A DNA stretch of 64,000 bases, taken from contig NZ_JBDUUF010000012.1 of assembly GCF_039939235.1 (NCBI RefSeq), forward strand, positions 83,774-147,773. Direction: 5' to 3'. The position numbers were made by a program, and so were the translations under genes. The DNA is from Gordonia sp. B21. GTDB lineage: Bacteria > Actinomycetota > Actinomycetes > Mycobacteriales > Mycobacteriaceae. This document shows, one piece after another, positions 1 to 64,000 of this stretch. The notes beneath the pieces were generated by a model that was not told the DNA's origin, did no database searches, and saw only the letters and a program-made list of their open reading frames with translations. How positions within the stretch are numbered: the stretch's first letter is position 1; every line of letters begins with the position of its first letter.

Positions 1-108
1 CGCGGCGTAGGCGAGAACGGCCTGGGTGGAGGTCATGATCGGATTCGCGGTCGGGTCGCCGGGAGCGGAGATTCCGTACTCGACCTCGGTACCGATGATT
101 CGCTGCAT
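1..108 (-). CDS. dop: Pup deamidase/depupylase Dop, N-terminal fragment (gene runs off the window's 5' edge)
   Basis: Minus-strand translation from ATG at 108 reads [36 protein letters not shown]. This matches the Dop N-terminus ([14 protein letters not shown]...) rather than PafA (MQRRIMGIETEFGV). It also fits the Pup-proteasome neighbourhood with mpa downstream. Confidence 0.6.
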
Positions 109-189
109 GCTTCGAGGGTAGAGGGTCGCCGGGAGCACCTCGCATCGTCCCGCTCGCAGGGTCGCGGCCACGGCAGTACCGTCGTCGCC

Positions 190-2730
190 GTGAAAGCATT
201 CCGCCGGTTCACCGTTCGGGTACCGCTGCCCGCCGAACTCGCCGCCCTCGGTCCCCTCGCCCAGAACCTCCGCTGGGTCTGGCATGTGCCCACCCAGGAG
301 GTGTTCGCCGCCGTCGACCCCGAGCGCTGGGCGGCGACCGGTGATCCGTTGCGGGTGCTGGCCGACGTCGACCCGGGGCGCCTGGCCGAACTGGCCGGCG
401 ACGCGGGGTTCCGCGCGAAGGTCGACGCGATCCACGCCGAGCTGCAGGAGTATCTCGCCACGCCGCAGTGGTTCGGAGAGTACTCGCGAACCCATCCGGT
501 GCCGAGCGGCATCGCGTACTTCTCGATGGAGTTCGGTGTCTCGGAGGTCCTGCCCATCTACTCCGGCGGACTCGGCATCCTGGCCGGCGACCACCTGAAG
601 GCCGCGTCGGATCTGGGCCTGCCACTGATCGGCGTCGGCCTGTTCTACCGGTCCGGCTATTTTCGGCAGGGTCTCGACCGCGACGGCCGGCAGGTGGAGC
701 GCTACCCCGTCAATAATCCCGGCGACCTGCCGATGACGCTGCTCACCGACGACGGCGCGCCGGTGCTCGTGGAGATCTCGATGCCCGAGGGGCGGACCCT
801 GTCCGCGCAGGTGTGGGTGGTCGAGGTGGGTCGGATCCCGTTGCTGCTGCTCGACTCCGACATCGCCGCCAACACCGACGACGCGCTGCGCTCGGTCACC
901 GACCGGCTCTACGGCGGCGACCAGGAGCACCGCATCCTGCAGGAAATCCTGCTCGGCATCGGCGGCGTGCGCGCACTGCGGGAGTACGTTCGCCTCACCG
1001 GACGTGACGAGCCGACCGTCTTCCACATGAACGAGGGTCACGCCGGTTTCCTGGGCACGGAACGGATTCGGGAGCTCGTCGCGGCCGGACTCGACTTCGA
1101 CACCGCGGAGGCGGTGGTACGGGCGTCCAACATCTTCACCACCCACACCCCGGTCCCCGCGGGCATCGACCGCTTCCCCACCGATCTGGTGACCCGCTAC
1201 CTGGACGCCGACGAACAGGGCATCTCGCGGCTGCTTCCGGGACTGCCCGCGGCGACCGTGGCCGAACTCGGCGACGAGGCCGACCCCACCGTGTTCAACA
1301 TGGCGCACATGGGTTTTCGTCTCGGGCAGCGCAGCAACGGCGTGTCACGGCTGCACGGCGAGGTGAGCCGCGAGATGTTCGCCGACCTGTGGCCCGGCTT
1401 CGACGCCGCGGACGTCCCGATCGGCGCGGTCACCAACGGCGTCCACGGCCCGACGTGGGTGTCGCAACGGTGGCGTGACTTCGCAGCGGGCGACGAGGAC
1501 TCCGCGCCCGAGGTGTACGCCGGCCTGCCCGACGAGGAGATCTGGTCGACGCACGAGCGGTTGCGCGCCGACCTCGTCGACGAGGTGCGCCGGCGGGCTC
1601 ACGCCAGCGGACGCGACCGCGGGTTCACCGACGCCGAACTGGCCTGGACGGCCGAACTCTTCGACCCCGGGGTGCTGACCATCGGATTCGCCCGCCGCGC
1701 CGCCACCTACAAGCGGCTCACGCTGATGCTGCGCGACCCGGATCGCCTGCGCCGCATCCTCACCGATCCAGACCGCCCGGTGCAGCTGGTCATCGCGGGC
1801 AAGGCGCATCCGGCCGACGACGGGGGCAAGTCGCTGATCCAGCAGATGGTCCGGTTCACCGAGGACCCGGGGCTGCGCGACCGCATCGTCTTCCTGCCGG
1901 ATTACGACATCTCCATGGCCCGCCACATCTACGCCGGCTGCGACGTGTGGCTGAACAACCCGGTGCGGCCGATGGAGGCGTGCGGGACCTCGGGTATGAA
2001 GTCCGCGCTCAACGGCGGACTCAACCTGTCGATCCTCGACGGATGGTGGGACGAGATGGCCGACGGCGAGAACGGTTGGGCCATCCCGTCGGCGGAGGGC
2101 GTCGCCGACGAGAACCGGCGCGACGACCTGGAGGCCGAGGCGCTGTACACGCTGCTCGAGGAGACCGTGATCCCGCTGTTCTACGACCGTGACGAGCGCG
2201 GTCTGCCGGCTCGGTGGGTGGAGATGATGCGGCACACGCTGACCCGGCTGGGCCCGAAGGTGCTGGCGTCGCGGATGGTCAAGGACTACACGACCGAGCT
2301 GTACTGCCCGGCGGCGACCGCCTTCGACGCCGCTTGTGCCGACGATCACGCGGGCGCAAGGGATCTCGCGCGGTACCGCAAGCTACTCGAGCGGTCATGG
2401 GGGTCGGTGCTGATCGCCGGCGTCGAGGACACGGACCTCGGTGACGAGCTGCGGGTCACCGCGCACGTGGCGCTCGGCGGACTCGACCCCGGCCACCTGC
2501 GGGTCCAGCTCGTCCTGGGCCGCGTCGACGACGAGGGCGAGATCGTCGAGCCGGTGATCGCCGCCATGGAGCCGGCCGACCGGGACTCCTCGGGGCGCGT
2601 GGTGTTCGCGGTGGAGGTCCCCCCGCCCGCGTCGGGTCACCTCGGCTACACCGTGCGGGTGCTCCCCCGCCACGAACAGCTCTCGCACGACGCGGAGTTG
2701 GGGCTGGTGCGGTATCCGGTGGCGGGGTGA
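190..2730 (+). CDS. glgP: alpha-1,4-glucan (glycogen/maltodextrin) phosphorylase, GT35 actinobacterial type
   Basis: 846-aa ORF with GTG start. The N-terminus [32 protein letters not shown] and internal [27 protein letters not shown] match Rv1328-like GlgP along the full length. Confidence 0.9.
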
Positions 2731-2734
2731 GCCG

Positions 2735-5266
2735 TCAGCGCTTCTTCAGCCGCAACCGTGAGTAGGTGAACGCCAGCAGCAGCACGCTGATGACGGCGAG
2801 CACCCCGTACGCGAGTGCGGTGTGGGCGACCGAGGTGTCCCACAGCGGGATCCGCTGCGGGGCGGCCACGTTGATGTCGTGGAGGTCGACGGCGCCGGCC
2901 GCGGCGACATAGCCCCAGAACGACGGGAAGATCCACGACAACTGTTGCAGCACCACGCCGTCGAGCTTGAACAGGCCGCCGCAGAACACCAGCTGCACCA
3001 TCACCACGATGACCAGTGGCGGCATCACCTGTTCGTTGGACTTGACCGCCGACGAGATGGCGAGCCCCACGAGGGTACTCACGCAGGCGAGGACGGCGAC
3101 CGCGACCAGCAGCGCGAGTGGTGGCGGCAGCAGGGGCCCACCGAACTCGGGCAGTCCACGCCCGGCGAACGTGATGCCGACCATGATGACGGTCTGCAGG
3201 ATCGCGGCGATGAAGAACACCACGATCTTCGCGAAGAGGTAGGCGCCGGGCCGCAGCCCGACGGCTCTCTCGCGTTCGAAGATGTCGCGCTCACCGACCA
3301 GGTCGCGGACCGTCAGCGCCGCTCCCATGAATGCCGCGCCGACGACCAGGACCACCAGGATCTGGATCGCCTCGGCGCCGTCCTTCGGCGGTGGCGCGTT
3401 GGGGATCACCTCGAGGCGGGCGAAGCCGCTCGACCCCGGGATCACCAGGGTCAGCAGGCCGAGCACCACCGGCAACAGCACGAGGAACACAAGGTAGCCG
3501 ACATCGGCGAAGATCAGCCGCACCTGACGCCGGGCGATGGTCGACGCCTGGCGGGTGAAGCTGGTGTGCGGTACCGGGATCGACGGACCGGGCGGGCGCT
3601 GCATCGGTGGCGGTGCCGGAGTGCGGCGGTGCCGTTCGAGGTAGCGCATGTGTGCGGCGTCGGGCTGGTCGGCGACGTAGGCGAAGATCTCCGCCCAGTC
3701 CGAGGTGCCCATCTCCTGCTCCACCTGCGCGGGCGGGCCGCAGAACGACGTCTTGCCGCCGGGTGCGAGCAGCAGCACCTGGTCGCACATCGACAGGTAG
3801 GTCAGCGAGTGTGTCACCACGAGCACGACGCGACCGGCGTCGGCGAGGCGGCGCAGCGTCGCCATCACCTGGCGGTCCAGCGCGGGATCGAGACCGGAGG
3901 TCGGCTCGTCGAGGATCAGCAGCGACGGACCGGTCAGCAACTCCATCGCCACCGAGGCACGCTTCTGCTGGCCGCCGGAGAGCTTTTCGACGCGGGTGTC
4001 GACGTGCTCGGTGAGCTGCAACTCACCGAGCACGCCGTCGATGACCCGGTCGCGATCCTCCCTGGACAGGTCGGGCGGCAGGCGCAGTTCGGCGGCATAG
4101 CGCAGGGCCTGCCGCAGCGTCAGCTTGTGGTGCAGGACGTCCTTTTGGGGGACCATTCCGATGCGGGTGCGCAGGGCGTCGTACTCGGCGTGGACGTTGC
4201 GGCTCTCGAAGGTGACCAGACCCGAGGTCGGCGAGTTGAGGCCGGCGGCGATCTTCGACACCGTCGACTTGCCGGCGCCGGACGGGCCGATCACCGCGGT
4301 CAGGGTGCCGGGGCCGGCGCTGAACTCGACGTCGGCGAGCAGGCGCTTTCCGCCGTCGACGACGAGACCGACGCCGTGGACGTGCAGGCCATCGGCGACC
4401 GCGGCGCCCTCCTGGCCGCGCATGAGGGTGCCGCCGGACACCACGAAGTCGCTGTTGCCGATGGTGACCACGTCGCCGTCGGCAAGCGGCGCGCTGGACA
4501 CGCGGTGGCCGTTGACGAAGGTGCCGTTGACCGACCCGAGGTCCTCGATGACGAGCAGCCCGCCGCGATTGGACACCTGGGCGTGGTGGCGCGAGGCGAG
4601 GACGTCACTGACGACGATGTCGTTGTCCGGAGTACGACCGATGCGCTGGACGCCGCGCAACGAGATCGATTCGCGCTCCGGCGGAGTCGGCGCCCCGGGC
4701 AACCGGTAGACGGCGGAGACGTTCTGCTGCAACGACTGCAGGTGCGGCGCGTTCTGCAGCTCCGGCGGCATCGGCGCCGGCGGCATGGGACGCGGCGGGC
4801 GCGCCGGAGCGGGCATCTGCCCGGAGAACGGCGTGTGACCACCGCCCGGCGCCGCGAACCCCGACGTCCGCGGGCCCGACGGGAACCCGCCCGGCGTGGG
4901 CGCTCCCCGCCACGGGCCGGGCGCCGGGGGACGGTGGCCGGCCGGATCGACCAGCAGGTCGACGACCGGGCCGGTGCTCGCGTCGCCGAGGCGCACCTGC
5001 GTCGGACCGGTGACCATCAACTCGGTCATCCGCTGCCTGCCGGCGAAAAAGCCGTTGGTGCTTCCCATGTCGACGAGGAACCAGGCCGAGCCGCGCCACT
5101 CGATCGCCAGATGCCGGCGCGACACCATCGGATGGTTGACGACGATGTCGTTGTCGGGGTCGCGGCCCAGCGTCAGGCGCGGTGACTCCCCCAGCGGATG
5201 GGGCGGTCCACCGTCGACGACCACGCGTCCTCGCGCCATCGGTGTACTGTTCATCGCCGCCAACAT
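2735..5266 (-). CDS. ABC transporter with two N-terminal FHA domains, an ABC ATPase domain and a C-terminal ABC-2 permease domain (Rv1747-like)
   Basis: Two FHA cores (LTLGRDPDNDIVVNHPMVSRRHLAIEW; RIGRTPDNDIVVSDVLASRHHAQV), Walker A GPSGAGKST, the signature LSGGQQKRASVAMELL, then about 6 TM helices. The track ORF (to 5578) overlaps mpa. The start was moved to the first in-frame ATG (5266) downstream of the mpa stop; ATG 5254 or 5239 are also possible. Confidence 0.8.
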   Translation of the reverse strand: MLAAMNSTPMARGRVVVDGGPPHPLGESPRLTLGRDPDNDIVVNHPMVSRRHLAIEWRGSAWFLVDMGSTNGFFAGRQRMTELMVTGPTQVRLGDASTGPVVDLLVDPAGHRPPAPGPWRGAPTPGGFPSGPRTSGFAAPGGGHTPFSGQMPAPARPPRPMPPAPMPPELQNAPHLQSLQQNVSAVYRLPGAPTPPERESISLRGVQRIGRTPDNDIVVSDVLASRHHAQVSNRGGLLVIEDLGSVNGTFVNGHRVSSAPLADGDVVTIGNSDFVVSGGTLMRGQEGAAVADGLHVHGVGLVVDGGKRLLADVEFSAGPGTLTAVIGPSGAGKSTVSKIAAGLNSPTSGLVTFESRNVHAEYDALRTRIGMVPQKDVLHHKLTLRQALRYAAELRLPPDLSREDRDRVIDGVLGELQLTEHVDTRVEKLSGGQQKRASVAMELLTGPSLLILDEPTSGLDPALDRQVMATLRRLADAGRVVLVVTHSLTYLSMCDQVLLLAPGGKTSFCGPPAQVEQEMGTSDWAEIFAYVADQPDAAHMRYLERHRRTPAPPPMQRPPGPSIPVPHTSFTRQASTIARRQVRLIFADVGYLVFLVLLPVVLGLLTLVIPGSSGFARLEVIPNAPPPKDGAEAIQILVVLVVGAAFMGAALTVRDLVGERDIFERERAVGLRPGAYLFAKIVVFFIAAILQTVIMVGITFAGRGLPEFGGPLLPPPLALLVAVAVLACVSTLVGLAISSAVKSNEQVMPPLVIVVMVQLVFCGGLFKLDGVVLQQLSWIFPSFWGYVAAAGAVDLHDINVAAPQRIPLWDTSVAHTALAYGVLAVISVLLLAFTYSRLRLKKR

Positions 5267-5360
5267 TAGACCGAGAAAGGCCGCGGAAACCGGCTTTGTA
5301 CACCAGACGGCCGACCCCCGGAGGAGTCGGCCGTCGGTGGGAGATGAGGGTGCGCTACCG

Positions 5361-7148
5361 CTACAGGTACTGCCCCGTGTTGGTCTCGGTGTCGATCGCA
5401 CGGCTCGCGCCCGCGCTCTTGCCGGTGACCAGCGTGCGGATGTAGACGATCCGCTCGCCCTTCTTGCCCGAGATCCGGGCCCAGTCGTCCGGATTCGTGG
5501 TGTTGGGCAGGTCCTCGTTCTCGGCGAACTCGTCGAGGATCGAGTCGAACAGATGCTGCACCCGCAGGCCCGGGGCACCGGTCTCCAGCTGCGACTTGAT
5601 CGCGTACTTCTTGGCTCGGTCGACGACGTTCTGGATCATCGCGCCCGAGTTGAAGTCCTTGAAGTACATGATCTCCTTGTCGCCGTTGGCGTAGGTGACC
5701 TCCAGGAAACGGTTGTCCTCGCTCTCGGCGTACATCCGCTCGACGACCTTCTCGATCATCGCCTTCACGCAGGCCGCGCGGTCTCCGCCGAACTCGTCGA
5801 GGTCGTCGGCGTGGATCGGCAGATCCTCGGTCAGGTACTTCGAGAAGATGTCGATCGCGCTCTCCGCGTCCGGACGCTCGATCTTGATCTTCACGTCGAG
5901 GCGACCGGGACGCAGGATCGCGGGGTCGATCATGTCCTCGCGGTTCGACGCACCGATCACGATGACGTTCTCGAGGCCCTCGACGCCGTCGATCTCGCTG
6001 AGCAGCTGCGGCACGACCGTGGTCTCGACGTCGGACGAGACACCCGAACCACGGGTTCGGAAGATCGAGTCCATCTCGTCGAAGAACACGATGACCGGCG
6101 TGCCCTCGGACGCCTTCTCCCGGGCGCGCTGGAAGATCAACCGGATGTGACGCTCGGTCTCACCGACGAACTTGTTCAGCAGCTCGGGGCCCTTGATGTT
6201 CAGGAAGTAGGACTTCGCCTCCTTGGCGTCGTCGCCGCGGGCCAGCGCGATCTTCTTGGCGAGCGAGTTCGCCACCGCCTTCGCGATGAGCGTCTTGCCA
6301 CAGCCGGGCGGACCGTAGAGCAGGACGCCCTTCGGCGGACGCAGCTGGTAGTCGCGGAACAGGTCCTTGTGCAGGAACGGAAGCTCGACGGCGTCGCGGA
6401 TCTGCTCGATCTGCCGGCCGAGGCCACCGATGTCCTCGTAGCCGACGTCGGGGACCTCTTCGAGGACCAGGTCCTCGACCTCGGCCTTGGGCACCCGCTC
6501 GAAGGCGAAACCGGCCTTGGTGTCGATGAGCAGCGAGTCACCGGGACGCAGCTTGCGGCGCTTGCCGTCCTCGCCGTCCACCTCGCCGAGCAGTGGCTCG
6601 GCCAGCCAGACCACGCGCTCCTCGTCGGCGTGACCGACGACCAGCGCACGCTTGCCGTCCCCGAGGACCTCGCGCAGCGTGCTGATCTCGCCGACCGTGT
6701 CGAAGTCACAGGCCTCGACGATGGTCAGCGCCTCGTTCAGGCGCAGCGTCTGACCCTTGCGGAGGGTTTCGGGCTCGATGTTCGGCGAGCAGGTGAGCCG
6801 CATCTTGCGGCCCGAGGTGAAGACGTCCACGGTCCCGTCGGGGTACGTGTCGAGCAGCACGCCGTAACCGCTCGGCGGCTGCCCGAGACGGTCCACCTCT
6901 TCGCGGAGTGCGACCAGTTGCTGCCGGGCCTCTTTGAGTGTGTCGAGCAACTTCGCATTGCGCGCCGTCAGTGCCTCGACACGTTCCTGGAGCTCCTTGG
7001 TGTCCGCCTGGCGCCCGAACGACGGACGTTCGGAACCACTCCGCGCGAGAGGCGGTGTGTAGGCAGGGGTGAAGCCCTCGTCGGGTGCAGTCGCGCTCTC
7101 GGGGACCCCGCGGTCCCCAGTGGCGTCGTGACGGTCAGATTCGGTCAT
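5361..7148 (-). CDS. mpa: proteasome-associated AAA ATPase (Mpa/ARC)
   Basis: N-terminal coiled coil, AAA Walker A GPPGCGKT, and a C-terminal ...TNTGQYL proteasome-docking motif. It sits in conserved context with dop and trmI. Confidence 0.95.
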
Positions 7149-7328
7149 TGCTGACTCCTCTCCCCGGCAATCACCCGATCCCTCGATCGGAATGCTCGCG
7201 CCGTATCACTACGCTACCGGGGCCGACGAAGAATCGCCCTTCACCCCGCGATCGACGGTGTTGACGGTGTGTTAAATGTGCGTACTCGCAACGTAATCGC
7301 GATCTTCGCGGCGCGGAGGATGTTCGGC

Positions 7329-9246
<1,918 letters not shown>

Positions 9247-9277
9247 CGGACTATGCAGATTGTCATAGGCTGGCGTC

Positions 9278-10138
9278 GTGGAGAAGGCGTACTACGAACC
9301 CGTCGAGGCCCCGGCATCGGCGAACACCGGCCCGGACACCGACCCGGCGGCGACCTACGAATACTTCCGTCCGACCCCCGCGACACTGAGCGTCTGGTCT
9401 GATCAGATGCAGCACGGCGGTCCCCCGTCGGCGCTGATGATGCGGTCGCTGTTGCGCTGCGCACCCGATCCCGGCCAGCACCTCACCCGCGTGACGACCG
9501 AGATCCTCGGTCCGATCGGACTGGGCGTCAACCGGATCCACGCCCGCGTCGCCCGTCCCGGCCGGCAGATCAGCCTGGTGGAGACCGAACTCGACGTGCA
9601 GCAGGCCGACGGGTCCTTCCGGACGGCGGCCCGGTCGGTCGGCTGGCGGATCCGCGCCAAGGACACCTCCGAGATCGCCAACGGGCCGGCTCCGCTGACC
9701 CCGCTGCCGGATGAGCTCGAGACGCAGATCGGCTTCCCCGACGACAGCGGCGAGGCCGTCGACTGGGGCACGCTCGGCTTCATCGGCACCGTCGAGTCGG
9801 CACGGACCGAGGGCCGCTACGGGCAGACCCCGGCGGTGTGGCTGCGCCCGGCGATCCCCCTCGTCGACGGCGAGAAGACCAGCGACCTCGAGTCGATCTT
9901 CACCGTCATCGACGTCGCCAACGGCCTGGGCACCCGACTGCGTCCGAACCAGTGGTCGTGGATGAACACCGACACCACCGTGCACCTCACCCGGGTTCCG
10001 AGCGGACCGTGGGTGGGGATCGACGCGCACATGGTCGCCGGCCCGGACGGCTTCGGCGCGACCCTCGGCGACCTCTACGACACGACCGGGTACATCGGGC
10101 GGTCGGCGCAGACGGTCATGCTGAACGCGGTCGGCTGA
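9278..10138 (+). CDS. thioesterase-like (hotdog fold, 4HBT_3 type) family protein
   Basis: 286-aa ORF with GTG start. Its size and two-lobed pattern are typical of actinobacterial 'thioesterase family protein'. There is no catalytic motif I can name with certainty. Confidence 0.5.
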   Translation: MEKAYYEPVEAPASANTGPDTDPAATYEYFRPTPATLSVWSDQMQHGGPPSALMMRSLLRCAPDPGQHLTRVTTEILGPIGLGVNRIHARVARPGRQISLVETELDVQQADGSFRTAARSVGWRIRAKDTSEIANGPAPLTPLPDELETQIGFPDDSGEAVDWGTLGFIGTVESARTEGRYGQTPAVWLRPAIPLVDGEKTSDLESIFTVIDVANGLGTRLRPNQWSWMNTDTTVHLTRVPSGPWVGIDAHMVAGPDGFGATLGDLYDTTGYIGRSAQTVMLNAVG

Positions 10139-10169
10139 CGACCGAACACGACGATGCAGACCTGCAGAC

Positions 10170-10214
10170 GGGAAGGGGCCACGTCCACGGGCCGGGGGAC
10201 GTGGCCCCTTCCCC
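10170..10214. terminator. bidirectional intrinsic terminator hairpin between the thioesterase-like gene (+) and hisG (-)
   Basis: Perfect 17-bp stem GGGAAGGGGCCACGTCC / GGACGTGGCCCCTTCCC with a 10-nt loop. Confidence 0.6.
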
Positions 10215-10232
10215 CTGCGCCGAAGCGCTGCG

Positions 10233-11078
10233 TCAGAAGCGGCAGGACCGGATGTCGGTCGCCAGGATCGCCCGCGCGCCGAGGTCGCTCAGGGCGTCCA
10301 TGAGGTTCTGGTGGTCCTTGCGCGGGACCATCGCACGCACGGCAACCCAGTCGGGGTCGGCCATCGGCGCGACCGTCGGGGACTCGATGCCCGGGGTGAT
10401 CGCCGACGCCTTGTCGAGGAGGGCGCGCGGGCAGTCGTAGTCGATCATCACGTACTGCTGACCGAAGACCACGCCCTGGACGCGGGCGATGAACTGCTTC
10501 TCGGCCTTGGTGAGGTCGGCATCGCGGCGCGAGATGAGCACGGCCTCGGAGTTGCAGAGGCTCTCGCCGAAGGCGGCGAGCCCGTGCTGACGAAGGGTGC
10601 GGCCGGAGCCGACGACGTCGGCGATGGCGTCGGCGACACCGAGCTGGATCGAGATCTCGACCGCGCCGTCGAGGCGGATGATCTCGGCGCTGATGCCGCG
10701 GGCGTCGAGGTCGCCGCGGACCAGGTTCGGGTACGACGTGGCGATGCGCTTGCCCGCGAGGTCGGCGACGGTCCACTCCTGGTCGGCGGGCGCCGCGTAT
10801 CGGAAGGTCGAGGAACCGAAGCCCATGGCGAGCTGCTCGTCGACGGCCGCGCCGGAGTCGAGGGCCAGGTCACGGCCGGTGATGCCGAGATCGAGACGAC
10901 CGGACGCGACGTAGATCGCGATGTCCTTGGGGCGGAGGAAGAAGAACTCGACGTCGTTGTTGTTGTCGAGAACGGTCAGGTCCTTGGAGTCGGACCGCTT
11001 GCGATAGCCGGCCTCGAGCAGGATGGCCGACGCGGATTCGGAGAGCGCACCCTTGTTGGGCACGGCAACTCGCAACAT
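10233..11078 (-). CDS. hisG: ATP phosphoribosyltransferase
   Basis: [14 protein letters not shown]...[20 protein letters not shown]...CRF is near-identical in pattern to Mtb HisG (Rv2121c). The start was set at ATG 11078, with AAGGA 8 nt upstream. Confidence 0.95.
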
Positions 11079-11154
11079 TTCGATGTCCTTTTCGTGGGAT
11101 TGCACTCAGCTGAGCGGAGTGACGTACGGGTGACGTTGCGGCCGGGTCCTCCGG

Positions 11155-11418
11155 TCACAGATGTCGGTACACGTCCTCCAGCTCGAGGCCCCGCTTGATC
11201 ATCATGACCTGCAACCAGTACAGGAGCTGCGAGATCTCCTCACCGAGCGAATCGTCGGATTCGTGTTCGGCGGCCAACCACACCTCACCGGCCTCTTCGA
11301 TGATCTTCTTGCCGAGAGTGTGCACACCCGAGTCGAGCGCGGCGATGGTACCCGATCCCTCGGGACGGGTCGCGGCCTTCTCGCTGAGTTCGGCGAACAG
11401 CTCCTCGAATGTCTTCAC
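11155..11418 (-). CDS. hisE: phosphoribosyl-ATP pyrophosphatase
   Basis: 87 aa, [24 protein letters not shown]...[23 protein letters not shown] (HisE/MazG-like). Its ATG overlaps the stop of the upstream HAD gene (ATGA). Confidence 0.9.
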
Positions 11419-12140
11419 GAGTCACCATTTTTGCATGTGGCGATATGCGCGAGCCCGCCGGTCCATGCCTCGGTGACCTCCTCGATGCTCAGACCCACCA
11501 GCGTGTGGCGGAACACACGCAGCGGGCCGGGCTCGACGGGGGCCGCCGACGGCACGACCAGCGTGGGCACCCCGGCCGTCGTCGCCGCCTGCGCACCGGT
11601 CGGCGAGTCCTCCACCGCGAGACAGTCGGCGGTCGAGGCGCCGACGAGTTCCGCGGCCCGCAGGTACGGATCCGGGGCCGGTTTGCCGACGGCGACCTCG
11701 TCACCGCACACCGTGGCGGTGAACCGGTGCCGTCCGATGGTCTCCAGGGCAACGTCGGCCACCTCACGCACGGTGTTGGTCACCAGCACCATCGGGATTC
11801 CCGCGCCGGCGACCAGCTCCAGCGCCTCGAGCGCACCCGGTCGCCACGGCAGTCCGTCGCCGAAGAGCTCGGTCACCCGGTCGAGGGTCCAGCGCCCGTC
11901 GGCGGCCGGGTCGCGGTCCTCCGGCGCGAGGCCGACGGCGTCGTGGAGTTTCGCCAGCGCGTCGGGCAGCGCGTTGCCGAGCGTCGACTCGCGCAGCTGT
12001 GGCGTCAACTCGATGCCGTGGCGTTCGGCGAGCTCACGCACCGCGATCTCCCAGATCGGCTCGGAATCGAGCAGGGTGCCATCCATGTCCCAGAGGACGG
12101 CGGCGGGGAGTCGGGAGGGAGCGAGGACTGCGTCGGTCAC
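11415..12140 (-). CDS. HAD-IA family hydrolase (phosphatase / beta-phosphoglucomutase-like)
   Basis: HAD motif [13 protein letters not shown], motif II VTNT, motif [11 protein letters not shown], motif [13 protein letters not shown]. The track ORF carries a 254-aa Arg-rich false extension. The start was set at GTG 12140, overlapping the stop of the upstream regulator (GTGA). Confidence 0.75.
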
Positions 12141-12934
12141 CCCTGCATCATCGCAACCCACTCCTCGGTCGGCTCGTCCGCCGGGTAGAAGAGCTCGATG
12201 GTCAGCTCCTCGAGAGTGACGTCGCGCGGTGACCCGAAGGTGGTCAGGGTGGTGAAGAACGACAGCTTCTGCTCGCCCAGCACGATCTCGAACGGCACCA
12301 GCAGCCGGGACGGATCGTGCGGCCGCTCCCCCGCCACCCGGCGCTCGTCGAGCCCGACGACGGTCTCGTACGCCGACACCTCCCGCTCGAGCGCGAGCAG
12401 CCGCTCGTCGCCGGTGATGCGGGCCATCCGTCGCAGGAGGTCGACGAGGTAGCCGCCCCACTCGTCGAAGTTGTGCGTCAGCTTCGCGAAGCCGTCGGGA
12501 TGCAGCGACACCCGGAACAGGTTGACCGGCGCGGCCTGGAATTCCTCCGGCAACAGGCCCAAGAAGCCGACCGCGGTGTCGTTGGCCAGCACGACGTTCC
12601 ACGTCCGATCCAGTGCGACGCCGAGATTCGGTTGGTGGGCGTCGAGCAGACGGACGATCTGGGCGCGCACCCGTGCCATCGTCTCGGCATCGAGCGGCTC
12701 CTCGGTGTAGCGCGGCGCGTGCCCGGCGGCAACGAGAAGCGAATTGCGTTCGCGCAGAGGGATGTCCAGCTTTTCGGCGAGGGCGTCGAGCAACTCCGGG
12801 CCGGGTCGGGACTTGCCGGTCTCGACGAAGCTGAGGTGCTTGGGCGACACCCCGACCGCGTAGGCGAGGTCGAGCTGGCTGATCGAGCGCCGGGAACGCC
12901 ACTGCCGCAGCAACGCCCCCACCTCGACGGTCAT
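12137..12934 (-). CDS. XRE-family HTH transcriptional regulator with a C-terminal MmyB-like ligand-binding domain
   Basis: N-terminal HTH LRQWRSRRSISQLDLAYAVGVSPKHLSFVETGK; the C-terminal ~170 aa have an MmyB-like pattern. It lies 4 nt downstream of the CinA-like gene stop. Confidence 0.8.
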   Translation of the reverse strand: MTVEVGALLRQWRSRRSISQLDLAYAVGVSPKHLSFVETGKSRPGPELLDALAEKLDIPLRERNSLLVAAGHAPRYTEEPLDAETMARVRAQIVRLLDAHQPNLGVALDRTWNVVLANDTAVGFLGLLPEEFQAAPVNLFRVSLHPDGFAKLTHNFDEWGGYLVDLLRRMARITGDERLLALEREVSAYETVVGLDERRVAGERPHDPSRLLVPFEIVLGEQKLSFFTTLTTFGSPRDVTLEELTIELFYPADEPTEEWVAMMQG

Positions 12935-12938
12935 GGCG

Positions 12939-13406
12939 TCATCGTAGACAGCCCTCGATCAGTTCGAGGGCGTACCCGATCGTCTGTGCGAGCACCTCCT
13001 CGGGTTCACCGTCGAACTCCTTGCGGGTCGCGCTCACCCGGCCGCGGTGATCGAGCCCGAACCAGACCGTGCCGGGCGCCGCCTCGTCGGGTTCGGGCCC
13101 GGCCTCGCCGGTCACCGCGACGACGATCTCGGCGTCGAAGAGCCGGGCGGTGGCAGCGGCCATCGAACGCGCGGCGGCCTCGCTGACGACGGGCCCCTCC
13201 GGCACCTCGAGCAGCGAGTACTTGACGTCCGGGTGATAGGCGATGACCCCGCCGCGGAACCAGGTCCCGGCCTGCGGGGCCTTGCTCAGCTCGCTGGCCA
13301 GGTTGCCGCCGGTCAGGGACTCGGCGACGGCGATGTGCTCGTCGCGGTCGAGGACGGCCTTCGCGATCCGCTCGCAGGTGCCGGAGAAGTCACTCACATC
13401 GGACAT
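12939..13406 (-). CDS. CinA C-terminal domain protein (PncC-like NMN deamidase family)
   Basis: AKAVLDRDEHIAVAESLTGGNLASELSKAPQAGTWFRGGVIAY...TGEAGP is the CinA_C pattern. The start was re-placed at ATG 13406. Confidence 0.7.
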   Translation of the reverse strand: MSDVSDFSGTCERIAKAVLDRDEHIAVAESLTGGNLASELSKAPQAGTWFRGGVIAYHPDVKYSLLEVPEGPVVSEAAARSMAAATARLFDAEIVVAVTGEAGPEPDEAAPGTVWFGLDHRGRVSATRKEFDGEPEEVLAQTIGYALELIEGCLR

Positions 13407-13493
13407 GACCGGACGATTACCGGATTCCGGCATTCTCAAACCACTACCTGACGGGTAGTGGCGTGTCGCACCGTCACTCGTCACCCTGTGGAC

Positions 13494-14294
13494 ATGGACC
13501 ACGCGAGCGAGAACCGAACGCCAACCGCGGTGATCTCCCCGGCGATGGGCGTGCCGGCACGGGTGTACCGGCGATTCTCGGAGGCACTGACCGACGACGG
13601 ATTCGACGTCCGGCTCGTACCGCGACGCGGGCTCGAAGAGGGGTCTCCCCCGCCGTCGCGCGGCACCGACTGGTCATATGAGGACGAGGCGGACGATCTC
13701 GCCGCGTCCGTCGCCGAATCCCGGGCGGCCACCGGCGGACCGGTCGTCGTGATCGGGCACAGCCTCGGCGCCCAGCTCGCCGCGCTGGCGGCACAGCGGT
13801 CCGGTGCGGCGCCGGACGGCATCGTCGCGATCGGCGCATCGGTGCCGTGGTTCCGGTTCTACGGGGTCCGCGCCGTGCCGTTCGCGGCGCTCGCCGCCTC
13901 GGTCGCGCCGATCGGCGCCGTCGTCGGTCATTGGCCGAGACAGGGATTCGCGGGTCCGACACCGCGCACGCTCATGCGGCAATGGGCGCGAATGGTGCTG
14001 ACCGGACGTCCGCCCTTCGATCTCGACGGTTCGGTCCGCGTGCCGACGCTCATGGTCCGGCTCGGGGACGACGAACTCGTCACCGATCCCGCCGCGGCCG
14101 CTTTCGAGACGGCCTTCGCGCAGGACGCCCTGACCCGCTGGGTGTACGACGACTCCCTCTGTCCCCCCGAGGGAAACGCGACGCATCTCGGCTGGAGCCG
14201 GACACCGCAGGTGGTGGCCCGGCGGATCGCGCAGTGGTGGCGATCGCACACCGGGGCCGACCCGTTGCGCGAGGGCGCGACCGAATCCGCCTGA
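13494..14294 (+). CDS. alpha/beta-hydrolase fold protein
   Basis: Nucleophile elbow VVVIGHSLGAQLA; size about 266 aa. It is divergent from the CinA-like gene. Confidence 0.6.
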   Translation: MDHASENRTPTAVISPAMGVPARVYRRFSEALTDDGFDVRLVPRRGLEEGSPPPSRGTDWSYEDEADDLAASVAESRAATGGPVVVIGHSLGAQLAALAAQRSGAAPDGIVAIGASVPWFRFYGVRAVPFAALAASVAPIGAVVGHWPRQGFAGPTPRTLMRQWARMVLTGRPPFDLDGSVRVPTLMVRLGDDELVTDPAAAAFETAFAQDALTRWVYDDSLCPPEGNATHLGWSRTPQVVARRIAQWWRSHTGADPLREGATESA

Positions 14295-14297
14295 CGA

Positions 14298-15773
14298 TCA
14301 GGCCTTCCAGGCCCCGGTGGTCGACTCGATTCGCGTCCGGGTGCGTTCCGCGGTGGCACGGCCCCACTCGCCCGTGGAGACGTAGACGATCACCGCGAGG
14401 ATGACCCCGCACACCGCCATCGCGATCCACACGGGCCGCGCCGCGCCGGACAGGCCTTCGGCGATCGGGCCGTCGATCCCGGCGAACGCGATCGCGCCGA
14501 ACACGGCCACGCCGAGCGCGGTGCCGACCTGTCGCCCGGTCGACGCCATCGCAGAGGCTAGACCCGCCTGGGTGCGGGGCATGCCGGACACGGCGCCGTT
14601 GGTGATCGGCGCGTTGAGGAACCCGAAGCCCAGGCCGAAGACCAGATACGATGCACCGACGTAGACATACGAGGTGTCGTCGCCCAGGCCGATGAGCATC
14701 AGCGACCCGGCGATGGTGGCGAACGAGCCGACCATCATCGGCAACCGCGTGCCGCGGTTGCCCACCAGGCGACCCGCGATGGGTGCGCAGACGACCGATG
14801 CGGCGGCCATCGGGAGGGTCATCAGGCCCGCGTTCATCGGCGACAGCCCGCGCACCTCCTGCAGGTACAGCGTGTTGAGGAACAGGAATCCGCCCGTCGC
14901 GGCGAAGGCGATCACCGCGCATGCGACGGCGCTGGTGAAGGGCGCGCTGCCGAAGAACCGCGGGTCGAGCAGCGGTTCGTCGCGGCGGTTCTCGTACCAG
15001 ACCAGAACGACGAGCGCGACCGCGGAGACCGCGAAGCAGCCGAGCACCGTCGGCGACGTCCAGCCGAGCGGACGGCCCTCGATGATCGCGAAGGTGAGGG
15101 TCGCGAGGAAGGCGAGGACCAGCACCTGCCCGACCGGGTCGGCGCGTCGTGCGTGTTCGGCGCGGGACTCGGGGACGAACCGAGTGGTGAGTGCGAGCGC
15201 GAGAAGGCAGACCGGCACGTTGAGCCAGAAGATGGCCTCCCAGCCGATCCCGGAGACGAGCGCGCCACCCACCACCGGGCCGAACGCCATGCTCAGACCG
15301 AAGGCCGTGCCCCACACGCCGATCGCCTGTGCCCGCTCCCGCGGGTCGACGAACACGTTGGTGACGATCGCCAGCGCGACCGGGTTCAGCATCGATCCGC
15401 CGATCGCCTGCACCATGCGGGCGCCGATGAGGAACTCGGCGCTGGGCGCGAGCGAACAGAGAACCGACGCCACCCCGAAGACCAGCAGGCCCACACGGAA
15501 GATCCGCTTGCGGCCGAAGCGGTCGCCGAGCGTGCCGCCGAAGATCAGCAGGCTCGCGATCACGAGTGCGTACGAGTCGAGCACCCACTGCAGTTGCGAC
15601 TCGGTGGCGTCGAGGTCGTGACCGATGGACGGGATGGCGACGTTCAACGCGGAGACGTCGAGTCCGACGATGAACAGGCTCAGACAGCACGTCGCGAGGA
15701 TGACGACCCGGTCGCGGCGGGTCAGGGTGCCGCCTGCGGATCGGGCATGGAGTGCGGACACCGCGCCGTTCAC
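14298..15773 (-). CDS. MFS transporter, DHA2 (EmrB/QacA) drug:H+ antiporter family, about 14 TM
   Basis: LSLFIVGLDVSALNVAIPSIGHDL...GDRFGRKRIF motifs and multiple TM helices. Confidence 0.85.
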   Translation of the reverse strand: MNGAVSALHARSAGGTLTRRDRVVILATCCLSLFIVGLDVSALNVAIPSIGHDLDATESQLQWVLDSYALVIASLLIFGGTLGDRFGRKRIFRVGLLVFGVASVLCSLAPSAEFLIGARMVQAIGGSMLNPVALAIVTNVFVDPRERAQAIGVWGTAFGLSMAFGPVVGGALVSGIGWEAIFWLNVPVCLLALALTTRFVPESRAEHARRADPVGQVLVLAFLATLTFAIIEGRPLGWTSPTVLGCFAVSAVALVVLVWYENRRDEPLLDPRFFGSAPFTSAVACAVIAFAATGGFLFLNTLYLQEVRGLSPMNAGLMTLPMAAASVVCAPIAGRLVGNRGTRLPMMVGSFATIAGSLMLIGLGDDTSYVYVGASYLVFGLGFGFLNAPITNGAVSGMPRTQAGLASAMASTGRQVGTALGVAVFGAIAFAGIDGPIAEGLSGAARPVWIAMAVCGVILAVIVYVSTGEWGRATAERTRTRIESTTGAWKA

Positions 15774-16219
15774 GACTCCGCCGCCCGGCGGAGCTTCTCG
15801 AGCAGTCCCGCGAGTTGCCGGAGCTCGGCGTCGGTGAGGGCGTCGAACATGTCCGGCGCGGTGGCCGGATTGTCGGTCACCGCGGTGACCACCCGCCGGC
15901 CCGCCTCGGTGATGGTGACGCGCCGGCAGCGACGGTCGTCCGGGTCGTCCTCACGGGTCACGAGCCCGTGTTCGACGAGATCGTCGACGATCCCGCTCAT
16001 CGCCGATTTGTCGACGCCCATCCGCTGCGCGAGCTCACGCTGGGTCATCGGCTGCACCGCGACGCGACGCAGCGCGCGGAACCGGCTGAACGGGATGTCG
16101 ATGACCTCGGTGATCCGGGCTCGCGACTCCCGCGACTGGTCCCGGACCAGGCTGTTCATCGTGAACCAGACCTCGGTCGCCGTCGGGGTGCCGGCGCGCG
16201 CCGGGTTGGTTGCAGACAT
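15770..16219 (-). CDS. MarR-family transcriptional regulator (co-transcribed with the MFS pump; stop/start overlap)
   Basis: Winged HTH MTQRELAQRMGVDKSAMSGIVDDLVEHGLVTREDDPDDRRCRRVTIT. Confidence 0.85.
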   Translation of the reverse strand: MSATNPARAGTPTATEVWFTMNSLVRDQSRESRARITEVIDIPFSRFRALRRVAVQPMTQRELAQRMGVDKSAMSGIVDDLVEHGLVTREDDPDDRRCRRVTITEAGRRVVTAVTDNPATAPDMFDALTDAELRQLAGLLEKLRRAAES

Positions 16220-16273
16220 ACAACCATCGTAGATCTACAACCATCTGGTGGTCCAGGGCGCGGCGTCCGCACC

Positions 16274-17038
16274 TCAGGGCGAAAAGGTGCCGTGGCGGCC
16301 CGCTCCCCCGGCGAAACGTGTTGCGCCGGCCACGGTGTCGGCCTTCAGGGACACCATCCCGTGGTGGAGTTCGTTGACCATCGCCGAGTCGACGTCCATG
16401 CCGTGCTGCTCGCGCACCGACGCCCGGTCCTCGCGCAGGCAGGTCTGCGGGAACGCGGCGATCTGTTCGGCGATCTCGACGGCGGCGTCGAGGGCGGTGC
16501 CGGACGGGACCACCCGATTCGCCAGACCGATCCGCAGGGCCTCGTCGGCGGAGACGGGGCGGCCGGTGAGGATGAGGTCCATCGCACGGCTCTCGCCGAT
16601 CAGCCGCGGCAACCGGACCGTGCCGCCGTCGATGAGCGGCACACCCCACCGCCGGCAGAACACCCCGAACACGGCGTCCTCGTCGGCGACGCGCAGGTCG
16701 GCCCACAGCGCCAACTCGAGGCCGCCCGCGACGGCGTGACCGGAGATCGCGGCGATCACCGGCTTGGACAGCTTCATCCGCGTCGGACCCATCGGACCGT
16801 CGCCGTCGAACTCCACCCGGTTGGCATCGCCTTCGGCGATGGCCTTGAGATCGGCCCCGGCACAGAAGGTCCCGCCCTCGCCGTAGAGGACGGCGACCGA
16901 CGCCGACCCGTCGGCGTCGAACCGGCGGAACGCTTCGGCGAGTGCCTCCGCGGTCGCCCGGTCGACGGCATTGCGACGATCCGGCCGGTCGATTCCGATG
17001 ATCCGGACCGGCCCCTGCGACCGTTCGATCACTCCCAT
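16274..17038 (-). CDS. enoyl-CoA hydratase/isomerase (crotonase) family protein
   Basis: FCAGADLKA oxyanion-hole region; AISGHAVAGGLELALWADLRVA. The start was re-placed at ATG 17038; the track ORF has a 67-aa false extension. Confidence 0.8.
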   Translation of the reverse strand: MGVIERSQGPVRIIGIDRPDRRNAVDRATAEALAEAFRRFDADGSASVAVLYGEGGTFCAGADLKAIAEGDANRVEFDGDGPMGPTRMKLSKPVIAAISGHAVAGGLELALWADLRVADEDAVFGVFCRRWGVPLIDGGTVRLPRLIGESRAMDLILTGRPVSADEALRIGLANRVVPSGTALDAAVEIAEQIAAFPQTCLREDRASVREQHGMDVDSAMVNELHHGMVSLKADTVAGATRFAGGAGRHGTFSP

Positions 17039-17057
17039 GGTGCTCACCGCCGCCAGA

Positions 17058-20000
17058 TCAGGTGTTGAAGTACTTGGCCTCGGGGTGATGCAGCACGAAG
17101 GCGTCGGTGGACTGCTCCGGATGCAGCTGCAACTCCTCGGACAACTCGACGCCGATGCGCTCGGGCTCGAGCAGCGCGACCATCTTGGCGCGGTCCTCGA
17201 GGTTCGGGCAGGCGCCGTAGCCGAACGAGAAACGCGCACCGCGGTATTCGAGGTCGAAGAAGCCCTGCGGATGATCCGGGTCCTCGGCGGCCACGCTGCG
17301 ATCGTCGAACCGCAGTTCGCTGCGCACCCGCTGGTGCCAGTACTCGGCGAGCGCCTCGGTCAACTGCACGCCGATGCCGTGGACCTCGAGGTAGTCGCGG
17401 TATGCGTTCTCGGCGAACAGCTTGTTGGCGAAGTCCGCGATCGGCTGGCCCATGGTCACCAGCTGGAACGGCATCACGTCGACGCGGCCGGCCTCGCGGG
17501 CCGCGTCGCGGGACCGGATGAAGTCCGCGATGCACAGGAAACGCGACCGCTGCTGACGCGGGAACTCGAAACTGTGGACCACCTCGGCGTCGGGGTCGGC
17601 CTCGGCGAGCACATGGACGATGTTGCCCTCGCTGACAGCCGGGAAGTAGCCGTACACCACCGCGGCGTGCTGCAGGATGTTCTCGGTCGCGAGGCGATCG
17701 ATCCAGTACCGCAGCCGCGGACGGCCCTCCGTCTCGACGAGCTCCTCATACGACGGGCCCTCGCCACCGCGGGCGCCGCGCAGGCCCCACTGGCCGAGGA
17801 ACAGCGCACGCTCGTCGAGGAACTGCAGGTAGTCGGCGACCGGGATGCCCTTGACGATCCGGGTCCCCCAGAACGGTGGCGTGGGGATCTCGTTGTCGGC
17901 GGCCACGTCCGAGCGTGCCGGCACCTCGACCGGGGTCTCGGCGGCCTTGCGCTTCTCCGCGATCCGCTTGGACCGTTCGTGACGCGCCTTGCGCTCGGCG
18001 GCCTTGGCGGCGGCGGCCTTGGCCTCCTCGCTGTCCGGATCCGGGCCCTCGCCACGCTTGCGGGCCATGATCTCGTCCATCAGGCGCAGACCCTCGAAGG
18101 CATCCCGTGCGTAGTGCACGTCGCCCTCGTAGACCTCGGACAGGTCGTTCTCGACGTAGGTGCGCGTCAGCGCGGCACCGCCGAGCAGGACCGGGTACTC
18201 GTCGGCGAGGCCCCGGGAGTTGATCTCCTCGAGGTTCTCCTTCATCACGACGGTCGACTTCACCAGCAGCCCCGACATACCGATGACGTCGGCCTTTTTG
18301 TCCACGGCCACCTCGAGGATCGTCGAGATCGGCTGCTTGATGCCGATGTTGACGACCTCGTAGCCGTTGTTCGACAGGATGATGTCGACGAGGTTCTTGC
18401 CGATGTCGTGCACGTCGCCCTTGACGGTCGCGAGCACGATGCGGCCCTTCCCGTCCTCACCGGTCGACTCCATGTGCGGTTCGAGGTGTGCCACCGCGGC
18501 CTTCATCACCTCGGCGGACTGCAGCACGAACGGCAGCTGCATCTGTCCGGAGCCGAACAACTCGCCGACGGTCTTCATGCCCGACAGCAGCGTCTCGTTG
18601 ATGATCTCCAGGGGCGGCACCTGCGTCATCGCCTCGTCGAGGTCGTCGGTCAGGCCGTCGCGCTCGCCGTCGACGATGCGCCGTTCCAGACGCTCGAACA
18701 GCGGCAGCCTCGCCAGTTCCTGCGCACGCGACTCGCGCGCCGACGCCGCGGACACACCCTCGAAGAGCTGCATGAGCTTCTGCAGCGGGTCGTAGCCCTC
18801 ACGACGACGGTCGTAGACGAGGTCGAGCGCGACCTGACGGTGCTCCTCGGGGATGCGGGCCATCGGCAGGATCTTCGAGGCGTGCACGATCGCGGTGTCG
18901 AGACCCGCCTGCACGCACTCGTGCAGGAACACGGAGTTGAGGACCTGACGCGCAGCGGGATTCAGGCCGAACGAGATGTTCGAGATGCCGAGCGTGAAGT
19001 GGACGTCCGGGTGCGCCTGCTTGAGCCGGCGGATCGCCTCGATGGTCTCGATGCCGTCGCGCCGCACCTCCTCCTGACCCGTGGAGATCGGGAAGGTCAG
19101 GGTGTCGATGATGATGTCCTCTTCGGCGAGGCCCCAGTTGCCGGTGATGTCGGCGATGAGACGCTCGGCGACGCGCACCTTCCAGTCCGCGGTGCGGGCC
19201 TGGCCCTCCTCGTCGATGGTCAGCGCGACGACCGCCGCGCCGTGCTCGACGACGAGCTCCATGATCTTGTGGAACCGCGAGTCCGGGCCGTCGCCGTCCT
19301 CGTAGTTCACCGAGTTCACCGCGCAACGGCCGCCCAGCGTCTCGAGACCGGCGCGGATGACCTCCGGCTCGGTCGAGTCCAGCATGATCGGCAGCGTCGA
19401 CGACGTCGCGAAGCGGCGGGCCAGCTCGGTCATGTCGGCGGCGCCGTCGCGGCCCACGTAGTCGACGTTGAGGTCGAGCATGTGGGCGCCGTCGCGGGTC
19501 TGGTCCTTCGCGATGTCCAGGCACTTCTGGTAGTCGCCGGCGATCATCGCCTCGCGGAATGCCTTGGAACCGTTGGTGTTCGTCCGCTCGCCGATGACGA
19601 GGAAGCTGGCGTCCTGGTCGAATGGCACCGCCGTGTACAGCGACGAGGTCTCCGGAATGTGCTCGGGGTTGCGAGTGGTCGGGGTGACCTCGGCGACCGC
19701 CTCCGCGACCTGTCGGATGTGCTCGGGCGTGGTGCCGCAGCAACCGCCGACGAACTGCAGGCCGAACTCGCCGACGAACTGCGCGAGCGCCTCGGACAGC
19801 TCCTCGGGGGTCAGCGGGTACTCGGCGCCGTTGGGGCCGAGCACCGGCAGGCCGGCGTTCGGCATCACCGACACCGGGATCCGCGCGTGCTTGGACAGGT
19901 AACGCAGGTGCTCGCTCATCTCGGCGGGGCCGGTGGCGCAGTTCAGGCCGATCACGTCGACGCCGAGCGGCTCGATCGCGGCGAGCGCGGCGCCGATCTC

Positions 20001-20648
20001 CGACCCGAGCAGCATCGTGCCGGTGGTCTCCACGGTGACGTGGGTGATGATCGGGATGCGGCGGCCGACCCGGTCCATCGCGCGCTTGGCGGCGATGACG
20101 GCGGCCTTCACCTGCAGAAGGTCCTGGGAGGTCTCGATGAGCACCGCGTCGGCGCCGCCGTCGAGCATGCCGATGACGCATTCGAGGTAGGCGTCGCGGA
20201 TCGCGGCGAAGGTCGTGTGTCCGAGGCTCGGCAGCTTGGTACCCGGACCGATCGAACCCAGCACATACCGGTCGAACCCGTCGGCGGTCTTGCCCATCTC
20301 GTCGGCGACGCCGCGCGCGATCGCGGTGCCCTTGTAGGACAGCTCGCGGATGCGGTCGGCGATGTCGTAGTCACCGAGGTTGGACAGGTTGCAGCCGAAG
20401 GTGTTGGTCTCCACCGCGTCGGCGCCGGCCGAGAAGTAGGCACGATGGATGCCCTCGAGCACGTCGGGACGGGTGTCGTTGAGGATCTCGTTGCAACCCT
20501 CGAGGCCACGGAAGTCGTCGAGGGTCAGGTCCGCGGCCTGCAGCATCGTCCCCATCGCCCCGTCACCGATCAGGACGCGCCGCGACATCGCCGACATGAA
20601 CGTCGTGTCGAAGTCGGGCGGTCGGTGGCCGGAGTTTTCGAAGGACAT
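17058..20648 (-). CDS. metH: cobalamin-dependent methionine synthase
   Basis: Collinear with MetH over about 1196 aa: Hcy-binding GAMGT, pterin domain, B12-binding VKGDVHDIGKNLV, and C-terminal reactivation domain (...HPEAKYFNT). The true start is ATG 20648 (MSFENSGHRPPD...). The 1537-aa track ORF is a false extension. Confidence 0.95.
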   Translation of the reverse strand: MSFENSGHRPPDFDTTFMSAMSRRVLIGDGAMGTMLQAADLTLDDFRGLEGCNEILNDTRPDVLEGIHRAYFSAGADAVETNTFGCNLSNLGDYDIADRIRELSYKGTAIARGVADEMGKTADGFDRYVLGSIGPGTKLPSLGHTTFAAIRDAYLECVIGMLDGGADAVLIETSQDLLQVKAAVIAAKRAMDRVGRRIPIITHVTVETTGTMLLGSEIGAALAAIEPLGVDVIGLNCATGPAEMSEHLRYLSKHARIPVSVMPNAGLPVLGPNGAEYPLTPEELSEALAQFVGEFGLQFVGGCCGTTPEHIRQVAEAVAEVTPTTRNPEHIPETSSLYTAVPFDQDASFLVIGERTNTNGSKAFREAMIAGDYQKCLDIAKDQTRDGAHMLDLNVDYVGRDGAADMTELARRFATSSTLPIMLDSTEPEVIRAGLETLGGRCAVNSVNYEDGDGPDSRFHKIMELVVEHGAAVVALTIDEEGQARTADWKVRVAERLIADITGNWGLAEEDIIIDTLTFPISTGQEEVRRDGIETIEAIRRLKQAHPDVHFTLGISNISFGLNPAARQVLNSVFLHECVQAGLDTAIVHASKILPMARIPEEHRQVALDLVYDRRREGYDPLQKLMQLFEGVSAASARESRAQELARLPLFERLERRIVDGERDGLTDDLDEAMTQVPPLEIINETLLSGMKTVGELFGSGQMQLPFVLQSAEVMKAAVAHLEPHMESTGEDGKGRIVLATVKGDVHDIGKNLVDIILSNNGYEVVNIGIKQPISTILEVAVDKKADVIGMSGLLVKSTVVMKENLEEINSRGLADEYPVLLGGAALTRTYVENDLSEVYEGDVHYARDAFEGLRLMDEIMARKRGEGPDPDSEEAKAAAAKAAERKARHERSKRIAEKRKAAETPVEVPARSDVAADNEIPTPPFWGTRIVKGIPVADYLQFLDERALFLGQWGLRGARGGEGPSYEELVETEGRPRLRYWIDRLATENILQHAAVVYGYFPAVSEGNIVHVLAEADPDAEVVHSFEFPRQQRSRFLCIADFIRSRDAAREAGRVDVMPFQLVTMGQPIADFANKLFAENAYRDYLEVHGIGVQLTEALAEYWHQRVRSELRFDDRSVAAEDPDHPQGFFDLEYRGARFSFGYGACPNLEDRAKMVALLEPERIGVELSEELQLHPEQSTDAFVLHHPEAKYFNT

Positions 20649-20699
20649 GGTTGACAGCGTAGTTCGCCCTCTCTGCGTGTTCGGTCGTAGGCTGGTTCG

Positions 20700-21578
20700 G
20701 TGAACGCTGAGCAGATGTCCAACCTTCCCCGGCTGCGCAGACCCATTCTGCTCGCAGCCTTCGAGGGATGGAATGACGCCGGGGACGCCGCCAGCAGCGC
20801 GGTCGAGCATCTCGCACTCGAGTGGGACGCCGTACCGCTCGTCGACATCGACTCCGATGAATACTACGACTTCCAGGTCAACCGGCCCACCATCAAGCTG
20901 ATCGACGGCGTGACCCGGCGCATCGAATGGCCCACCACCTCCGTCTCCTACTGCAGCCCGCGCGGCGCCGACCGCGACATCGTGCTGGTACGCGGCATCG
21001 AGCCGAACATGCGCTGGCGCGCCTTCTGCGCCGAGATCGTCGAACTCGCCCAGCGCCTCGAGGTCGAGACGACGGTCATGCTCGGTGCGCTCCTCGCCGA
21101 CACCCCGCACACCCGTCCGGTCCCCGTGACCGGGTCGGCGTACAGCAGTGAGACGGCCGCCCGTTACCACCTGACGGAGAGCCGCTACGAGGGTCCGACC
21201 GGGATCACCGGCGTGCTGCAGGACCTCTTCGTCCAGGCGGGCGTGCCGGCCGTGTCGTTCTGGGCCGCGGTTCCGCATTACGTGTCCACGCCGCCGAACC
21301 CGAAGGCGACCGTCGCCCTGCTGACCCGGGTCGAGGAGGTCCTCGACATCGAGGTGCCGCTCGGCACGCTGCCCGAGCAGGCCGAGGAGTGGGAGCGCGC
21401 GGTCACCGAGATGACCGAGGACGACGAGGAGATCGCCGAGTACGTCCGCGGCCTGGAGGAGCGCGGCGACGCCGAGCTCGATCCCGACGAGGTGATGGCG
21501 AAGATCGACGGGGACGCGCTGGCCGCCGAGTTCGAGCGCTATCTGCGTCGTCGCGGACAGGGGCCGTTCGGAGGTTGA
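20700..21578 (+). CDS. PAC2-family (proteasome-assembly-chaperone-like) protein, Rv2125 homolog
   Basis: LRRPILLAAFEGWNDAGDAAS...NMRWRAFCAE...FWAAVPHYVSTPPNPKATVALL matches Rv2125 throughout. GTG start 20700; ATG 20715 is an alternative. Confidence 0.75.
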   Translation: MNAEQMSNLPRLRRPILLAAFEGWNDAGDAASSAVEHLALEWDAVPLVDIDSDEYYDFQVNRPTIKLIDGVTRRIEWPTTSVSYCSPRGADRDIVLVRGIEPNMRWRAFCAEIVELAQRLEVETTVMLGALLADTPHTRPVPVTGSAYSSETAARYHLTESRYEGPTGITGVLQDLFVQAGVPAVSFWAAVPHYVSTPPNPKATVALLTRVEEVLDIEVPLGTLPEQAEEWERAVTEMTEDDEEIAEYVRGLEERGDAELDPDEVMAKIDGDALAAEFERYLRRRGQGPFGG

Positions 21579-21658
21579 GCGGCCACCGGTCGACGGCGGG
21601 GCGACGGGCCGGCGCCGGGCTCGCGGCGGGCGTCGCCGCACTCGGAGCCGGCACGGCG

Positions 21659-22687
21659 ATGTACGCCGCACGCAATCTCACCTACGACACCCGCGAGGCC
21701 GCCCGGCTCGCGTCGAGCGGGATGCACGCGCGTGCCGTCGGCATGCCCGACGGTGCCGTCATCGGCTACGGGGAGGGTCCGCGCCGCGGTCCGGCGCTGC
21801 TGCTCGTCCACGGCCAGCAGGTGTCGTGGGCGGACTACGCCGCGGTGCTGGGCGCGCTGACCCGCGACTGGCACGTGTTCGCGGTCGACTGTTTCGGTCA
21901 CGGGGCGTCGGCCAAGGAGCCGGCGCTCTATCCGGCGTTGCCGCAGACCCGGGCGCTGGCCTGGTTCGTCGAGAACGTCATCGGTGAACCGGTGGTCGTG
22001 GCGGGCCATTGCTCGGGCGGACTCCTGGCGACGTGTCTGGCGGCCGACTTCCCCGACCGCGTGCAGGCCGTGCTGATCGAGGATGCGCCGTTCTTCGGGA
22101 CCGAACCCGACCGCGCACGGGCGACCTACGCCTGGCGCGACACCTTCCGCAACATCCACCGGTACCTCGAGGCCGCGTCATCGACCGACGCGGCCGGCTG
22201 GACCCGGTTCTGGCTCCGCAACAGCCACCTGCGGACGATGTTCGGCGACCGCGCGTGGAACAGGCTCGTCCGCGGGCCGGTGGAGAGACGCCTCGACCGC
22301 GATCCGCACGTGCTCCCCAAGCTGTGGTGGCTGCCGCCGACGCTCAACCGCGCGATCGCGCTCACCGCATGCCTGCAGGACGGGACGGGCGACTACGACC
22401 TGCGCTACGGGGACCTGTTCTACGACGGCGCCTGGCTCGCCGGTTACGACCAGGCCGAGACGCTCGGACGGGTCCTCGTGCCCACGACGCTCCTACACGC
22501 GACGACCCACCAGCAGGACGGCGTCCTGCTCGGCGCGATGACCTCCGACGACGCGATCCGGGCGCACACGCTCATGCCGGATTGCCTGCTGATCGACCGC
22601 ATCCCCTCGGGACACGACATCCACCGACAGCGGCCGGCGCTCTACGTCGACGCGCTGAACGCGTTGCGCAAGCGGATCCGCGGCTAG
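21659..22687 (+). CDS. alpha/beta-hydrolase fold protein
   Basis: LLLVHGQQVSWADY ... VVVAGHCSGGLLA elbow. Start set at the first in-frame ATG after the PAC2 stop (no ATG/GTG/TTG upstream in frame). Confidence 0.6.
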   Translation: MYAARNLTYDTREAARLASSGMHARAVGMPDGAVIGYGEGPRRGPALLLVHGQQVSWADYAAVLGALTRDWHVFAVDCFGHGASAKEPALYPALPQTRALAWFVENVIGEPVVVAGHCSGGLLATCLAADFPDRVQAVLIEDAPFFGTEPDRARATYAWRDTFRNIHRYLEAASSTDAAGWTRFWLRNSHLRTMFGDRAWNRLVRGPVERRLDRDPHVLPKLWWLPPTLNRAIALTACLQDGTGDYDLRYGDLFYDGAWLAGYDQAETLGRVLVPTTLLHATTHQQDGVLLGAMTSDDAIRAHTLMPDCLLIDRIPSGHDIHRQRPALYVDALNALRKRIRG

Positions 22688-22688
22688 C

Positions 22689-22997
22689 TCAGCCGATCTT
22701 CTCGATGGAGACGACCGGCGTGGTGATGCGCCACGTGCGAACGTCCGGGTCGTCGGCCGCGCGCACCCAGAACTGGGCGGATTCGCCCAGCCGGCAGGAC
22801 TTGACCCCGAGCAGCGGGATGTCCTCGGAGTCGCGGCGCAGCCGGCTCACCGTCCACTCCTCGCTCTCCGTGCCCCCGACGCCGGGAGCACGCAACAGCG
22901 TCATCTCGTCGAAGTCGAGCAGATACGTGGACGTCCGGGTGACCACGGTGAACACCCCGGAGTCCGTGTCAGGTCGGATCTCTTGCACACGCGCCAC
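22689..22997 (-). CDS. small hypothetical protein (102 aa)
   Basis: Open frame with GC3-rich codon usage, convergent on the hydrolase gene. No recognisable motif. Confidence 0.35.
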   Translation of the reverse strand: MARVQEIRPDTDSGVFTVVTRTSTYLLDFDEMTLLRAPGVGGTESEEWTVSRLRRDSEDIPLLGVKSCRLGESAQFWVRAADDPDVRTWRITTPVVSIEKIG

Positions 22998-23030
22998 GAG
23001 AGCACTTTACCCAGAGTCTCGTCGCGGCGA

Positions 23031-24281
23031 TCAGGCCTGCGGCGTGGCCGGGATGCCGAGCAGGGCGTCGACGGCTGCGGCCAGCTCGGCCGGCGCGCCG
23101 GTCGACGACCCTATGCCGGTGCGGACGTCCTCACACCACGCGTCGACGGCGGCGAGCGCCTTCGGGGTGTCGAGGTCGTCGGCGAGGTGCTGCCGCACGC
23201 GGGCGATGGTGTCGGCGGCGTCGGGTCCGGCCGTCGCGGCGAAGGCGGTGCGCCAGCGCCCGAGCCGTTCGACAGCGGTGTCGAGCACGGCCTGCGTCCA
23301 CATGCGGTCGCCGCGGTAGTGGTCGGCGAGTAGCGCGAGGCGGATGGCGGCCGGGTCGACGCCGTCGCCGCGCAGCCGGGAGACGAACACCAGGTTGCCG
23401 CGGCTCTTCGACATCTTCTCGCCGTCGAGGCCGACCATGCCGGTGTGCACGTAGTGCCGTGCGAATCGACGCGAGTCGGTGAGCGCCTCGCCGTGGGCCG
23501 CGGAGAACTCGTGATGCGGGAAGATCAGATCGTTGCCGCCGCCCTGGATGTCGAACTCGATGCCGAGGCGGTTGAGCGCGATCGCCGAGCACTCGATGTG
23601 CCAGCCGGGGCGACCCGGACCGAACGGCGAATCCCACGAGGGCTCGCCCTCGCGTTTCGCGCGCCACAGCAGCGCGTCGAGCGGGTCGCGCTTGCCCGGA
23701 CGGTCGGGGTCGCCGCCGCGTTCGGCGAAGAAGCGCGCCATGGTCTCGCGGTCGTAGCCGGACTCGTAGCCGAACTGCTCGGTGGCGTCGGTCCGGAAGT
23801 AGACGTCGGGGTACTCGGCGTCGTCGACGACGTAGGCGGCGCCCGAGGCGAGGAGCTTCTCGACGACCTCGATGACCTCGCCGATGGACTCGACGGCGCC
23901 GACGTAGTCCCGGGGCGGGAGCACGCGGAGCGCGGTCATGTCGTCGCGGAACAGCTGGGTCTCGCGGGCGCCGAGGTCGCGCCAGTCCACGCCGTCGCGG
24001 TCGGCGCGCTCGAACAGCGGGTCGTCGACGTCGGTGACGTTCTGCACGTAGTGCACGTCGTGTCCCTGATCGCGCAGCACGCGGTTGATCAGGTCGAAGG
24101 TCACGTAGGTGGCGGCGTGGCCCAGGTGGGTGGCGTCGTACGGGGTGATCCCGCAGACGTACATGGTGGCCGTTTGTCCCGGTGCCACGGGGCGCACGGC
24201 ACGGTCGGCGGTGTCGAAGAGACGGAGGGCGGGTCCACCGCCGGGTACCACCGGGAGTTCCACTTCGGGCCACGACTGCAT
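23031..24281 (-). CDS. mshC: L-cysteine:1D-myo-inositol 2-amino-2-deoxy-alpha-D-glucopyranoside ligase (mycothiol ligase)
   Basis: [11 protein letters not shown]...[26 protein letters not shown]...KMSKSRGN is collinear with Rv2130c (about 416 aa). Start re-placed at ATG 24281. Confidence 0.9.
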
Positions 24282-24364
24282 GGCGTCCACTGTATTGCCC
24301 GCGACACGCGCGGGGTTTTCCGGGGCTGTCCGATTCGGGCCCGGTCGGATGTGGTCGACCGCGC

Positions 24365-25306
24365 TCAGAAGGGAGGCCACGGAATGGGACGGCGACCAGG
24401 TGGGAAGGGCATGGTCGCGTTCTCCGCGATCACGGCCGCGCGAAGCGTCAGCGCGTCGATCTCGTCGGTGGTGATGAGCTGCCGCAGCTGTTCCCGGAGT
24501 TCCGACGACCCGGTCTCGAGCTGTTCGACGAGGGTCGCGACGTCGGCGACGAGGTGCGCGGGCACCGGCTCCCCCGCCCAGCCCCACAGCACCGTGCGCA
24601 GCTTGTCCTCGGAGTGCAGGCAGATGCCGTGGTCGATGCCGTACACGCCGCCGTCGAGACCCTCGAGGACGTGTCCGCCCTTGCGGTCGGCGTTGTTGAG
24701 CACCACGTCGAGCACGGCGAGCCGTTGCAGGCGCGGATCGTCGGCGTGCACGAGCACGACGGGTTCGCCGCGGTGGTCGTAGGCCTCCAGCACCGCGAAG
24801 AATCCGGTGGGGACGGTGTCGGCGGGACACAGGTCCACCAGGTCGACCCGGGGCTGCCGGTCGTCGGTGCGCGGATGGTCGGTGTTGTCCGGCGTGTCGA
24901 TCCAGCGCTGCACCATGCCCGGCCCCACCGGCCCGTCGCGGTGCACCGTGGTCGGGATCGCACCCCAGCCGAGCGCCTCGGAGATCAGGTACGACGCCAC
25001 CTCACGCCCGGCGAGCGTGCCGTCCGGGAAGTCCCACAGCGGGACCTCGCCGCGGACCGGCTTGTAGACGCACCGCATCGATGTCTCGCCGAGGACGGCA
25101 TCGCACACCAGCGTCGCGTTGCTCGCCGACGGAATCCGCCCCAGGACGGTCAGCTCGCCCTCACGCAGGACCTCCGGGACGGCGGCATCGGAAACCGTTT
25201 CGGCGACGGGGTCGTCCGGCGCCGCGTCCTCCCGGGGCGTCACCGCCCGCGCCCCCGGCTCATGGTCGCGCGGAGGGCCCGGCGTCGCCCGTGTCGTCAC
25301 CGTCAT
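24365..25306 (-). CDS. SCO1664-family protein (Rv2133c-like; mycothiol-neighbourhood trio member)
   Basis: Conserved core from [14 protein letters not shown] to the C-terminus. The start is uncertain: ATG 25306 overlaps the upstream gene by 47 nt; GTG 25243 is an alternative. Confidence 0.6.
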
Positions 25307-25964
25307 CCGACTCGTCGTCCTCGTCGTCGACGTAGAAACTCGGATCGGCTTGTGTGGCAAGACTGTTGAAGACCGCGGGGTCGATGAAGTCGAGCGACTT
25401 GCTCAGCGTCGCGTCGCGCTTGTAGCCGTTGGTGCGCACACACAGGTGCCCGGACGGATCGAGCGGCTCGTTGCACAGCGGGCACGGTTGCCGGCCGGCG
25501 GAGATGACCTTGGCCGAGCGCGCCGCGAACTCGCGGGCCGCGGCGGTGGTCAGGAACACGCGCACCGCGTCGGGGCCCTCGTCCGTGTCGTCGAGGACCA
25601 CGCTCTCGTCGAACTCGCCCTCGGTGATGGCGAGGAGTTCGACGACGACCGCCTCCGATTCGGCGTCCCAGCCGAGACCCATGGTGCCGACGCGGAACTC
25701 GGCGTCGACCGGCATCACCAGCGGGCTCAGGTCGCCGACCCGATCGGTGGGCGGCGGCACCGGCGTTCCGAACCGGCGGTGGATCTCGTCGAGCAGCGCG
25801 CCGATGCGGTCGGCCAGGATCTGGACCTGCTGCTTCTCCAACATCACGCTGACGACGCGGGATTCGTGGACGGCCTGGAGGTAGAACGTGCGGTCACCGG
25901 GTTGCCCGATGGTGCCGGCGATGAACCGGTCCGGACTCCGGAACACGTGGATCGCTCGGGACAT
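25260..25964 (-). CDS. DUF3090-family protein (Rv2134c-like)
   Basis: MSRAIHVFRSPDRFIAGTIGQPGDRTFYLQ... ...CPLCNEPLDPSGHLCVRTNGY, with an acidic C-terminal tail. Start ATG 25964 with GGAGG 6 nt upstream. Confidence 0.7.
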   Translation of the reverse strand: MSRAIHVFRSPDRFIAGTIGQPGDRTFYLQAVHESRVVSVMLEKQQVQILADRIGALLDEIHRRFGTPVPPPTDRVGDLSPLVMPVDAEFRVGTMGLGWDAESEAVVVELLAITEGEFDESVVLDDTDEGPDAVRVFLTTAAAREFAARSAKVISAGRQPCPLCNEPLDPSGHLCVRTNGYKRDATLSKSLDFIDPAVFNSLATQADPSFYVDDEDDESDDGDDTGDAGPSARP

Positions 25965-25989
25965 CACACCTCCTCGACTGTTGTGTTCA

Positions 25990-26733
25990 TTATCCCGACG
26001 GCGCCGGGATGGTCGCAGATGCACCGGAATCGGCGCCGGTCTCACCGCCGACGACCGCGTCGTCGGACGCCGGTCCGGTCTCCTCGCGGCGCGGCCGGGG
26101 CACCGAGAGCTTCGCGGTGTGGTTGATGGTGTGGACATACGGACGCGACGAACCGTAGCGGATGACGCTGATCGACGCCGGTTCGACGACGATGCGCTGG
26201 AACGAGTCCAGATGACTGCCCATCGCGTCGGCGATCACCGACTTGATGACGTCGCCGTGCGAGCAGGCCACCCACACACCCGAGCCGTCGGGCCCGCCGT
26301 AGATACGGTCGAGTTCGCGGATCGCACGCACCGCTCGCGCCTGCACGTCGGCCAGCCCCTCGCCGTCGGGGAACACCGCCGCCGACGGCTGCTGCTGCAC
26401 CACCTTCCACAGCGGTTCGGCCAGGAGTTCCTTGATGGGACGGCCGGTCCAGCCGCCGTAGTCGACCTCGATCAGGTCGTCGACGACGATCTCCGGGGGC
26501 CGGTCGCCGTTGGTCCCGAGCGCCGCCAGCAGCGGCGCGACGGTCTCCGCACAGCGGTCGAGCGGCGAACGGGCCACGGCCCGGATCTCGCCGAGGTGGT
26601 CGGCGAGTCGGCTCACCAGGTCGTCGGCCTGTGCACGGCCCCGGTCGTCGAGGTGGACTCCGGGGCTGCGACCGGCGAGCAGGCCTGAGGTGTTCGCCGT
26701 GGAACGGCCGTGCCGGAGAAGGATCACGGTCAT
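25990..26733 (-). CDS. histidine-phosphatase (phosphoglycerate-mutase superfamily) protein, MSMEG_4193/Rv2135c-like
   Basis: N-terminal RHG motif ILLRHGRSTAN; catalytic His in ACSHGDVIK. Confidence 0.8.
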   Translation of the reverse strand: MTVILLRHGRSTANTSGLLAGRSPGVHLDDRGRAQADDLVSRLADHLGEIRAVARSPLDRCAETVAPLLAALGTNGDRPPEIVVDDLIEVDYGGWTGRPIKELLAEPLWKVVQQQPSAAVFPDGEGLADVQARAVRAIRELDRIYGGPDGSGVWVACSHGDVIKSVIADAMGSHLDSFQRIVVEPASISVIRYGSSRPYVHTINHTAKLSVPRPRREETGPASDDAVVGGETGADSGASATIPAPSG

Positions 26734-26803
26734 TCCACAACTCTAGGCATGCGAACGGAGACCCCGCACACGGCGAGCGGGCGGGGCCGCCCCACCTGCG
26801 ACG

Positions 26804-27646
26804 TCAGGTCGCCGGGATGTAGCCGGTCGACAGCATGATGAGCAACGCGACGCCGAGGATCACGCGGTAGGCCCCGAACCAGTTCATCGAGTGCGCGCTG
26901 ACGAACCGCAGCAGCCAGGCGATCGCCGCGTACCCGACGACGAACGCGACCAGGGTGGCCACGAGCAGCTGCGGCCCGGTGGCCTCCATGCCCTCGCCAC
27001 TCGGGTTGAACGCGTCGGGCAGGCTGAACAGGCCCGACGCGGTGACCGCGGGGATGGCCAGCAGGAACGAGAACCGGAACGCGGCCTCGCGTTCGAGGCC
27101 TAGGAACAGTCCGGCGCTGGCCGTGGCGCCCGACCGGGAGACGCCGGGGATGAGCGCGAGGCACTGCGCGGCGCCCATGGTGAGCCCGTCACGCAGGGTC
27201 AGCCGGTCGAGGGGCCGCTGTTTCTTGCCGTACCGCTCGGCGAGCCAGAACACGCCGGCGAAGACGATCAGCATGATCGCGACCAGCCACAGGTTGCGGC
27301 CGGTGGTGCGGATCTGGTCCTTGAACAGATAACCGATCAGCCCGATGGGAATGGTCGCGAAGATCACGTACCAGCCGATCCGGTAGTCGAGGTTGCGCTG
27401 CCCGGCGTCGAACAGGCCGCGGAACCACGCGGCGATGATGCGCACGATGTCGCGGGCGAAGAAGACCAGCACGGCGGCCTCGGTGCCCAGCTGGGTGACC
27501 GCGGTGAACGAGGCGCCCGCGTCGTCGCCGAACATGAGCTCCGAGGCGATGCGCAGGTGCCCGGACGACGAGATCGGCAGGAACTCGGTGAGACCCTGCA
27601 ACGCCCCGAGGACGATCGACTGGGTCCATGTCATGGTGTCGGTCAC
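26804..27646 (-). CDS. uppP: undecaprenyl-diphosphate phosphatase
   Basis: [19 protein letters not shown] ... [10 protein letters not shown] (BacA/UppP motifs), about 8 TM; GTG start. Confidence 0.9.
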
Positions 27647-27735
27647 GGCGCCCGATGCTATCGGTATCGGCGCCCGCCCCTCACCGCGTCGACCCGGCCG
27701 CCGACCGTGTCCGGGCGGTCGCGCAAGATGGATTC

Positions 27736-28839
27736 ATGCACTCGCCGAGACGATCGCGCCCCCGTCACCAGCCCCCGAGAGGTCTCGCACGGTTGCGGCG
27801 ACCCGTCGCGGCGGCGGCCGCACTCGCCGCGGGTGTGGCGATCATCACGGCGTGCGGCTCCGACGACTCCGGGACCCCCGACGTAGCGACGGTGAGCCCC
27901 GCGACCGCCGTCGAGGCCCCGGCGGCGTCGAATCCGGTCGGCACCACCGTGCCCGCACCGGCCGGAGCCCGTGCCCTCGCGTCGTCGGGCTCGACCGTTG
28001 CCGTCGTCTCCCCCGACGGCAACCAGCTGCTGCGCTATGACACCGCGTCGATCACCGCGCCGCCGACGCCGATCGGCGTGCCCGGCCTGACCGCGCTGGC
28101 ACCCGACGCCGACGGCGGCTACCTCGCGGCCGGCCCCGGCACGCTGGTCGTCGTCGACGCCACGGGCCAGGTGCGGATCGGGGACCTCGACACCGACTCC
28201 CCGACCGCGATCGTCCGCGCGGCCGGTGGGCAGATCGTGGTCGGCACCTCCGACGGCCGTATCCTGATCTACGACGAGGACTTCCAGAAGAAGCACGACG
28301 CGCGGGAGTTCGTCCGCGTCGACTCGCTGACCGCGGCACCCGCATCGGCGGAGGGCCTCGACGGCCAGGTCGTCGTCCTCGACCGCGCGCAGTCCTCGGT
28401 GACCCCGATCGACCCGGCCGACGGCGACCCCGGGCCGGCGCTGCGTGCCGGCAACGGCGCCACCACGTCGACCGTCGACCGGTTCGGGCGGATCCTCGTG
28501 GCCAACACCCGCGACGGCGAGATCCTCGGATTCTATGGGTCGCCCCTGGTCATGCGGTTCCGCTATCCGGTCGCCGACGGCCCGTACGCCGTAGACTACG
28601 ACGACACCCGCAACGTGCTCTGGGTGTCGACGACGGGCAACAACGAGGTGGTGGCGTATGACCTGGCCGACGGCGAACCCACGGAGAAGCAGCGGTTCGC
28701 ATCCGTCGTCCAGCCCGACCGGATCACGGTCGACGACAAGGGCACGGTCTACGTCCTGTCCGCCCGCGACGGCCTGCTGCAGGTCGTTCCGCAGTCCGAC
28801 ACACCATTGGGTGTCAGCCCTGCCGAGCCGGGTCGGTGA
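27736..28839 (+). CDS. lipoprotein, beta-propeller-like (LppL/Rv2138-like)
   Basis: Signal peptide with lipobox AIITAC|GS. Repeated ...VVD/VGT.DG... segments suggest beta-propeller blades. Confidence 0.6.
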   Translation: MHSPRRSRPRHQPPRGLARLRRPVAAAAALAAGVAIITACGSDDSGTPDVATVSPATAVEAPAASNPVGTTVPAPAGARALASSGSTVAVVSPDGNQLLRYDTASITAPPTPIGVPGLTALAPDADGGYLAAGPGTLVVVDATGQVRIGDLDTDSPTAIVRAAGGQIVVGTSDGRILIYDEDFQKKHDAREFVRVDSLTAAPASAEGLDGQVVVLDRAQSSVTPIDPADGDPGPALRAGNGATTSTVDRFGRILVANTRDGEILGFYGSPLVMRFRYPVADGPYAVDYDDTRNVLWVSTTGNNEVVAYDLADGEPTEKQRFASVVQPDRITVDDKGTVYVLSARDGLLQVVPQSDTPLGVSPAEPGR

Positions 28840-29207
28840 CGATGACTTCTGATCGTCGCCCGACCCATCACCTCCCACCACGCCATTCCCGCACGTTCGC
28901 CCGGTTGGGTTCGCGCTATCCGCGCGGATGGGAGGTCACCTCCGAGGACTTCGAGTGCATCCTGTTGCGGCTTCCTCCCGACGTCACGCGGGTGACCGCG
29001 TCGATGCGGCTGGCGATCGAGGCGGAGTTCGGCGGCTGGGAGCTGTCCCGGGTGCGCCTCTATTCCGACGGGACCCGCAAGGTCCTGCTCAAGCGCCGCC
29101 GCCCGCCGCGCGGCGCCCGGCCCCTCGACAGCGATCTCTCCGCCGGCGAGCTCTCGACCGGCGACCTCGACGACGGCCACGACCCTCGGAGTGCCCAGGC
29201 ATGCTGA
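28836..29207 (+). CDS. small conserved hypothetical protein upstream of pyrD
   Basis: Its GTG overlaps the lipoprotein stop (GTGA); 7-nt overlap with the pyrD start. No known motif. Confidence 0.4.
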
Positions 29208-30337
29208 AGACCCCGACCGCCACCAAGGTTCTGATCGCCCTCAACCGGTGGTGCTATCCCCTGCTGCTCAAGCTGATGTTCCTGGTGTCGCCGGAACGCA
29301 TCCACCACATCGTCTTCGCGGCATTGCGTGCCGTCGGCAGGTTCTCGGTCCTGTCCTACCCGGTGGCCAAGCTGCTCGCCCATCACGATCCGGTGCTGCG
29401 CAGCCGCGTGTTCGGGGTGGACTTCCCCGCACCCATCGGCCTGGCGGCCGGGTTCGACAAGACGGCCGGGGCCGTGAACGCATGGGGCCAGCTCGGTTTC
29501 GGTTTCGCCGAGGTCGGCACCATCACCGGCCAGGCCCAGCCGGGCAACCCGCAGCCGCGGCTGTTCCGCCTGCCCGCCGACCGGGCGTTGATCAACCGGA
29601 TGGGCTTCAACAACCCGGGCTCGGCGGTCGCGGCCAGGCATCTCGCCGAGGTGCGACGCGGTCCGGTGGCGATCCCGATCGGCGCGAACATCGGCAAGAC
29701 CAAGGTCGTTCCGCTGGCGAACGCGATCGACGACTACCGGCTGTCCGCCCACCTGCTCGGCCCGCTGTCGGACTTCGTGGTCGTCAACGTCAGTTCGCCC
29801 AACACCCCCGGCCTGCGGGATCTGCAGGCCGTCGACTCGCTGCGGCCGATCCTGCAGGCCGTGCAGGCCGAGGTACACGTGCCGGTCCTGGTGAAGATCG
29901 CCCCGGATCTCGCCGACGAGGACGTCGACGCGGTCGCCGACCTGGCCGTGGAGCTCGGGCTGGCCGGCATCGTGGCGACCAACACCACCATCAAGCGGGA
30001 CGGCCTGATCACCCCGGCCGGCGAGGTGGAGGCGATCGGTGCGGGCGGCCTGTCCGGCGCACCGGTGGCCGAGCGGTCCCTCGCCGTGCTCAGGCGCCTC
30101 TACGGGCGCGTGGGCGGCAGGATCGCGATCGTCAGCGTCGGCGGCATCGAGACCGTGGACCAGGCGTGGGAGCGTATCTGCGCGGGCGCGGATCTGCTGC
30201 AGGTGTACACCGGCTTCATCTACGGCGGACCGCTGTGGCTGTACCAGCTGAACGCGGGTCTGGCCGAGCGCGTTCGCGCGGCCGGCTTCGCGTCGATCGC
30301 CGAGGCGGTCGGCTCCGCGGCGCGCGCACAGTCCTGA
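29201..30337 (+). CDS. pyrD: dihydroorotate dehydrogenase (quinone), class 2
   Basis: N-terminal membrane-association helix, [18 protein letters not shown], and GGLSG...[14 protein letters not shown]/orotate motifs. Start re-placed at ATG 29201. Confidence 0.9.
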
Positions 30338-30365
30338 CCGCCGGGTCCGCACGTGCAGAGCGCAG

Positions 30366-30398
30366 CAGAAGCGCCGGGCGAGCTGCCCGGCGCTTCTG
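30366..30398. terminator. bidirectional terminator hairpin between pyrD (+) and the PEBP gene (-)
   Basis: CAGAAGCGCCGGGC-gagc-TGCCCGGCGCTTCTG, a 14-bp perfect stem. Confidence 0.55.
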
Positions 30399-30432
30399 TT
30401 CTGTCGAGGTGCGTACGAGAACTTCTCGAGGG

Positions 30433-30981
30433 TCAGACGTTCTCGCCCGGTTGTTCATAGGTGCCGATGATCGTCGCGCGGGCGATCGCGTGCGAGAACA
30501 GGTTGAAGCCGAGGTAGGCCGGGGTGGCGTTCTCGGGCAGGTTCAGCGACTCGACGTCGACGGCGTGGACGACGAAGAAGTAGCGGTGCGGACCGTGTCC
30601 GGGCGGCGGCGCGGCGCCGATGTAGCGGCGCAACGATGCGTCGTTGGTCAAGGTCACGGCGCCCTCCGGGAGACCGGAGCCGGCCTCGTCACCGGCGCCC
30701 TCCGGCAGGCTGGTGACCGATGCCGGGATGTCGGCGACCGCCCAGTGCCAGAAGCCCGATGCCGTCGGGGCATCGGGGTCGTAGCAGGTGACCGCGAAAG
30801 ACCTGGTCTCCGAGGGGAATCCGGACCACGACAGCTGCGGCGAGAGATCCTCGCCACCCGCCCCCATGATCCCGCTGACCTGACCGTTGGCCAGCTGCGC
30901 GCCGTCGGTCAGGTTCTCCGAGGTCAGCGTGAAACTCGGCAGGCTCGGTAGCGGGGAGTACGGGTCGAAGGACGACGGCAT
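30433..30981 (-). CDS. YbhB/YbcL (PEBP/Raf-kinase-inhibitor-like) family protein
   Basis: CYDPDAP...GFWHWAV... ...[12 protein letters not shown] is the PEBP signature. Start ATG 30981 with GAAAGG upstream. Confidence 0.75.
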
Positions 30982-31041
30982 CGGTTCACCTTTCTCACGT
31001 TTCACACTTCGGACATTCCGATGCTCACTCTAGGTGAGCGC

Positions 31042-32376
31042 TCAGCTGTGCAGCAGGAAGTGCTCGAACACCTTCGTGCCGAACAGGACCGCGTCCACCG
31101 GGACCCGTTCGTCCACGCCGTGGAACAGCGCGGCGAAGTCGAGATCCGGCGGCAGCTGCAGCGGCGCGAAGCCGAAGCAGCGGATGCCGAGCTTGGCGAA
31201 AGCCTTGGCGTCGGTGCCCGCGGACAGCATGTACGGGACGGTCTTGCCGTTCTCGTCGTGGGCGAGGATCGCGTTGTTCATCGCGTCGACGAGATGCCCG
31301 TCGAAGCTGGTCTCGTACGAGTCGAGATGCGTGATCCACTCGCGGCGCACGTTGGGGCCGATGAGTTCGTCGATCTCCCGCTCGAAGGCCTTCTGCCGGC
31401 CCGGCAGGACGCGGCAGTCGACGACCGCCTCCGCCTTCTGCGGGATGACGTTCGCCTTGTAGCCGGCCTTGAGCATCGTCGGGTTGGCGGTGTCGCGCAG
31501 GGTCGCGCCGATGATGCGGGCCAGGTTGCCGAGCTTGAACAGCGACGACTCCAGGTCGGGTGACCCGGGGTCGAAGTCCAGGCCGGTCTCGGCACTGACC
31601 TCGGCGAGGAACTGGCTCACCGAGTCGGTCATGACGAGCGGGAAGGTGTGGCGGCCGATGCGCGCGACCGCCTCGGCCACCTCGGTGACGGCGTTGTCGG
31701 AGTGCAGGAACGAGCCGTGACCGGCCTGGGCGTCGGCGACGAGCCGCATCCATCCGAGGCCCTTCTCGGCCGTCTCGACGAGGTACAGGCGCTTCTGGGT
31801 GCCGTCCGGGCGGTCCACGGTCAGCGAGAAGCCGCCGACCTCCCCGACGGCCTCGGTGACGCCCTCGAACAGATCCGGGCGGTTCTCCACGAGCCAGTGG
31901 GAGCCCCATGCACCGCCGGCCTCCTCGTCGGCGAGGAACGCGAACACGATCTCGCGGGGCGGGACCGTCCCGTCGCGCTTGAACTGTCGCGCGAGGGCCA
32001 GCGCCATGCCGGCCATGTCCTTCATGTCGACCGCACCGCGGCCCCAGATGTAGCCGTCCTTCACCGCACCGGAGAACGGGTGCACGCTCCAGTCCGCCGG
32101 CTCGGCCGGGACCACGTCGAGATGCGCGTGGATCAGCAGCGCCCCGCGGTCGGAATCAGGCGGCCCCGCGAGCCGCGCGAAGACGTTCCCGCGGCCCGGA
32201 CGACCCGACTCGACGTACTCTGTGGCGAATCCCACATCCTCGAGCTGCCGCGCCACCCATTTGGCGCACTCTGCCTCGCCTTTCGTGGTTTCGGGCTCGC
32301 CCGTGTTGGTGGTGTCGAACCTGATCAGCTGGCTGACGAGCTCGACGACTTCCTCGGTCGCACGCTGTGAAGACAC
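31042..32376 (-). CDS. M20-family metallopeptidase / dipeptidase (Rv2141c-like)
   Basis: HAHLDVVPA...WGRGAVDMKDMAGMALAL...FLADEEAGG metal-ligand motifs; 444 aa. Confidence 0.85.
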   Translation of the reverse strand: MSSQRATEEVVELVSQLIRFDTTNTGEPETTKGEAECAKWVARQLEDVGFATEYVESGRPGRGNVFARLAGPPDSDRGALLIHAHLDVVPAEPADWSVHPFSGAVKDGYIWGRGAVDMKDMAGMALALARQFKRDGTVPPREIVFAFLADEEAGGAWGSHWLVENRPDLFEGVTEAVGEVGGFSLTVDRPDGTQKRLYLVETAEKGLGWMRLVADAQAGHGSFLHSDNAVTEVAEAVARIGRHTFPLVMTDSVSQFLAEVSAETGLDFDPGSPDLESSLFKLGNLARIIGATLRDTANPTMLKAGYKANVIPQKAEAVVDCRVLPGRQKAFEREIDELIGPNVRREWITHLDSYETSFDGHLVDAMNNAILAHDENGKTVPYMLSAGTDAKAFAKLGIRCFGFAPLQLPPDLDFAALFHGVDERVPVDAVLFGTKVFEHFLLHS

Positions 32377-32484
32377 CCCTCACTCCTACGGGATTTGGGA
32401 TACACGGGCAACCTCGGTTACTGTTATCCCGCTGCCGCGAGAGGGCAGGGGAAAACCCCCGCCGGATCGAGGAGGCAAGAGCAA

Positions 32485-32573
32485 GTCCGAGTGGCGGAAT
32501 GGCAGACGCGCTAGCTTGAGGTGCTAGTGTCCTATTAACGGACGTGGGGGTTCAAGTCCCCCCTCGGACACCA
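32485..32573 (+). tRNA. tRNA-Leu (anticodon GAG), class II with long variable arm, encoded CCA
   Basis: Acceptor stem GTCCGAG/CTCGGAC, anticodon loop TT-GAG-GT, a long variable arm, T-arm GGGGGTTCAAGTCCCCC, and 3' ACCA. Confidence 0.85.
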
Positions 32574-32580
32574 CAGAGAA

Positions 32581-32612
32581 AGAACCCCGGCTCCGGCCGG
32601 GGTTCTCTCGTT
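32581..32612. terminator. intrinsic terminator after tRNA-Leu (also serves the convergent MscS gene)
   Basis: AGAACCCCGGC-tccg-GCCGGGGTTCT followed by a T-rich tract. Confidence 0.6.
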
Positions 32613-32639
32613 TCACCGCTCCGCACCGGGGTCAGGTGG

Positions 32640-33596
32640 TCAGCTCCCGGCCGGTTCCATCGCCGCCCACGCCCGCGCGTACGGCAGGTCGACGGAGTTC
32701 TCCACGAACGCCCGCAGGATCGCCCGGCGCAGACGGCGCTGCACCGCCCACTGCCCGTTCGGCTTCGTCTTCACCGTCAGCCTCAGCACGATCTGATCCG
32801 ACGCCACCTCCTGCACGCCCAGCATCTCGACCGGCCCCAGGACGTCGGTGTCGTCGTCGGCGACCGCCTGGCGTGCGGCCTCGTGCGCCACCCGCTGCGC
32901 CTCGTCGATGTCCGCGCCGGGCGCGACCGGGACGTCGACGCGGGCGACCGCGAACTCCTGGCTCATGTTGCCGACGCGCGCGATCTCGCCGTTACGGACA
33001 TACCAGAGCGTCCCGTCGACGTCGCGCAGCGTGGTGACACGCAGCCCGACCGTCTCGACCTCGCCGACGGCCTCCCCCAGGTCGACGATGTCGCCGACCC
33101 CGTATTGGTCCTCGAGGAGCATGAACACCCCCGTCACGAAGTCACGGACGAGGTTCTGCGCGCCGAAGCCGACGGCGAGGCCGACGATCCCGGCGGAGGC
33201 GATGAACGGCGCGATGTTCACCCCGAGGACGCTCAACACCGACAGCACCACCCAGACGAGCAACACGATCGACACCGTCGACTTGAGCACCGAACCGATC
33301 GTGGCGGCCCGCTGGGCGCGTCGGGCCGCGATCCGCGCATTGCGTTCCGACGGTGCGGATTTGGGCCGCAGCGAGCGAATCAGGCCCGCGCTGCGCGCCT
33401 TCTCGCCGTCCTTCGCGCGTGGACGCGTCGCGCGGTCGATGGCGCGGTGGACCGCGTAGCGCACCACAAGCGCCGCGAGGACGTACGCGACGATCCGGAT
33501 CGGGTTCTCGACGAGCCATTCGCGGTTCGCCTCGGTCCATTCGAAGGCCAGGGACGAGGCGGGCCGGACGGGCAGGACGGGATTCGAAGGGGTCAT
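32640..33596 (-). CDS. mechanosensitive ion channel, MscS family
   Basis: TM3-like VLGVNIAPFIASAGIVGLAVGFGAQNLVRDFVTGVFMLLEDQYGVGD followed by a beta-domain pattern. Confidence 0.85.
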   Translation of the reverse strand: MTPSNPVLPVRPASSLAFEWTEANREWLVENPIRIVAYVLAALVVRYAVHRAIDRATRPRAKDGEKARSAGLIRSLRPKSAPSERNARIAARRAQRAATIGSVLKSTVSIVLLVWVVLSVLSVLGVNIAPFIASAGIVGLAVGFGAQNLVRDFVTGVFMLLEDQYGVGDIVDLGEAVGEVETVGLRVTTLRDVDGTLWYVRNGEIARVGNMSQEFAVARVDVPVAPGADIDEAQRVAHEAARQAVADDDTDVLGPVEMLGVQEVASDQIVLRLTVKTKPNGQWAVQRRLRRAILRAFVENSVDLPYARAWAAMEPAGS

Positions 33597-33654
33597 GCCC
33601 CCGACCGTACGGACGCAGCCGATCCTGTCGAGGGACCCACGCGCCGGGGACCGG

Positions 33655-45977: not shown

Positions 45978-47077
45978 CCACCGCCGACACCGCGGTCGCG
46001 GCGAAGTTGTCGATGCTCGACCGATTCCTGCCGGTGTGGATCGGCGCAGCAATGGTCGCCGGCCTGCTGCTGGGCCGCAACGTTCCCGGCCTGGGAGACG
46101 CCCTGGCGGCCGTGGAGATCGACGGTATCTCGCTGCCGATCGCTCTCGGACTGCTGATCATGATGTATCCGGTGCTGGCGAAGGTGCGCTACGACCGACT
46201 CGACTCGGTCACCGGCGATCGTCGCCTGCTGCTGGGATCGCTGCTGCTGAACTGGATCGTCGGACCCGTGTTGATGTTCGCGCTGGCCTGGCTTTTGCTC
46301 CCCGACCTACCGGAGTACCGGACCGGGCTGATCATCGTCGGTCTGGCGCGCTGTATCGCGATGGTCATCATCTGGAACGACCTGGCGTGCGGCGACCGTG
46401 AAGCCGCTGCCGTCCTCGTCGCACTGAACTCGGTGTTCCAGGTGATCATGTTCGCCGTGCTGGGCTGGTTCTACCTCTCGGTGCTACCCGGATGGCTCGG
46501 CCTGGAACAGACGACCATCGACACCTCGCCGTGGCAGATCGCGAAGTCGGTGCTGATCTTCCTCGGAATCCCGCTGGTTGCCGGCTATCTCACCCGCCGC
46601 ATCGGTGAACGGGCCAGAGGCCGCGAATGGTACGAGTCCTCGTTCCTCCCGCGATTGGGGCCGTGGGCCCTCTACGGTCTGCTGTTCACCATCGTCATCC
46701 TGTTCGCCTTGCAGGGGGAGCAGATCACCTCTCACCCGTGGGACGTCGTGCGGATCGCGCTGCCGCTGCTGATCTACTTCGCGGTGATGTGGGGTGGCGG
46801 ATTCGTCCTCGGCGCCGTGATGGGGCTGGGTTACGCACGGACCACCACGCTGGCGTTCACCGCTGCCGGCAACAACTTCGAGCTCGCCATCGCCGTTGCG
46901 ATCGCGACCTATGGTGCGACCTCCGGTCAGGCTCTTGCCGGAGTCATCGGCCCACTCATCGAGGTGCCCGTCCTCGTCGCGCTGGTCTATGTGTCTCTGG
47001 CGTTGCGGAAACGCTTCACCAGTCCGACGACCGCCTCCAGCCCAGATGTGTCGAAGGAGCCTGTTCGCGATGTCTGA
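45974..47077 (+). CDS. acr3: arsenite efflux transporter, ACR3 family
   Basis: About 10 TM, RFLPVWIGAAMVAGLLLG...LIMMYPVLAKV... ACR3 pattern; its GTG overlaps the arsR stop (GTGA). Confidence 0.9.
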   Translation: MTTADTAVAAKLSMLDRFLPVWIGAAMVAGLLLGRNVPGLGDALAAVEIDGISLPIALGLLIMMYPVLAKVRYDRLDSVTGDRRLLLGSLLLNWIVGPVLMFALAWLLLPDLPEYRTGLIIVGLARCIAMVIIWNDLACGDREAAAVLVALNSVFQVIMFAVLGWFYLSVLPGWLGLEQTTIDTSPWQIAKSVLIFLGIPLVAGYLTRRIGERARGREWYESSFLPRLGPWALYGLLFTIVILFALQGEQITSHPWDVVRIALPLLIYFAVMWGGGFVLGAVMGLGYARTTTLAFTAAGNNFELAIAVAIATYGATSGQALAGVIGPLIEVPVLVALVYVSLALRKRFTSPTTASSPDVSKEPVRDV

Positions 47078-47753
47078 GAATGTGTTGGACGAACAGCTGA
47101 GTCGCGGCGAACACCGCGCCCAACCCGAGCTGCTGATGCCGCATACCGTGCTCGCCCGTACCGCAGCTGACTTGGCCGCCAAGTACGAAGGGGTGGTGTC
47201 TCGACAGACGGTAGAACGCTGTGTCTTCGAGTCCTACACCGCGTTACGGCGCACCTCCCGGGTGCATACGCATCTGACGACCTTGGCGGGCCGGTTCGCT
47301 GCCGATCGGTTACGCGCCCTCGCCCAGGCTGAGGGGGCGGTACCCAAGGATGTGCCCGAAGTCCTGTTCATCTGCCTCCAGAACGCCGGCCGCTCGCAGA
47401 TGGCTGCCGGATTGATGACCCACCACGCCACAGGTCGGGTACATGTGCGCTCGGCCGGATTGGTGCCGGCTCATTCGATCAACCCGACCGTCGTCGAAGC
47501 GATGTCAGAAATTGGCGTCGACCTGGGTACCGAGTACCCCAAACCACTCACCGACGATGTGGTCGCCGCCGCTGACGTGGTCGTAGCGATGGGCTGCGGC
47601 GACGCGTGCCCGATCTATCCCGGCAAGCGGTATCTCGATTGGACGGTCTCCGATCCTGAAGGCCGTCCACTTGGCGAGGTTCGCGCGATCCACGATGACC
47701 TTGACGCCCGGGTTCGCGAGCTCCTTGCCGAGCTCACGGCCAACCATCTGTGA
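47070..47753 (+). CDS. arsC: arsenate reductase, LMW-PTP family, with a ~110-aa N-terminal extension domain
   Basis: C-terminal LMW-PTP fold LFICLQNAGRSQMAAG...GCGDACP. The N-terminal 110 aa have no motif I recognise. GAAGGAG SD; the start overlaps the ACR3 stop. Confidence 0.8.
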   Translation: MSENVLDEQLSRGEHRAQPELLMPHTVLARTAADLAAKYEGVVSRQTVERCVFESYTALRRTSRVHTHLTTLAGRFAADRLRALAQAEGAVPKDVPEVLFICLQNAGRSQMAAGLMTHHATGRVHVRSAGLVPAHSINPTVVEAMSEIGVDLGTEYPKPLTDDVVAAADVVVAMGCGDACPIYPGKRYLDWTVSDPEGRPLGEVRAIHDDLDARVRELLAELTANHL

Positions 47754-47794
47754 CTTTCCGAGCATTCCTCCACAGCTGAAAGGGACTGTGTCTC

Positions 47795-48220
47795 ATGTCT
47801 TCCTCTCGACCTAGCGTGCTGTTCGTGTGCGTCCACAATGCCGGCCGCTCACAGATGGCCGCGGGGTTCCTCACCGCGCTCAGCCAGGGCAGTGTCGAGG
47901 TCCGCTCCGCCGGATCTGCGCCCGCCGACTCAATCAATCCAGCCGCGGTCGAGGCGATGGCTGAAGTCGGTATCGACATCTCGGCACAGTCACCCAAGGT
48001 CCTCACCCCCGACACCGTCGAATCCTCCGATGTGGTGATCACCATGGGCTGTGGCGATGCATGCCCAGTATTCCCCGGCGTCAGCTACCGCGACTGGGCC
48101 CTCGACGACCCCGCCGGCCAAGGCATCGACGCGGTCCGCCCGATCCGCGATCAGATCCGCGCACTGGTCGCGGACCTCCTCGACGAACTGCTCCCCGCTA
48201 ACCAGCAGGTCGGCCAGTGA
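47795..48220 (+). CDS. arsC: arsenate reductase, LMW-PTP family (mycothiol/mycoredoxin-coupled type)
   Basis: VLFVCVHNAGRSQMAAGF (CX5R P-loop), GCGDACP; 141 aa. Confidence 0.85.
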   Translation: MSSSRPSVLFVCVHNAGRSQMAAGFLTALSQGSVEVRSAGSAPADSINPAAVEAMAEVGIDISAQSPKVLTPDTVESSDVVITMGCGDACPVFPGVSYRDWALDDPAGQGIDAVRPIRDQIRALVADLLDELLPANQQVGQ

Positions 48221-48627
48221 GCACACCACCGCAGGTGCTGTTCGTGTGCGTGTCCAACCGCGGCAAATCGGTGATGGCCGAACACCTCACACCGACAGTC
48301 ACCGACCGGATCACCCCGTCCTCGGCCGGCACCAGCGCGAAAATCGGCGGCCAGGTCAACGACCTGTCCGCCCAGGCGCTCGCCGAAGTCGGCGCCACCG
48401 TGGACGGGCATCAGCCGCGGCAACTCACCGACGAACTGATGCAAACTGCAGATCTCGTCGTGGTGGTCGGCACCGCCGACGTCACCCCACCCGACGGCGT
48501 CGCCCTCGAAGTGTGGAACACCGACGAACCCTCCGAACGGGGCATCGACGGTATCGAACGGATGCGACTAATCCGCGACGACATCACCAACCGGATCCGC
48601 GCCCTCGCCGACCGCATCGCGCGGTAG
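48217..48627 (+). CDS. LMW-PTP-like arsenate reductase paralog with an atypical P-loop (CVSNRGKS)
   Basis: VLFVCVSNRGKSVMAE... same fold; its GTG overlaps the preceding stop (GTGA). Confidence 0.7.
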   Translation: MSTPPQVLFVCVSNRGKSVMAEHLTPTVTDRITPSSAGTSAKIGGQVNDLSAQALAEVGATVDGHQPRQLTDELMQTADLVVVVGTADVTPPDGVALEVWNTDEPSERGIDGIERMRLIRDDITNRIRALADRIAR

Positions 48628-48650
48628 GCGAGAGCGCAAGCCACGACCCC

Positions 48651-49136
48651 TCAGCAGCAAGCAGTGCGCACCTCAGCCGGTTCGGCGGCGCTGCCACCGC
48701 AGCACACCGAACCCTGCTCGACGTCATCGTTGGCGTTCTGCTCCAACAGTTTCGGGCTGGTCCCGAACGTGTCGGAGTCGGCGAGCACGGTGTAGACCTC
48801 CCACTTCTCGTTCGCCGGTCCGGTCACCCAGACCTTGTCCTGCGTTGCGAAACAGCAGGTGGAGTTGATCTCCTCCTGGGTGAACAGGCCCTCCCCGGAC
48901 AGCCTGGCGATCTCGGCGTGCACCTTCTCGCTCGATTCGACCTCGACGCCGAGGTGGTTGATCGTGCCGCCCTGGCCGGGGTTCTCTAGCAGCACCAGTT
49001 TCAGGGGCGGCTCGACGATCGCGAAGTTGGCGTATCCCGGCTTGCGTTTGGCCGGGGTGGTGTTGAACAGCTTGGAGTAGAACTCGATCGCGGTATCGAG
49101 ATCATCGACGTTGAGCGCGAGCTGCATACGGGACAT
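48651..49136 (-). CDS. VOC/glyoxalase-family protein, ArsI/CadI-like (candidate C-As lyase or metal-binding protein)
   Basis: VOC fold with a vicinal Cys pair (STCCFATQD) and a Cys-rich C-terminus (VCCGG...TACC). Start at ATG 49136, GAAGGTG 6 nt upstream. Confidence 0.65.
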   Translation of the reverse strand: MSRMQLALNVDDLDTAIEFYSKLFNTTPAKRKPGYANFAIVEPPLKLVLLENPGQGGTINHLGVEVESSEKVHAEIARLSGEGLFTQEEINSTCCFATQDKVWVTGPANEKWEVYTVLADSDTFGTSPKLLEQNANDDVEQGSVCCGGSAAEPAEVRTACC

Positions 49137-49200
49137 GACCATCACCTTCACCTGTGAGACATATATCGAACTACTGACACATGCAGGGTGCCACCTTTTC

Positions 49201-49210
49201 GACATATGTC
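49201..49210. promoter_or_regulatory. candidate operator, perfect 10-bp palindrome GACATATGTC in the divergent arsI-like/arsR2 intergenic region (a related GAGACATATATCGA half-site lies upstream)
   Basis: Palindrome read directly from the sequence. Confidence 0.4.
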
Positions 49211-49233
49211 AAGTAGGGGCGTACGATCTGGTC

Positions 49234-49596
49234 ATGCCGAAGCCCTTGCCGATGGTCGACATCAGCGCCCCGATCTGCTGCGCACCGGTATCCGCGGCTC
49301 CGCTCGATGACGACACCGCCCTAGAAATCGCTCTGCGACTCAAGGCCCTGGCCGATCCCGTTCGGATCAAACTCGTCTCAATCCTGCTTACCGACACCGG
49401 TGACGGGACCTGCACCTGCGACCTCGCGACCGCGGTCGGCCTCACCGAAGCCACCACCAGTCACCACCTGGGGCAGCTCCGCAAAGCCGGCATGGTCACC
49501 CCCGAGCGCCGCGGCATGAACGTCTACTACCGAGCGCAACCGGACTCGTTGGAAGCACTACGCAACGTTCTCAGCGCTACGACGGGTTGCTGTTGA
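49234..49596 (+). CDS. arsR: ArsR/SmtB-family metalloid sensor with N-terminal Cys pair and C-terminal Cys pair
   Basis: APICCAPV (N-terminal CC), TCTCDL helix-3 Cys, C-terminal TGCC, HTH ATTSHHLGQLRKAGMV. Start re-placed at ATG 49234. Confidence 0.8.
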   Translation: MPKPLPMVDISAPICCAPVSAAPLDDDTALEIALRLKALADPVRIKLVSILLTDTGDGTCTCDLATAVGLTEATTSHHLGQLRKAGMVTPERRGMNVYYRAQPDSLEALRNVLSATTGCC

Positions 49597-49617
49597 ACGG
49601 CGACGGCACGAACTGAG

Positions 49618-50169
49618 CGAGCCTTATCCGGGTGTCCTTTTGGCAGGCCAACTCCGGTGTCTTTCAGCAGGTCAGCGAGCATGGCGAGCAATCCAGCTCG
49701 GCTGGTGGCGGGCAGATCGGATCGGTGATCACGGCGTGGCCGGCGCCAGCGAGGGCGGTGATGCGGGCGGCGACGCTGACCGCGTGCCCGAACAGGTCTC
49801 CGTCGCGGACGACTGCGCTGCCGTAGTGGATCGATCCCGGCGCGTAGGGCGATGAATCCGTCTTGACCGGCGGCCGCGGCCGCGGGGGCGGTGATCGTGG
49901 CGAGGATCACTTGGGGGGCGTCGGCGGTGAGCATCACCGCATCGCCGATGGCCTTGACCAGCCGCGTGCCCGGTCATAGAGCCTGCCTGCCAGGTCTGAG
50001 AGGCCAACCGTATGGCCAGTTCTGCGGCTTCCTGGTCGCCGCAGAACTCGGTGAACACGCTGTATCCGGCGAGGTCGACGAACGCCACCGCGACGTCACG
50101 CTGCTCGAGCTCGGCGAGCTCGTCCGAGGGAGGGCCATGGTGATGCCCGTGCAGTGGTGGCGTGGTCAT
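49618..50169 (-). pseudogene. class III nucleotidyl-cyclase-like single-domain gene with Cys-rich tail, disrupted by at least two frameshifts
   Basis: Frame 1 VAVAFVDLAGYSVFTEF; frame 2 ...GDAVMLTADAP...; frame 3 ...APGSIHYGSAVVRDGDLFGHAVSVAARITALAGAGHAVITDPICPPPAELDCSPCSLTC*. These are successive cyclase motifs in three different frames. Its ATG overlaps the methyltransferase stop (ATGA). Confidence 0.45.
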
Positions 50170-50762
50170 CGGTCACCGGCACGGCGGGCACGGAACCGGG
50201 CGAGCGCAGGGTTCTCGCGGACCGTGATGTCGGTCAGAGGCAAAGACGTCAGGCGCAGGCGGAGTTCGCCACGGGGGATGAACCGGTGCGGTGCCCCTTC
50301 GAGGTTGTGCAGCAGCCGCGCCGGTGCGCTGCCGAGCAGGTCGTAGCCGACCAGCATTCCGCCGGGCGCGAGCACTCGGGCGGCCTCGGCGAGTGCGCGT
50401 TCCCAGTCGATGACGTGGTGCAACATGATGAACGAGACGACGGTGTCGAAGCTTCCGTCCTCGAACGGCAGGGCTGTGGCGTCGGCGACCTGGGCGTGAG
50501 CGCGGGCCCCGAAACCCTGCAGCCGATCGCTGGCGGCGGCGACCATGACCGGGTCGAAGTCGGTGACGGTCACATCCACGAGTTCGTCGGGGTTGGTGGT
50601 GAGGATCTGCTCGGTCATCGCGCCGGCGCCGCCACCGATTTCAAGGACCCGGCCTCGGGGATGGATGCCTTGCAGCGCCCACGGGAGTACCCACCTGCCG
50701 GTGGCCGCCTGCCACGGTGCGCTGCGGCAGAACAGAGACTCGATCGTCGACATCGACGGCAT
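50166..50762 (-). CDS. class I SAM-dependent methyltransferase
   Basis: Motif I VLEIGGGAGAMT and motif post-I VTDFD. Start set at ATG 50762 with GGGAGC upstream. Confidence 0.7.
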   Translation of the reverse strand: MPSMSTIESLFCRSAPWQAATGRWVLPWALQGIHPRGRVLEIGGGAGAMTEQILTTNPDELVDVTVTDFDPVMVAAASDRLQGFGARAHAQVADATALPFEDGSFDTVVSFIMLHHVIDWERALAEAARVLAPGGMLVGYDLLGSAPARLLHNLEGAPHRFIPRGELRLRLTSLPLTDITVRENPALARFRARRAGDR

Positions 50763-50843
50763 ACCAACAGCTCCCACCTCTCGCCCGGCCGCGCCTGCTG
50801 CCACTTCTTCGTGATGATTCGATTACAGCACACAATGCCGCTA

Positions 50844-50863
50844 TCATCGTCATATGACGATGA
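50844..50863. promoter_or_regulatory. candidate CmtR/ArsR-SmtB operator, perfect 20-bp palindrome TCATCGTCATATGACGATGA straddling the regulator's ATG
   Basis: Palindrome read directly; it is centred on CAT|ATG at 50853/50854. Confidence 0.5.
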
Positions 50864-51255
50864 ATGAGTGCTCGGTGGCGACTGGGGCGGACCTCGATCC
50901 CGCGGTGGCGTTGTTCCACAGCCTCTCCGATGGGACCCGTCTGGCAATCGCAACCCGCCTCGCGCACGGTGGCGAGGCCCGGGTGGCGGATCTGATGGCG
51001 GAGCTGGGGTTGGCGCAATCGACGGTCTCCGCGCACGTGGCGTGCTTACGGGACTGTGGGCTCGTCGAAGGCCGCCCGCAGGGGCGGCAGGTGTTCTACA
51101 GCCTGGCCCGACCGGAGCTGATGGACGTGCTCGCCGCCGCCGAAACCCTCCTGGCAGCGACCGGAAACGCGGTTGTGTTGTGCCCGAACTACGGCACCGA
51201 CGCCACCACCTCCTGCTGCACAACGGGCGACACGAAGGCGGGGGTGCGGCGATGA
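50854..51255 (+). CDS. ArsR/SmtB-family Cd/Pb-type sensor, CmtR-like
   Basis: Cys in VACLRDCGL (CmtR C57/C61-like) plus C-terminal Cys (LCPNYG...SCCTT); HTH. Confidence 0.8.
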   Translation: MTMNECSVATGADLDPAVALFHSLSDGTRLAIATRLAHGGEARVADLMAELGLAQSTVSAHVACLRDCGLVEGRPQGRQVFYSLARPELMDVLAAAETLLAATGNAVVLCPNYGTDATTSCCTTGDTKAGVRR

Positions 51256-53252
51256 GCGACGCATGCGGATGCGGGCACGACGAACCGGCCAGTGAGGACG
51301 AGCAGGCTCCGGAGCACTGGTGGCAGGTGCGGGAGCTGCAGGCTGCCGCCGCGGCCGCGGTGTTCCTGCTCGCCGCGTACATCACCAGCTGGTCCGGCGG
51401 CCCCGAACCGGTCGCGCTCGCCCTGGAGTGGGTGGCGCTGCTGATCGGGGCGTGGACATTCGTCCCCTCGACCCTGAGCCGGTTGGCGAAGGGCAAAATT
51501 GGCGTCGGCACCCTGATGACGATTGCTGCGGTCGGCGCGGTGATCCTCGGCGAGGTCGGCGAAGCCGCGATGCTCGCTGTGCTGTTCTCCATCAGCGAAG
51601 GCCTTGAGGAGTACGCCGTCGCCCGCACCCGCCGCGGGCTGCGGGCGCTACTAAATCTGGTCCCGGACTCCGCGACCGTGCTCCGCGACGGCACCCCGGT
51701 CACCGTCTCCCCGGCGGAATTGGCCGTCGGGGACCAGATGTTGGTCAAACCCGGCGAGCGGATCGCCACCGACGGCACCATCACCGAAGGCCGCACCGCA
51801 CTGGATGTTTCGGCGATCACCGGCGAATCCGTGCCTGTCGAAGCCGGACCCGGCACGCAGGTCTACGCCGGGTCGATCAACAGCACCGGCGCCCTGAGCG
51901 TGCATGTCACCAGCACGGCGGAGAACAACTCGCTGGCCAAGATCGTGCAGATCGTCGAGGCCGAACAGTCCCGCAAGGGCGACGCGCAACGCCTCGCCGA
52001 CCGGATCGCCAAGCCCCTGGTACCGGCGATCATGATCTTCGCCGCCGCCATTGCGATCCTCGGCTCCCTGCTCGGTGACCCGGCCACGTGGATCGAACGG
52101 GCCCTGGTCGTGCTCGTCGCCGCGTCGCCGTGTGCGCTGGCGATCTCTGTGCCGGTGACCGTGGTCGCGGCGATCGGCGCCGCCAGCAAGATCGGCGTCC
52201 TGGTCAAAGGAGGTGCCGCCCTCGAAGCCCTCGGCCGGGTCCGCACCGTCGCCCTCGACAAGACCGGCACTCTGACCGCGAACCGGCCCACCGTCGTCGA
52301 CATCGCCACCACCCCCACCGACACCGCTGCTCCTAGCACCGGGAGCAGCCTGGGCGACCGCACTCCGGGCCAGGAGCGGGTGCTCGCCGTCGCCGCGGCG
52401 CTGGAAGCGCACAGCGAACACCCGCTCGCCCGCGCGATCCTCGCCGCCCACGGCGAGACCACCGCCGCGCGCGATGTGCAGGCTGTTCCCGGGGCCGGCC
52501 TGACCGGCCTCGTCGACGGACGGCCCGCGCGGCTGGGCCGTCCCGACTGGATCGAGCCCGGCCCGCTCGATGAGCGGGTCGCGGCCATGCAGGCCGACGG
52601 CGCCACCGCCGTCCTGATCGAACACGACGGTCAGGTCATCGGCGCGGTCGCCGTCCGTGACGAGCTTCGCCCCGAAGCCGGCGCGGTAATCGAGCACCTG
52701 CACCGCATCGGCGCCACGGTCGCGATGCTCACCGGCGACAACACCGCCACCGCCAACGCGCTGGCGAAGATCGCCGGCATCGACGACGTACACGCCGACC
52801 TCCGCCCCGAAGACAAGGCCCGCATCATCGGCGACCTCCGAACGAACTCGTTCACCGCGATGGTCGGCGACGGCATCAACGACGCTCCCGCCCTGGCCAC
52901 CGCCGACCTCGGCATCGCCATGGGCGCAATGGGATCGGACGTAGCGATCGAAACCGCCGACGTCGCCCTCATGGGCGAAGACCTCCGCACCCTCCCGCAG
53001 GCACTCGATCACGCCCGCCGCGCCCGGAAGATCATGCTGCAGAACGTCGGCCTGTCCCTCGCCCTGATCGCGATCCTCATCCCTCTCGCGCTGTTCGGGA
53101 TACTCGGCCTCGCCGCCGTCGTCGCCGTCCACGAACTCGCCGAGATCGTCGTCATCGCCAACGGAGTCCGCGCCGGCCGGGTCAAAGCGCTAGCCCGGGC
53201 GAGGACCGGAACTGGCCAGCGGACTCCGTCCGTAGTGACGGTCGGGCAGTGA
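51252..53252 (+). CDS. heavy-metal P1B-type ATPase, SPC-motif (P1B-4-like; Co/Ni/Cd/Zn class)
   Basis: N-terminal CGCGHDE, TM6 SPC (ASPCALAISVP), DKTGTLT, HP (SEHPLA), GDGINDAP; 666 aa. Its ATG overlaps the regulator stop (ATGA). Confidence 0.9.
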   Translation: MSDACGCGHDEPASEDEQAPEHWWQVRELQAAAAAAVFLLAAYITSWSGGPEPVALALEWVALLIGAWTFVPSTLSRLAKGKIGVGTLMTIAAVGAVILGEVGEAAMLAVLFSISEGLEEYAVARTRRGLRALLNLVPDSATVLRDGTPVTVSPAELAVGDQMLVKPGERIATDGTITEGRTALDVSAITGESVPVEAGPGTQVYAGSINSTGALSVHVTSTAENNSLAKIVQIVEAEQSRKGDAQRLADRIAKPLVPAIMIFAAAIAILGSLLGDPATWIERALVVLVAASPCALAISVPVTVVAAIGAASKIGVLVKGGAALEALGRVRTVALDKTGTLTANRPTVVDIATTPTDTAAPSTGSSLGDRTPGQERVLAVAAALEAHSEHPLARAILAAHGETTAARDVQAVPGAGLTGLVDGRPARLGRPDWIEPGPLDERVAAMQADGATAVLIEHDGQVIGAVAVRDELRPEAGAVIEHLHRIGATVAMLTGDNTATANALAKIAGIDDVHADLRPEDKARIIGDLRTNSFTAMVGDGINDAPALATADLGIAMGAMGSDVAIETADVALMGEDLRTLPQALDHARRARKIMLQNVGLSLALIAILIPLALFGILGLAAVVAVHELAEIVVIANGVRAGRVKALARARTGTGQRTPSVVTVGQ

Positions 53253-53764
53253 TCACCGCGGTTCCGGTGGCGCACCGCCGCGTACGCCTCACACGGCGGT
53301 GCGGGCTGCTGGCCGTCGCTGTCGGACTCGCGGCCACCGATCTGGCCGTCAAGGCATGGGCCACAAGCGCGCTCGCGGACGGCGCAGTCATCGGAACGGG
53401 GCCGGTGCAGCTGCGGCTGGCATTCAATCCGGGCGCGGCGTTTTCGATCGCCGCCGATGCCCCGGCATGGGTGCTGCCCACAGTCACCGGAATCATCACC
53501 TTCATCGTCGCGGTCACCTCCTGGCGGATGGCGCCAGGCACCGGGCACCTCGGGCGGCTGGGGTTAGCAGCGATCCTCGGCGGGGCAAGCGCCAATCTCA
53601 TCGATCGGTTCCCCGACGGAGTGGTCACTGACTATCTCCACACCGGTTGGTGGCCAACGTTCAACCTCGCTGACACATTCATCGTCGGCGGCGCTGCCAT
53701 CTTGATCACCCTCACCGCATTCAGGAGTCCCGACGAACGAGCGCAGCATTCACCCGAGCGCTGA
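53249..53764 (+). CDS. lspA: lipoprotein signal peptidase II
   Basis: FNLADTFI (FNxAD), 4 TM; its GTG overlaps the ATPase stop (GTGA). Confidence 0.85.
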   Translation: MITAVPVAHRRVRLTRRCGLLAVAVGLAATDLAVKAWATSALADGAVIGTGPVQLRLAFNPGAAFSIAADAPAWVLPTVTGIITFIVAVTSWRMAPGTGHLGRLGLAAILGGASANLIDRFPDGVVTDYLHTGWWPTFNLADTFIVGGAAILITLTAFRSPDERAQHSPER

Positions 53765-53823
53765 CCCCCCGTTACCTTCTTCGTGGCCCCGCGGTGCGGG
53801 ACTACGAAGAAGGTAACGGGGGG
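53765..53823. terminator. long perfect inverted repeat / stem-loop (20-bp arms CCCCCCGTTACCTTCTTCGT ... ACGAAGAAGGTAACGGGGGG, 19-nt spacer) immediately after lspA
   Basis: Read directly. It could be an intrinsic terminator or the boundary repeat of a cassette. Confidence 0.5.
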
Positions 53824-53960
53824 TTCGGGTGATGCTCTCGGCTCACCACAGGTGGCGGTGAGGGCAGGGGCCGGCGGCCTATGCCGGCCTGGGGCCGTGA
53901 AATGCATCTGGCCCCGCCGAGATCGTTGTCTCGACGGGGCCAGATGGGCAGACCGTGGTA

Positions 53961-54470
53961 CTACCGGGAGGGGCCGTTGTGATCTCGTTGCCGATGGGGA
54001 TCACGGCGGTCTGTTGCAGCACCTGGTGCCGGTCGTGCTCCGGCCACTGGCGAGGTGCGTGCGATTCCCCGCGAGGCGACTGCTGCGGCACGTTGTGCCG
54101 GGGTCATGGGTTGCCGGGCGCCGGGGAGGCCGTCGAACTGTGCGGCGGGGACGTGCAGTTGAGCTTCCGCTTGGTTCTTCTCTGCCGCGTACGCGGCGGC
54201 GCGACTTTCCTCAATGCGTTGCGCCGCGACGCGGTACTCCTCGCGGGAGTTGAGGCCGGCTTCCTCGACTGTGTAGTTGGTCGGGTTCCACTGCAGCGAC
54301 CAGCCGGGTTGACGGCCGGCGACTTTGAGTCGTTCGGCTGCGGCTGCACGCGCAGCCTGCGCTTCGGGTGTGCTCGCTTCGGCGGCGATAGCCGACTTGA
54401 TCTGTTCGAGCTCGACTCGCTTGTCGCGTAGTTCGCGGATCTGGACCGAGACCGCCAGCGGTGCCACCAC
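53961..54470 (-). CDS. hypothetical protein (169 aa) occupying the DNA that replaced the 5' end of the resolvase gene
   Basis: Plausible codon usage (GC3 lower than core genes); coiled-coil-like segment ELEQIKSAIAAEAS...RIEESRAAAYAAEKNQAEAQ. No motif. It overlaps the artefactual N-extension of the res ORF. Confidence 0.3.
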   Translation of the reverse strand: MVAPLAVSVQIRELRDKRVELEQIKSAIAAEASTPEAQAARAAAAERLKVAGRQPGWSLQWNPTNYTVEEAGLNSREEYRVAAQRIEESRAAAYAAEKNQAEAQLHVPAAQFDGLPGARQPMTPAQRAAAVASRGIARTSPVAGARPAPGAATDRRDPHRQRDHNGPSR

Positions 54471-54894
54471 TGCCCGGCCGCAACTCGATGACCTGTTCTC
54501 TCACCTTCGGCCTGGGGACACCCTGGTGGTGTGGCGACTCGATCGACTCGGCCGCTCACTGCCACATCTGCTTCAGGTCGTCACCGACCTCGAAGAGCGC
54601 GGCATCGGCTTCCGGTCGGTGACCGAATCGATCGACACCACCACCGCCGGCGGCAAGCTGATCTTCTCCATCTTCGGCGCGCTCGCCGAGTTCGAACGCA
54701 ACCTCATCCGCGAACGCACCTCGGCCGGCCTCGCCGCAGCCCGGGCTCGCGGTCGGGTCGGGGGGCGGCCGCCGAAGATGACGCCGAAGAAGATCAAGCA
54801 GGCCAGGTTGATGCGCGACAACGGGATGAGTCAGACCGAAATCGCGGAGATCCTCGGAGTCGGTCGCACGACGCTGTATCGCCATCTGAAGTAG
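54433..54894 (+). pseudogene. serine recombinase (resolvase/invertase family), 5'-truncated, lacking the catalytic Ser region
   Basis: RIWTETASGATTARPQLDDLFSHLRPGDTLVVWRLDRLGRSLPHLL...FGALAEFERNLIRERT...C-terminal HTH SQTEIAEILGVGRTTLYRHL. The first ~45 aa (YARVST...) are absent. Confidence 0.75.
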
Positions 54895-55032
54895 TAGTAC
54901 CGCACCGACATTTTCGAAAGGGTGGCGCCTGTTGTCCTCCACTGACTCACCGAGGCCGACGCGGCCCCGCAGCTGCTACCGCCCTACTCGGTCGGTGTCG
55001 CTGAGTGTCGGGACGCGCCCGGCAGTGCCGGA

Positions 55033-55875
55033 TCACTCGAGGGCGTAGAGATCGTGCGCGGTGGCGGCATAGGCGGTGTCGGCATCGACGGCCAGCAACG
55101 CTTCGACCGGACCGACCACGGCCTTCTGTTCCCATGTTCGGCCGGTGTGGCTGCGCCAGGCGACACCCTCAGTGTCGACACCCCACAGGGAGCCGTCACC
55201 GGCGGCGGAGAGCAACACCAGCGTGGGGGCTTCGGGAACGGCGGTGAAGGTCCGGGCACCGTCGGTGCTGTGCTGCAACCCGTCGGCGGTGGCCGCCCAG
55301 ACACCATCGTCGGTAACGGCCAGGGCTGCGGCGGCCAGCGGGGCTCCGGCGCTCCAGGTGGCGCCAGCGTCGGTGGAGACCAACAGCCCGGTGGTCCCGT
55401 CGAAACCGACGAGCACCGTCCCGTCGGTGGCCAGAGCGTGGAAATCCACTTCTCCGGCAAGGGATTTCGGGGTCCAGGTGCGACCACCATCGGTACTGTC
55501 GATCAATCCGAGCGGGTTCGGTGCCGAACTCGATGGTCCGGGATGCCCGGAGGCGAAGAGCCGATCGGTGCCGGGCACCCCGGTCAGTCCCATGAAGTCG
55601 TCGTCGGAGGTGCCGACCCGGCTGGTGTGCCCGTCAATGCCGAGGGTGACCAGGCCGGTGTGGGTGCCGGCCAGGATCGTGCCGTCGGCACCGAGGTGCA
55701 GCCCGTGCAGGTGATCGAGGGCAGGGGTCAATGCCACCGCGGGCACCTCCGCGGTCGGGACAGACCCCGATCGGGTCGGTGTCGTACCGGGCTGCTGGGT
55801 CGAGCATCCGACGAGCACGGTCAGGGCAGCGGCGACGAGCACACCCCGGCAGGGGCGCGCGAACGATATCCACAT
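55033..55875 (-). CDS. lipoprotein with BNR/Asp-box repeats (Ycf48/sortilin-like beta-propeller)
   Basis: Lipobox LVGC|ST. Four SxDxGxTW-type boxes (DGGRTW, DAGATW, DGARTF, TGRTW). Start re-placed at ATG 55875. Confidence 0.65.
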   Translation of the reverse strand: MWISFARPCRGVLVAAALTVLVGCSTQQPGTTPTRSGSVPTAEVPAVALTPALDHLHGLHLGADGTILAGTHTGLVTLGIDGHTSRVGTSDDDFMGLTGVPGTDRLFASGHPGPSSSAPNPLGLIDSTDGGRTWTPKSLAGEVDFHALATDGTVLVGFDGTTGLLVSTDAGATWSAGAPLAAAALAVTDDGVWAATADGLQHSTDGARTFTAVPEAPTLVLLSAAGDGSLWGVDTEGVAWRSHTGRTWEQKAVVGPVEALLAVDADTAYAATAHDLYALE

Positions 55876-55916
55876 GGACGCAGAAGAACTTTCTCTCTGG
55901 GGCAGGGCCACGCAGG

Positions 55917-58079
55917 TCAGGTGCGGGCCAGGTGGGCGGGGTCGAGGTCGAGGCGGCGCAACAGTTGTGCATTGAGGGCAACGACGATGGTCGAAACCGA
56001 CATGAGCACCGCGGCCACCGCCGGGGAGATCGCCACCCCGGCGAAGGCGAGCACACCGGCGGCCAGGGGCACGGCGATGATGTTGTAGCCGGTCGCCCAC
56101 ACCAGGTTCTGCCACATCTTCCGGTAACTGGAGTGGGAGAGTTCGATGATCGACAGCACCGCCCGCGGATCGTTCGCCGCCAGCACCACCCCGGCGGATT
56201 CGATCGCCACATCGGTGCCGGCACCGATGGCCACTCCCACATCCGCCCGAGCCAGGGCCGGGGCGTCGTTCACGCCGTCGCCGACCATGGCGACCTTGTG
56301 CCCGCGTTGCTGCAGTTCGGTGACCTTCGCGTCCTTGTGCTCGGGCAGCACTTCGGCGAAGACCTCGTCGATGCCGAGATCGGCGGCCACCGCGTCGGCG
56401 ACCTGCCGGGCATCACCGGTGATCATCGCGACCTTGACTCCGCGGGCGTGCAGGGCGTCGATCGCCTGGCGGGACTCCTCACGGACCGCGTCCTCGAGCG
56501 CCACGGCACCGAGCACCCGATCACCTTCGGCGATGTGCAGCACCGACGCTCCGCGCTGCACCCACTGTTCGGTGACGGCGGTGACCTCGGCCGGTACCGA
56601 CAACGACAGGTCGGTCAGCATCGCGGGTCCGCCGACGGTGACCTCGGTGCCGTCGACGACCGCGCGCACGCCACGGCCGGGCAGCGATCGGAAGTCGGTG
56701 GCGGTGATCTTCTCGCCCGTCGGGACACTGGTGCCCGCCGCGGCCACGATCGCGTGCGCGACGGGATGTTCGCTGTCGGCTTCGACTGCGGCGGCGCGGG
56801 CCAGCAGATACGATTCGCTGATTCCGTGGGCGGTCGTGACGCCGGTGACCTGGTGCCGGCCCTGGGTGAGGGTGCCGGTCTTGTCGAACAGGACCACCTC
56901 GACGGTGCGCATGCGTTCGAGGGCGAGACGGTCCTTCACCAGCACACCGGCCTTGGCGGCGCGTTCGGTGGAGATCGCGATCACCAGCGGGATCGCCAAC
57001 CCCAGGGCGTGGGGACACGCGATGACCAACACGGTGACCGTGCGCACCACCGCTTCGTCGACGTTGCCGAGCAACGCCCACACCACGAAGGTGAGCAGAC
57101 CGCTGATCGCGGCGAAGTAGAACAAGAACGCCGCGGCCTTGTCCGCCAACGCCTGCGCCCGCGACGAGGACGCCTGAGCGTCGGCGACCATGCGTTGGAT
57201 ACCGGCCAGGGCAGTGTTCTCACCGACGGCGGTGATCCGCACGCGCAGGGCGCTGTCGGTGGCGACGGTACCGGCGACCACCGTGTCGCCGCTTCCGCGG
57301 GTGACGGTCTTCGATTCGCCAGTGATCATCGATTCGTCGACCTCGGCGCGGCCGGCGACGACGGTGCCGTCCGCGGGCACCCGGGCCCCGGCCCGCACGA
57401 GCACCACGTCGTCGAGGGCCAACTCCGACAACGGCACCTCCTCGGTGCCGTCGTCGGTGACCTTCTCGGCGGTGTCGGGCAGCATCGCCGCCAACGCGTC
57501 GAGGGCTCCCGAGGCCGAGCCGAGGGCGCGCATCTCGAGCCAGTGCCCGAGCAGCATGATCACGATCAGCAGCGCCAGTTCCCACCAGAAGTCCAGGTCG
57601 AAACCGCCGAGGCCGAGGGTGGTGATCCACGAGGCGGCGAAGGCGACGCTGATGGCCATCGCGATCAGCAGCATCATTCCCGGTCGGCGCGAGCGCAGTT
57701 CGGCCCAGCCTCCGGTGAGGAACGGCATGCCGCCGTAGACGAAGATCACCGTGCCCAGCACCGGCGGGATCCACATGGCGCCGGGGAAGTCCGGCATGGG
57801 GTAGCCGAGCAACTCGGCAACCATGTGGCTGAATCCCACGACCGGGATCGACAGGATCAGCGACACCCAGAAACGCCGTCGGAACATCTCTCCGTGCGTG
57901 CCGTGCCCACCATGATCGCCGTGGCCGGCATGAGGGTCCGACCCGACATGCGCGAGATGCTCGCCGTATCCGGCGTGCGCATCGTGCGGCTGCGGGGGCG
58001 GGCTCTGTACGTCGGCGCTGTGCTCGTGCCCGGTGGGCGCCTGAGCCGGGCGGGTGTGTCCGTGCTCCGGGTGCGACAT
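55917..58079 (-). CDS. copB: copper P1B-3-type ATPase (CopB-like): His-rich N-terminus, CPH motif
   Basis: N-terminal HPEHGHTRP...HEHSAD...HAGHGDHGGHGTHG; TM6 CPHALGLAIP; DKTGTLT; GDGVNDAP. Strong SD AGGAGG. Confidence 0.9.
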   Translation of the reverse strand: MSHPEHGHTRPAQAPTGHEHSADVQSPPPQPHDAHAGYGEHLAHVGSDPHAGHGDHGGHGTHGEMFRRRFWVSLILSIPVVGFSHMVAELLGYPMPDFPGAMWIPPVLGTVIFVYGGMPFLTGGWAELRSRRPGMMLLIAMAISVAFAASWITTLGLGGFDLDFWWELALLIVIMLLGHWLEMRALGSASGALDALAAMLPDTAEKVTDDGTEEVPLSELALDDVVLVRAGARVPADGTVVAGRAEVDESMITGESKTVTRGSGDTVVAGTVATDSALRVRITAVGENTALAGIQRMVADAQASSSRAQALADKAAAFLFYFAAISGLLTFVVWALLGNVDEAVVRTVTVLVIACPHALGLAIPLVIAISTERAAKAGVLVKDRLALERMRTVEVVLFDKTGTLTQGRHQVTGVTTAHGISESYLLARAAAVEADSEHPVAHAIVAAAGTSVPTGEKITATDFRSLPGRGVRAVVDGTEVTVGGPAMLTDLSLSVPAEVTAVTEQWVQRGASVLHIAEGDRVLGAVALEDAVREESRQAIDALHARGVKVAMITGDARQVADAVAADLGIDEVFAEVLPEHKDAKVTELQQRGHKVAMVGDGVNDAPALARADVGVAIGAGTDVAIESAGVVLAANDPRAVLSIIELSHSSYRKMWQNLVWATGYNIIAVPLAAGVLAFAGVAISPAVAAVLMSVSTIVVALNAQLLRRLDLDPAHLART

Positions 58080-58130
58080 CGAAAGCCTCCTGGGTGGCGG
58101 GCCGAGAGGAACCGGCCGGGGGTCGGCCGG

Positions 58131-58766
58131 TTACAGGGTGGTCAGCAGCTGGCGCATGGTGTCGATTTCCTGCTGCTGGGTATCGACGATGGTGCGGGCC
58201 ATCGCCACCGCGTCGGGGAACTGCCCGTCCTCGATCTCGGTCTGCGCCATGTCGACGGCGCCTTCGTGGTGGGCGATCATCTGCTCGAGGAACAGGCGGG
58301 CCGCGTCGGTGCCCTGCGCATCCGCCAACGCTTGCATGTCTTCCTCGCTCATCATCCCCTCCATCTCGGCCATACCGCCGTCCATGCCGGGCATGTCGTG
58401 GTCGCTCTCGGGCATCTTGGTGGGTTCGCCCCACTGGTCGAGCCAGCTCTCGAGTTGGTCGATCTCCGGGCCCTGGGCGGTCTTGATCTGCTCGGCCAGG
58501 GCGGTGACCTCGGCGGGGATGTTGTCCTTGGCCAGGAGCATGTCGCTCATCTCGATGGCCTGGCTGTGGTGCGGGAGCATCATCTGCGCGAACATCACAT
58601 CGGCGTCGTTGTGGGCTGTGGCCTGTTCGGCGGGTGTGCCCGCCGAGGCCGGCGCGGTCGAGGTCGCGACCGTGGTGCCGGTGTCGGAGTCGGAATCGCT
58701 GCACGCGGTTGCAGCGAATACCACGGCCAGGGCTGTGGCGCCGACGGCGAGGGTCTTCTTGTTCAT
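58131..58766 (-). CDS. DUF305-family lipoprotein (copper-resistance-associated, ferritin-like)
   Basis: Lipobox AATAC|SD. Duplicated HH motifs (MMLPHHSQAI, MIAHHEGAVDMA). Confidence 0.8.
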   Translation of the reverse strand: MNKKTLAVGATALAVVFAATACSDSDSDTGTTVATSTAPASAGTPAEQATAHNDADVMFAQMMLPHHSQAIEMSDMLLAKDNIPAEVTALAEQIKTAQGPEIDQLESWLDQWGEPTKMPESDHDMPGMDGGMAEMEGMMSEEDMQALADAQGTDAARLFLEQMIAHHEGAVDMAQTEIEDGQFPDAVAMARTIVDTQQQEIDTMRQLLTTL

Positions 58767-58842
58767 CAAGGGGTGTTCCTTTCTCGGACAAGCACAGGCA
58801 TCGTGATGGCGCAGCTCGGCACCGCCGGACGGCGGGCCCGGG

Positions 58843-60375
58843 TCACGCCAGGTAGGACACGGTCGTCATCATTCCGGCCTCCTGGTGATAAGCGTTGTGA
58901 CAGTGCAGTGCCCATTGGCCGGGGTTGTCGGTGTCGAATTCGATCTCGACGGTGCGCATCGGCCCGATGGTGACGGTGTCCTTGCGCAGACCGGTGTCGG
59001 TGAGCGCGAAAGTGTGTCCGTGCAGGTGCATCGGGTGGAACATGTCCGACATGTTGCGCATCCGCATGCGCACCCGCTGTCCCTCGTTGACGTTCAGCGG
59101 CGCGCTGTTCGGGTGGGCGCGGCCGTTGAGGGTCCAGCGGTACGGCGACATCGTCCCGCCCATATCCACACTGTGATACAGATCGTGATCACGCTCGGCC
59201 AGACGCACATACTCCCGGGGCGCAAGATCGGTGCCGAGCAGCACCCGCCGATCCAGCTCGTCGGGGCGAGGCTGGATCGGCAGTTCGCCGGAGGCGGTGC
59301 GCACCACCGCCTGTCCGTACCCGGTCTTGCCCTCGGCCTGAGCGAACAGCGGGAACACCCCGTCGCTGAGGGTAACCAGCACGTCGAATCGCTCGCCCAT
59401 GCCGATCAGCAGTGCGTCGGTGTCCTGCGGTACCACCGGGAACCCGTCGGTGTGGGTGACCGTCATCCGGTGACCGCCCAACGCGACCCGGAAGGCGGTG
59501 TCGGCGGCGGCGTTGACGAACCGGATCCGTGCCCGCTGTCCGGGTGCGGCGGTCAAGACCATCGGATCATCCGGCACGCGCCCGCCGACCAGAAAGTGGG
59601 GATAGCTCACGTCCCCGGCACCGCCGAGGAGCGGTGAGAGCATCGTTTCCTCACCCATGTCCATACCGCCCATGTCCATGGCGCCGTGATCCATCCCGCC
59701 CATTCCGGTGCCGATGCCGAGCTCGCGGGCCACGTCGTCGGGGGTACGTCCGGTGCCGTCGAGCCAATCGTCGAGCACCACGATCCACTCGTGCTCGTAG
59801 TCGCCCGGCTCGGCCGGATCATCGACGATCAGCGCGCCGTAGAGCCCGCGGTCGAGTTGCAGACCCGAATGCGAGTGATAGAAGTACGTGCCCGCATGAG
59901 GGACGGTGAACTCGTAGACGAACCTGTCTCCGGCAGCGATCGGGTCCTGCGTCAGCCCCGGCACCCCGTCCATATCGTTGCTCAACGCCAGCCCGTGCCA
60001 GTGCACACTCGTCTCCACCGGCAGCTGGTTGTCCACCTCCACCCGCAGCAGATCCCCGGCGCGGGCGCGGAGCAGTGGCCCCGGCACCTGGTCGTCATAG
60101 GACCAGGTAGACACGATGCGGCCGCCCAGGTCCACCTCGACCGGACGCGGTGTCAACCGGGCCGAGGCCACCTGCTGGCCCGGGGAGCGGCGCTGCTGTT
60201 CGAGACGACGCACCGCCGGTGACGTGGCGGTCACCGGGACGCCGGTCGCGGCTCCCGACGCGGAACAGGAGGCGAGAACCCCAGCACCGGTGAGGATCGA
60301 GCCGATCAGAAAGGCCCGGCGGGGAACCCTAACCACGGGCCTGCTCCTGCTGCTCACCGGTCGAGGCGGCGCCAC
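58843..60375 (-). CDS. multicopper oxidase, TAT-signal lipoprotein (MmcO-like)
   Basis: TAT RRAFLIG + lipobox LASC|SAS. Cu ligands HWHG, HSH, HPMHLHGH, HCHNAYHQEAGMM. The start is ambiguous (GTG 60375 vs GTG 60336). Confidence 0.9.
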   Translation of the reverse strand: MAPPRPVSSRSRPVVRVPRRAFLIGSILTGAGVLASCSASGAATGVPVTATSPAVRRLEQQRRSPGQQVASARLTPRPVEVDLGGRIVSTWSYDDQVPGPLLRARAGDLLRVEVDNQLPVETSVHWHGLALSNDMDGVPGLTQDPIAAGDRFVYEFTVPHAGTYFYHSHSGLQLDRGLYGALIVDDPAEPGDYEHEWIVVLDDWLDGTGRTPDDVARELGIGTGMGGMDHGAMDMGGMDMGEETMLSPLLGGAGDVSYPHFLVGGRVPDDPMVLTAAPGQRARIRFVNAAADTAFRVALGGHRMTVTHTDGFPVVPQDTDALLIGMGERFDVLVTLSDGVFPLFAQAEGKTGYGQAVVRTASGELPIQPRPDELDRRVLLGTDLAPREYVRLAERDHDLYHSVDMGGTMSPYRWTLNGRAHPNSAPLNVNEGQRVRMRMRNMSDMFHPMHLHGHTFALTDTGLRKDTVTIGPMRTVEIEFDTDNPGQWALHCHNAYHQEAGMMTTVSYLA

Positions 60376-60616
60376 CGGACTGCGTCAACGTCCGTCGACG
60401 GGACACGAACTCATCGGATGTGATATCGCCACGGGCGAAACGCTTTTCGAGCGTCCGAAGTGGATCGTCCTGCTGCTCGGTGTGGGCAGGACCGTCTGCG
60501 CGGTCGGTACGGAACAAGGTGGCCACCAGATAGATCACCACCGCCCAGAACACGAGCATGCACACCGTCATGACGGCCCATCCCGCCCACCCGACGTCAC
60601 CGACCCAACCCATCAT
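60329..60616 (-). CDS. SHOCT-domain small membrane protein
   Basis: One TM plus the C-terminal LEKRFARGDITSDEFVSRRRTL SHOCT motif. Start ATG 60616 with GGAGG 5 nt upstream. Confidence 0.7.
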   Translation of the reverse strand: MMGWVGDVGWAGWAVMTVCMLVFWAVVIYLVATLFRTDRADGPAHTEQQDDPLRTLEKRFARGDITSDEFVSRRRTLTQSGGAASTGEQQEQARG

Positions 60617-60833
60617 GGTCGCCTCCATCCTTCGGTTTCGTACCTTCAGCCTCGGGCACCCACCCCCAGGTTCGGTGGAGGTCGTATGAAGATTTGCTCA
60701 AGAAGCCCGCCGCGGCGCCGGCGCCGGGACGGTGCTGGCGATGATGGACCCCATGACGTCCTCCCCTGCTCGCCCACCCGCATCCGGCAGCGACCCGGCG
60801 ACACCGGCGCGACCCTCGACCGGTCTGCGGGCG

Positions 60834-61523
60834 ATGGTCGTCGAGGACGAACCGTCTTTGGCGAATCTGGTGGGCTCCTATCTCGAGCGGGACGGTTTCG
60901 AGGTCGCGATCACCGGTGACGGCTCCGAGGCCGTTCCCCTCGCCCGGCAGGTCGATCCCGATGTGGTGGTCCTCGACCTGGGGTTGCCAGGCTTGGACGG
61001 GGTGGAGGTGTGTCGGCAGTTGCGGACCTTCTCCGACGCCTACGTCGTGATGCTCACCGCCCGCACGGAAGAGATCGACACCCTGATCGGACTGTCCGTC
61101 GGCGCCGACGACTATATGACCAAACCGTTCAGCCCCCGCGAACTGACCGCCCGCATCCAGGCCATGTTGCGCCGCCCCCGCTCCACCACCGCCGCAGCCC
61201 CAGCCACCGCCGTGTCGCCACCGCGTCGTTTCGGGGACCTGAGCCTCGACGTCAACGGCCGCGAGGTCACTGTCGCCGGGCAATCGGTCGCGCTGACCCG
61301 CACCGAATTCGACATCCTCGCCGCCCTCGCGCGTGATCCCGGCGTGGTCCTCACCCGCGCCCAGCTGATCGAGGCGGTGTGGGGGCCGAGCTGGGTCGGT
61401 GACGAACACCTGGTCGACGTGCACATCGGGCACCTGCGCCGCAAACTCGGCGACGATGCCGCACGCGGCCGGTACGTGCGCACCGTCCGCGGTGTCGGCT
61501 ACCGAATGGGCACCGGATCATGA
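60834..61523 (+). CDS. OmpR-family two-component response regulator
   Basis: Receiver MVVEDEPSLA...DPDVVVLDLGLPGLDG...MLTAR plus winged-helix output. In-frame starts at 60732–60753 would give an N-terminal extension. Confidence 0.85.
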   Translation: MVVEDEPSLANLVGSYLERDGFEVAITGDGSEAVPLARQVDPDVVVLDLGLPGLDGVEVCRQLRTFSDAYVVMLTARTEEIDTLIGLSVGADDYMTKPFSPRELTARIQAMLRRPRSTTAAAPATAVSPPRRFGDLSLDVNGREVTVAGQSVALTRTEFDILAALARDPGVVLTRAQLIEAVWGPSWVGDEHLVDVHIGHLRRKLGDDAARGRYVRTVRGVGYRMGTGS

Positions 61524-62674
61524 CCGGCCGATCATCCGCACCGGGTGGGTCCCTGCGCCGCACCGCCAGTGCCTCGAGTTTCGGTACCCGACTGTTCCTC
61601 GCCCTGACCGTGGTGGTGCTCGGCTGCGCCGTCAGCGCCTGGATCGTGGCCTCCGCGCTCGCGCCCGGCATCTTTCACGATCATCTCGGGCAGGCCGGAA
61701 TCGACCACAACTCCAGCCAGGCCGGTCACGTCGAAGAAGCCTTCACTTGGGCGATCATCCTCGCCTGGGGGCTGGCCATTGCCATCGCGGTGCTGCTGTC
61801 ACTGGCGGTGAGCTGGTACATCACCCGGCGCGTCCAACGGTCGCTGACCGCGGTGACCACATCCACCGCGCAGATCGCCGCCGGCCACTACGACACCCGC
61901 ATGCACAGCCCCGGCCTCGGCCGCGAATTCGACCAGCTGACCGTGACCGTCAACGAACTCGCCCGCCGTCTCGAGGCCACCGAAACCACCCGACGCCGGA
62001 TGCTCGCCGACCTCGGCCACGAGATGCGCACCCCGATCGCCACTCTCGATTCCTACCTCGAAGCCCTCGAAGACGGCGTCCGCAGCCCGGACGAGGACAC
62101 CCTGCAAATCCTGCGTTCCGCCACCCATCGACTCGACCGGCTCGCCCAGGACATCACCGCTGTCTCCCGCGCCGAGGAACATCTCACCCGCATCACCCCG
62201 GTGCCCACCGACACCGCAACCCTGATCAACGCCGCCGTCGAAGCGGCCCGAACGCGATACGACGACAATGGCGTCACCCTCGAGACCCGCATCGACCGAT
62301 CCGTGCCGGTCACCGTCGACCCGGACCGATTCGGACAGGTACTGGGCAACCTGCTCGACAACGCGCTGCGCCACACCCCCGACGGGGGCACCGTCACCAT
62401 TACCTGCCGGCAGGCCGGTCCCACCCACGCCGAGATTGTCGTCGCCGACACCGGAGAAGGGATCGCCGCCGAACACCTCGACCACCTCTTCGACCGCTTC
62501 TACCGAGCCGACCTCGCCCGCAACCGCCGCCACGGTGGCAGTGGCATCGGCCTGACCATCACTCGCGCGCTGGTCGAGTCACACGGAGGCCGGATCCGGG
62601 CCGCCAGTGACGGTCCCGGGCGCGGAGCACGTTTCACTATCGATCTGCCCATCACCGGTACTACCCGCGTGTAG
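61520..62674 (+). CDS. sensor histidine kinase (2 TM, HAMP, HisKA, HATPase_c)
   Basis: H-box LADLGHEMRTPIATL; N box LLDNALRHTP; G boxes DTGEGI and GGSGIGL. Its ATG overlaps the RR stop (ATGA). Confidence 0.85.
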   Translation: MTGRSSAPGGSLRRTASASSFGTRLFLALTVVVLGCAVSAWIVASALAPGIFHDHLGQAGIDHNSSQAGHVEEAFTWAIILAWGLAIAIAVLLSLAVSWYITRRVQRSLTAVTTSTAQIAAGHYDTRMHSPGLGREFDQLTVTVNELARRLEATETTRRRMLADLGHEMRTPIATLDSYLEALEDGVRSPDEDTLQILRSATHRLDRLAQDITAVSRAEEHLTRITPVPTDTATLINAAVEAARTRYDDNGVTLETRIDRSVPVTVDPDRFGQVLGNLLDNALRHTPDGGTVTITCRQAGPTHAEIVVADTGEGIAAEHLDHLFDRFYRADLARNRRHGGSGIGLTITRALVESHGGRIRAASDGPGRGARFTIDLPITGTTRV

Positions 62675-62748
62675 TGGCGCCCGCCTCGCGAAGGGTCAAG
62701 TCCCGTGAGGTGGTGTGCGAGGTCCTCGCGTGATTCCTCGTCGTCGGG

Positions 62749-63060
62749 TTATGCAGTCAACGCCGGTGTCACCTCCTCCGTCGGTTCGGTGACGGTCTGA
62801 GCGGGTGTGTTGCTGCGGGAACGGGCAAGGACGTCGAGTCCGAGATAGCGACGCCCTTCGATCCACTCGTCGTGCTGTTCGGCGAGCACCGCTCCGACCA
62901 GTCGGATCAATGCAGTCCGGTCGGGGAAGATCCCGACCACATCGGTGCGACGCCGGATCTCCTTGTTCAGCCGCTCCTGCGGATTGTTCGACCAGATCTG
63001 CCGCCAGATCTGCTTCGGAAACGCGGTGAACGCCAGCAGGTCCGCTCGCGCTGCGTCGAG
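62749..63060 (-). mobile_element. IS256-family transposase, C-terminal fragment (5' part displaced by ISL3 insertion)
   Basis: LLAFTAFPKQIWRQIWSNNPQERLNKEIRRRTDVVGIFPDRTALIRLVGAVLAEQHDEWIEGRRYL matches the IS256 transposase C-terminus. Upstream in-frame sequence is unrelated. Confidence 0.7.
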
Positions 63061-63100
63061 ATGCTCCGCGACCTTGGGTAGTTTCGAGGCTCTTCCTGAT

Positions 63101-63729
63101 TCAGAGTGCGTGCAAGCGTTCTGCCAGGCCGCCGGAGTGGATGAGTGACCGCAAGATGTAGTGGTTGAGGTTGCGGAAGCCGAGCGCGATCCCGCGTAGG
63201 TGTTCCAAGCGTCCGTTGATCGCTTCGACCGGGCCGTTGGAGGCACCGGTGTCGAAGTAGGCCAGGATCTCGGTCCGTCGAGCCCACAGCGAGCGGCCGA
63301 GTTGGGCGAGTTCGGCGAGTTCTTTCGGCACGCCGGTGTGGATGCGTTTGAGCAGCTTGTACATCGCGATCTTCCCGTCACGCTTGTGCGGCTGGTCGTA
63401 GGCGTCAATCAGGTCCTGATAGACGGCGTAGGTGACCGCGACCGCCAGATGTTCCTCACGCGCTTGGAGGCCGTTGGTGATGCGGGTCTTCTGCTTGTCG
63501 GTCAACAAGCCGATTCGGGTGAGCAGGGGGCGGCGGATGCCGTAGAGCGGGTCCCCGCTACGGCCGCGGTGTCCGCACGTATCCTGTTGCACGCGTTGAC
63601 GACACACCGTGAGCTTGTCGGCGGCCAAGTGCACCACATGAAACGGATCCGCTGCAAATGTGGGAAGTCGAAGTCGCCGGTGACCAGGTCGGGGTTTCGG
63701 TCGAGTTCGTTGACTCGCACGAACGCCAT
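63101..63729 (-). mobile_element. ISL3-family transposase, C-terminal portion with an internal frameshift; GGCTCTTCC-type terminal IR at about 63079–63100
   Basis: LTDKQKTRITNGLQAREEHLAVAVTYAVYQDLIDAY...GASNGPVEAINGRLEHLRGIALGFRNLNHY is the ISL3 transposase C-terminus. The upstream segment continues in a different frame (…DFDFPH…). Confidence 0.7.
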
Positions 63730-63935
63730 GCGGCGTTCGAATTCTCGTAACTCTTGCGGATCGGCGTAGCCGATCCGCTGTGTCGGCGGTTACCGTGAGT
63801 GGTATGTCTGCTGTTGAGCGTGTGTTGTCTGGTCTGTGGGTGCCGTCGCTGTCTGAGGTGCGGGCTGTGGCTGAGGGCCGTTCTCGCGCTGAGGCTGCGC
63901 GGGTGGATCTGTTGTGGCGCGAGGCGATGCCCCCG

Positions 63936-63970
63936 GGGGTGGAGGCTCATATCTTCTGAGCCTCCACCCC
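63936..63970. repeat. inverted repeat / stem-loop GGGGTGGAGGCTCA-n7-TGAGCCTCCACCCC near the window end
   Basis: Read directly; it may be a terminator or an IS end structure. Confidence 0.4.
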
Positions 63971-64000
63971 CCCTGGGGCCGGTCTAGGCGAAGTCCTCCG

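Follow-up and report, generated by a model that had tools for sequence, protein, structure and literature searches.

The hisE-hisG pair is leaderless in relatives of Gordonia. A transcription start, ribosome footprints, a conserved -10 element, and a C at position -1 have been described at the orthologous hisE GTG of M. tuberculosis (Rv2122c-Rv2121c) and M. smegmatis (MSMEG_4181-4180) (PMC4633059, S4 Fig), and hisEG of C. glutamicum is likewise leaderless (PMC3896937). MmyB-like XRE regulators of the MltR family, which join an Xre HTH to a PAS-like ligand-binding domain, are typically encoded divergently from their target, usually the divergent neighbor, and pseudo-palindromic B-boxes have been proposed as binding sites for MmyB (PMC3406030). 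The HAD-IA phosphatases with a C1 cap include the sugar-phosphate phosphatases T. maritima TM1254, E. coli HxpB/YniC, and the β-phosphoglucomutase family.

We analyzed a 64,000-nucleotide stretch of DNA from Gordonia sp. B21, here called the window, in which homologs of all these systems lie side by side. Its hisE-hisG pair has the same gene order as the leaderless pairs and the same geometry, with GTG followed by AAR, a C at -1, and a -10 element at the same distance; the lack of a 5' UTR, established in the relatives (PMC4633059, PMC3896937), is predicted here. Unlike in those relatives, the putative Gordonia promoter lies wholly inside the coding sequence of a HAD phosphatase whose stop codon overlaps the hisE start. 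The window's regulator shares both domains and the divergent-target layout of the MmyB-like family (PMC3406030). However, its partner is an α/β-hydrolase gene, not a dehydrogenase/reductase or antibiotic gene, and in the clade of the window a CinA_C gene is inserted between the candidate operator and the regulator. The HAD protein has the four catalytic motifs and similar length of the capped phosphatases, and its motifs align with those of TM1254 and the E. coli 2-deoxyglucose-6-P phosphatase, but no specific NCBIfam equivalog model matches it above that model's cut-off. Finally, metH, HAD, hisE, and hisG form a block with shared order and orientation in Mycobacteroides salmoniphilum, a Mycobacterium MAG, and several Gordonia species. 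One MFS gene interrupts this block in Mycolicibacterium hassiacum, whereas six genes (enoyl-CoA hydratase, MarR, MFS, α/β-hydrolase, CinA_C, and MmyB-like regulator) stand between metH and HAD in the window.

Layout of the array

The array runs along the minus strand in the order CinA_C, XRE/MmyB regulator, HAD-IA phosphatase, hisE, and hisG and ends in a strong terminator hairpin (Table 1). We thus confirm the five closely packed, co-oriented genes described in an earlier note on this DNA. Read directly from the sequence, 4 nt (cgcc) separate the CinA stop from the regulator ATG, the stop of the regulator gene shares 4 nt (GTGA) with the HAD start, and hisE and hisG are 76 nt apart. The earlier note had also recognized a stop/start overlap between HAD and hisE; the overlap exists and spans 4 nt, but its sequence is GTGA, not ATGA. 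The spacing of the array alone is not unusual, because 4-base overlaps are common in the window, with further instances at 15770-15773, 28836-28839, and 40324-40327.

Table 1. Features of the array and its surroundings (coordinates are those of the window)
Feature	Coordinates	Strand	Details
Stem-loop terminator	10161..10220	-	3' of hisG; common to the convergent thioesterase-like gene 9278-10138 (+)
hisG, ATP phosphoribosyltransferase, long form with HisG_C	10233..11078	-	Pfam HisG and HisG_C; TIGR00070 2.8e-51; TIGR03455 3.8e-26
hisE, phosphoribosyl-ATP diphosphatase	11155..11418	-	GTG start; NF001610 1.6e-47
Candidate extended -10 of hisE-hisG	11427..11435	-	TG 11434-11435; hexamer AAAAAT 11427-11432; 8-nt spacer; GTG at 11418
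HAD superfamily subfamily IA (variant 3) phosphatase	11415..12140	-	GTG start; Pfam Hydrolase, HAD_2 2.4e-23; TIGR01509 above cut-off
XRE-family regulator with MmyB-like ligand-binding domain	12137..12934	-	HTH_31 6.9e-11; MLTR_LBD 2e-19
Candidate -10 GATGAT for leaderless HAD transcript	12147..12152	-	6-nt spacer; GTG at 12140
Stand-alone CinA_C / PncC-like protein (nicotinamide-nucleotide amidohydrolase family)	12939..13406	-	PF02464 9.4e-35; TIGR00199 3.6e-27
Candidate -10 TACGAT for leaderless regulator transcript	12941..12946	-	6-nt spacer; ATG at 12934
Palindrome ACTACC-N5-GGTAGT, candidate operator of the MmyB-like regulator	13443..13459		In the 87-nt divergent region between α/β-hydrolase and CinA
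α/β-hydrolase, divergent	13494..14294	+	Abhydrolase_6, Hydrolase_4

The hairpin beyond hisG has a perfect stem of about 17 bp and a folding energy of -55 kcal/mol (z -4.25), which none of 200 shuffled sequences equaled, and it is the sole outlier (z -4.9) among the 60-nt windows folded across 10050-13650. The same scan revealed no terminator-like hairpin inside the array. A moderately stable hairpin in the HAD coding region (11491-11550; z -2.6) was considered as a terminator and dropped since it is no outlier among these 60-nt windows. An Rfam scan of positions 9000-15000 (E≤1) returned two chance-level matches, both on the post-hisG hairpin, and found no T-box, riboswitch, or attenuator upstream of hisE or HAD.

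Conserved elements upstream of hisE, HAD, and the regulator

A sigma-70 consensus scan found no promoter, but such a scan demands a -35 box and is unsuited to the -10-only promoters of actinobacteria; we therefore used a comparative alignment anchored on start codons. The survey covered 80 loci from Gordonia, Rhodococcus, Lentzea, and Mycobacterium, whose phylogenetic relatedness means that counts overstate independent events. Contigs were scanned with hisG, not HAD, as the anchor so that the survey of genes upstream of hisE would stay unbiased. In the window and in all 80 loci, hisE is followed directly by hisG on the same strand.

The hisE start is invariably GTGAAR (80/80), and a common pattern precedes it at a fixed distance: TG-n-nAnnAT, 8 nt, and a C at -1. 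Positions -18 to -9 and -1 are strongly conserved while the flanks are not, with individual counts of 69 for T-17, 69 for G-16, 73 for A-13, 77 for A-10, 68 for T-9, and 71 for C-1 (n = 80). The exact TG-n-nAnnAT-N8 motif, whose chance of matching at one fixed position is about 1.6e-4, occurs in 66 of the 80 loci whatever lies upstream: in 23 of 26 where it falls within HAD coding sequence, 16 of 23 with a short intergenic region, and 26 of 30 with a different gene in between. In the window, it occupies the last HAD codons. Measured against TANNNT, the -10 hexamers are missing the first T, and the 8-nt spacer of hisE is about as long as such spacers usually get. A TGACC-like box between -48 and -42 relative to hisE is conserved as well, and this promoter pattern does not account for it.

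The NF001610 alignment covers model positions 7-93 of 93, so the hisE start corresponds to the re-annotated mycobacterial GTG. Mycobacteroides and Mycolicibacterium hisE show identical promoter geometry, their annotated open reading frame (ORF) beginning 18 nt too early. Taken together, hisE is the predicted leaderless first gene of a hisE-hisG unit. For hisG, we adopted the ATG at 11078, which has an ATG at the equivalent position in 79 of the 80 loci, and not the GTG at 11105.

Comparable elements precede HAD and the regulator. We aligned 42 HAD starts (41 loci and the window) carrying an nAnnAT hexamer 5 to 8 nt before an in-frame start, and the dominant arrangement is GATGAT, GAGAAT, AATGAT, or CATGAT with an in-frame GTG after precisely 6 nt. 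This geometry is independent of the upstream gene and of the length of the N-terminal extension. The window's GATGAT falls within the last regulator codons (A-M-M-Q-G-stop), and the HAD transcript would be leaderless from GATGAT-N6-GTG. An alternative HAD start at GTG 12161, seven codons upstream, was rejected, as both this geometry and the database annotation favor 12140. At the regulator start, the window and most of the 17 regulator-bearing loci share cTA(C/G)GAT, 6 to 7 nt, and ATG, whether or not CinA precedes the regulator; three loci (L001, L032, and L033) have variant hexamers. The CinA stop codon (12939-12941) overlaps the last base of TACGAT, and a leaderless regulator transcript would begin at the ATG of TACGAT-N6-ATG.

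Probable tandem units and the single-operon alternative

We consider it about 75% probable, from comparative sequence evidence, that the array is a row of at least three tandem units, each led by a gene with a leaderless-type start, and not one histidine operon. The -10 element of each unit would be embedded in the final codons of the ORF before it. The extended -10 TGcAAAAAT at the 3' end of HAD would direct transcription from the G of the hisE GTG, and hisE-hisG would form an ancient bicistronic unit whose leaderless mRNA is translated and ends at the post-hisG hairpin. HAD would likewise use its own -10 within the 3' end of the regulator gene, and CinA_C and the regulator would be a clade-specific insertion belonging with the divergent α/β-hydrolase, the group being controlled through the conserved palindromic operator. 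We infer promoter activity in Gordonia from conservation and orthology. Read-through from upstream promoters could occur but would not be needed for hisEG expression.

The 4-nt overlaps have a simple origin under such an arrangement of tandem units. Upstream ORFs would read through the promoter until the TGA within the GTGA of the leaderless start; the overlaps would thus arise because the invariant GTGA at that start supplies the TGA of the upstream ORF. This suggests a caution for reading high-GC actinobacterial genomes: a 4-nt stop/start overlap is no evidence of an operon if the downstream gene is leaderless, because the promoter of such a gene must sit in the upstream ORF and GTGA supplies that ORF's stop. 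The array would then be ordinary, since its genes look like back-to-back units with promoters inside the preceding genes. By the conservation described here, Gordonia, Rhodococcus, and Lentzea would also share the leaderless hisEG promoter that experiments have established in their relatives.

The main alternative is that all five genes form one operon transcribed from a promoter on the palindrome side, with overlaps that couple translation and a ligand-sensing regulator that controls the phosphatase together with the first two steps of histidine synthesis. Co-orientation, gaps of 4, -4, and -4 nt, the absence of a terminator-like hairpin within the array, and the retention of the regulator/HAD GTGA overlap in most regulator-bearing loci are consistent with it. 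The earlier note had implied that the overlaps bind the regulator, phosphatase, and hisEG into one unit, a claim that fits poorly with the conserved internal -10 elements and leaderless-type starts at all three junctions. The same note had named a transcription start between HAD and hisE as a finding that would overturn its claim, and orthology predicts such a start: mapping placed the leaderless start of M. tuberculosis and M. smegmatis at this GTG (PMC4633059), and C. glutamicum hisEG is leaderless too (PMC3896937).

Gene content points the same way. The regulator is present in 17 of the 80 loci and CinA in 8, leaving 63 and 72 in which hisEG and its promoter are unchanged without them. CinA is limited to the eight closest loci, where the matches begin at residue 1. 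By contrast, 78 of the 80 loci have HAD upstream of hisE in the same orientation, and in 48 the two are no more than 200 nt apart. Mycobacteroides shows this arrangement as well, and other mycobacteria likewise have HAD upstream of hisE. HAD-hisE-hisG is a conserved arrangement in relatives, but the set from CinA to hisG is not kept together. Gene order across the survey defines metH-HAD-hisE-hisG as the ancestral order, with HAD an ancient neighbor, and marks the regulator and CinA as clade-specific.

The regulator also appears to look elsewhere for its target. Its protein matches HTH_31 at residues 4-66 and PF17765 at residues 89-259 (70.7 bits; cut-off 26.3), which identifies it as MmyB-like, and regulator-bearing loci without CinA place it directly divergent from the α/β-hydrolase. 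The shared divergent region contains the palindrome CCACTACCt-N3-aGGTAGTsG in the window, where CinA_C sits between, and in each of the 16 regulator-bearing loci that have an α/β-hydrolase match (L032, which has no such match, was left out); L005 and L033 carry a second copy upstream of the regulator. Within the window, the palindrome is unique at up to two mismatches, and no further copy was found near HAD or hisE. Direct action of the regulator on hisEG was rejected for want of such a copy. The α/β-hydrolase is the likely target of the regulator, which would bind the palindrome at the divergent region, and for this pairing of an MmyB-like regulator with an α/β-hydrolase, ACTACC-N5-GGTAGT offers a testable candidate operator.

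Against this background, and with 4-base overlaps commonplace in the window, we regard a single five-gene operon as unlikely. Translationally coupled read-through into one long transcript may nevertheless occur beside the internal starts of the tandem units, because there is no terminator between the genes and two junctions overlap by 4 nt; the conserved regulator/HAD overlap is compatible with such co-transcription.

The HAD phosphatase and histidine synthesis

The HAD protein is 100% identical to an annotated 241-amino-acid protein of Gordonia aurantiaca and matches TIGR01509 at 47.6 bits (cut-off 29.4). Its motifs I to IV (DMDGT, VTNT, GKPAPD, and EDS) align with those of TM1254 and YniC, and with its C1 cap they place it in subfamily IA. 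Among its NCBIfam families, HxpB, the β-PGM family, and sugar phosphatase score best, and no histidinol-phosphatase family is among the 25 listed of 26 matched. Its PDB neighbors are capped sugar phosphatases (3kbb, 3.9e-18; 1te2, 5.6e-14), and the characterized proteins closest to it (TM1254, HxpB/YniC, and the β-PGM family) are sugar-phosphate phosphatases. A full-text literature search with the locus tags of the HAD orthologue returned unrelated papers only. Most probably, the protein dephosphorylates small phosphoesters or sugar phosphates and plays no dedicated part in making histidine.

A role in histidine synthesis would instead explain why HAD is kept beside hisE: it could be a primary or back-up histidinol-phosphate phosphatase (HolPase), or a pyrophosphatase that pulls HisG/HisE forward. 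Its proximity to hisE in the 48 loci, adjoining it in Mycobacteroides too, favors this idea, as does a weak, sub-threshold similarity to HAD-type inorganic pyrophosphatase. When HisN and the four IMPase paralogues are all missing, a C. glutamicum mutant can still grow, if slowly, in the absence of histidine, which implies a further HolPase (PMC5516325), and P. aeruginosa provides documented cases of generic phosphatases with HolPase as a side activity (PMC12220765). However, Actinobacteria use the IMPase-like HisN, and known HAD-type HolPases are of the capless HisB-N type with a binuclear metal site (PMC5516325), to which the window protein does not belong by sequence. Its subfamily and sugar-phosphatase relatives, with no known histidinol-phosphatase type among them, likewise tell against the functional unit with hisEG that the earlier note implied. 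Neighborhood is in any case a weak guide to function, because impA lies in a his operon of Gordonia and its relatives yet has no HolPase activity (PMC5516325). Gene order offers a competing association. HAD is separated from hisE in 30 of the 80 loci. It stands beside metH but away from hisE in 17, whereas in 34 it adjoins hisE and is apart from metH; seven loci, one of them a Mycobacterium, have the four genes in an unbroken row. Where the order is broken, HAD thus stays with metH in 17 loci, and in Rhodococcus and Lentzea it overlaps the metH stop, a translational overlap that further argues against a histidine role. On balance, we find such a role improbable.

The most specific version, in which the HAD between metH and hisE across Mycobacteriales supplies the residual non-IMPase activity as the missing back-up HolPase, is a very long shot; its position beside hisE would then reflect a real, if auxiliary, part in histidine synthesis. 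In M. tuberculosis H37Rv, which we take to be a histidine prototroph nonetheless, PPE37 and not HAD lies upstream of hisE, and this counts against a HAD role.

Gene layout and conserved neighbourhood

The window has a G+C content of ~70%, and its HAD protein matches one annotated in Gordonia aurantiaca with 100% identity (241 aa), which assigns the window to that species. The earlier note had described a co-oriented array joined by stop/start overlaps. The 4-nt gap between CinA and the regulator and the GTGA overlap between the regulator and HAD genes both read as claimed, while the HAD/hisE overlap is GTGA instead of ATGA; hisE and hisG are 76 nt apart. Overlaps of 4 bases are common in other parts of the window (15770-15773, 28836-28839, and 40324-40327), so this spacing, though real, is not unusual.

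Features of the array and its divergent neighbour (window positions)
Feature	Positions	Strand	Remarks
hisG	10233-11078	minus	ATG at 11078; HisG and HisG_C
hisE	11155-11418	minus	GTG start; NF001610, 1.6e-47
HAD subfamily IA hydrolase	11415-12140	minus	GTG start
XRE regulator	12137-12934	minus	MmyB-like ligand-binding domain
CinA_C/PncC-like gene	12939-13406	minus	stand-alone
Perfect palindrome	13443-13459		ACTACC-N5-GGTAGT; within 87-nt α/β-hydrolase/CinA intergenic region
α/β-hydrolase	13494-14294	plus	divergent

To sample the DNA upstream of hisE without bias, we anchored a scan of genome contigs on hisG, which returned 80 loci (~60 Gordonia, 11 Rhodococcus, 8 Lentzea, and 1 Mycobacterium), and compared their neighbourhoods by tblastn and ORF clustering. 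In 78 of the 80 loci, hisE has a HAD orthologue upstream in the same orientation, at a distance of at most 200 nt in 48 and with 0.3 to 9 kb of other genes between in 30. The surrounding gene order is PAC2(-) / metH / HAD / hisE / hisG / thioesterase(-). HAD adjoins metH in 24 of 62 informative loci; where the order is broken, 17 loci keep HAD beside metH and 34 keep it beside hisE. The metH, HAD, hisE, and hisG genes form an uninterrupted run in 7 loci, the Mycobacterium among them, and two Pfam-labelled contigs carry metH-HAD-hisE-hisG (Mycobacteroides salmoniphilum) and metH-HAD-MFS-hisE-hisG (Mycolicibacterium hassiacum). In Rhodococcus and Lentzea, HAD looks translationally coupled to metH, since its ATG overlaps the metH stop as ATGTCTGA (L062-L064, L069-L075, and L077); hisE there lies 1.8 to 9 kb beyond HAD, with genes that we named by reading their sequences (rhodanese-like and RluA-like) between the two.

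Only 17 of the 80 loci have the regulator, and CinA_C is confined to the 8 closest loci. Six genes are inserted between metH and HAD in the window, encoding an enoyl-CoA hydratase, MarR, an MFS protein, the α/β-hydrolase, CinA_C, and the regulator. Of these, the regulator and CinA genes were inserted recently and belong with the divergent hydrolase. On the 3' side of the array, 5361-9246 encodes Mpa/ARC (proteasome ATPase), TrmI, and a RecB-like nuclease, the gene neighbourhood seen next to hisG in M. tuberculosis (Rv2115c-Rv2119). Elsewhere in the window, 46000-50000 has a G+C content of 0.64-0.65 versus ~0.70 and few high-GC3 ORF calls, and may have been acquired horizontally or be non-coding.

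A conserved promoter-like block at hisE

Alignment of the 70 nt upstream of hisE across the 80 loci, with the start codon as anchor, revealed a sharply conserved block within otherwise unconserved DNA: A-18, T-17 (69/80), G-16 (69/80), A-13 (73/80), A-10 (77/80), T-9 (68/80), and C-1 (71/80), followed by an invariant start, GTGAAR. The block is a predicted extended -10 promoter, TG-n-nAnnAT, separated from the start codon by 8 nt. An exact match to this motif, which has a probability of ~1.6e-4 by chance at a fixed position, is found where the upstream DNA is HAD coding sequence (23/26), a short intergenic region (16/23), or another gene (26/30). In the window it occupies 11427-11435, within the last HAD codons.

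Mycobacteroides and Mycolicibacterium share this geometry, 18 nt inside an annotated 93-codon ORF. Public calls for the mycobacterial HisE are 93 aa long (L081, 7360-7641; L083, 5701-5982), with the -10 and GTGAAG 18 nt within, and the NCBIfam HisE model likewise has 6 extra N-terminal positions. Such an internal -10 and start have been reported for Rv2122c and MSMEG_4181, where the mapped transcription start, RNA-seq boundary, and ribosome footprints all begin at the GTG, with a cytosine at -1 and conservation of the -10 nucleotides (Shell et al.; PMC4633059, S4 Fig). The hisEG mRNA of C. glutamicum is also leaderless by RNA-seq, according to a review of histidine biosynthesis (PMC3896937). 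By orthology, hisE-hisG in the window is probably a leaderless unit, with a putative promoter of its own in Gordonia. The earlier note had named a transcription start between HAD and hisE as a result that would refute the operon reading; three related genera have that start at the orthologous base, which makes a single operon unlikely.

A conserved TGACC-like box, (T/G)TGACC(T), lies at -48 to -42 of hisE (C-43 in 68/80; window 11460-11465, minus strand) in coding and intergenic contexts alike among L001-L080. At 28 nt from the -10 hexamer it is too distant to be a sigma-A -35; it may be a regulator site.

Three tandem units and the target of the regulator

The HAD and regulator junctions share the pattern of the hisE junction, pointing to putative promoters there as well. 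For HAD, 42 sequences (41 loci and the window) carry an nAnnAT hexamer 5-8 nt upstream of an in-frame start, and the commonest form is GATGAT, GAGAAT, AATGAT, or CATGAT with a spacer of exactly 6 nt to an in-frame GTG. The form is kept despite differing upstream genes and widely varying lengths of the HAD N-terminal extension; a second Gordonia clade has an AGGAGG-type ribosome-binding site instead. The window hexamer (12147-12152) falls within the last regulator codons (A-M-M-Q-G-stop). At the regulator, cTA(C/G)GAT and 6-7 nt precede the ATG in the window and in the majority of the 17 loci that have the regulator, whether or not CinA lies upstream, and three loci have variant hexamers; the window copy is TACGAT (12941-12946), with the CinA stop codon on its last base. 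In L079, one of the hisG-anchored loci, three tandem copies of a 15-nt unit containing the HAD start codon, GGGGTGAACCAAGCA, occupy the regulator/HAD junction (~8925-8975). A scan of the whole window found like architecture at other gene starts. One is MarR (15770-16219, minus strand), with a TACGAT-N6-ATG leaderless-type start at 16219 and a stop overlapping the downstream MFS start by 4 nt.

The earlier observation stands apart from the one corrected overlap, and its interpretation is supported in part: the HAD-hisE-hisG arrangement is conserved. These sequence patterns suggest that the array most likely consists of three units in tandem (CinA-regulator, HAD, and hisE-hisG), with candidate promoters embedded in the preceding ORF. 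Each upstream ORF would stay open across the embedded promoter and end at the TGA within the conserved GTGA of the next leaderless start, which would account for the two GTGA overlaps. Read-through transcription across the array is possible, as a hairpin scan of 10050-13650 found no terminator between its genes; the sole outlier was a very stable stem-loop 3' of hisG (-55 kcal/mol, z -4.25). A hairpin inside HAD (11491-11550, minus strand; ~70-130 nt 5' of the hisE start) is no outlier (-35 kcal/mol, z -2.6). The array is another instance of elements of known kinds: the leaderless hisEG unit, MmyB-like regulators paired with divergent targets, and HAD-IA phosphatases.

The palindrome upstream of CinA has the consensus CCACTACCt-N3-aGGTAGTsG in the window and in 16 of 16 regulator-bearing loci, namely, those whose α/β-hydrolase match allowed the region to be examined. 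It is unique in the window at up to 2 mismatches, but 45 of 100 shuffles gave one match or more, so one copy alone is within chance expectation; what gives the palindrome weight is its conservation from locus to locus. Where CinA is absent, ~22 nt separate the palindrome from the regulator -10 downstream of it. The CinA-bearing L005 and L033 have a second copy, cgTTACCcgtgAGGTAGTcg, between CinA and the regulator, ~60 nt 5' of the regulator ATG; this copy has been lost from the window and from its nearest relatives. Regulators of this family typically lie divergent to their target gene, and pseudo-palindromes are proposed sites for MmyB (PMC3406030). The conserved palindrome is therefore a candidate operator, and the likeliest targets of the regulator are the hydrolase and, together with CinA, the regulator gene itself, not HAD or hisEG.

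Candidate roles of the HAD enzyme

The HAD protein retains all four HAD motifs and aligns with the phosphorylated-carbohydrate phosphatase TM1254 of T. maritima and the 2-deoxyglucose-6-P phosphatase of E. coli. It passes only generic HAD-IA models, and all specific equivalogs fall below cut-off, the best being HxpB, the β-PGM family, and sugar phosphatases; the enzyme is most likely a phosphatase of sugar phosphates or other small phosphoesters. Known HAD-type histidinol-phosphate phosphatases are of the HisB-N type, and Actinobacteria use the IMPase-like HisN (PMC5516325). A his-gene neighbourhood is a weak guide to function, because impA, part of a his operon in Corynebacterium, Gordonia, and Mycobacterium, lacks histidinol-phosphate phosphatase activity (PMC5516325). 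A C. glutamicum mutant that lacks HisN together with its four paralogues is no more than bradytrophic (PMC5516325); therefore, some further phosphatase exists. Generic phosphatases of P. aeruginosa have a documented side activity on histidinol phosphate (PMC12220765). These two cases leave a small chance that the conserved HAD neighbour contributes to the histidine pathway, which we consider very unlikely.

What the first reader, a model, noticed from the sequence alone, without database searches (positions are those of the whole stretch)
49600..50804. Frameshifted nucleotidyl-cyclase-like gene with a Cys-rich tail, co-transcribed with a SAM methyltransferase inside the arsenic module
Successive class III cyclase motifs appear in three different minus-strand frames between 50169 and 49618: FVDLAGYSVFTEF → GDAVML → GSIHYGSAVVRDGDLFGHAVSVAARI, ending in a CPPPAELDCSPCSLTC tail. 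The gene's ATG overlaps the stop of the upstream methyltransferase. Either a metal-linked signalling enzyme has recently decayed here, or the window has indel errors in this stretch. A cyclase with a thiol-rich tail in an ars island would be an unusual sensor/effector.
Basis: seen in the sequence. Interest (0 to 1): 0.6.

Follow-up and report, generated by a model that had tools for sequence, protein, structure and literature searches.

The report
Decayed metal-sensing adenylyl cyclase gene remnant
This is the dead, truncated remnant of a known type of metal-sensing adenylyl cyclase gene, left next to an intact methyltransferase gene where a cadmium/lead/zinc-type efflux module was joined to an arsenic resistance module; it is an ordinary pseudogene.

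Summary
Cyclase motifs lie in three minus-strand frames between 50169 and about 49700, and the ATG overlaps the methyltransferase stop (ATGA).

It is a pseudogene of the AC-YHS family: a class IIIc adenylyl cyclase with a C-terminal YHS metal-binding domain. The M. phlei member is Cu2+-activated (Linder 2015).

Compared with intact orthologs (234-260 aa, Tsukamurella and Gordonia alkanivorans), the window carries:
- two 4-bp tandem duplications (about 49980-49990 and 49829-49836)
- a 1-bp deletion (49716/49715)
- loss of homology at 49682/49681, about codon 161, which removes the YHS domain and the downstream cadD
- a private TGA at 49976
- an N129S change at the transition-state Asn

Five other Gordonia records from three species share the indels and the truncation, so these are not sequencing errors.

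The "Cys-rich tail" is a wrong-frame reading created by the 1-bp deletion. The family's real thiol module, the YHS domain, is deleted.

The gene belongs to the neighbouring CmtR-like ArsR/P1B-ATPase module, not to the ars module. Intact orthologs always lie in MT-(PEMT)-AC-YHS-(CadD) operons near that module. A conserved 20-bp palindrome sits at the ArsR gene start, with a second copy upstream of the MT operon where the two are separated.

Interest is low. The operator-linked metal-efflux context of AC-YHS is a modest by-product.

The parts
49682..50169 (-). Pseudogene remnant of an AC-YHS adenylyl cyclase. It corresponds to codons 1 to about 161 of orthologs that are 234-260 aa long.
   Evidence: tblastn gives three collinear segments in three frames, E = 3e-59. 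DNA alignments to intact orthologs. The repaired translation scores 25.2 bits on PF00211 against a gathering score of 21.9.
49980..49990 (-). First frameshift: a 4-bp insertion, a tandem duplication within GGCAGGCAGGC. Exact placement is ambiguous within this stretch.
   Evidence: A 4-column gap in all four intact orthologs. The insertion is shared by five other Gordonia records.
49974..49976 (-). In-frame TGA in the ancestral reading frame, private to the window. All five related Gordonia records have CGA here.
   Evidence: position 49976: T on the minus strand in the window, C in the others.
49829..49836 (-). Second frameshift: a 4-bp tandem duplication, GATCGATC where orthologs have a single GATC or AATC.
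   Evidence: Shared by five other Gordonia records.
49715..49716 (-). Third frameshift: a 1-bp deletion (GATCCTG becomes GATCTG). It creates the wrong-frame 'Cys-rich tail'.
   Evidence: The ancestral frame reads LPATSRAGLLA against ortholog LPATTRAGLTA.
49597..49681 (.). Junction spacer. Homology to AC-YHS genes ends at 49682/49681. About 85 bp of sequence follows that is found only in this composite module, up to the stop of the convergent Rv2640c-type arsR.
   Evidence: alignment breaks down. (only the two G. amicalis plasmids match)., H20 (homology to the KTR9 plasmid ends at about 49601).
50166..50762 (-). Intact class I SAM-dependent methyltransferase (198 aa). Its stop overlaps the cyclase ATG.
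   Evidence: Pfam Methyltransf_11, 82.7 bits. 84-85% identical to the Tsukamurella and G. alkanivorans partners. dN/dS 0.25.
50844..50863 (.). Perfect 20-bp palindrome TCATCGTCAT|ATGACGATGA centred on the start codon of the ArsR-family gene. It is the inferred operator shared by the two divergent operons.
   Evidence: One search finds one copy in 15 of the 18 loci that match and two copies in L002, L013 and L015. The arsR-start position was checked in 9 loci and the window (and coordinates). In L002 and L013 the two operons are split and the second copy lies upstream of MT. The second L015 copy is unexplained.
50854..51255 (+). ArsR/SmtB metalloregulator. The closest named model is the Cd/Pb sensor CmtR, but the score is below the equivalog cut-off.
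   Evidence: NCBIfam HTH_metalloreg 84.8 bits (cut-off 55). CmtR model 60.3 bits (cut-off 150).
51252..53252 (+). Heavy-metal P1B-type ATPase of the Cd/Zn/Pb type.
   Evidence: TIGR01525, 567.8 bits; TIGR01512 (cadmium family), 501.7 bits.
53249..53764 (+). Signal peptidase II (LspA), the last gene of the ATPase operon.
   Evidence: Pfam Peptidase_A8, 94 bits.
49234..49596 (+). Rv2640c-family ArsR. This is the last gene of the ars/CadI block, which abuts the truncated cyclase.
   Evidence: NCBIfam NF041413, 197.1 bits (cut-off 155). Annotation in pCP86.

Best explanation
Window 50169 to about 49682 (minus strand) is a non-functional pseudogene of an AC-YHS enzyme: a small class IIIc adenylyl cyclase whose C-terminal YHS domain senses a transition metal.

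In intact relatives the gene is the second gene, or the third where a PEMT gene intervenes, of an operon: SAM methyltransferase, sometimes a PEMT-type methyltransferase, AC-YHS, often CadD. The operon lies divergent from, or close to, a CmtR-like ArsR regulator, a P1B heavy-metal ATPase and often LspA. A conserved palindromic operator is shared between the two units.

In the lineage carried by this window, a rearrangement fused this module to an ars/CadI cluster. The rearrangement cut the cyclase at about codon 161 and removed the YHS domain and cadD. The remnant also carries two 4-bp tandem duplications and a 1-bp deletion. In this window alone it has a further nonsense codon. The transition-state Asn is replaced by Ser.

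The only product that can be made is a 146-aa chimera, with about 58 native residues followed by out-of-frame sequence. It lacks the second metal Asp and the Lys, Asp, Asn and Arg of the active site, so it cannot make cAMP. The methyltransferase and the efflux genes remain intact.

Shown: homology, the lesions, their presence in independent genomes, and the conserved context. Inferred: the order of events, regulation through the palindrome, and which metal was sensed.
For: - Intact orthologs. Tsukamurella tyrosinosolvens plasmids carry proteins of 234 and 260 aa and G. alkanivorans one of 242 aa, all annotated as adenylate/guanylate cyclase domain proteins.
- Domains. PF00211 scores 32.2 and 28.4 bits in the two Tsukamurella proteins. 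The 234-aa one also has a YHS match (26.2 bits). YHS is precomputed for most of the listed homologs.
- Lesions. tblastn finds three collinear out-of-frame segments. The DNA alignment places indels of +4, +4 and -1 and a loss of homology at 49682.
- Independent copies. [quoted passage not shown] Only four variable positions occur across 1.4 kb.
- Conserved residues. In a 27-sequence alignment the two metal Asp, Lys71, Asp122 and Arg133 are invariant. The window alone has N129S and T72A (26 of 26 others differ) and L39F (25 of 26).
- Known family. MpAC is 233 aa, class IIIc, has all six catalytic residues, and is switched on by 1-10 uM Cu2+ through the YHS domain (PMC4626032). Hits P0009 and P0011 share its length and its D178/W201/W202 numbering.
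- Closest solved structure. Rv1264, E = 1.8e-25.
- Context. All eight distinct intact or near-intact loci examined carry ArsR and a P1B ATPase alongside MT-(PEMT)-AC-YHS-(CadD).
- Operator. The palindrome is conserved, and is duplicated where the operons are split.
Against: - No transcript or protein data are available, so loss of function is inferred from sequence only.
- dN/dS of the remnant against intact orthologs (0.30-0.42) is barely above intact-to-intact values (0.24-0.38). There is no strong signature of long neutral drift. This fits recent inactivation but does not prove it.
- PLSDB tables omit pseudogenes, so I could not see whether RefSeq already flags the region.
- The operator role of the palindrome is untested. 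A single occurrence in the window is not significant on its own (24 of 100 shuffles give at least one match when one mismatch is allowed). The case rests on positional conservation across loci.
Confidence: 0.93

Rival explanations
1. The frameshifts are sequencing or assembly indel errors in this window, and the gene is really intact.
For: Three indels within 300 bp of GC-rich DNA could suggest poor consensus quality. The window does have one private 1-bp indel nearby, at 50778/50779.
Against: The same +4, +4 and -1 lesions and the same 3' truncation occur in five other records from three species, produced by different projects. Two of the lesions are 4-bp tandem duplications, which is not a typical homopolymer error. 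Even after repair the ORF lacks the last 70-100 codons of its orthologs, including the YHS domain.
Confidence: 0.01
2. Programmed ribosomal frameshifting or recoding reads through the shifts and yields a functional short cyclase.
For: The ATGA translational coupling to the methyltransferase is retained. Cyclase motifs remain recognisable in all the segments.
Against: Reading through would need three separate shifts of different sign plus read-through of a TGA. The shift sites are simple tandem duplications (CAGGCAGG, GATCGATC), not slippery heptamers. The catalytic Asn is mutated. Orthologs encode the protein in a single frame.
Confidence: 0.01
3. The remnant is retained because it still does something that is not catalysis. 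Examples: the 146-aa chimeric ORF (50169-49729) supports translation or mRNA stability of the upstream methyltransferase, or the RNA serves as its 3' UTR or terminator region.
For: The remnant is 100% conserved, apart from one base, across six records from at least three species. The start-stop overlap with the methyltransferase is intact.
Against: The whole 1.4-kb stretch is equally conserved (99.7-99.8%), consistent with recent horizontal spread of one 8.2-kb block rather than selection. No terminator-like site is found in 49500-50900. Neither of the two longest remnant ORFs (50169-49729 and 49937-49527) matches any Pfam family.
Confidence: 0.05

Closest known systems
AC-YHS adenylyl cyclases, e.g. 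Mycobacterium phlei MpAC (GenBank EID14989.1; Linder 2015, PLoS One 10:e0141843, PMC4626032)
   Same: The repaired cyclase domain has the class IIIc layout and is 61% identical to P0009 and P0011. These two hits are 233 aa long and place the first YHS ligand Asp at residue 178 and the WWFCS motif at residue 201, matching MpAC's published length and its D178, W201 and W202. The metal Asp pair, the Lys and Asp specificity pair and the Arg are the same. Orthologs of the window gene carry the same C-terminal YHS domain with D/C/C/C ligands.
   Different: The window copy is frameshifted three times, has a stop codon and N129S, and has lost the YHS domain entirely. The Gordonia/Tsukamurella clade also has an N-terminal HGHHHG extension that mycobacterial members lack. 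I did not verify sequence identity to MpAC itself.
Rv1264 pH-sensing adenylyl cyclase of M. tuberculosis (PDB 1y10/1y11). Also the Rv1900c/LipJ and Ma1120 cyclase domains.
   Same: Rv1264 is the closest solved catalytic domain, E = 1.8e-25 over residues 23-181 of the intact Gordonia ortholog. The only NCBIfam hit is the LipJ cyclase domain, far below its cut-off.
   Different: The regulatory domains differ: an N-terminal pH sensor or a lipase domain rather than a C-terminal YHS domain. The genomic context also differs.
CmtR/CadC-type ArsR repressor with P1B Cd/Pb/Zn ATPase cassettes (e.g. M. tuberculosis cmtR-Rv1993c-ctpG; from general knowledge)
   Same: An ArsR/SmtB regulator gene immediately upstream of, and overlapping, a P1B ATPase gene, with a palindromic site at its own start.
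   Different: The regulator scores 60 bits on the CmtR equivalog model (cut-off 150), so it is not a confirmed CmtR. The divergent MT-AC-YHS-CadD operon is not part of the cmtR-Rv1993c-ctpG cassette as I recall it (general knowledge, not checked here).

Membership tests
Class III nucleotidyl cyclase (Pfam PF00211 cyclase homology domain) | Sequence passes the curated domain model | tested here: met
   Met only after in-silico removal of the three indels: 25.2 bits against a gathering score of 21.9. The two actual ORFs give no Pfam hit. Intact orthologs score 32.2 and 28.4 bits.
Class III nucleotidyl cyclase (active enzyme) | Six canonical catalytic residues: two metal Asp, substrate Lys and Asp, transition-state Asn and Arg | tested here: not met
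   The repaired translation keeps D32, D75, K71, D122 and R133 but has Ser at position 129, where 26 of 26 relatives have Asn. These residues are spread over three reading frames.
Class III nucleotidyl cyclase (active enzyme) | Uninterrupted open reading frame across the catalytic domain | tested here: not met
   Indels of +4, +4 and -1 plus a TGA at 49976.
AC-YHS adenylyl cyclases (Linder 2015) | C-terminal YHS domain with Asp plus three Cys ligands, joined to the cyclase domain by a short linker | tested here: not met
   Homology ends at about codon 161 (49682). No YHS-coding sequence is found anywhere in the 64-kb window. The domain is present in orthologs.
AC-YHS adenylyl cyclases (Linder 2015) | Descent from the family: orthology of the remaining part | tested here: met
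   79-93% amino-acid identity per segment to the Tsukamurella and G. alkanivorans AC-YHS proteins. The MT partner, with its ATGA overlap, and the ArsR/ATPase neighbours are the same.
AC-YHS adenylyl cyclases (Linder 2015) | Metal-stimulated (Cu2+) cAMP synthesis | not testable with these tools
   This is a biochemical property, shown only for M. phlei MpAC. It is not expected here given the lesions.
CmtR (Cd/Pb-sensing ArsR/SmtB repressor), for the neighbouring regulator at 50854-51255 | Passes the NCBIfam equivalog model NF047906 | tested here: not met
   60.3 bits against a cut-off of 150. It does pass the general ArsR/SmtB subfamily model, 84.8 bits against 55.

The most novel reading that the evidence does not exclude
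In Mycobacteriales, AC-YHS cyclases may be integral, operator-linked members of a Cd/Pb/Zn-type efflux regulon: MT-(PEMT)-AC-YHS-(CadD), sharing a TCATCG-N8-CGATGA operator with a CmtR-like ArsR/P1B-ATPase operon. They would then couple toxic-metal exposure to cAMP signalling, possibly sensing Cd, Pb or Zn rather than, or as well as, copper. The published assay did not include Cd2+ or Pb2+. The Gordonia composite module shows that this signalling arm can be lost while efflux and the methyltransferase are kept. This concerns the intact relatives; the window holds only the wreck.
Probability: 0.3. Interest if true: 0.45.

Novelty: already known. Interest (0 to 1): 0.2.

Why it matters
For the window itself it matters little. 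This is a dead gene in a widely disseminated metal-resistance block, and the enzyme family is already described.

It corrects three likely annotation errors:
- The Cys-rich tail is not real.
- The gene does not belong to the ars module.
- The indels are genuine, not sequencing errors.

The by-product has some value. The only biochemical paper on AC-YHS cyclases leaves their physiological role open. The conserved genomic context found here gives a concrete, testable hypothesis for that role: a SAM methyltransferase, CadD, a CmtR-like regulator, a P1B ATPase and a shared palindromic site.

Tried and rejected
- Pfam on the raw ORFs 50169-49729 and 49937-49527 gave no hits. Only the repaired translation hits PF00211.
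- The sigma-70 promoter and intrinsic terminator scan of 49500-50900 found nothing.
- dN/dS (Nei-Gojobori, own script) did not separate the remnant clearly from intact orthologs, so it cannot date the inactivation.
- A search for the origin of the 85-bp junction spacer (49597-49681) found only the two G. amicalis plasmids.
- The cluster look-up did not return an M. phlei-named member, so MpAC could not be tied to a specific hit. The link rests on matching length and residue numbering.
- Literature searches for CmtR plus adenylate cyclase plus methyltransferase, and for YHS plus adenylate cyclase plus cadmium, found nothing relevant.
- The pCP86 genome paper mentions only arsenic resistance.
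- Structure prediction was not run. The family has a close solved relative and biochemical characterisation, so it would not change the verdict.

Full report
**1. The observation**

- MTTPPLHGHHHGPPSDELAELEQRDVAVAFVDLAGYSVFTEFCGDQEAAELAIRLASQ... is in the frame of the ATG at 50169.
- ...PGTRLVKAIGDAVMLTADAPQVILATITAPAAAAAGQDGFIALRAGI is in a second frame.
- IHYGSAVVRDGDLFGHAVSVAARITALAGAGHAVITDPICPPPAELDCSPCSLTC* is in a third.

The ATG at 50169-50167 overlaps the TGA at 50168-50166 of the upstream ORF.

That ORF is a class I SAM-dependent methyltransferase (Methyltransf_11, 82.7 bits). Its real start is the ATG at 50762 (MPSMSTIES...), as in the orthologs and in RefSeq, not the GTG at 50804.

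The two actual ORFs in the cyclase stretch hit no Pfam model. A translation spliced across the frames passes PF00211 (25.2 bits against a gathering score of 21.9).

**2. Intact orthologs and the exact lesions**

The stretch 49400-51300 is 99.8% identical to two Gordonia amicalis plasmids. It is 79-86% identical to two Tsukamurella tyrosinosolvens plasmids, where an intact 'adenylate/guanylate cyclase domain-containing protein' follows the methyltransferase (annotations).

The Tsukamurella proteins are 234 and 260 aa. They have a cyclase domain (PF00211, 32.2 and 28.4 bits) followed by a C-terminal D-P-V/I-C ... W-W-F-C-S-x-x-C module. In the 234-aa protein this module matches the YHS domain (26.2 bits).

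tblastn of these proteins against the window gives three collinear segments in three frames (E = 3e-59).

DNA alignment against four intact genes locates the lesions:
- a 4-bp insertion within GGCAGGCAGGC (49980-49990)
- a 4-bp duplication, GATCGATC (49829-49836)
- a 1-bp deletion between 49716 and 49715
- complete loss of homology after 49682, corresponding to about codon 161

The YHS domain and the downstream cadD gene are therefore gone.

After the 1-bp deletion the ancestral frame reads LPATSRAGLLA, where orthologs have LPATTRAGLTA or LPAATRAGVPT. The 'Cys-rich tail' CPPPAELDCSPCSLTC is the same DNA read in the wrong frame. No other AC-YHS copy or YHS-coding stretch exists in the 64-kb window.

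**3. Real mutations, not sequencing errors**

A scan of one genome per species found the same truncated gene in G. alkanivorans NBRC 16433, G. amicalis NBRC 100051 and G. polyisoprenivorans NBRC 16320. Together with plasmids pCP86 and pCP89, that makes five independent records.

Over 1.4 kb only four positions vary among these five records and the window, and all share the three indels and the breakpoint. Three differences are private to the window:
- C to T at 49976, which turns CGA into an in-frame TGA
- a synonymous change at 50610 in the methyltransferase
- a 1-bp deletion at 50778/50779, upstream of the methyltransferase

The fourth variable position, 50884 in the arsR-family gene, splits the records: the window shares its base with L018 and L020.

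The block shared with the G. amicalis plasmids spans about 45525-53770 (97.8% identity). The junction therefore predates the spread of an 8.2-kb composite ars plus Cd-type module.

**4. What the ancestral gene was**

A database search with the intact Tsukamurella protein returns 410 proteins with E <= 1e-5. Most are 215-260 aa and carry PF00211 plus PF04945 (YHS). They come from Mycobacteriaceae, Gordonia, Tsukamurella, Williamsia and more distant bacteria.

In a 27-sequence alignment the residues corresponding to the six canonical class III positions are conserved:
- metal Asp: D32 and D75
- adenine-specifying K71 and D122
- transition-state N129 and R133

The YHS ligands D/C/C/C are conserved as well. 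It also has Phe at 39 (25 of 26 others have Leu).

This architecture is published. Linder (2015, PMC4626032) showed the following for the 233-aa M. phlei AC-YHS enzyme:
- It is a class IIIc adenylyl cyclase with all six catalytic residues.
- 1-10 uM Cu2+ switches it on through the YHS domain when Mg2+ is the cofactor.
- Zn2+, Fe2+, Fe3+, Cr3+, Co2+ and Ni2+ do not activate it. Cd2+ and Pb2+ are not among the ions listed.
- Its physiological role is open.

Hits P0009 and P0011 share the 233-aa length and place the first YHS ligand Asp at 178 and the WWFCS motif at 201, which matches MpAC's D178, W201 and W202. I could not confirm that either one is MpAC. The closest solved catalytic domain is Rv1264 (E = 1.8e-25).

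**5. Which module it belongs to**

In every intact or nearly intact locus examined, the cyclase follows the same methyltransferase. The loci are L002, L003, L004, L008 and L013-L017. In mycobacteria a PEMT-family methyltransferase lies between the two genes. The cyclase is often followed by CadD. The operon lies divergent from, or close to, an ArsR/SmtB regulator plus a P1B ATPase, often with LspA.

In the window the regulator (50854-51255) passes the general ArsR/SmtB model but not the CmtR equivalog model (60 bits against 150). The ATPase (51252-53252) fits the Cd/Zn/Pb P1B models.

On the other side of the remnant lie the Rv2640c-type ArsR (49234-49596), ArsI/CadI, three ArsC/LMW-phosphatase genes and ACR3. 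The remnant therefore marks the seam between two modules and belongs to the Cd-type one.

A perfect 20-bp palindrome, TCATCGTCAT|ATGACGATGA (50844-50863), sits on the regulator's start codon.
- The motif TCATCG-N8-CGATGA is found in 18 of the 20 fetched loci. Fifteen have one copy; L002, L013 and L015 have two.
- I confirmed the position at the regulator's start in nine loci and the window (and the coordinates set). The coordinates in the other matching loci look equivalent.
- In L002 and L013 the two operons are separated, and the second copy lies upstream of the methyltransferase operon. The second copy in L015 (11054-11073) was not explained.
- I infer a shared operator. This is not tested.

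**6. Mechanism and state**

Shown: the gene cannot encode a cyclase. The longest product from the ATG is a 146-aa chimera with about 58 native residues.

Inferred history: an ancestral MT-AC-YHS-(CadD) operon was cut at codon 161 when the ars block was joined to it. Slippage-type 4-bp duplications and a 1-bp deletion followed or preceded the cut.

dN/dS of the remnant against intact orthologs (0.30-0.42) is close to intact-to-intact values (0.24-0.38). The methyltransferase shows 0.17-0.26. Most divergence therefore accrued under selection, and the inactivation is comparatively recent, though this test is weak.

**7. Rivals**

- Sequencing error is excluded by the five concordant records.
- Programmed recoding would need three shifts of different sign, TGA read-through and a missing domain, with no slippery sites.
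- A residual non-catalytic role, such as coupling to or stabilising the methyltransferase message, cannot be excluded. It has no support. No terminator-like site is found, and the conservation is explained by recent horizontal spread.

**8. Verdict**

This is an ordinary pseudogene of a known, biochemically characterised enzyme family. The Cys-rich tail, the ars assignment and the claim of unusualness are not. The modestly interesting residue is the conserved, operator-linked association of AC-YHS cyclases with Cd/Pb/Zn-type efflux genes, which suggests a testable physiological role for that family.

Noticed in passing
window 50844-50863; L002 7142-7161 and 8657-8676; L013 3787-3806 and 5302-5321: The 20-bp palindrome TCATCG-N8-CGATGA overlaps the start codon of the CmtR-like arsR gene. 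It is found in 18 of the 20 fetched loci. Where the methyltransferase-cyclase operon is separated from the arsR-ATPase operon, a second copy lies upstream of it. This is probably a shared operator.
   Followed up: partly
L012 (pCP89) 4854-6852; L020 (G. polyisoprenivorans) about 4228; L013 (T. sputi) about 5804; L017 (Williamsia MAG) about 6215-6227; P0003 (G. iterans): Other genes of the same module are also broken in other records. The P1B ATPase is split in pCP89 and in G. polyisoprenivorans. The methyltransferase is split in T. sputi. The cyclase is split in a Williamsia MAG. The YHS region is read out of frame in the G. iterans protein. This is either recurrent decay of the module or draft-assembly errors.
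   Followed up: no
window 50137-50154 (residues 6-11 of the remnant); alignment A2 columns 10-25: Gordonia and Tsukamurella AC-YHS proteins have an N-terminal His-rich extension (HGHHHG) that mycobacterial and more distant members lack. It could be an additional metal-binding site.
   Followed up: no
window 50778/50779: The window has a private 1-bp deletion upstream of the methyltransferase start. All five related Gordonia records have an extra base that creates an in-frame ATG 18 nt upstream of the annotated start.
   Followed up: partly
window 45525-53770 versus 54432-62694: Only an 8.2-kb block (ars genes, the remnant, the methyltransferase, arsR-ATPase-LspA) is shared with the G. amicalis plasmids, at 97.8% identity. 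The sequence downstream instead resembles copper-resistance regions of Rhodococcus plasmids (multicopper oxidase, P-type ATPase, two-component system) at 80-90%. The window is therefore a mosaic of metal-resistance modules.
   Followed up: no
L008 5270-5890; L016 5403-5999: In mycobacterial loci a PEMT/ICMT-family methyltransferase (PF04191) lies between the class I methyltransferase and the AC-YHS gene. One database hit (P0055, 365 aa) carries both PF04191 and PF00211, which suggests a fusion.
   Followed up: no
window 47795-48627: Two consecutive small ORFs of 141 and 136 aa follow the 684-nt ArsC gene. In pCP86 they are annotated as arsenate reductase ArsC and as a low-molecular-weight phosphatase family protein. 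That gives three tandem ArsC/LMW-PTP genes in the ars block.
   Followed up: no
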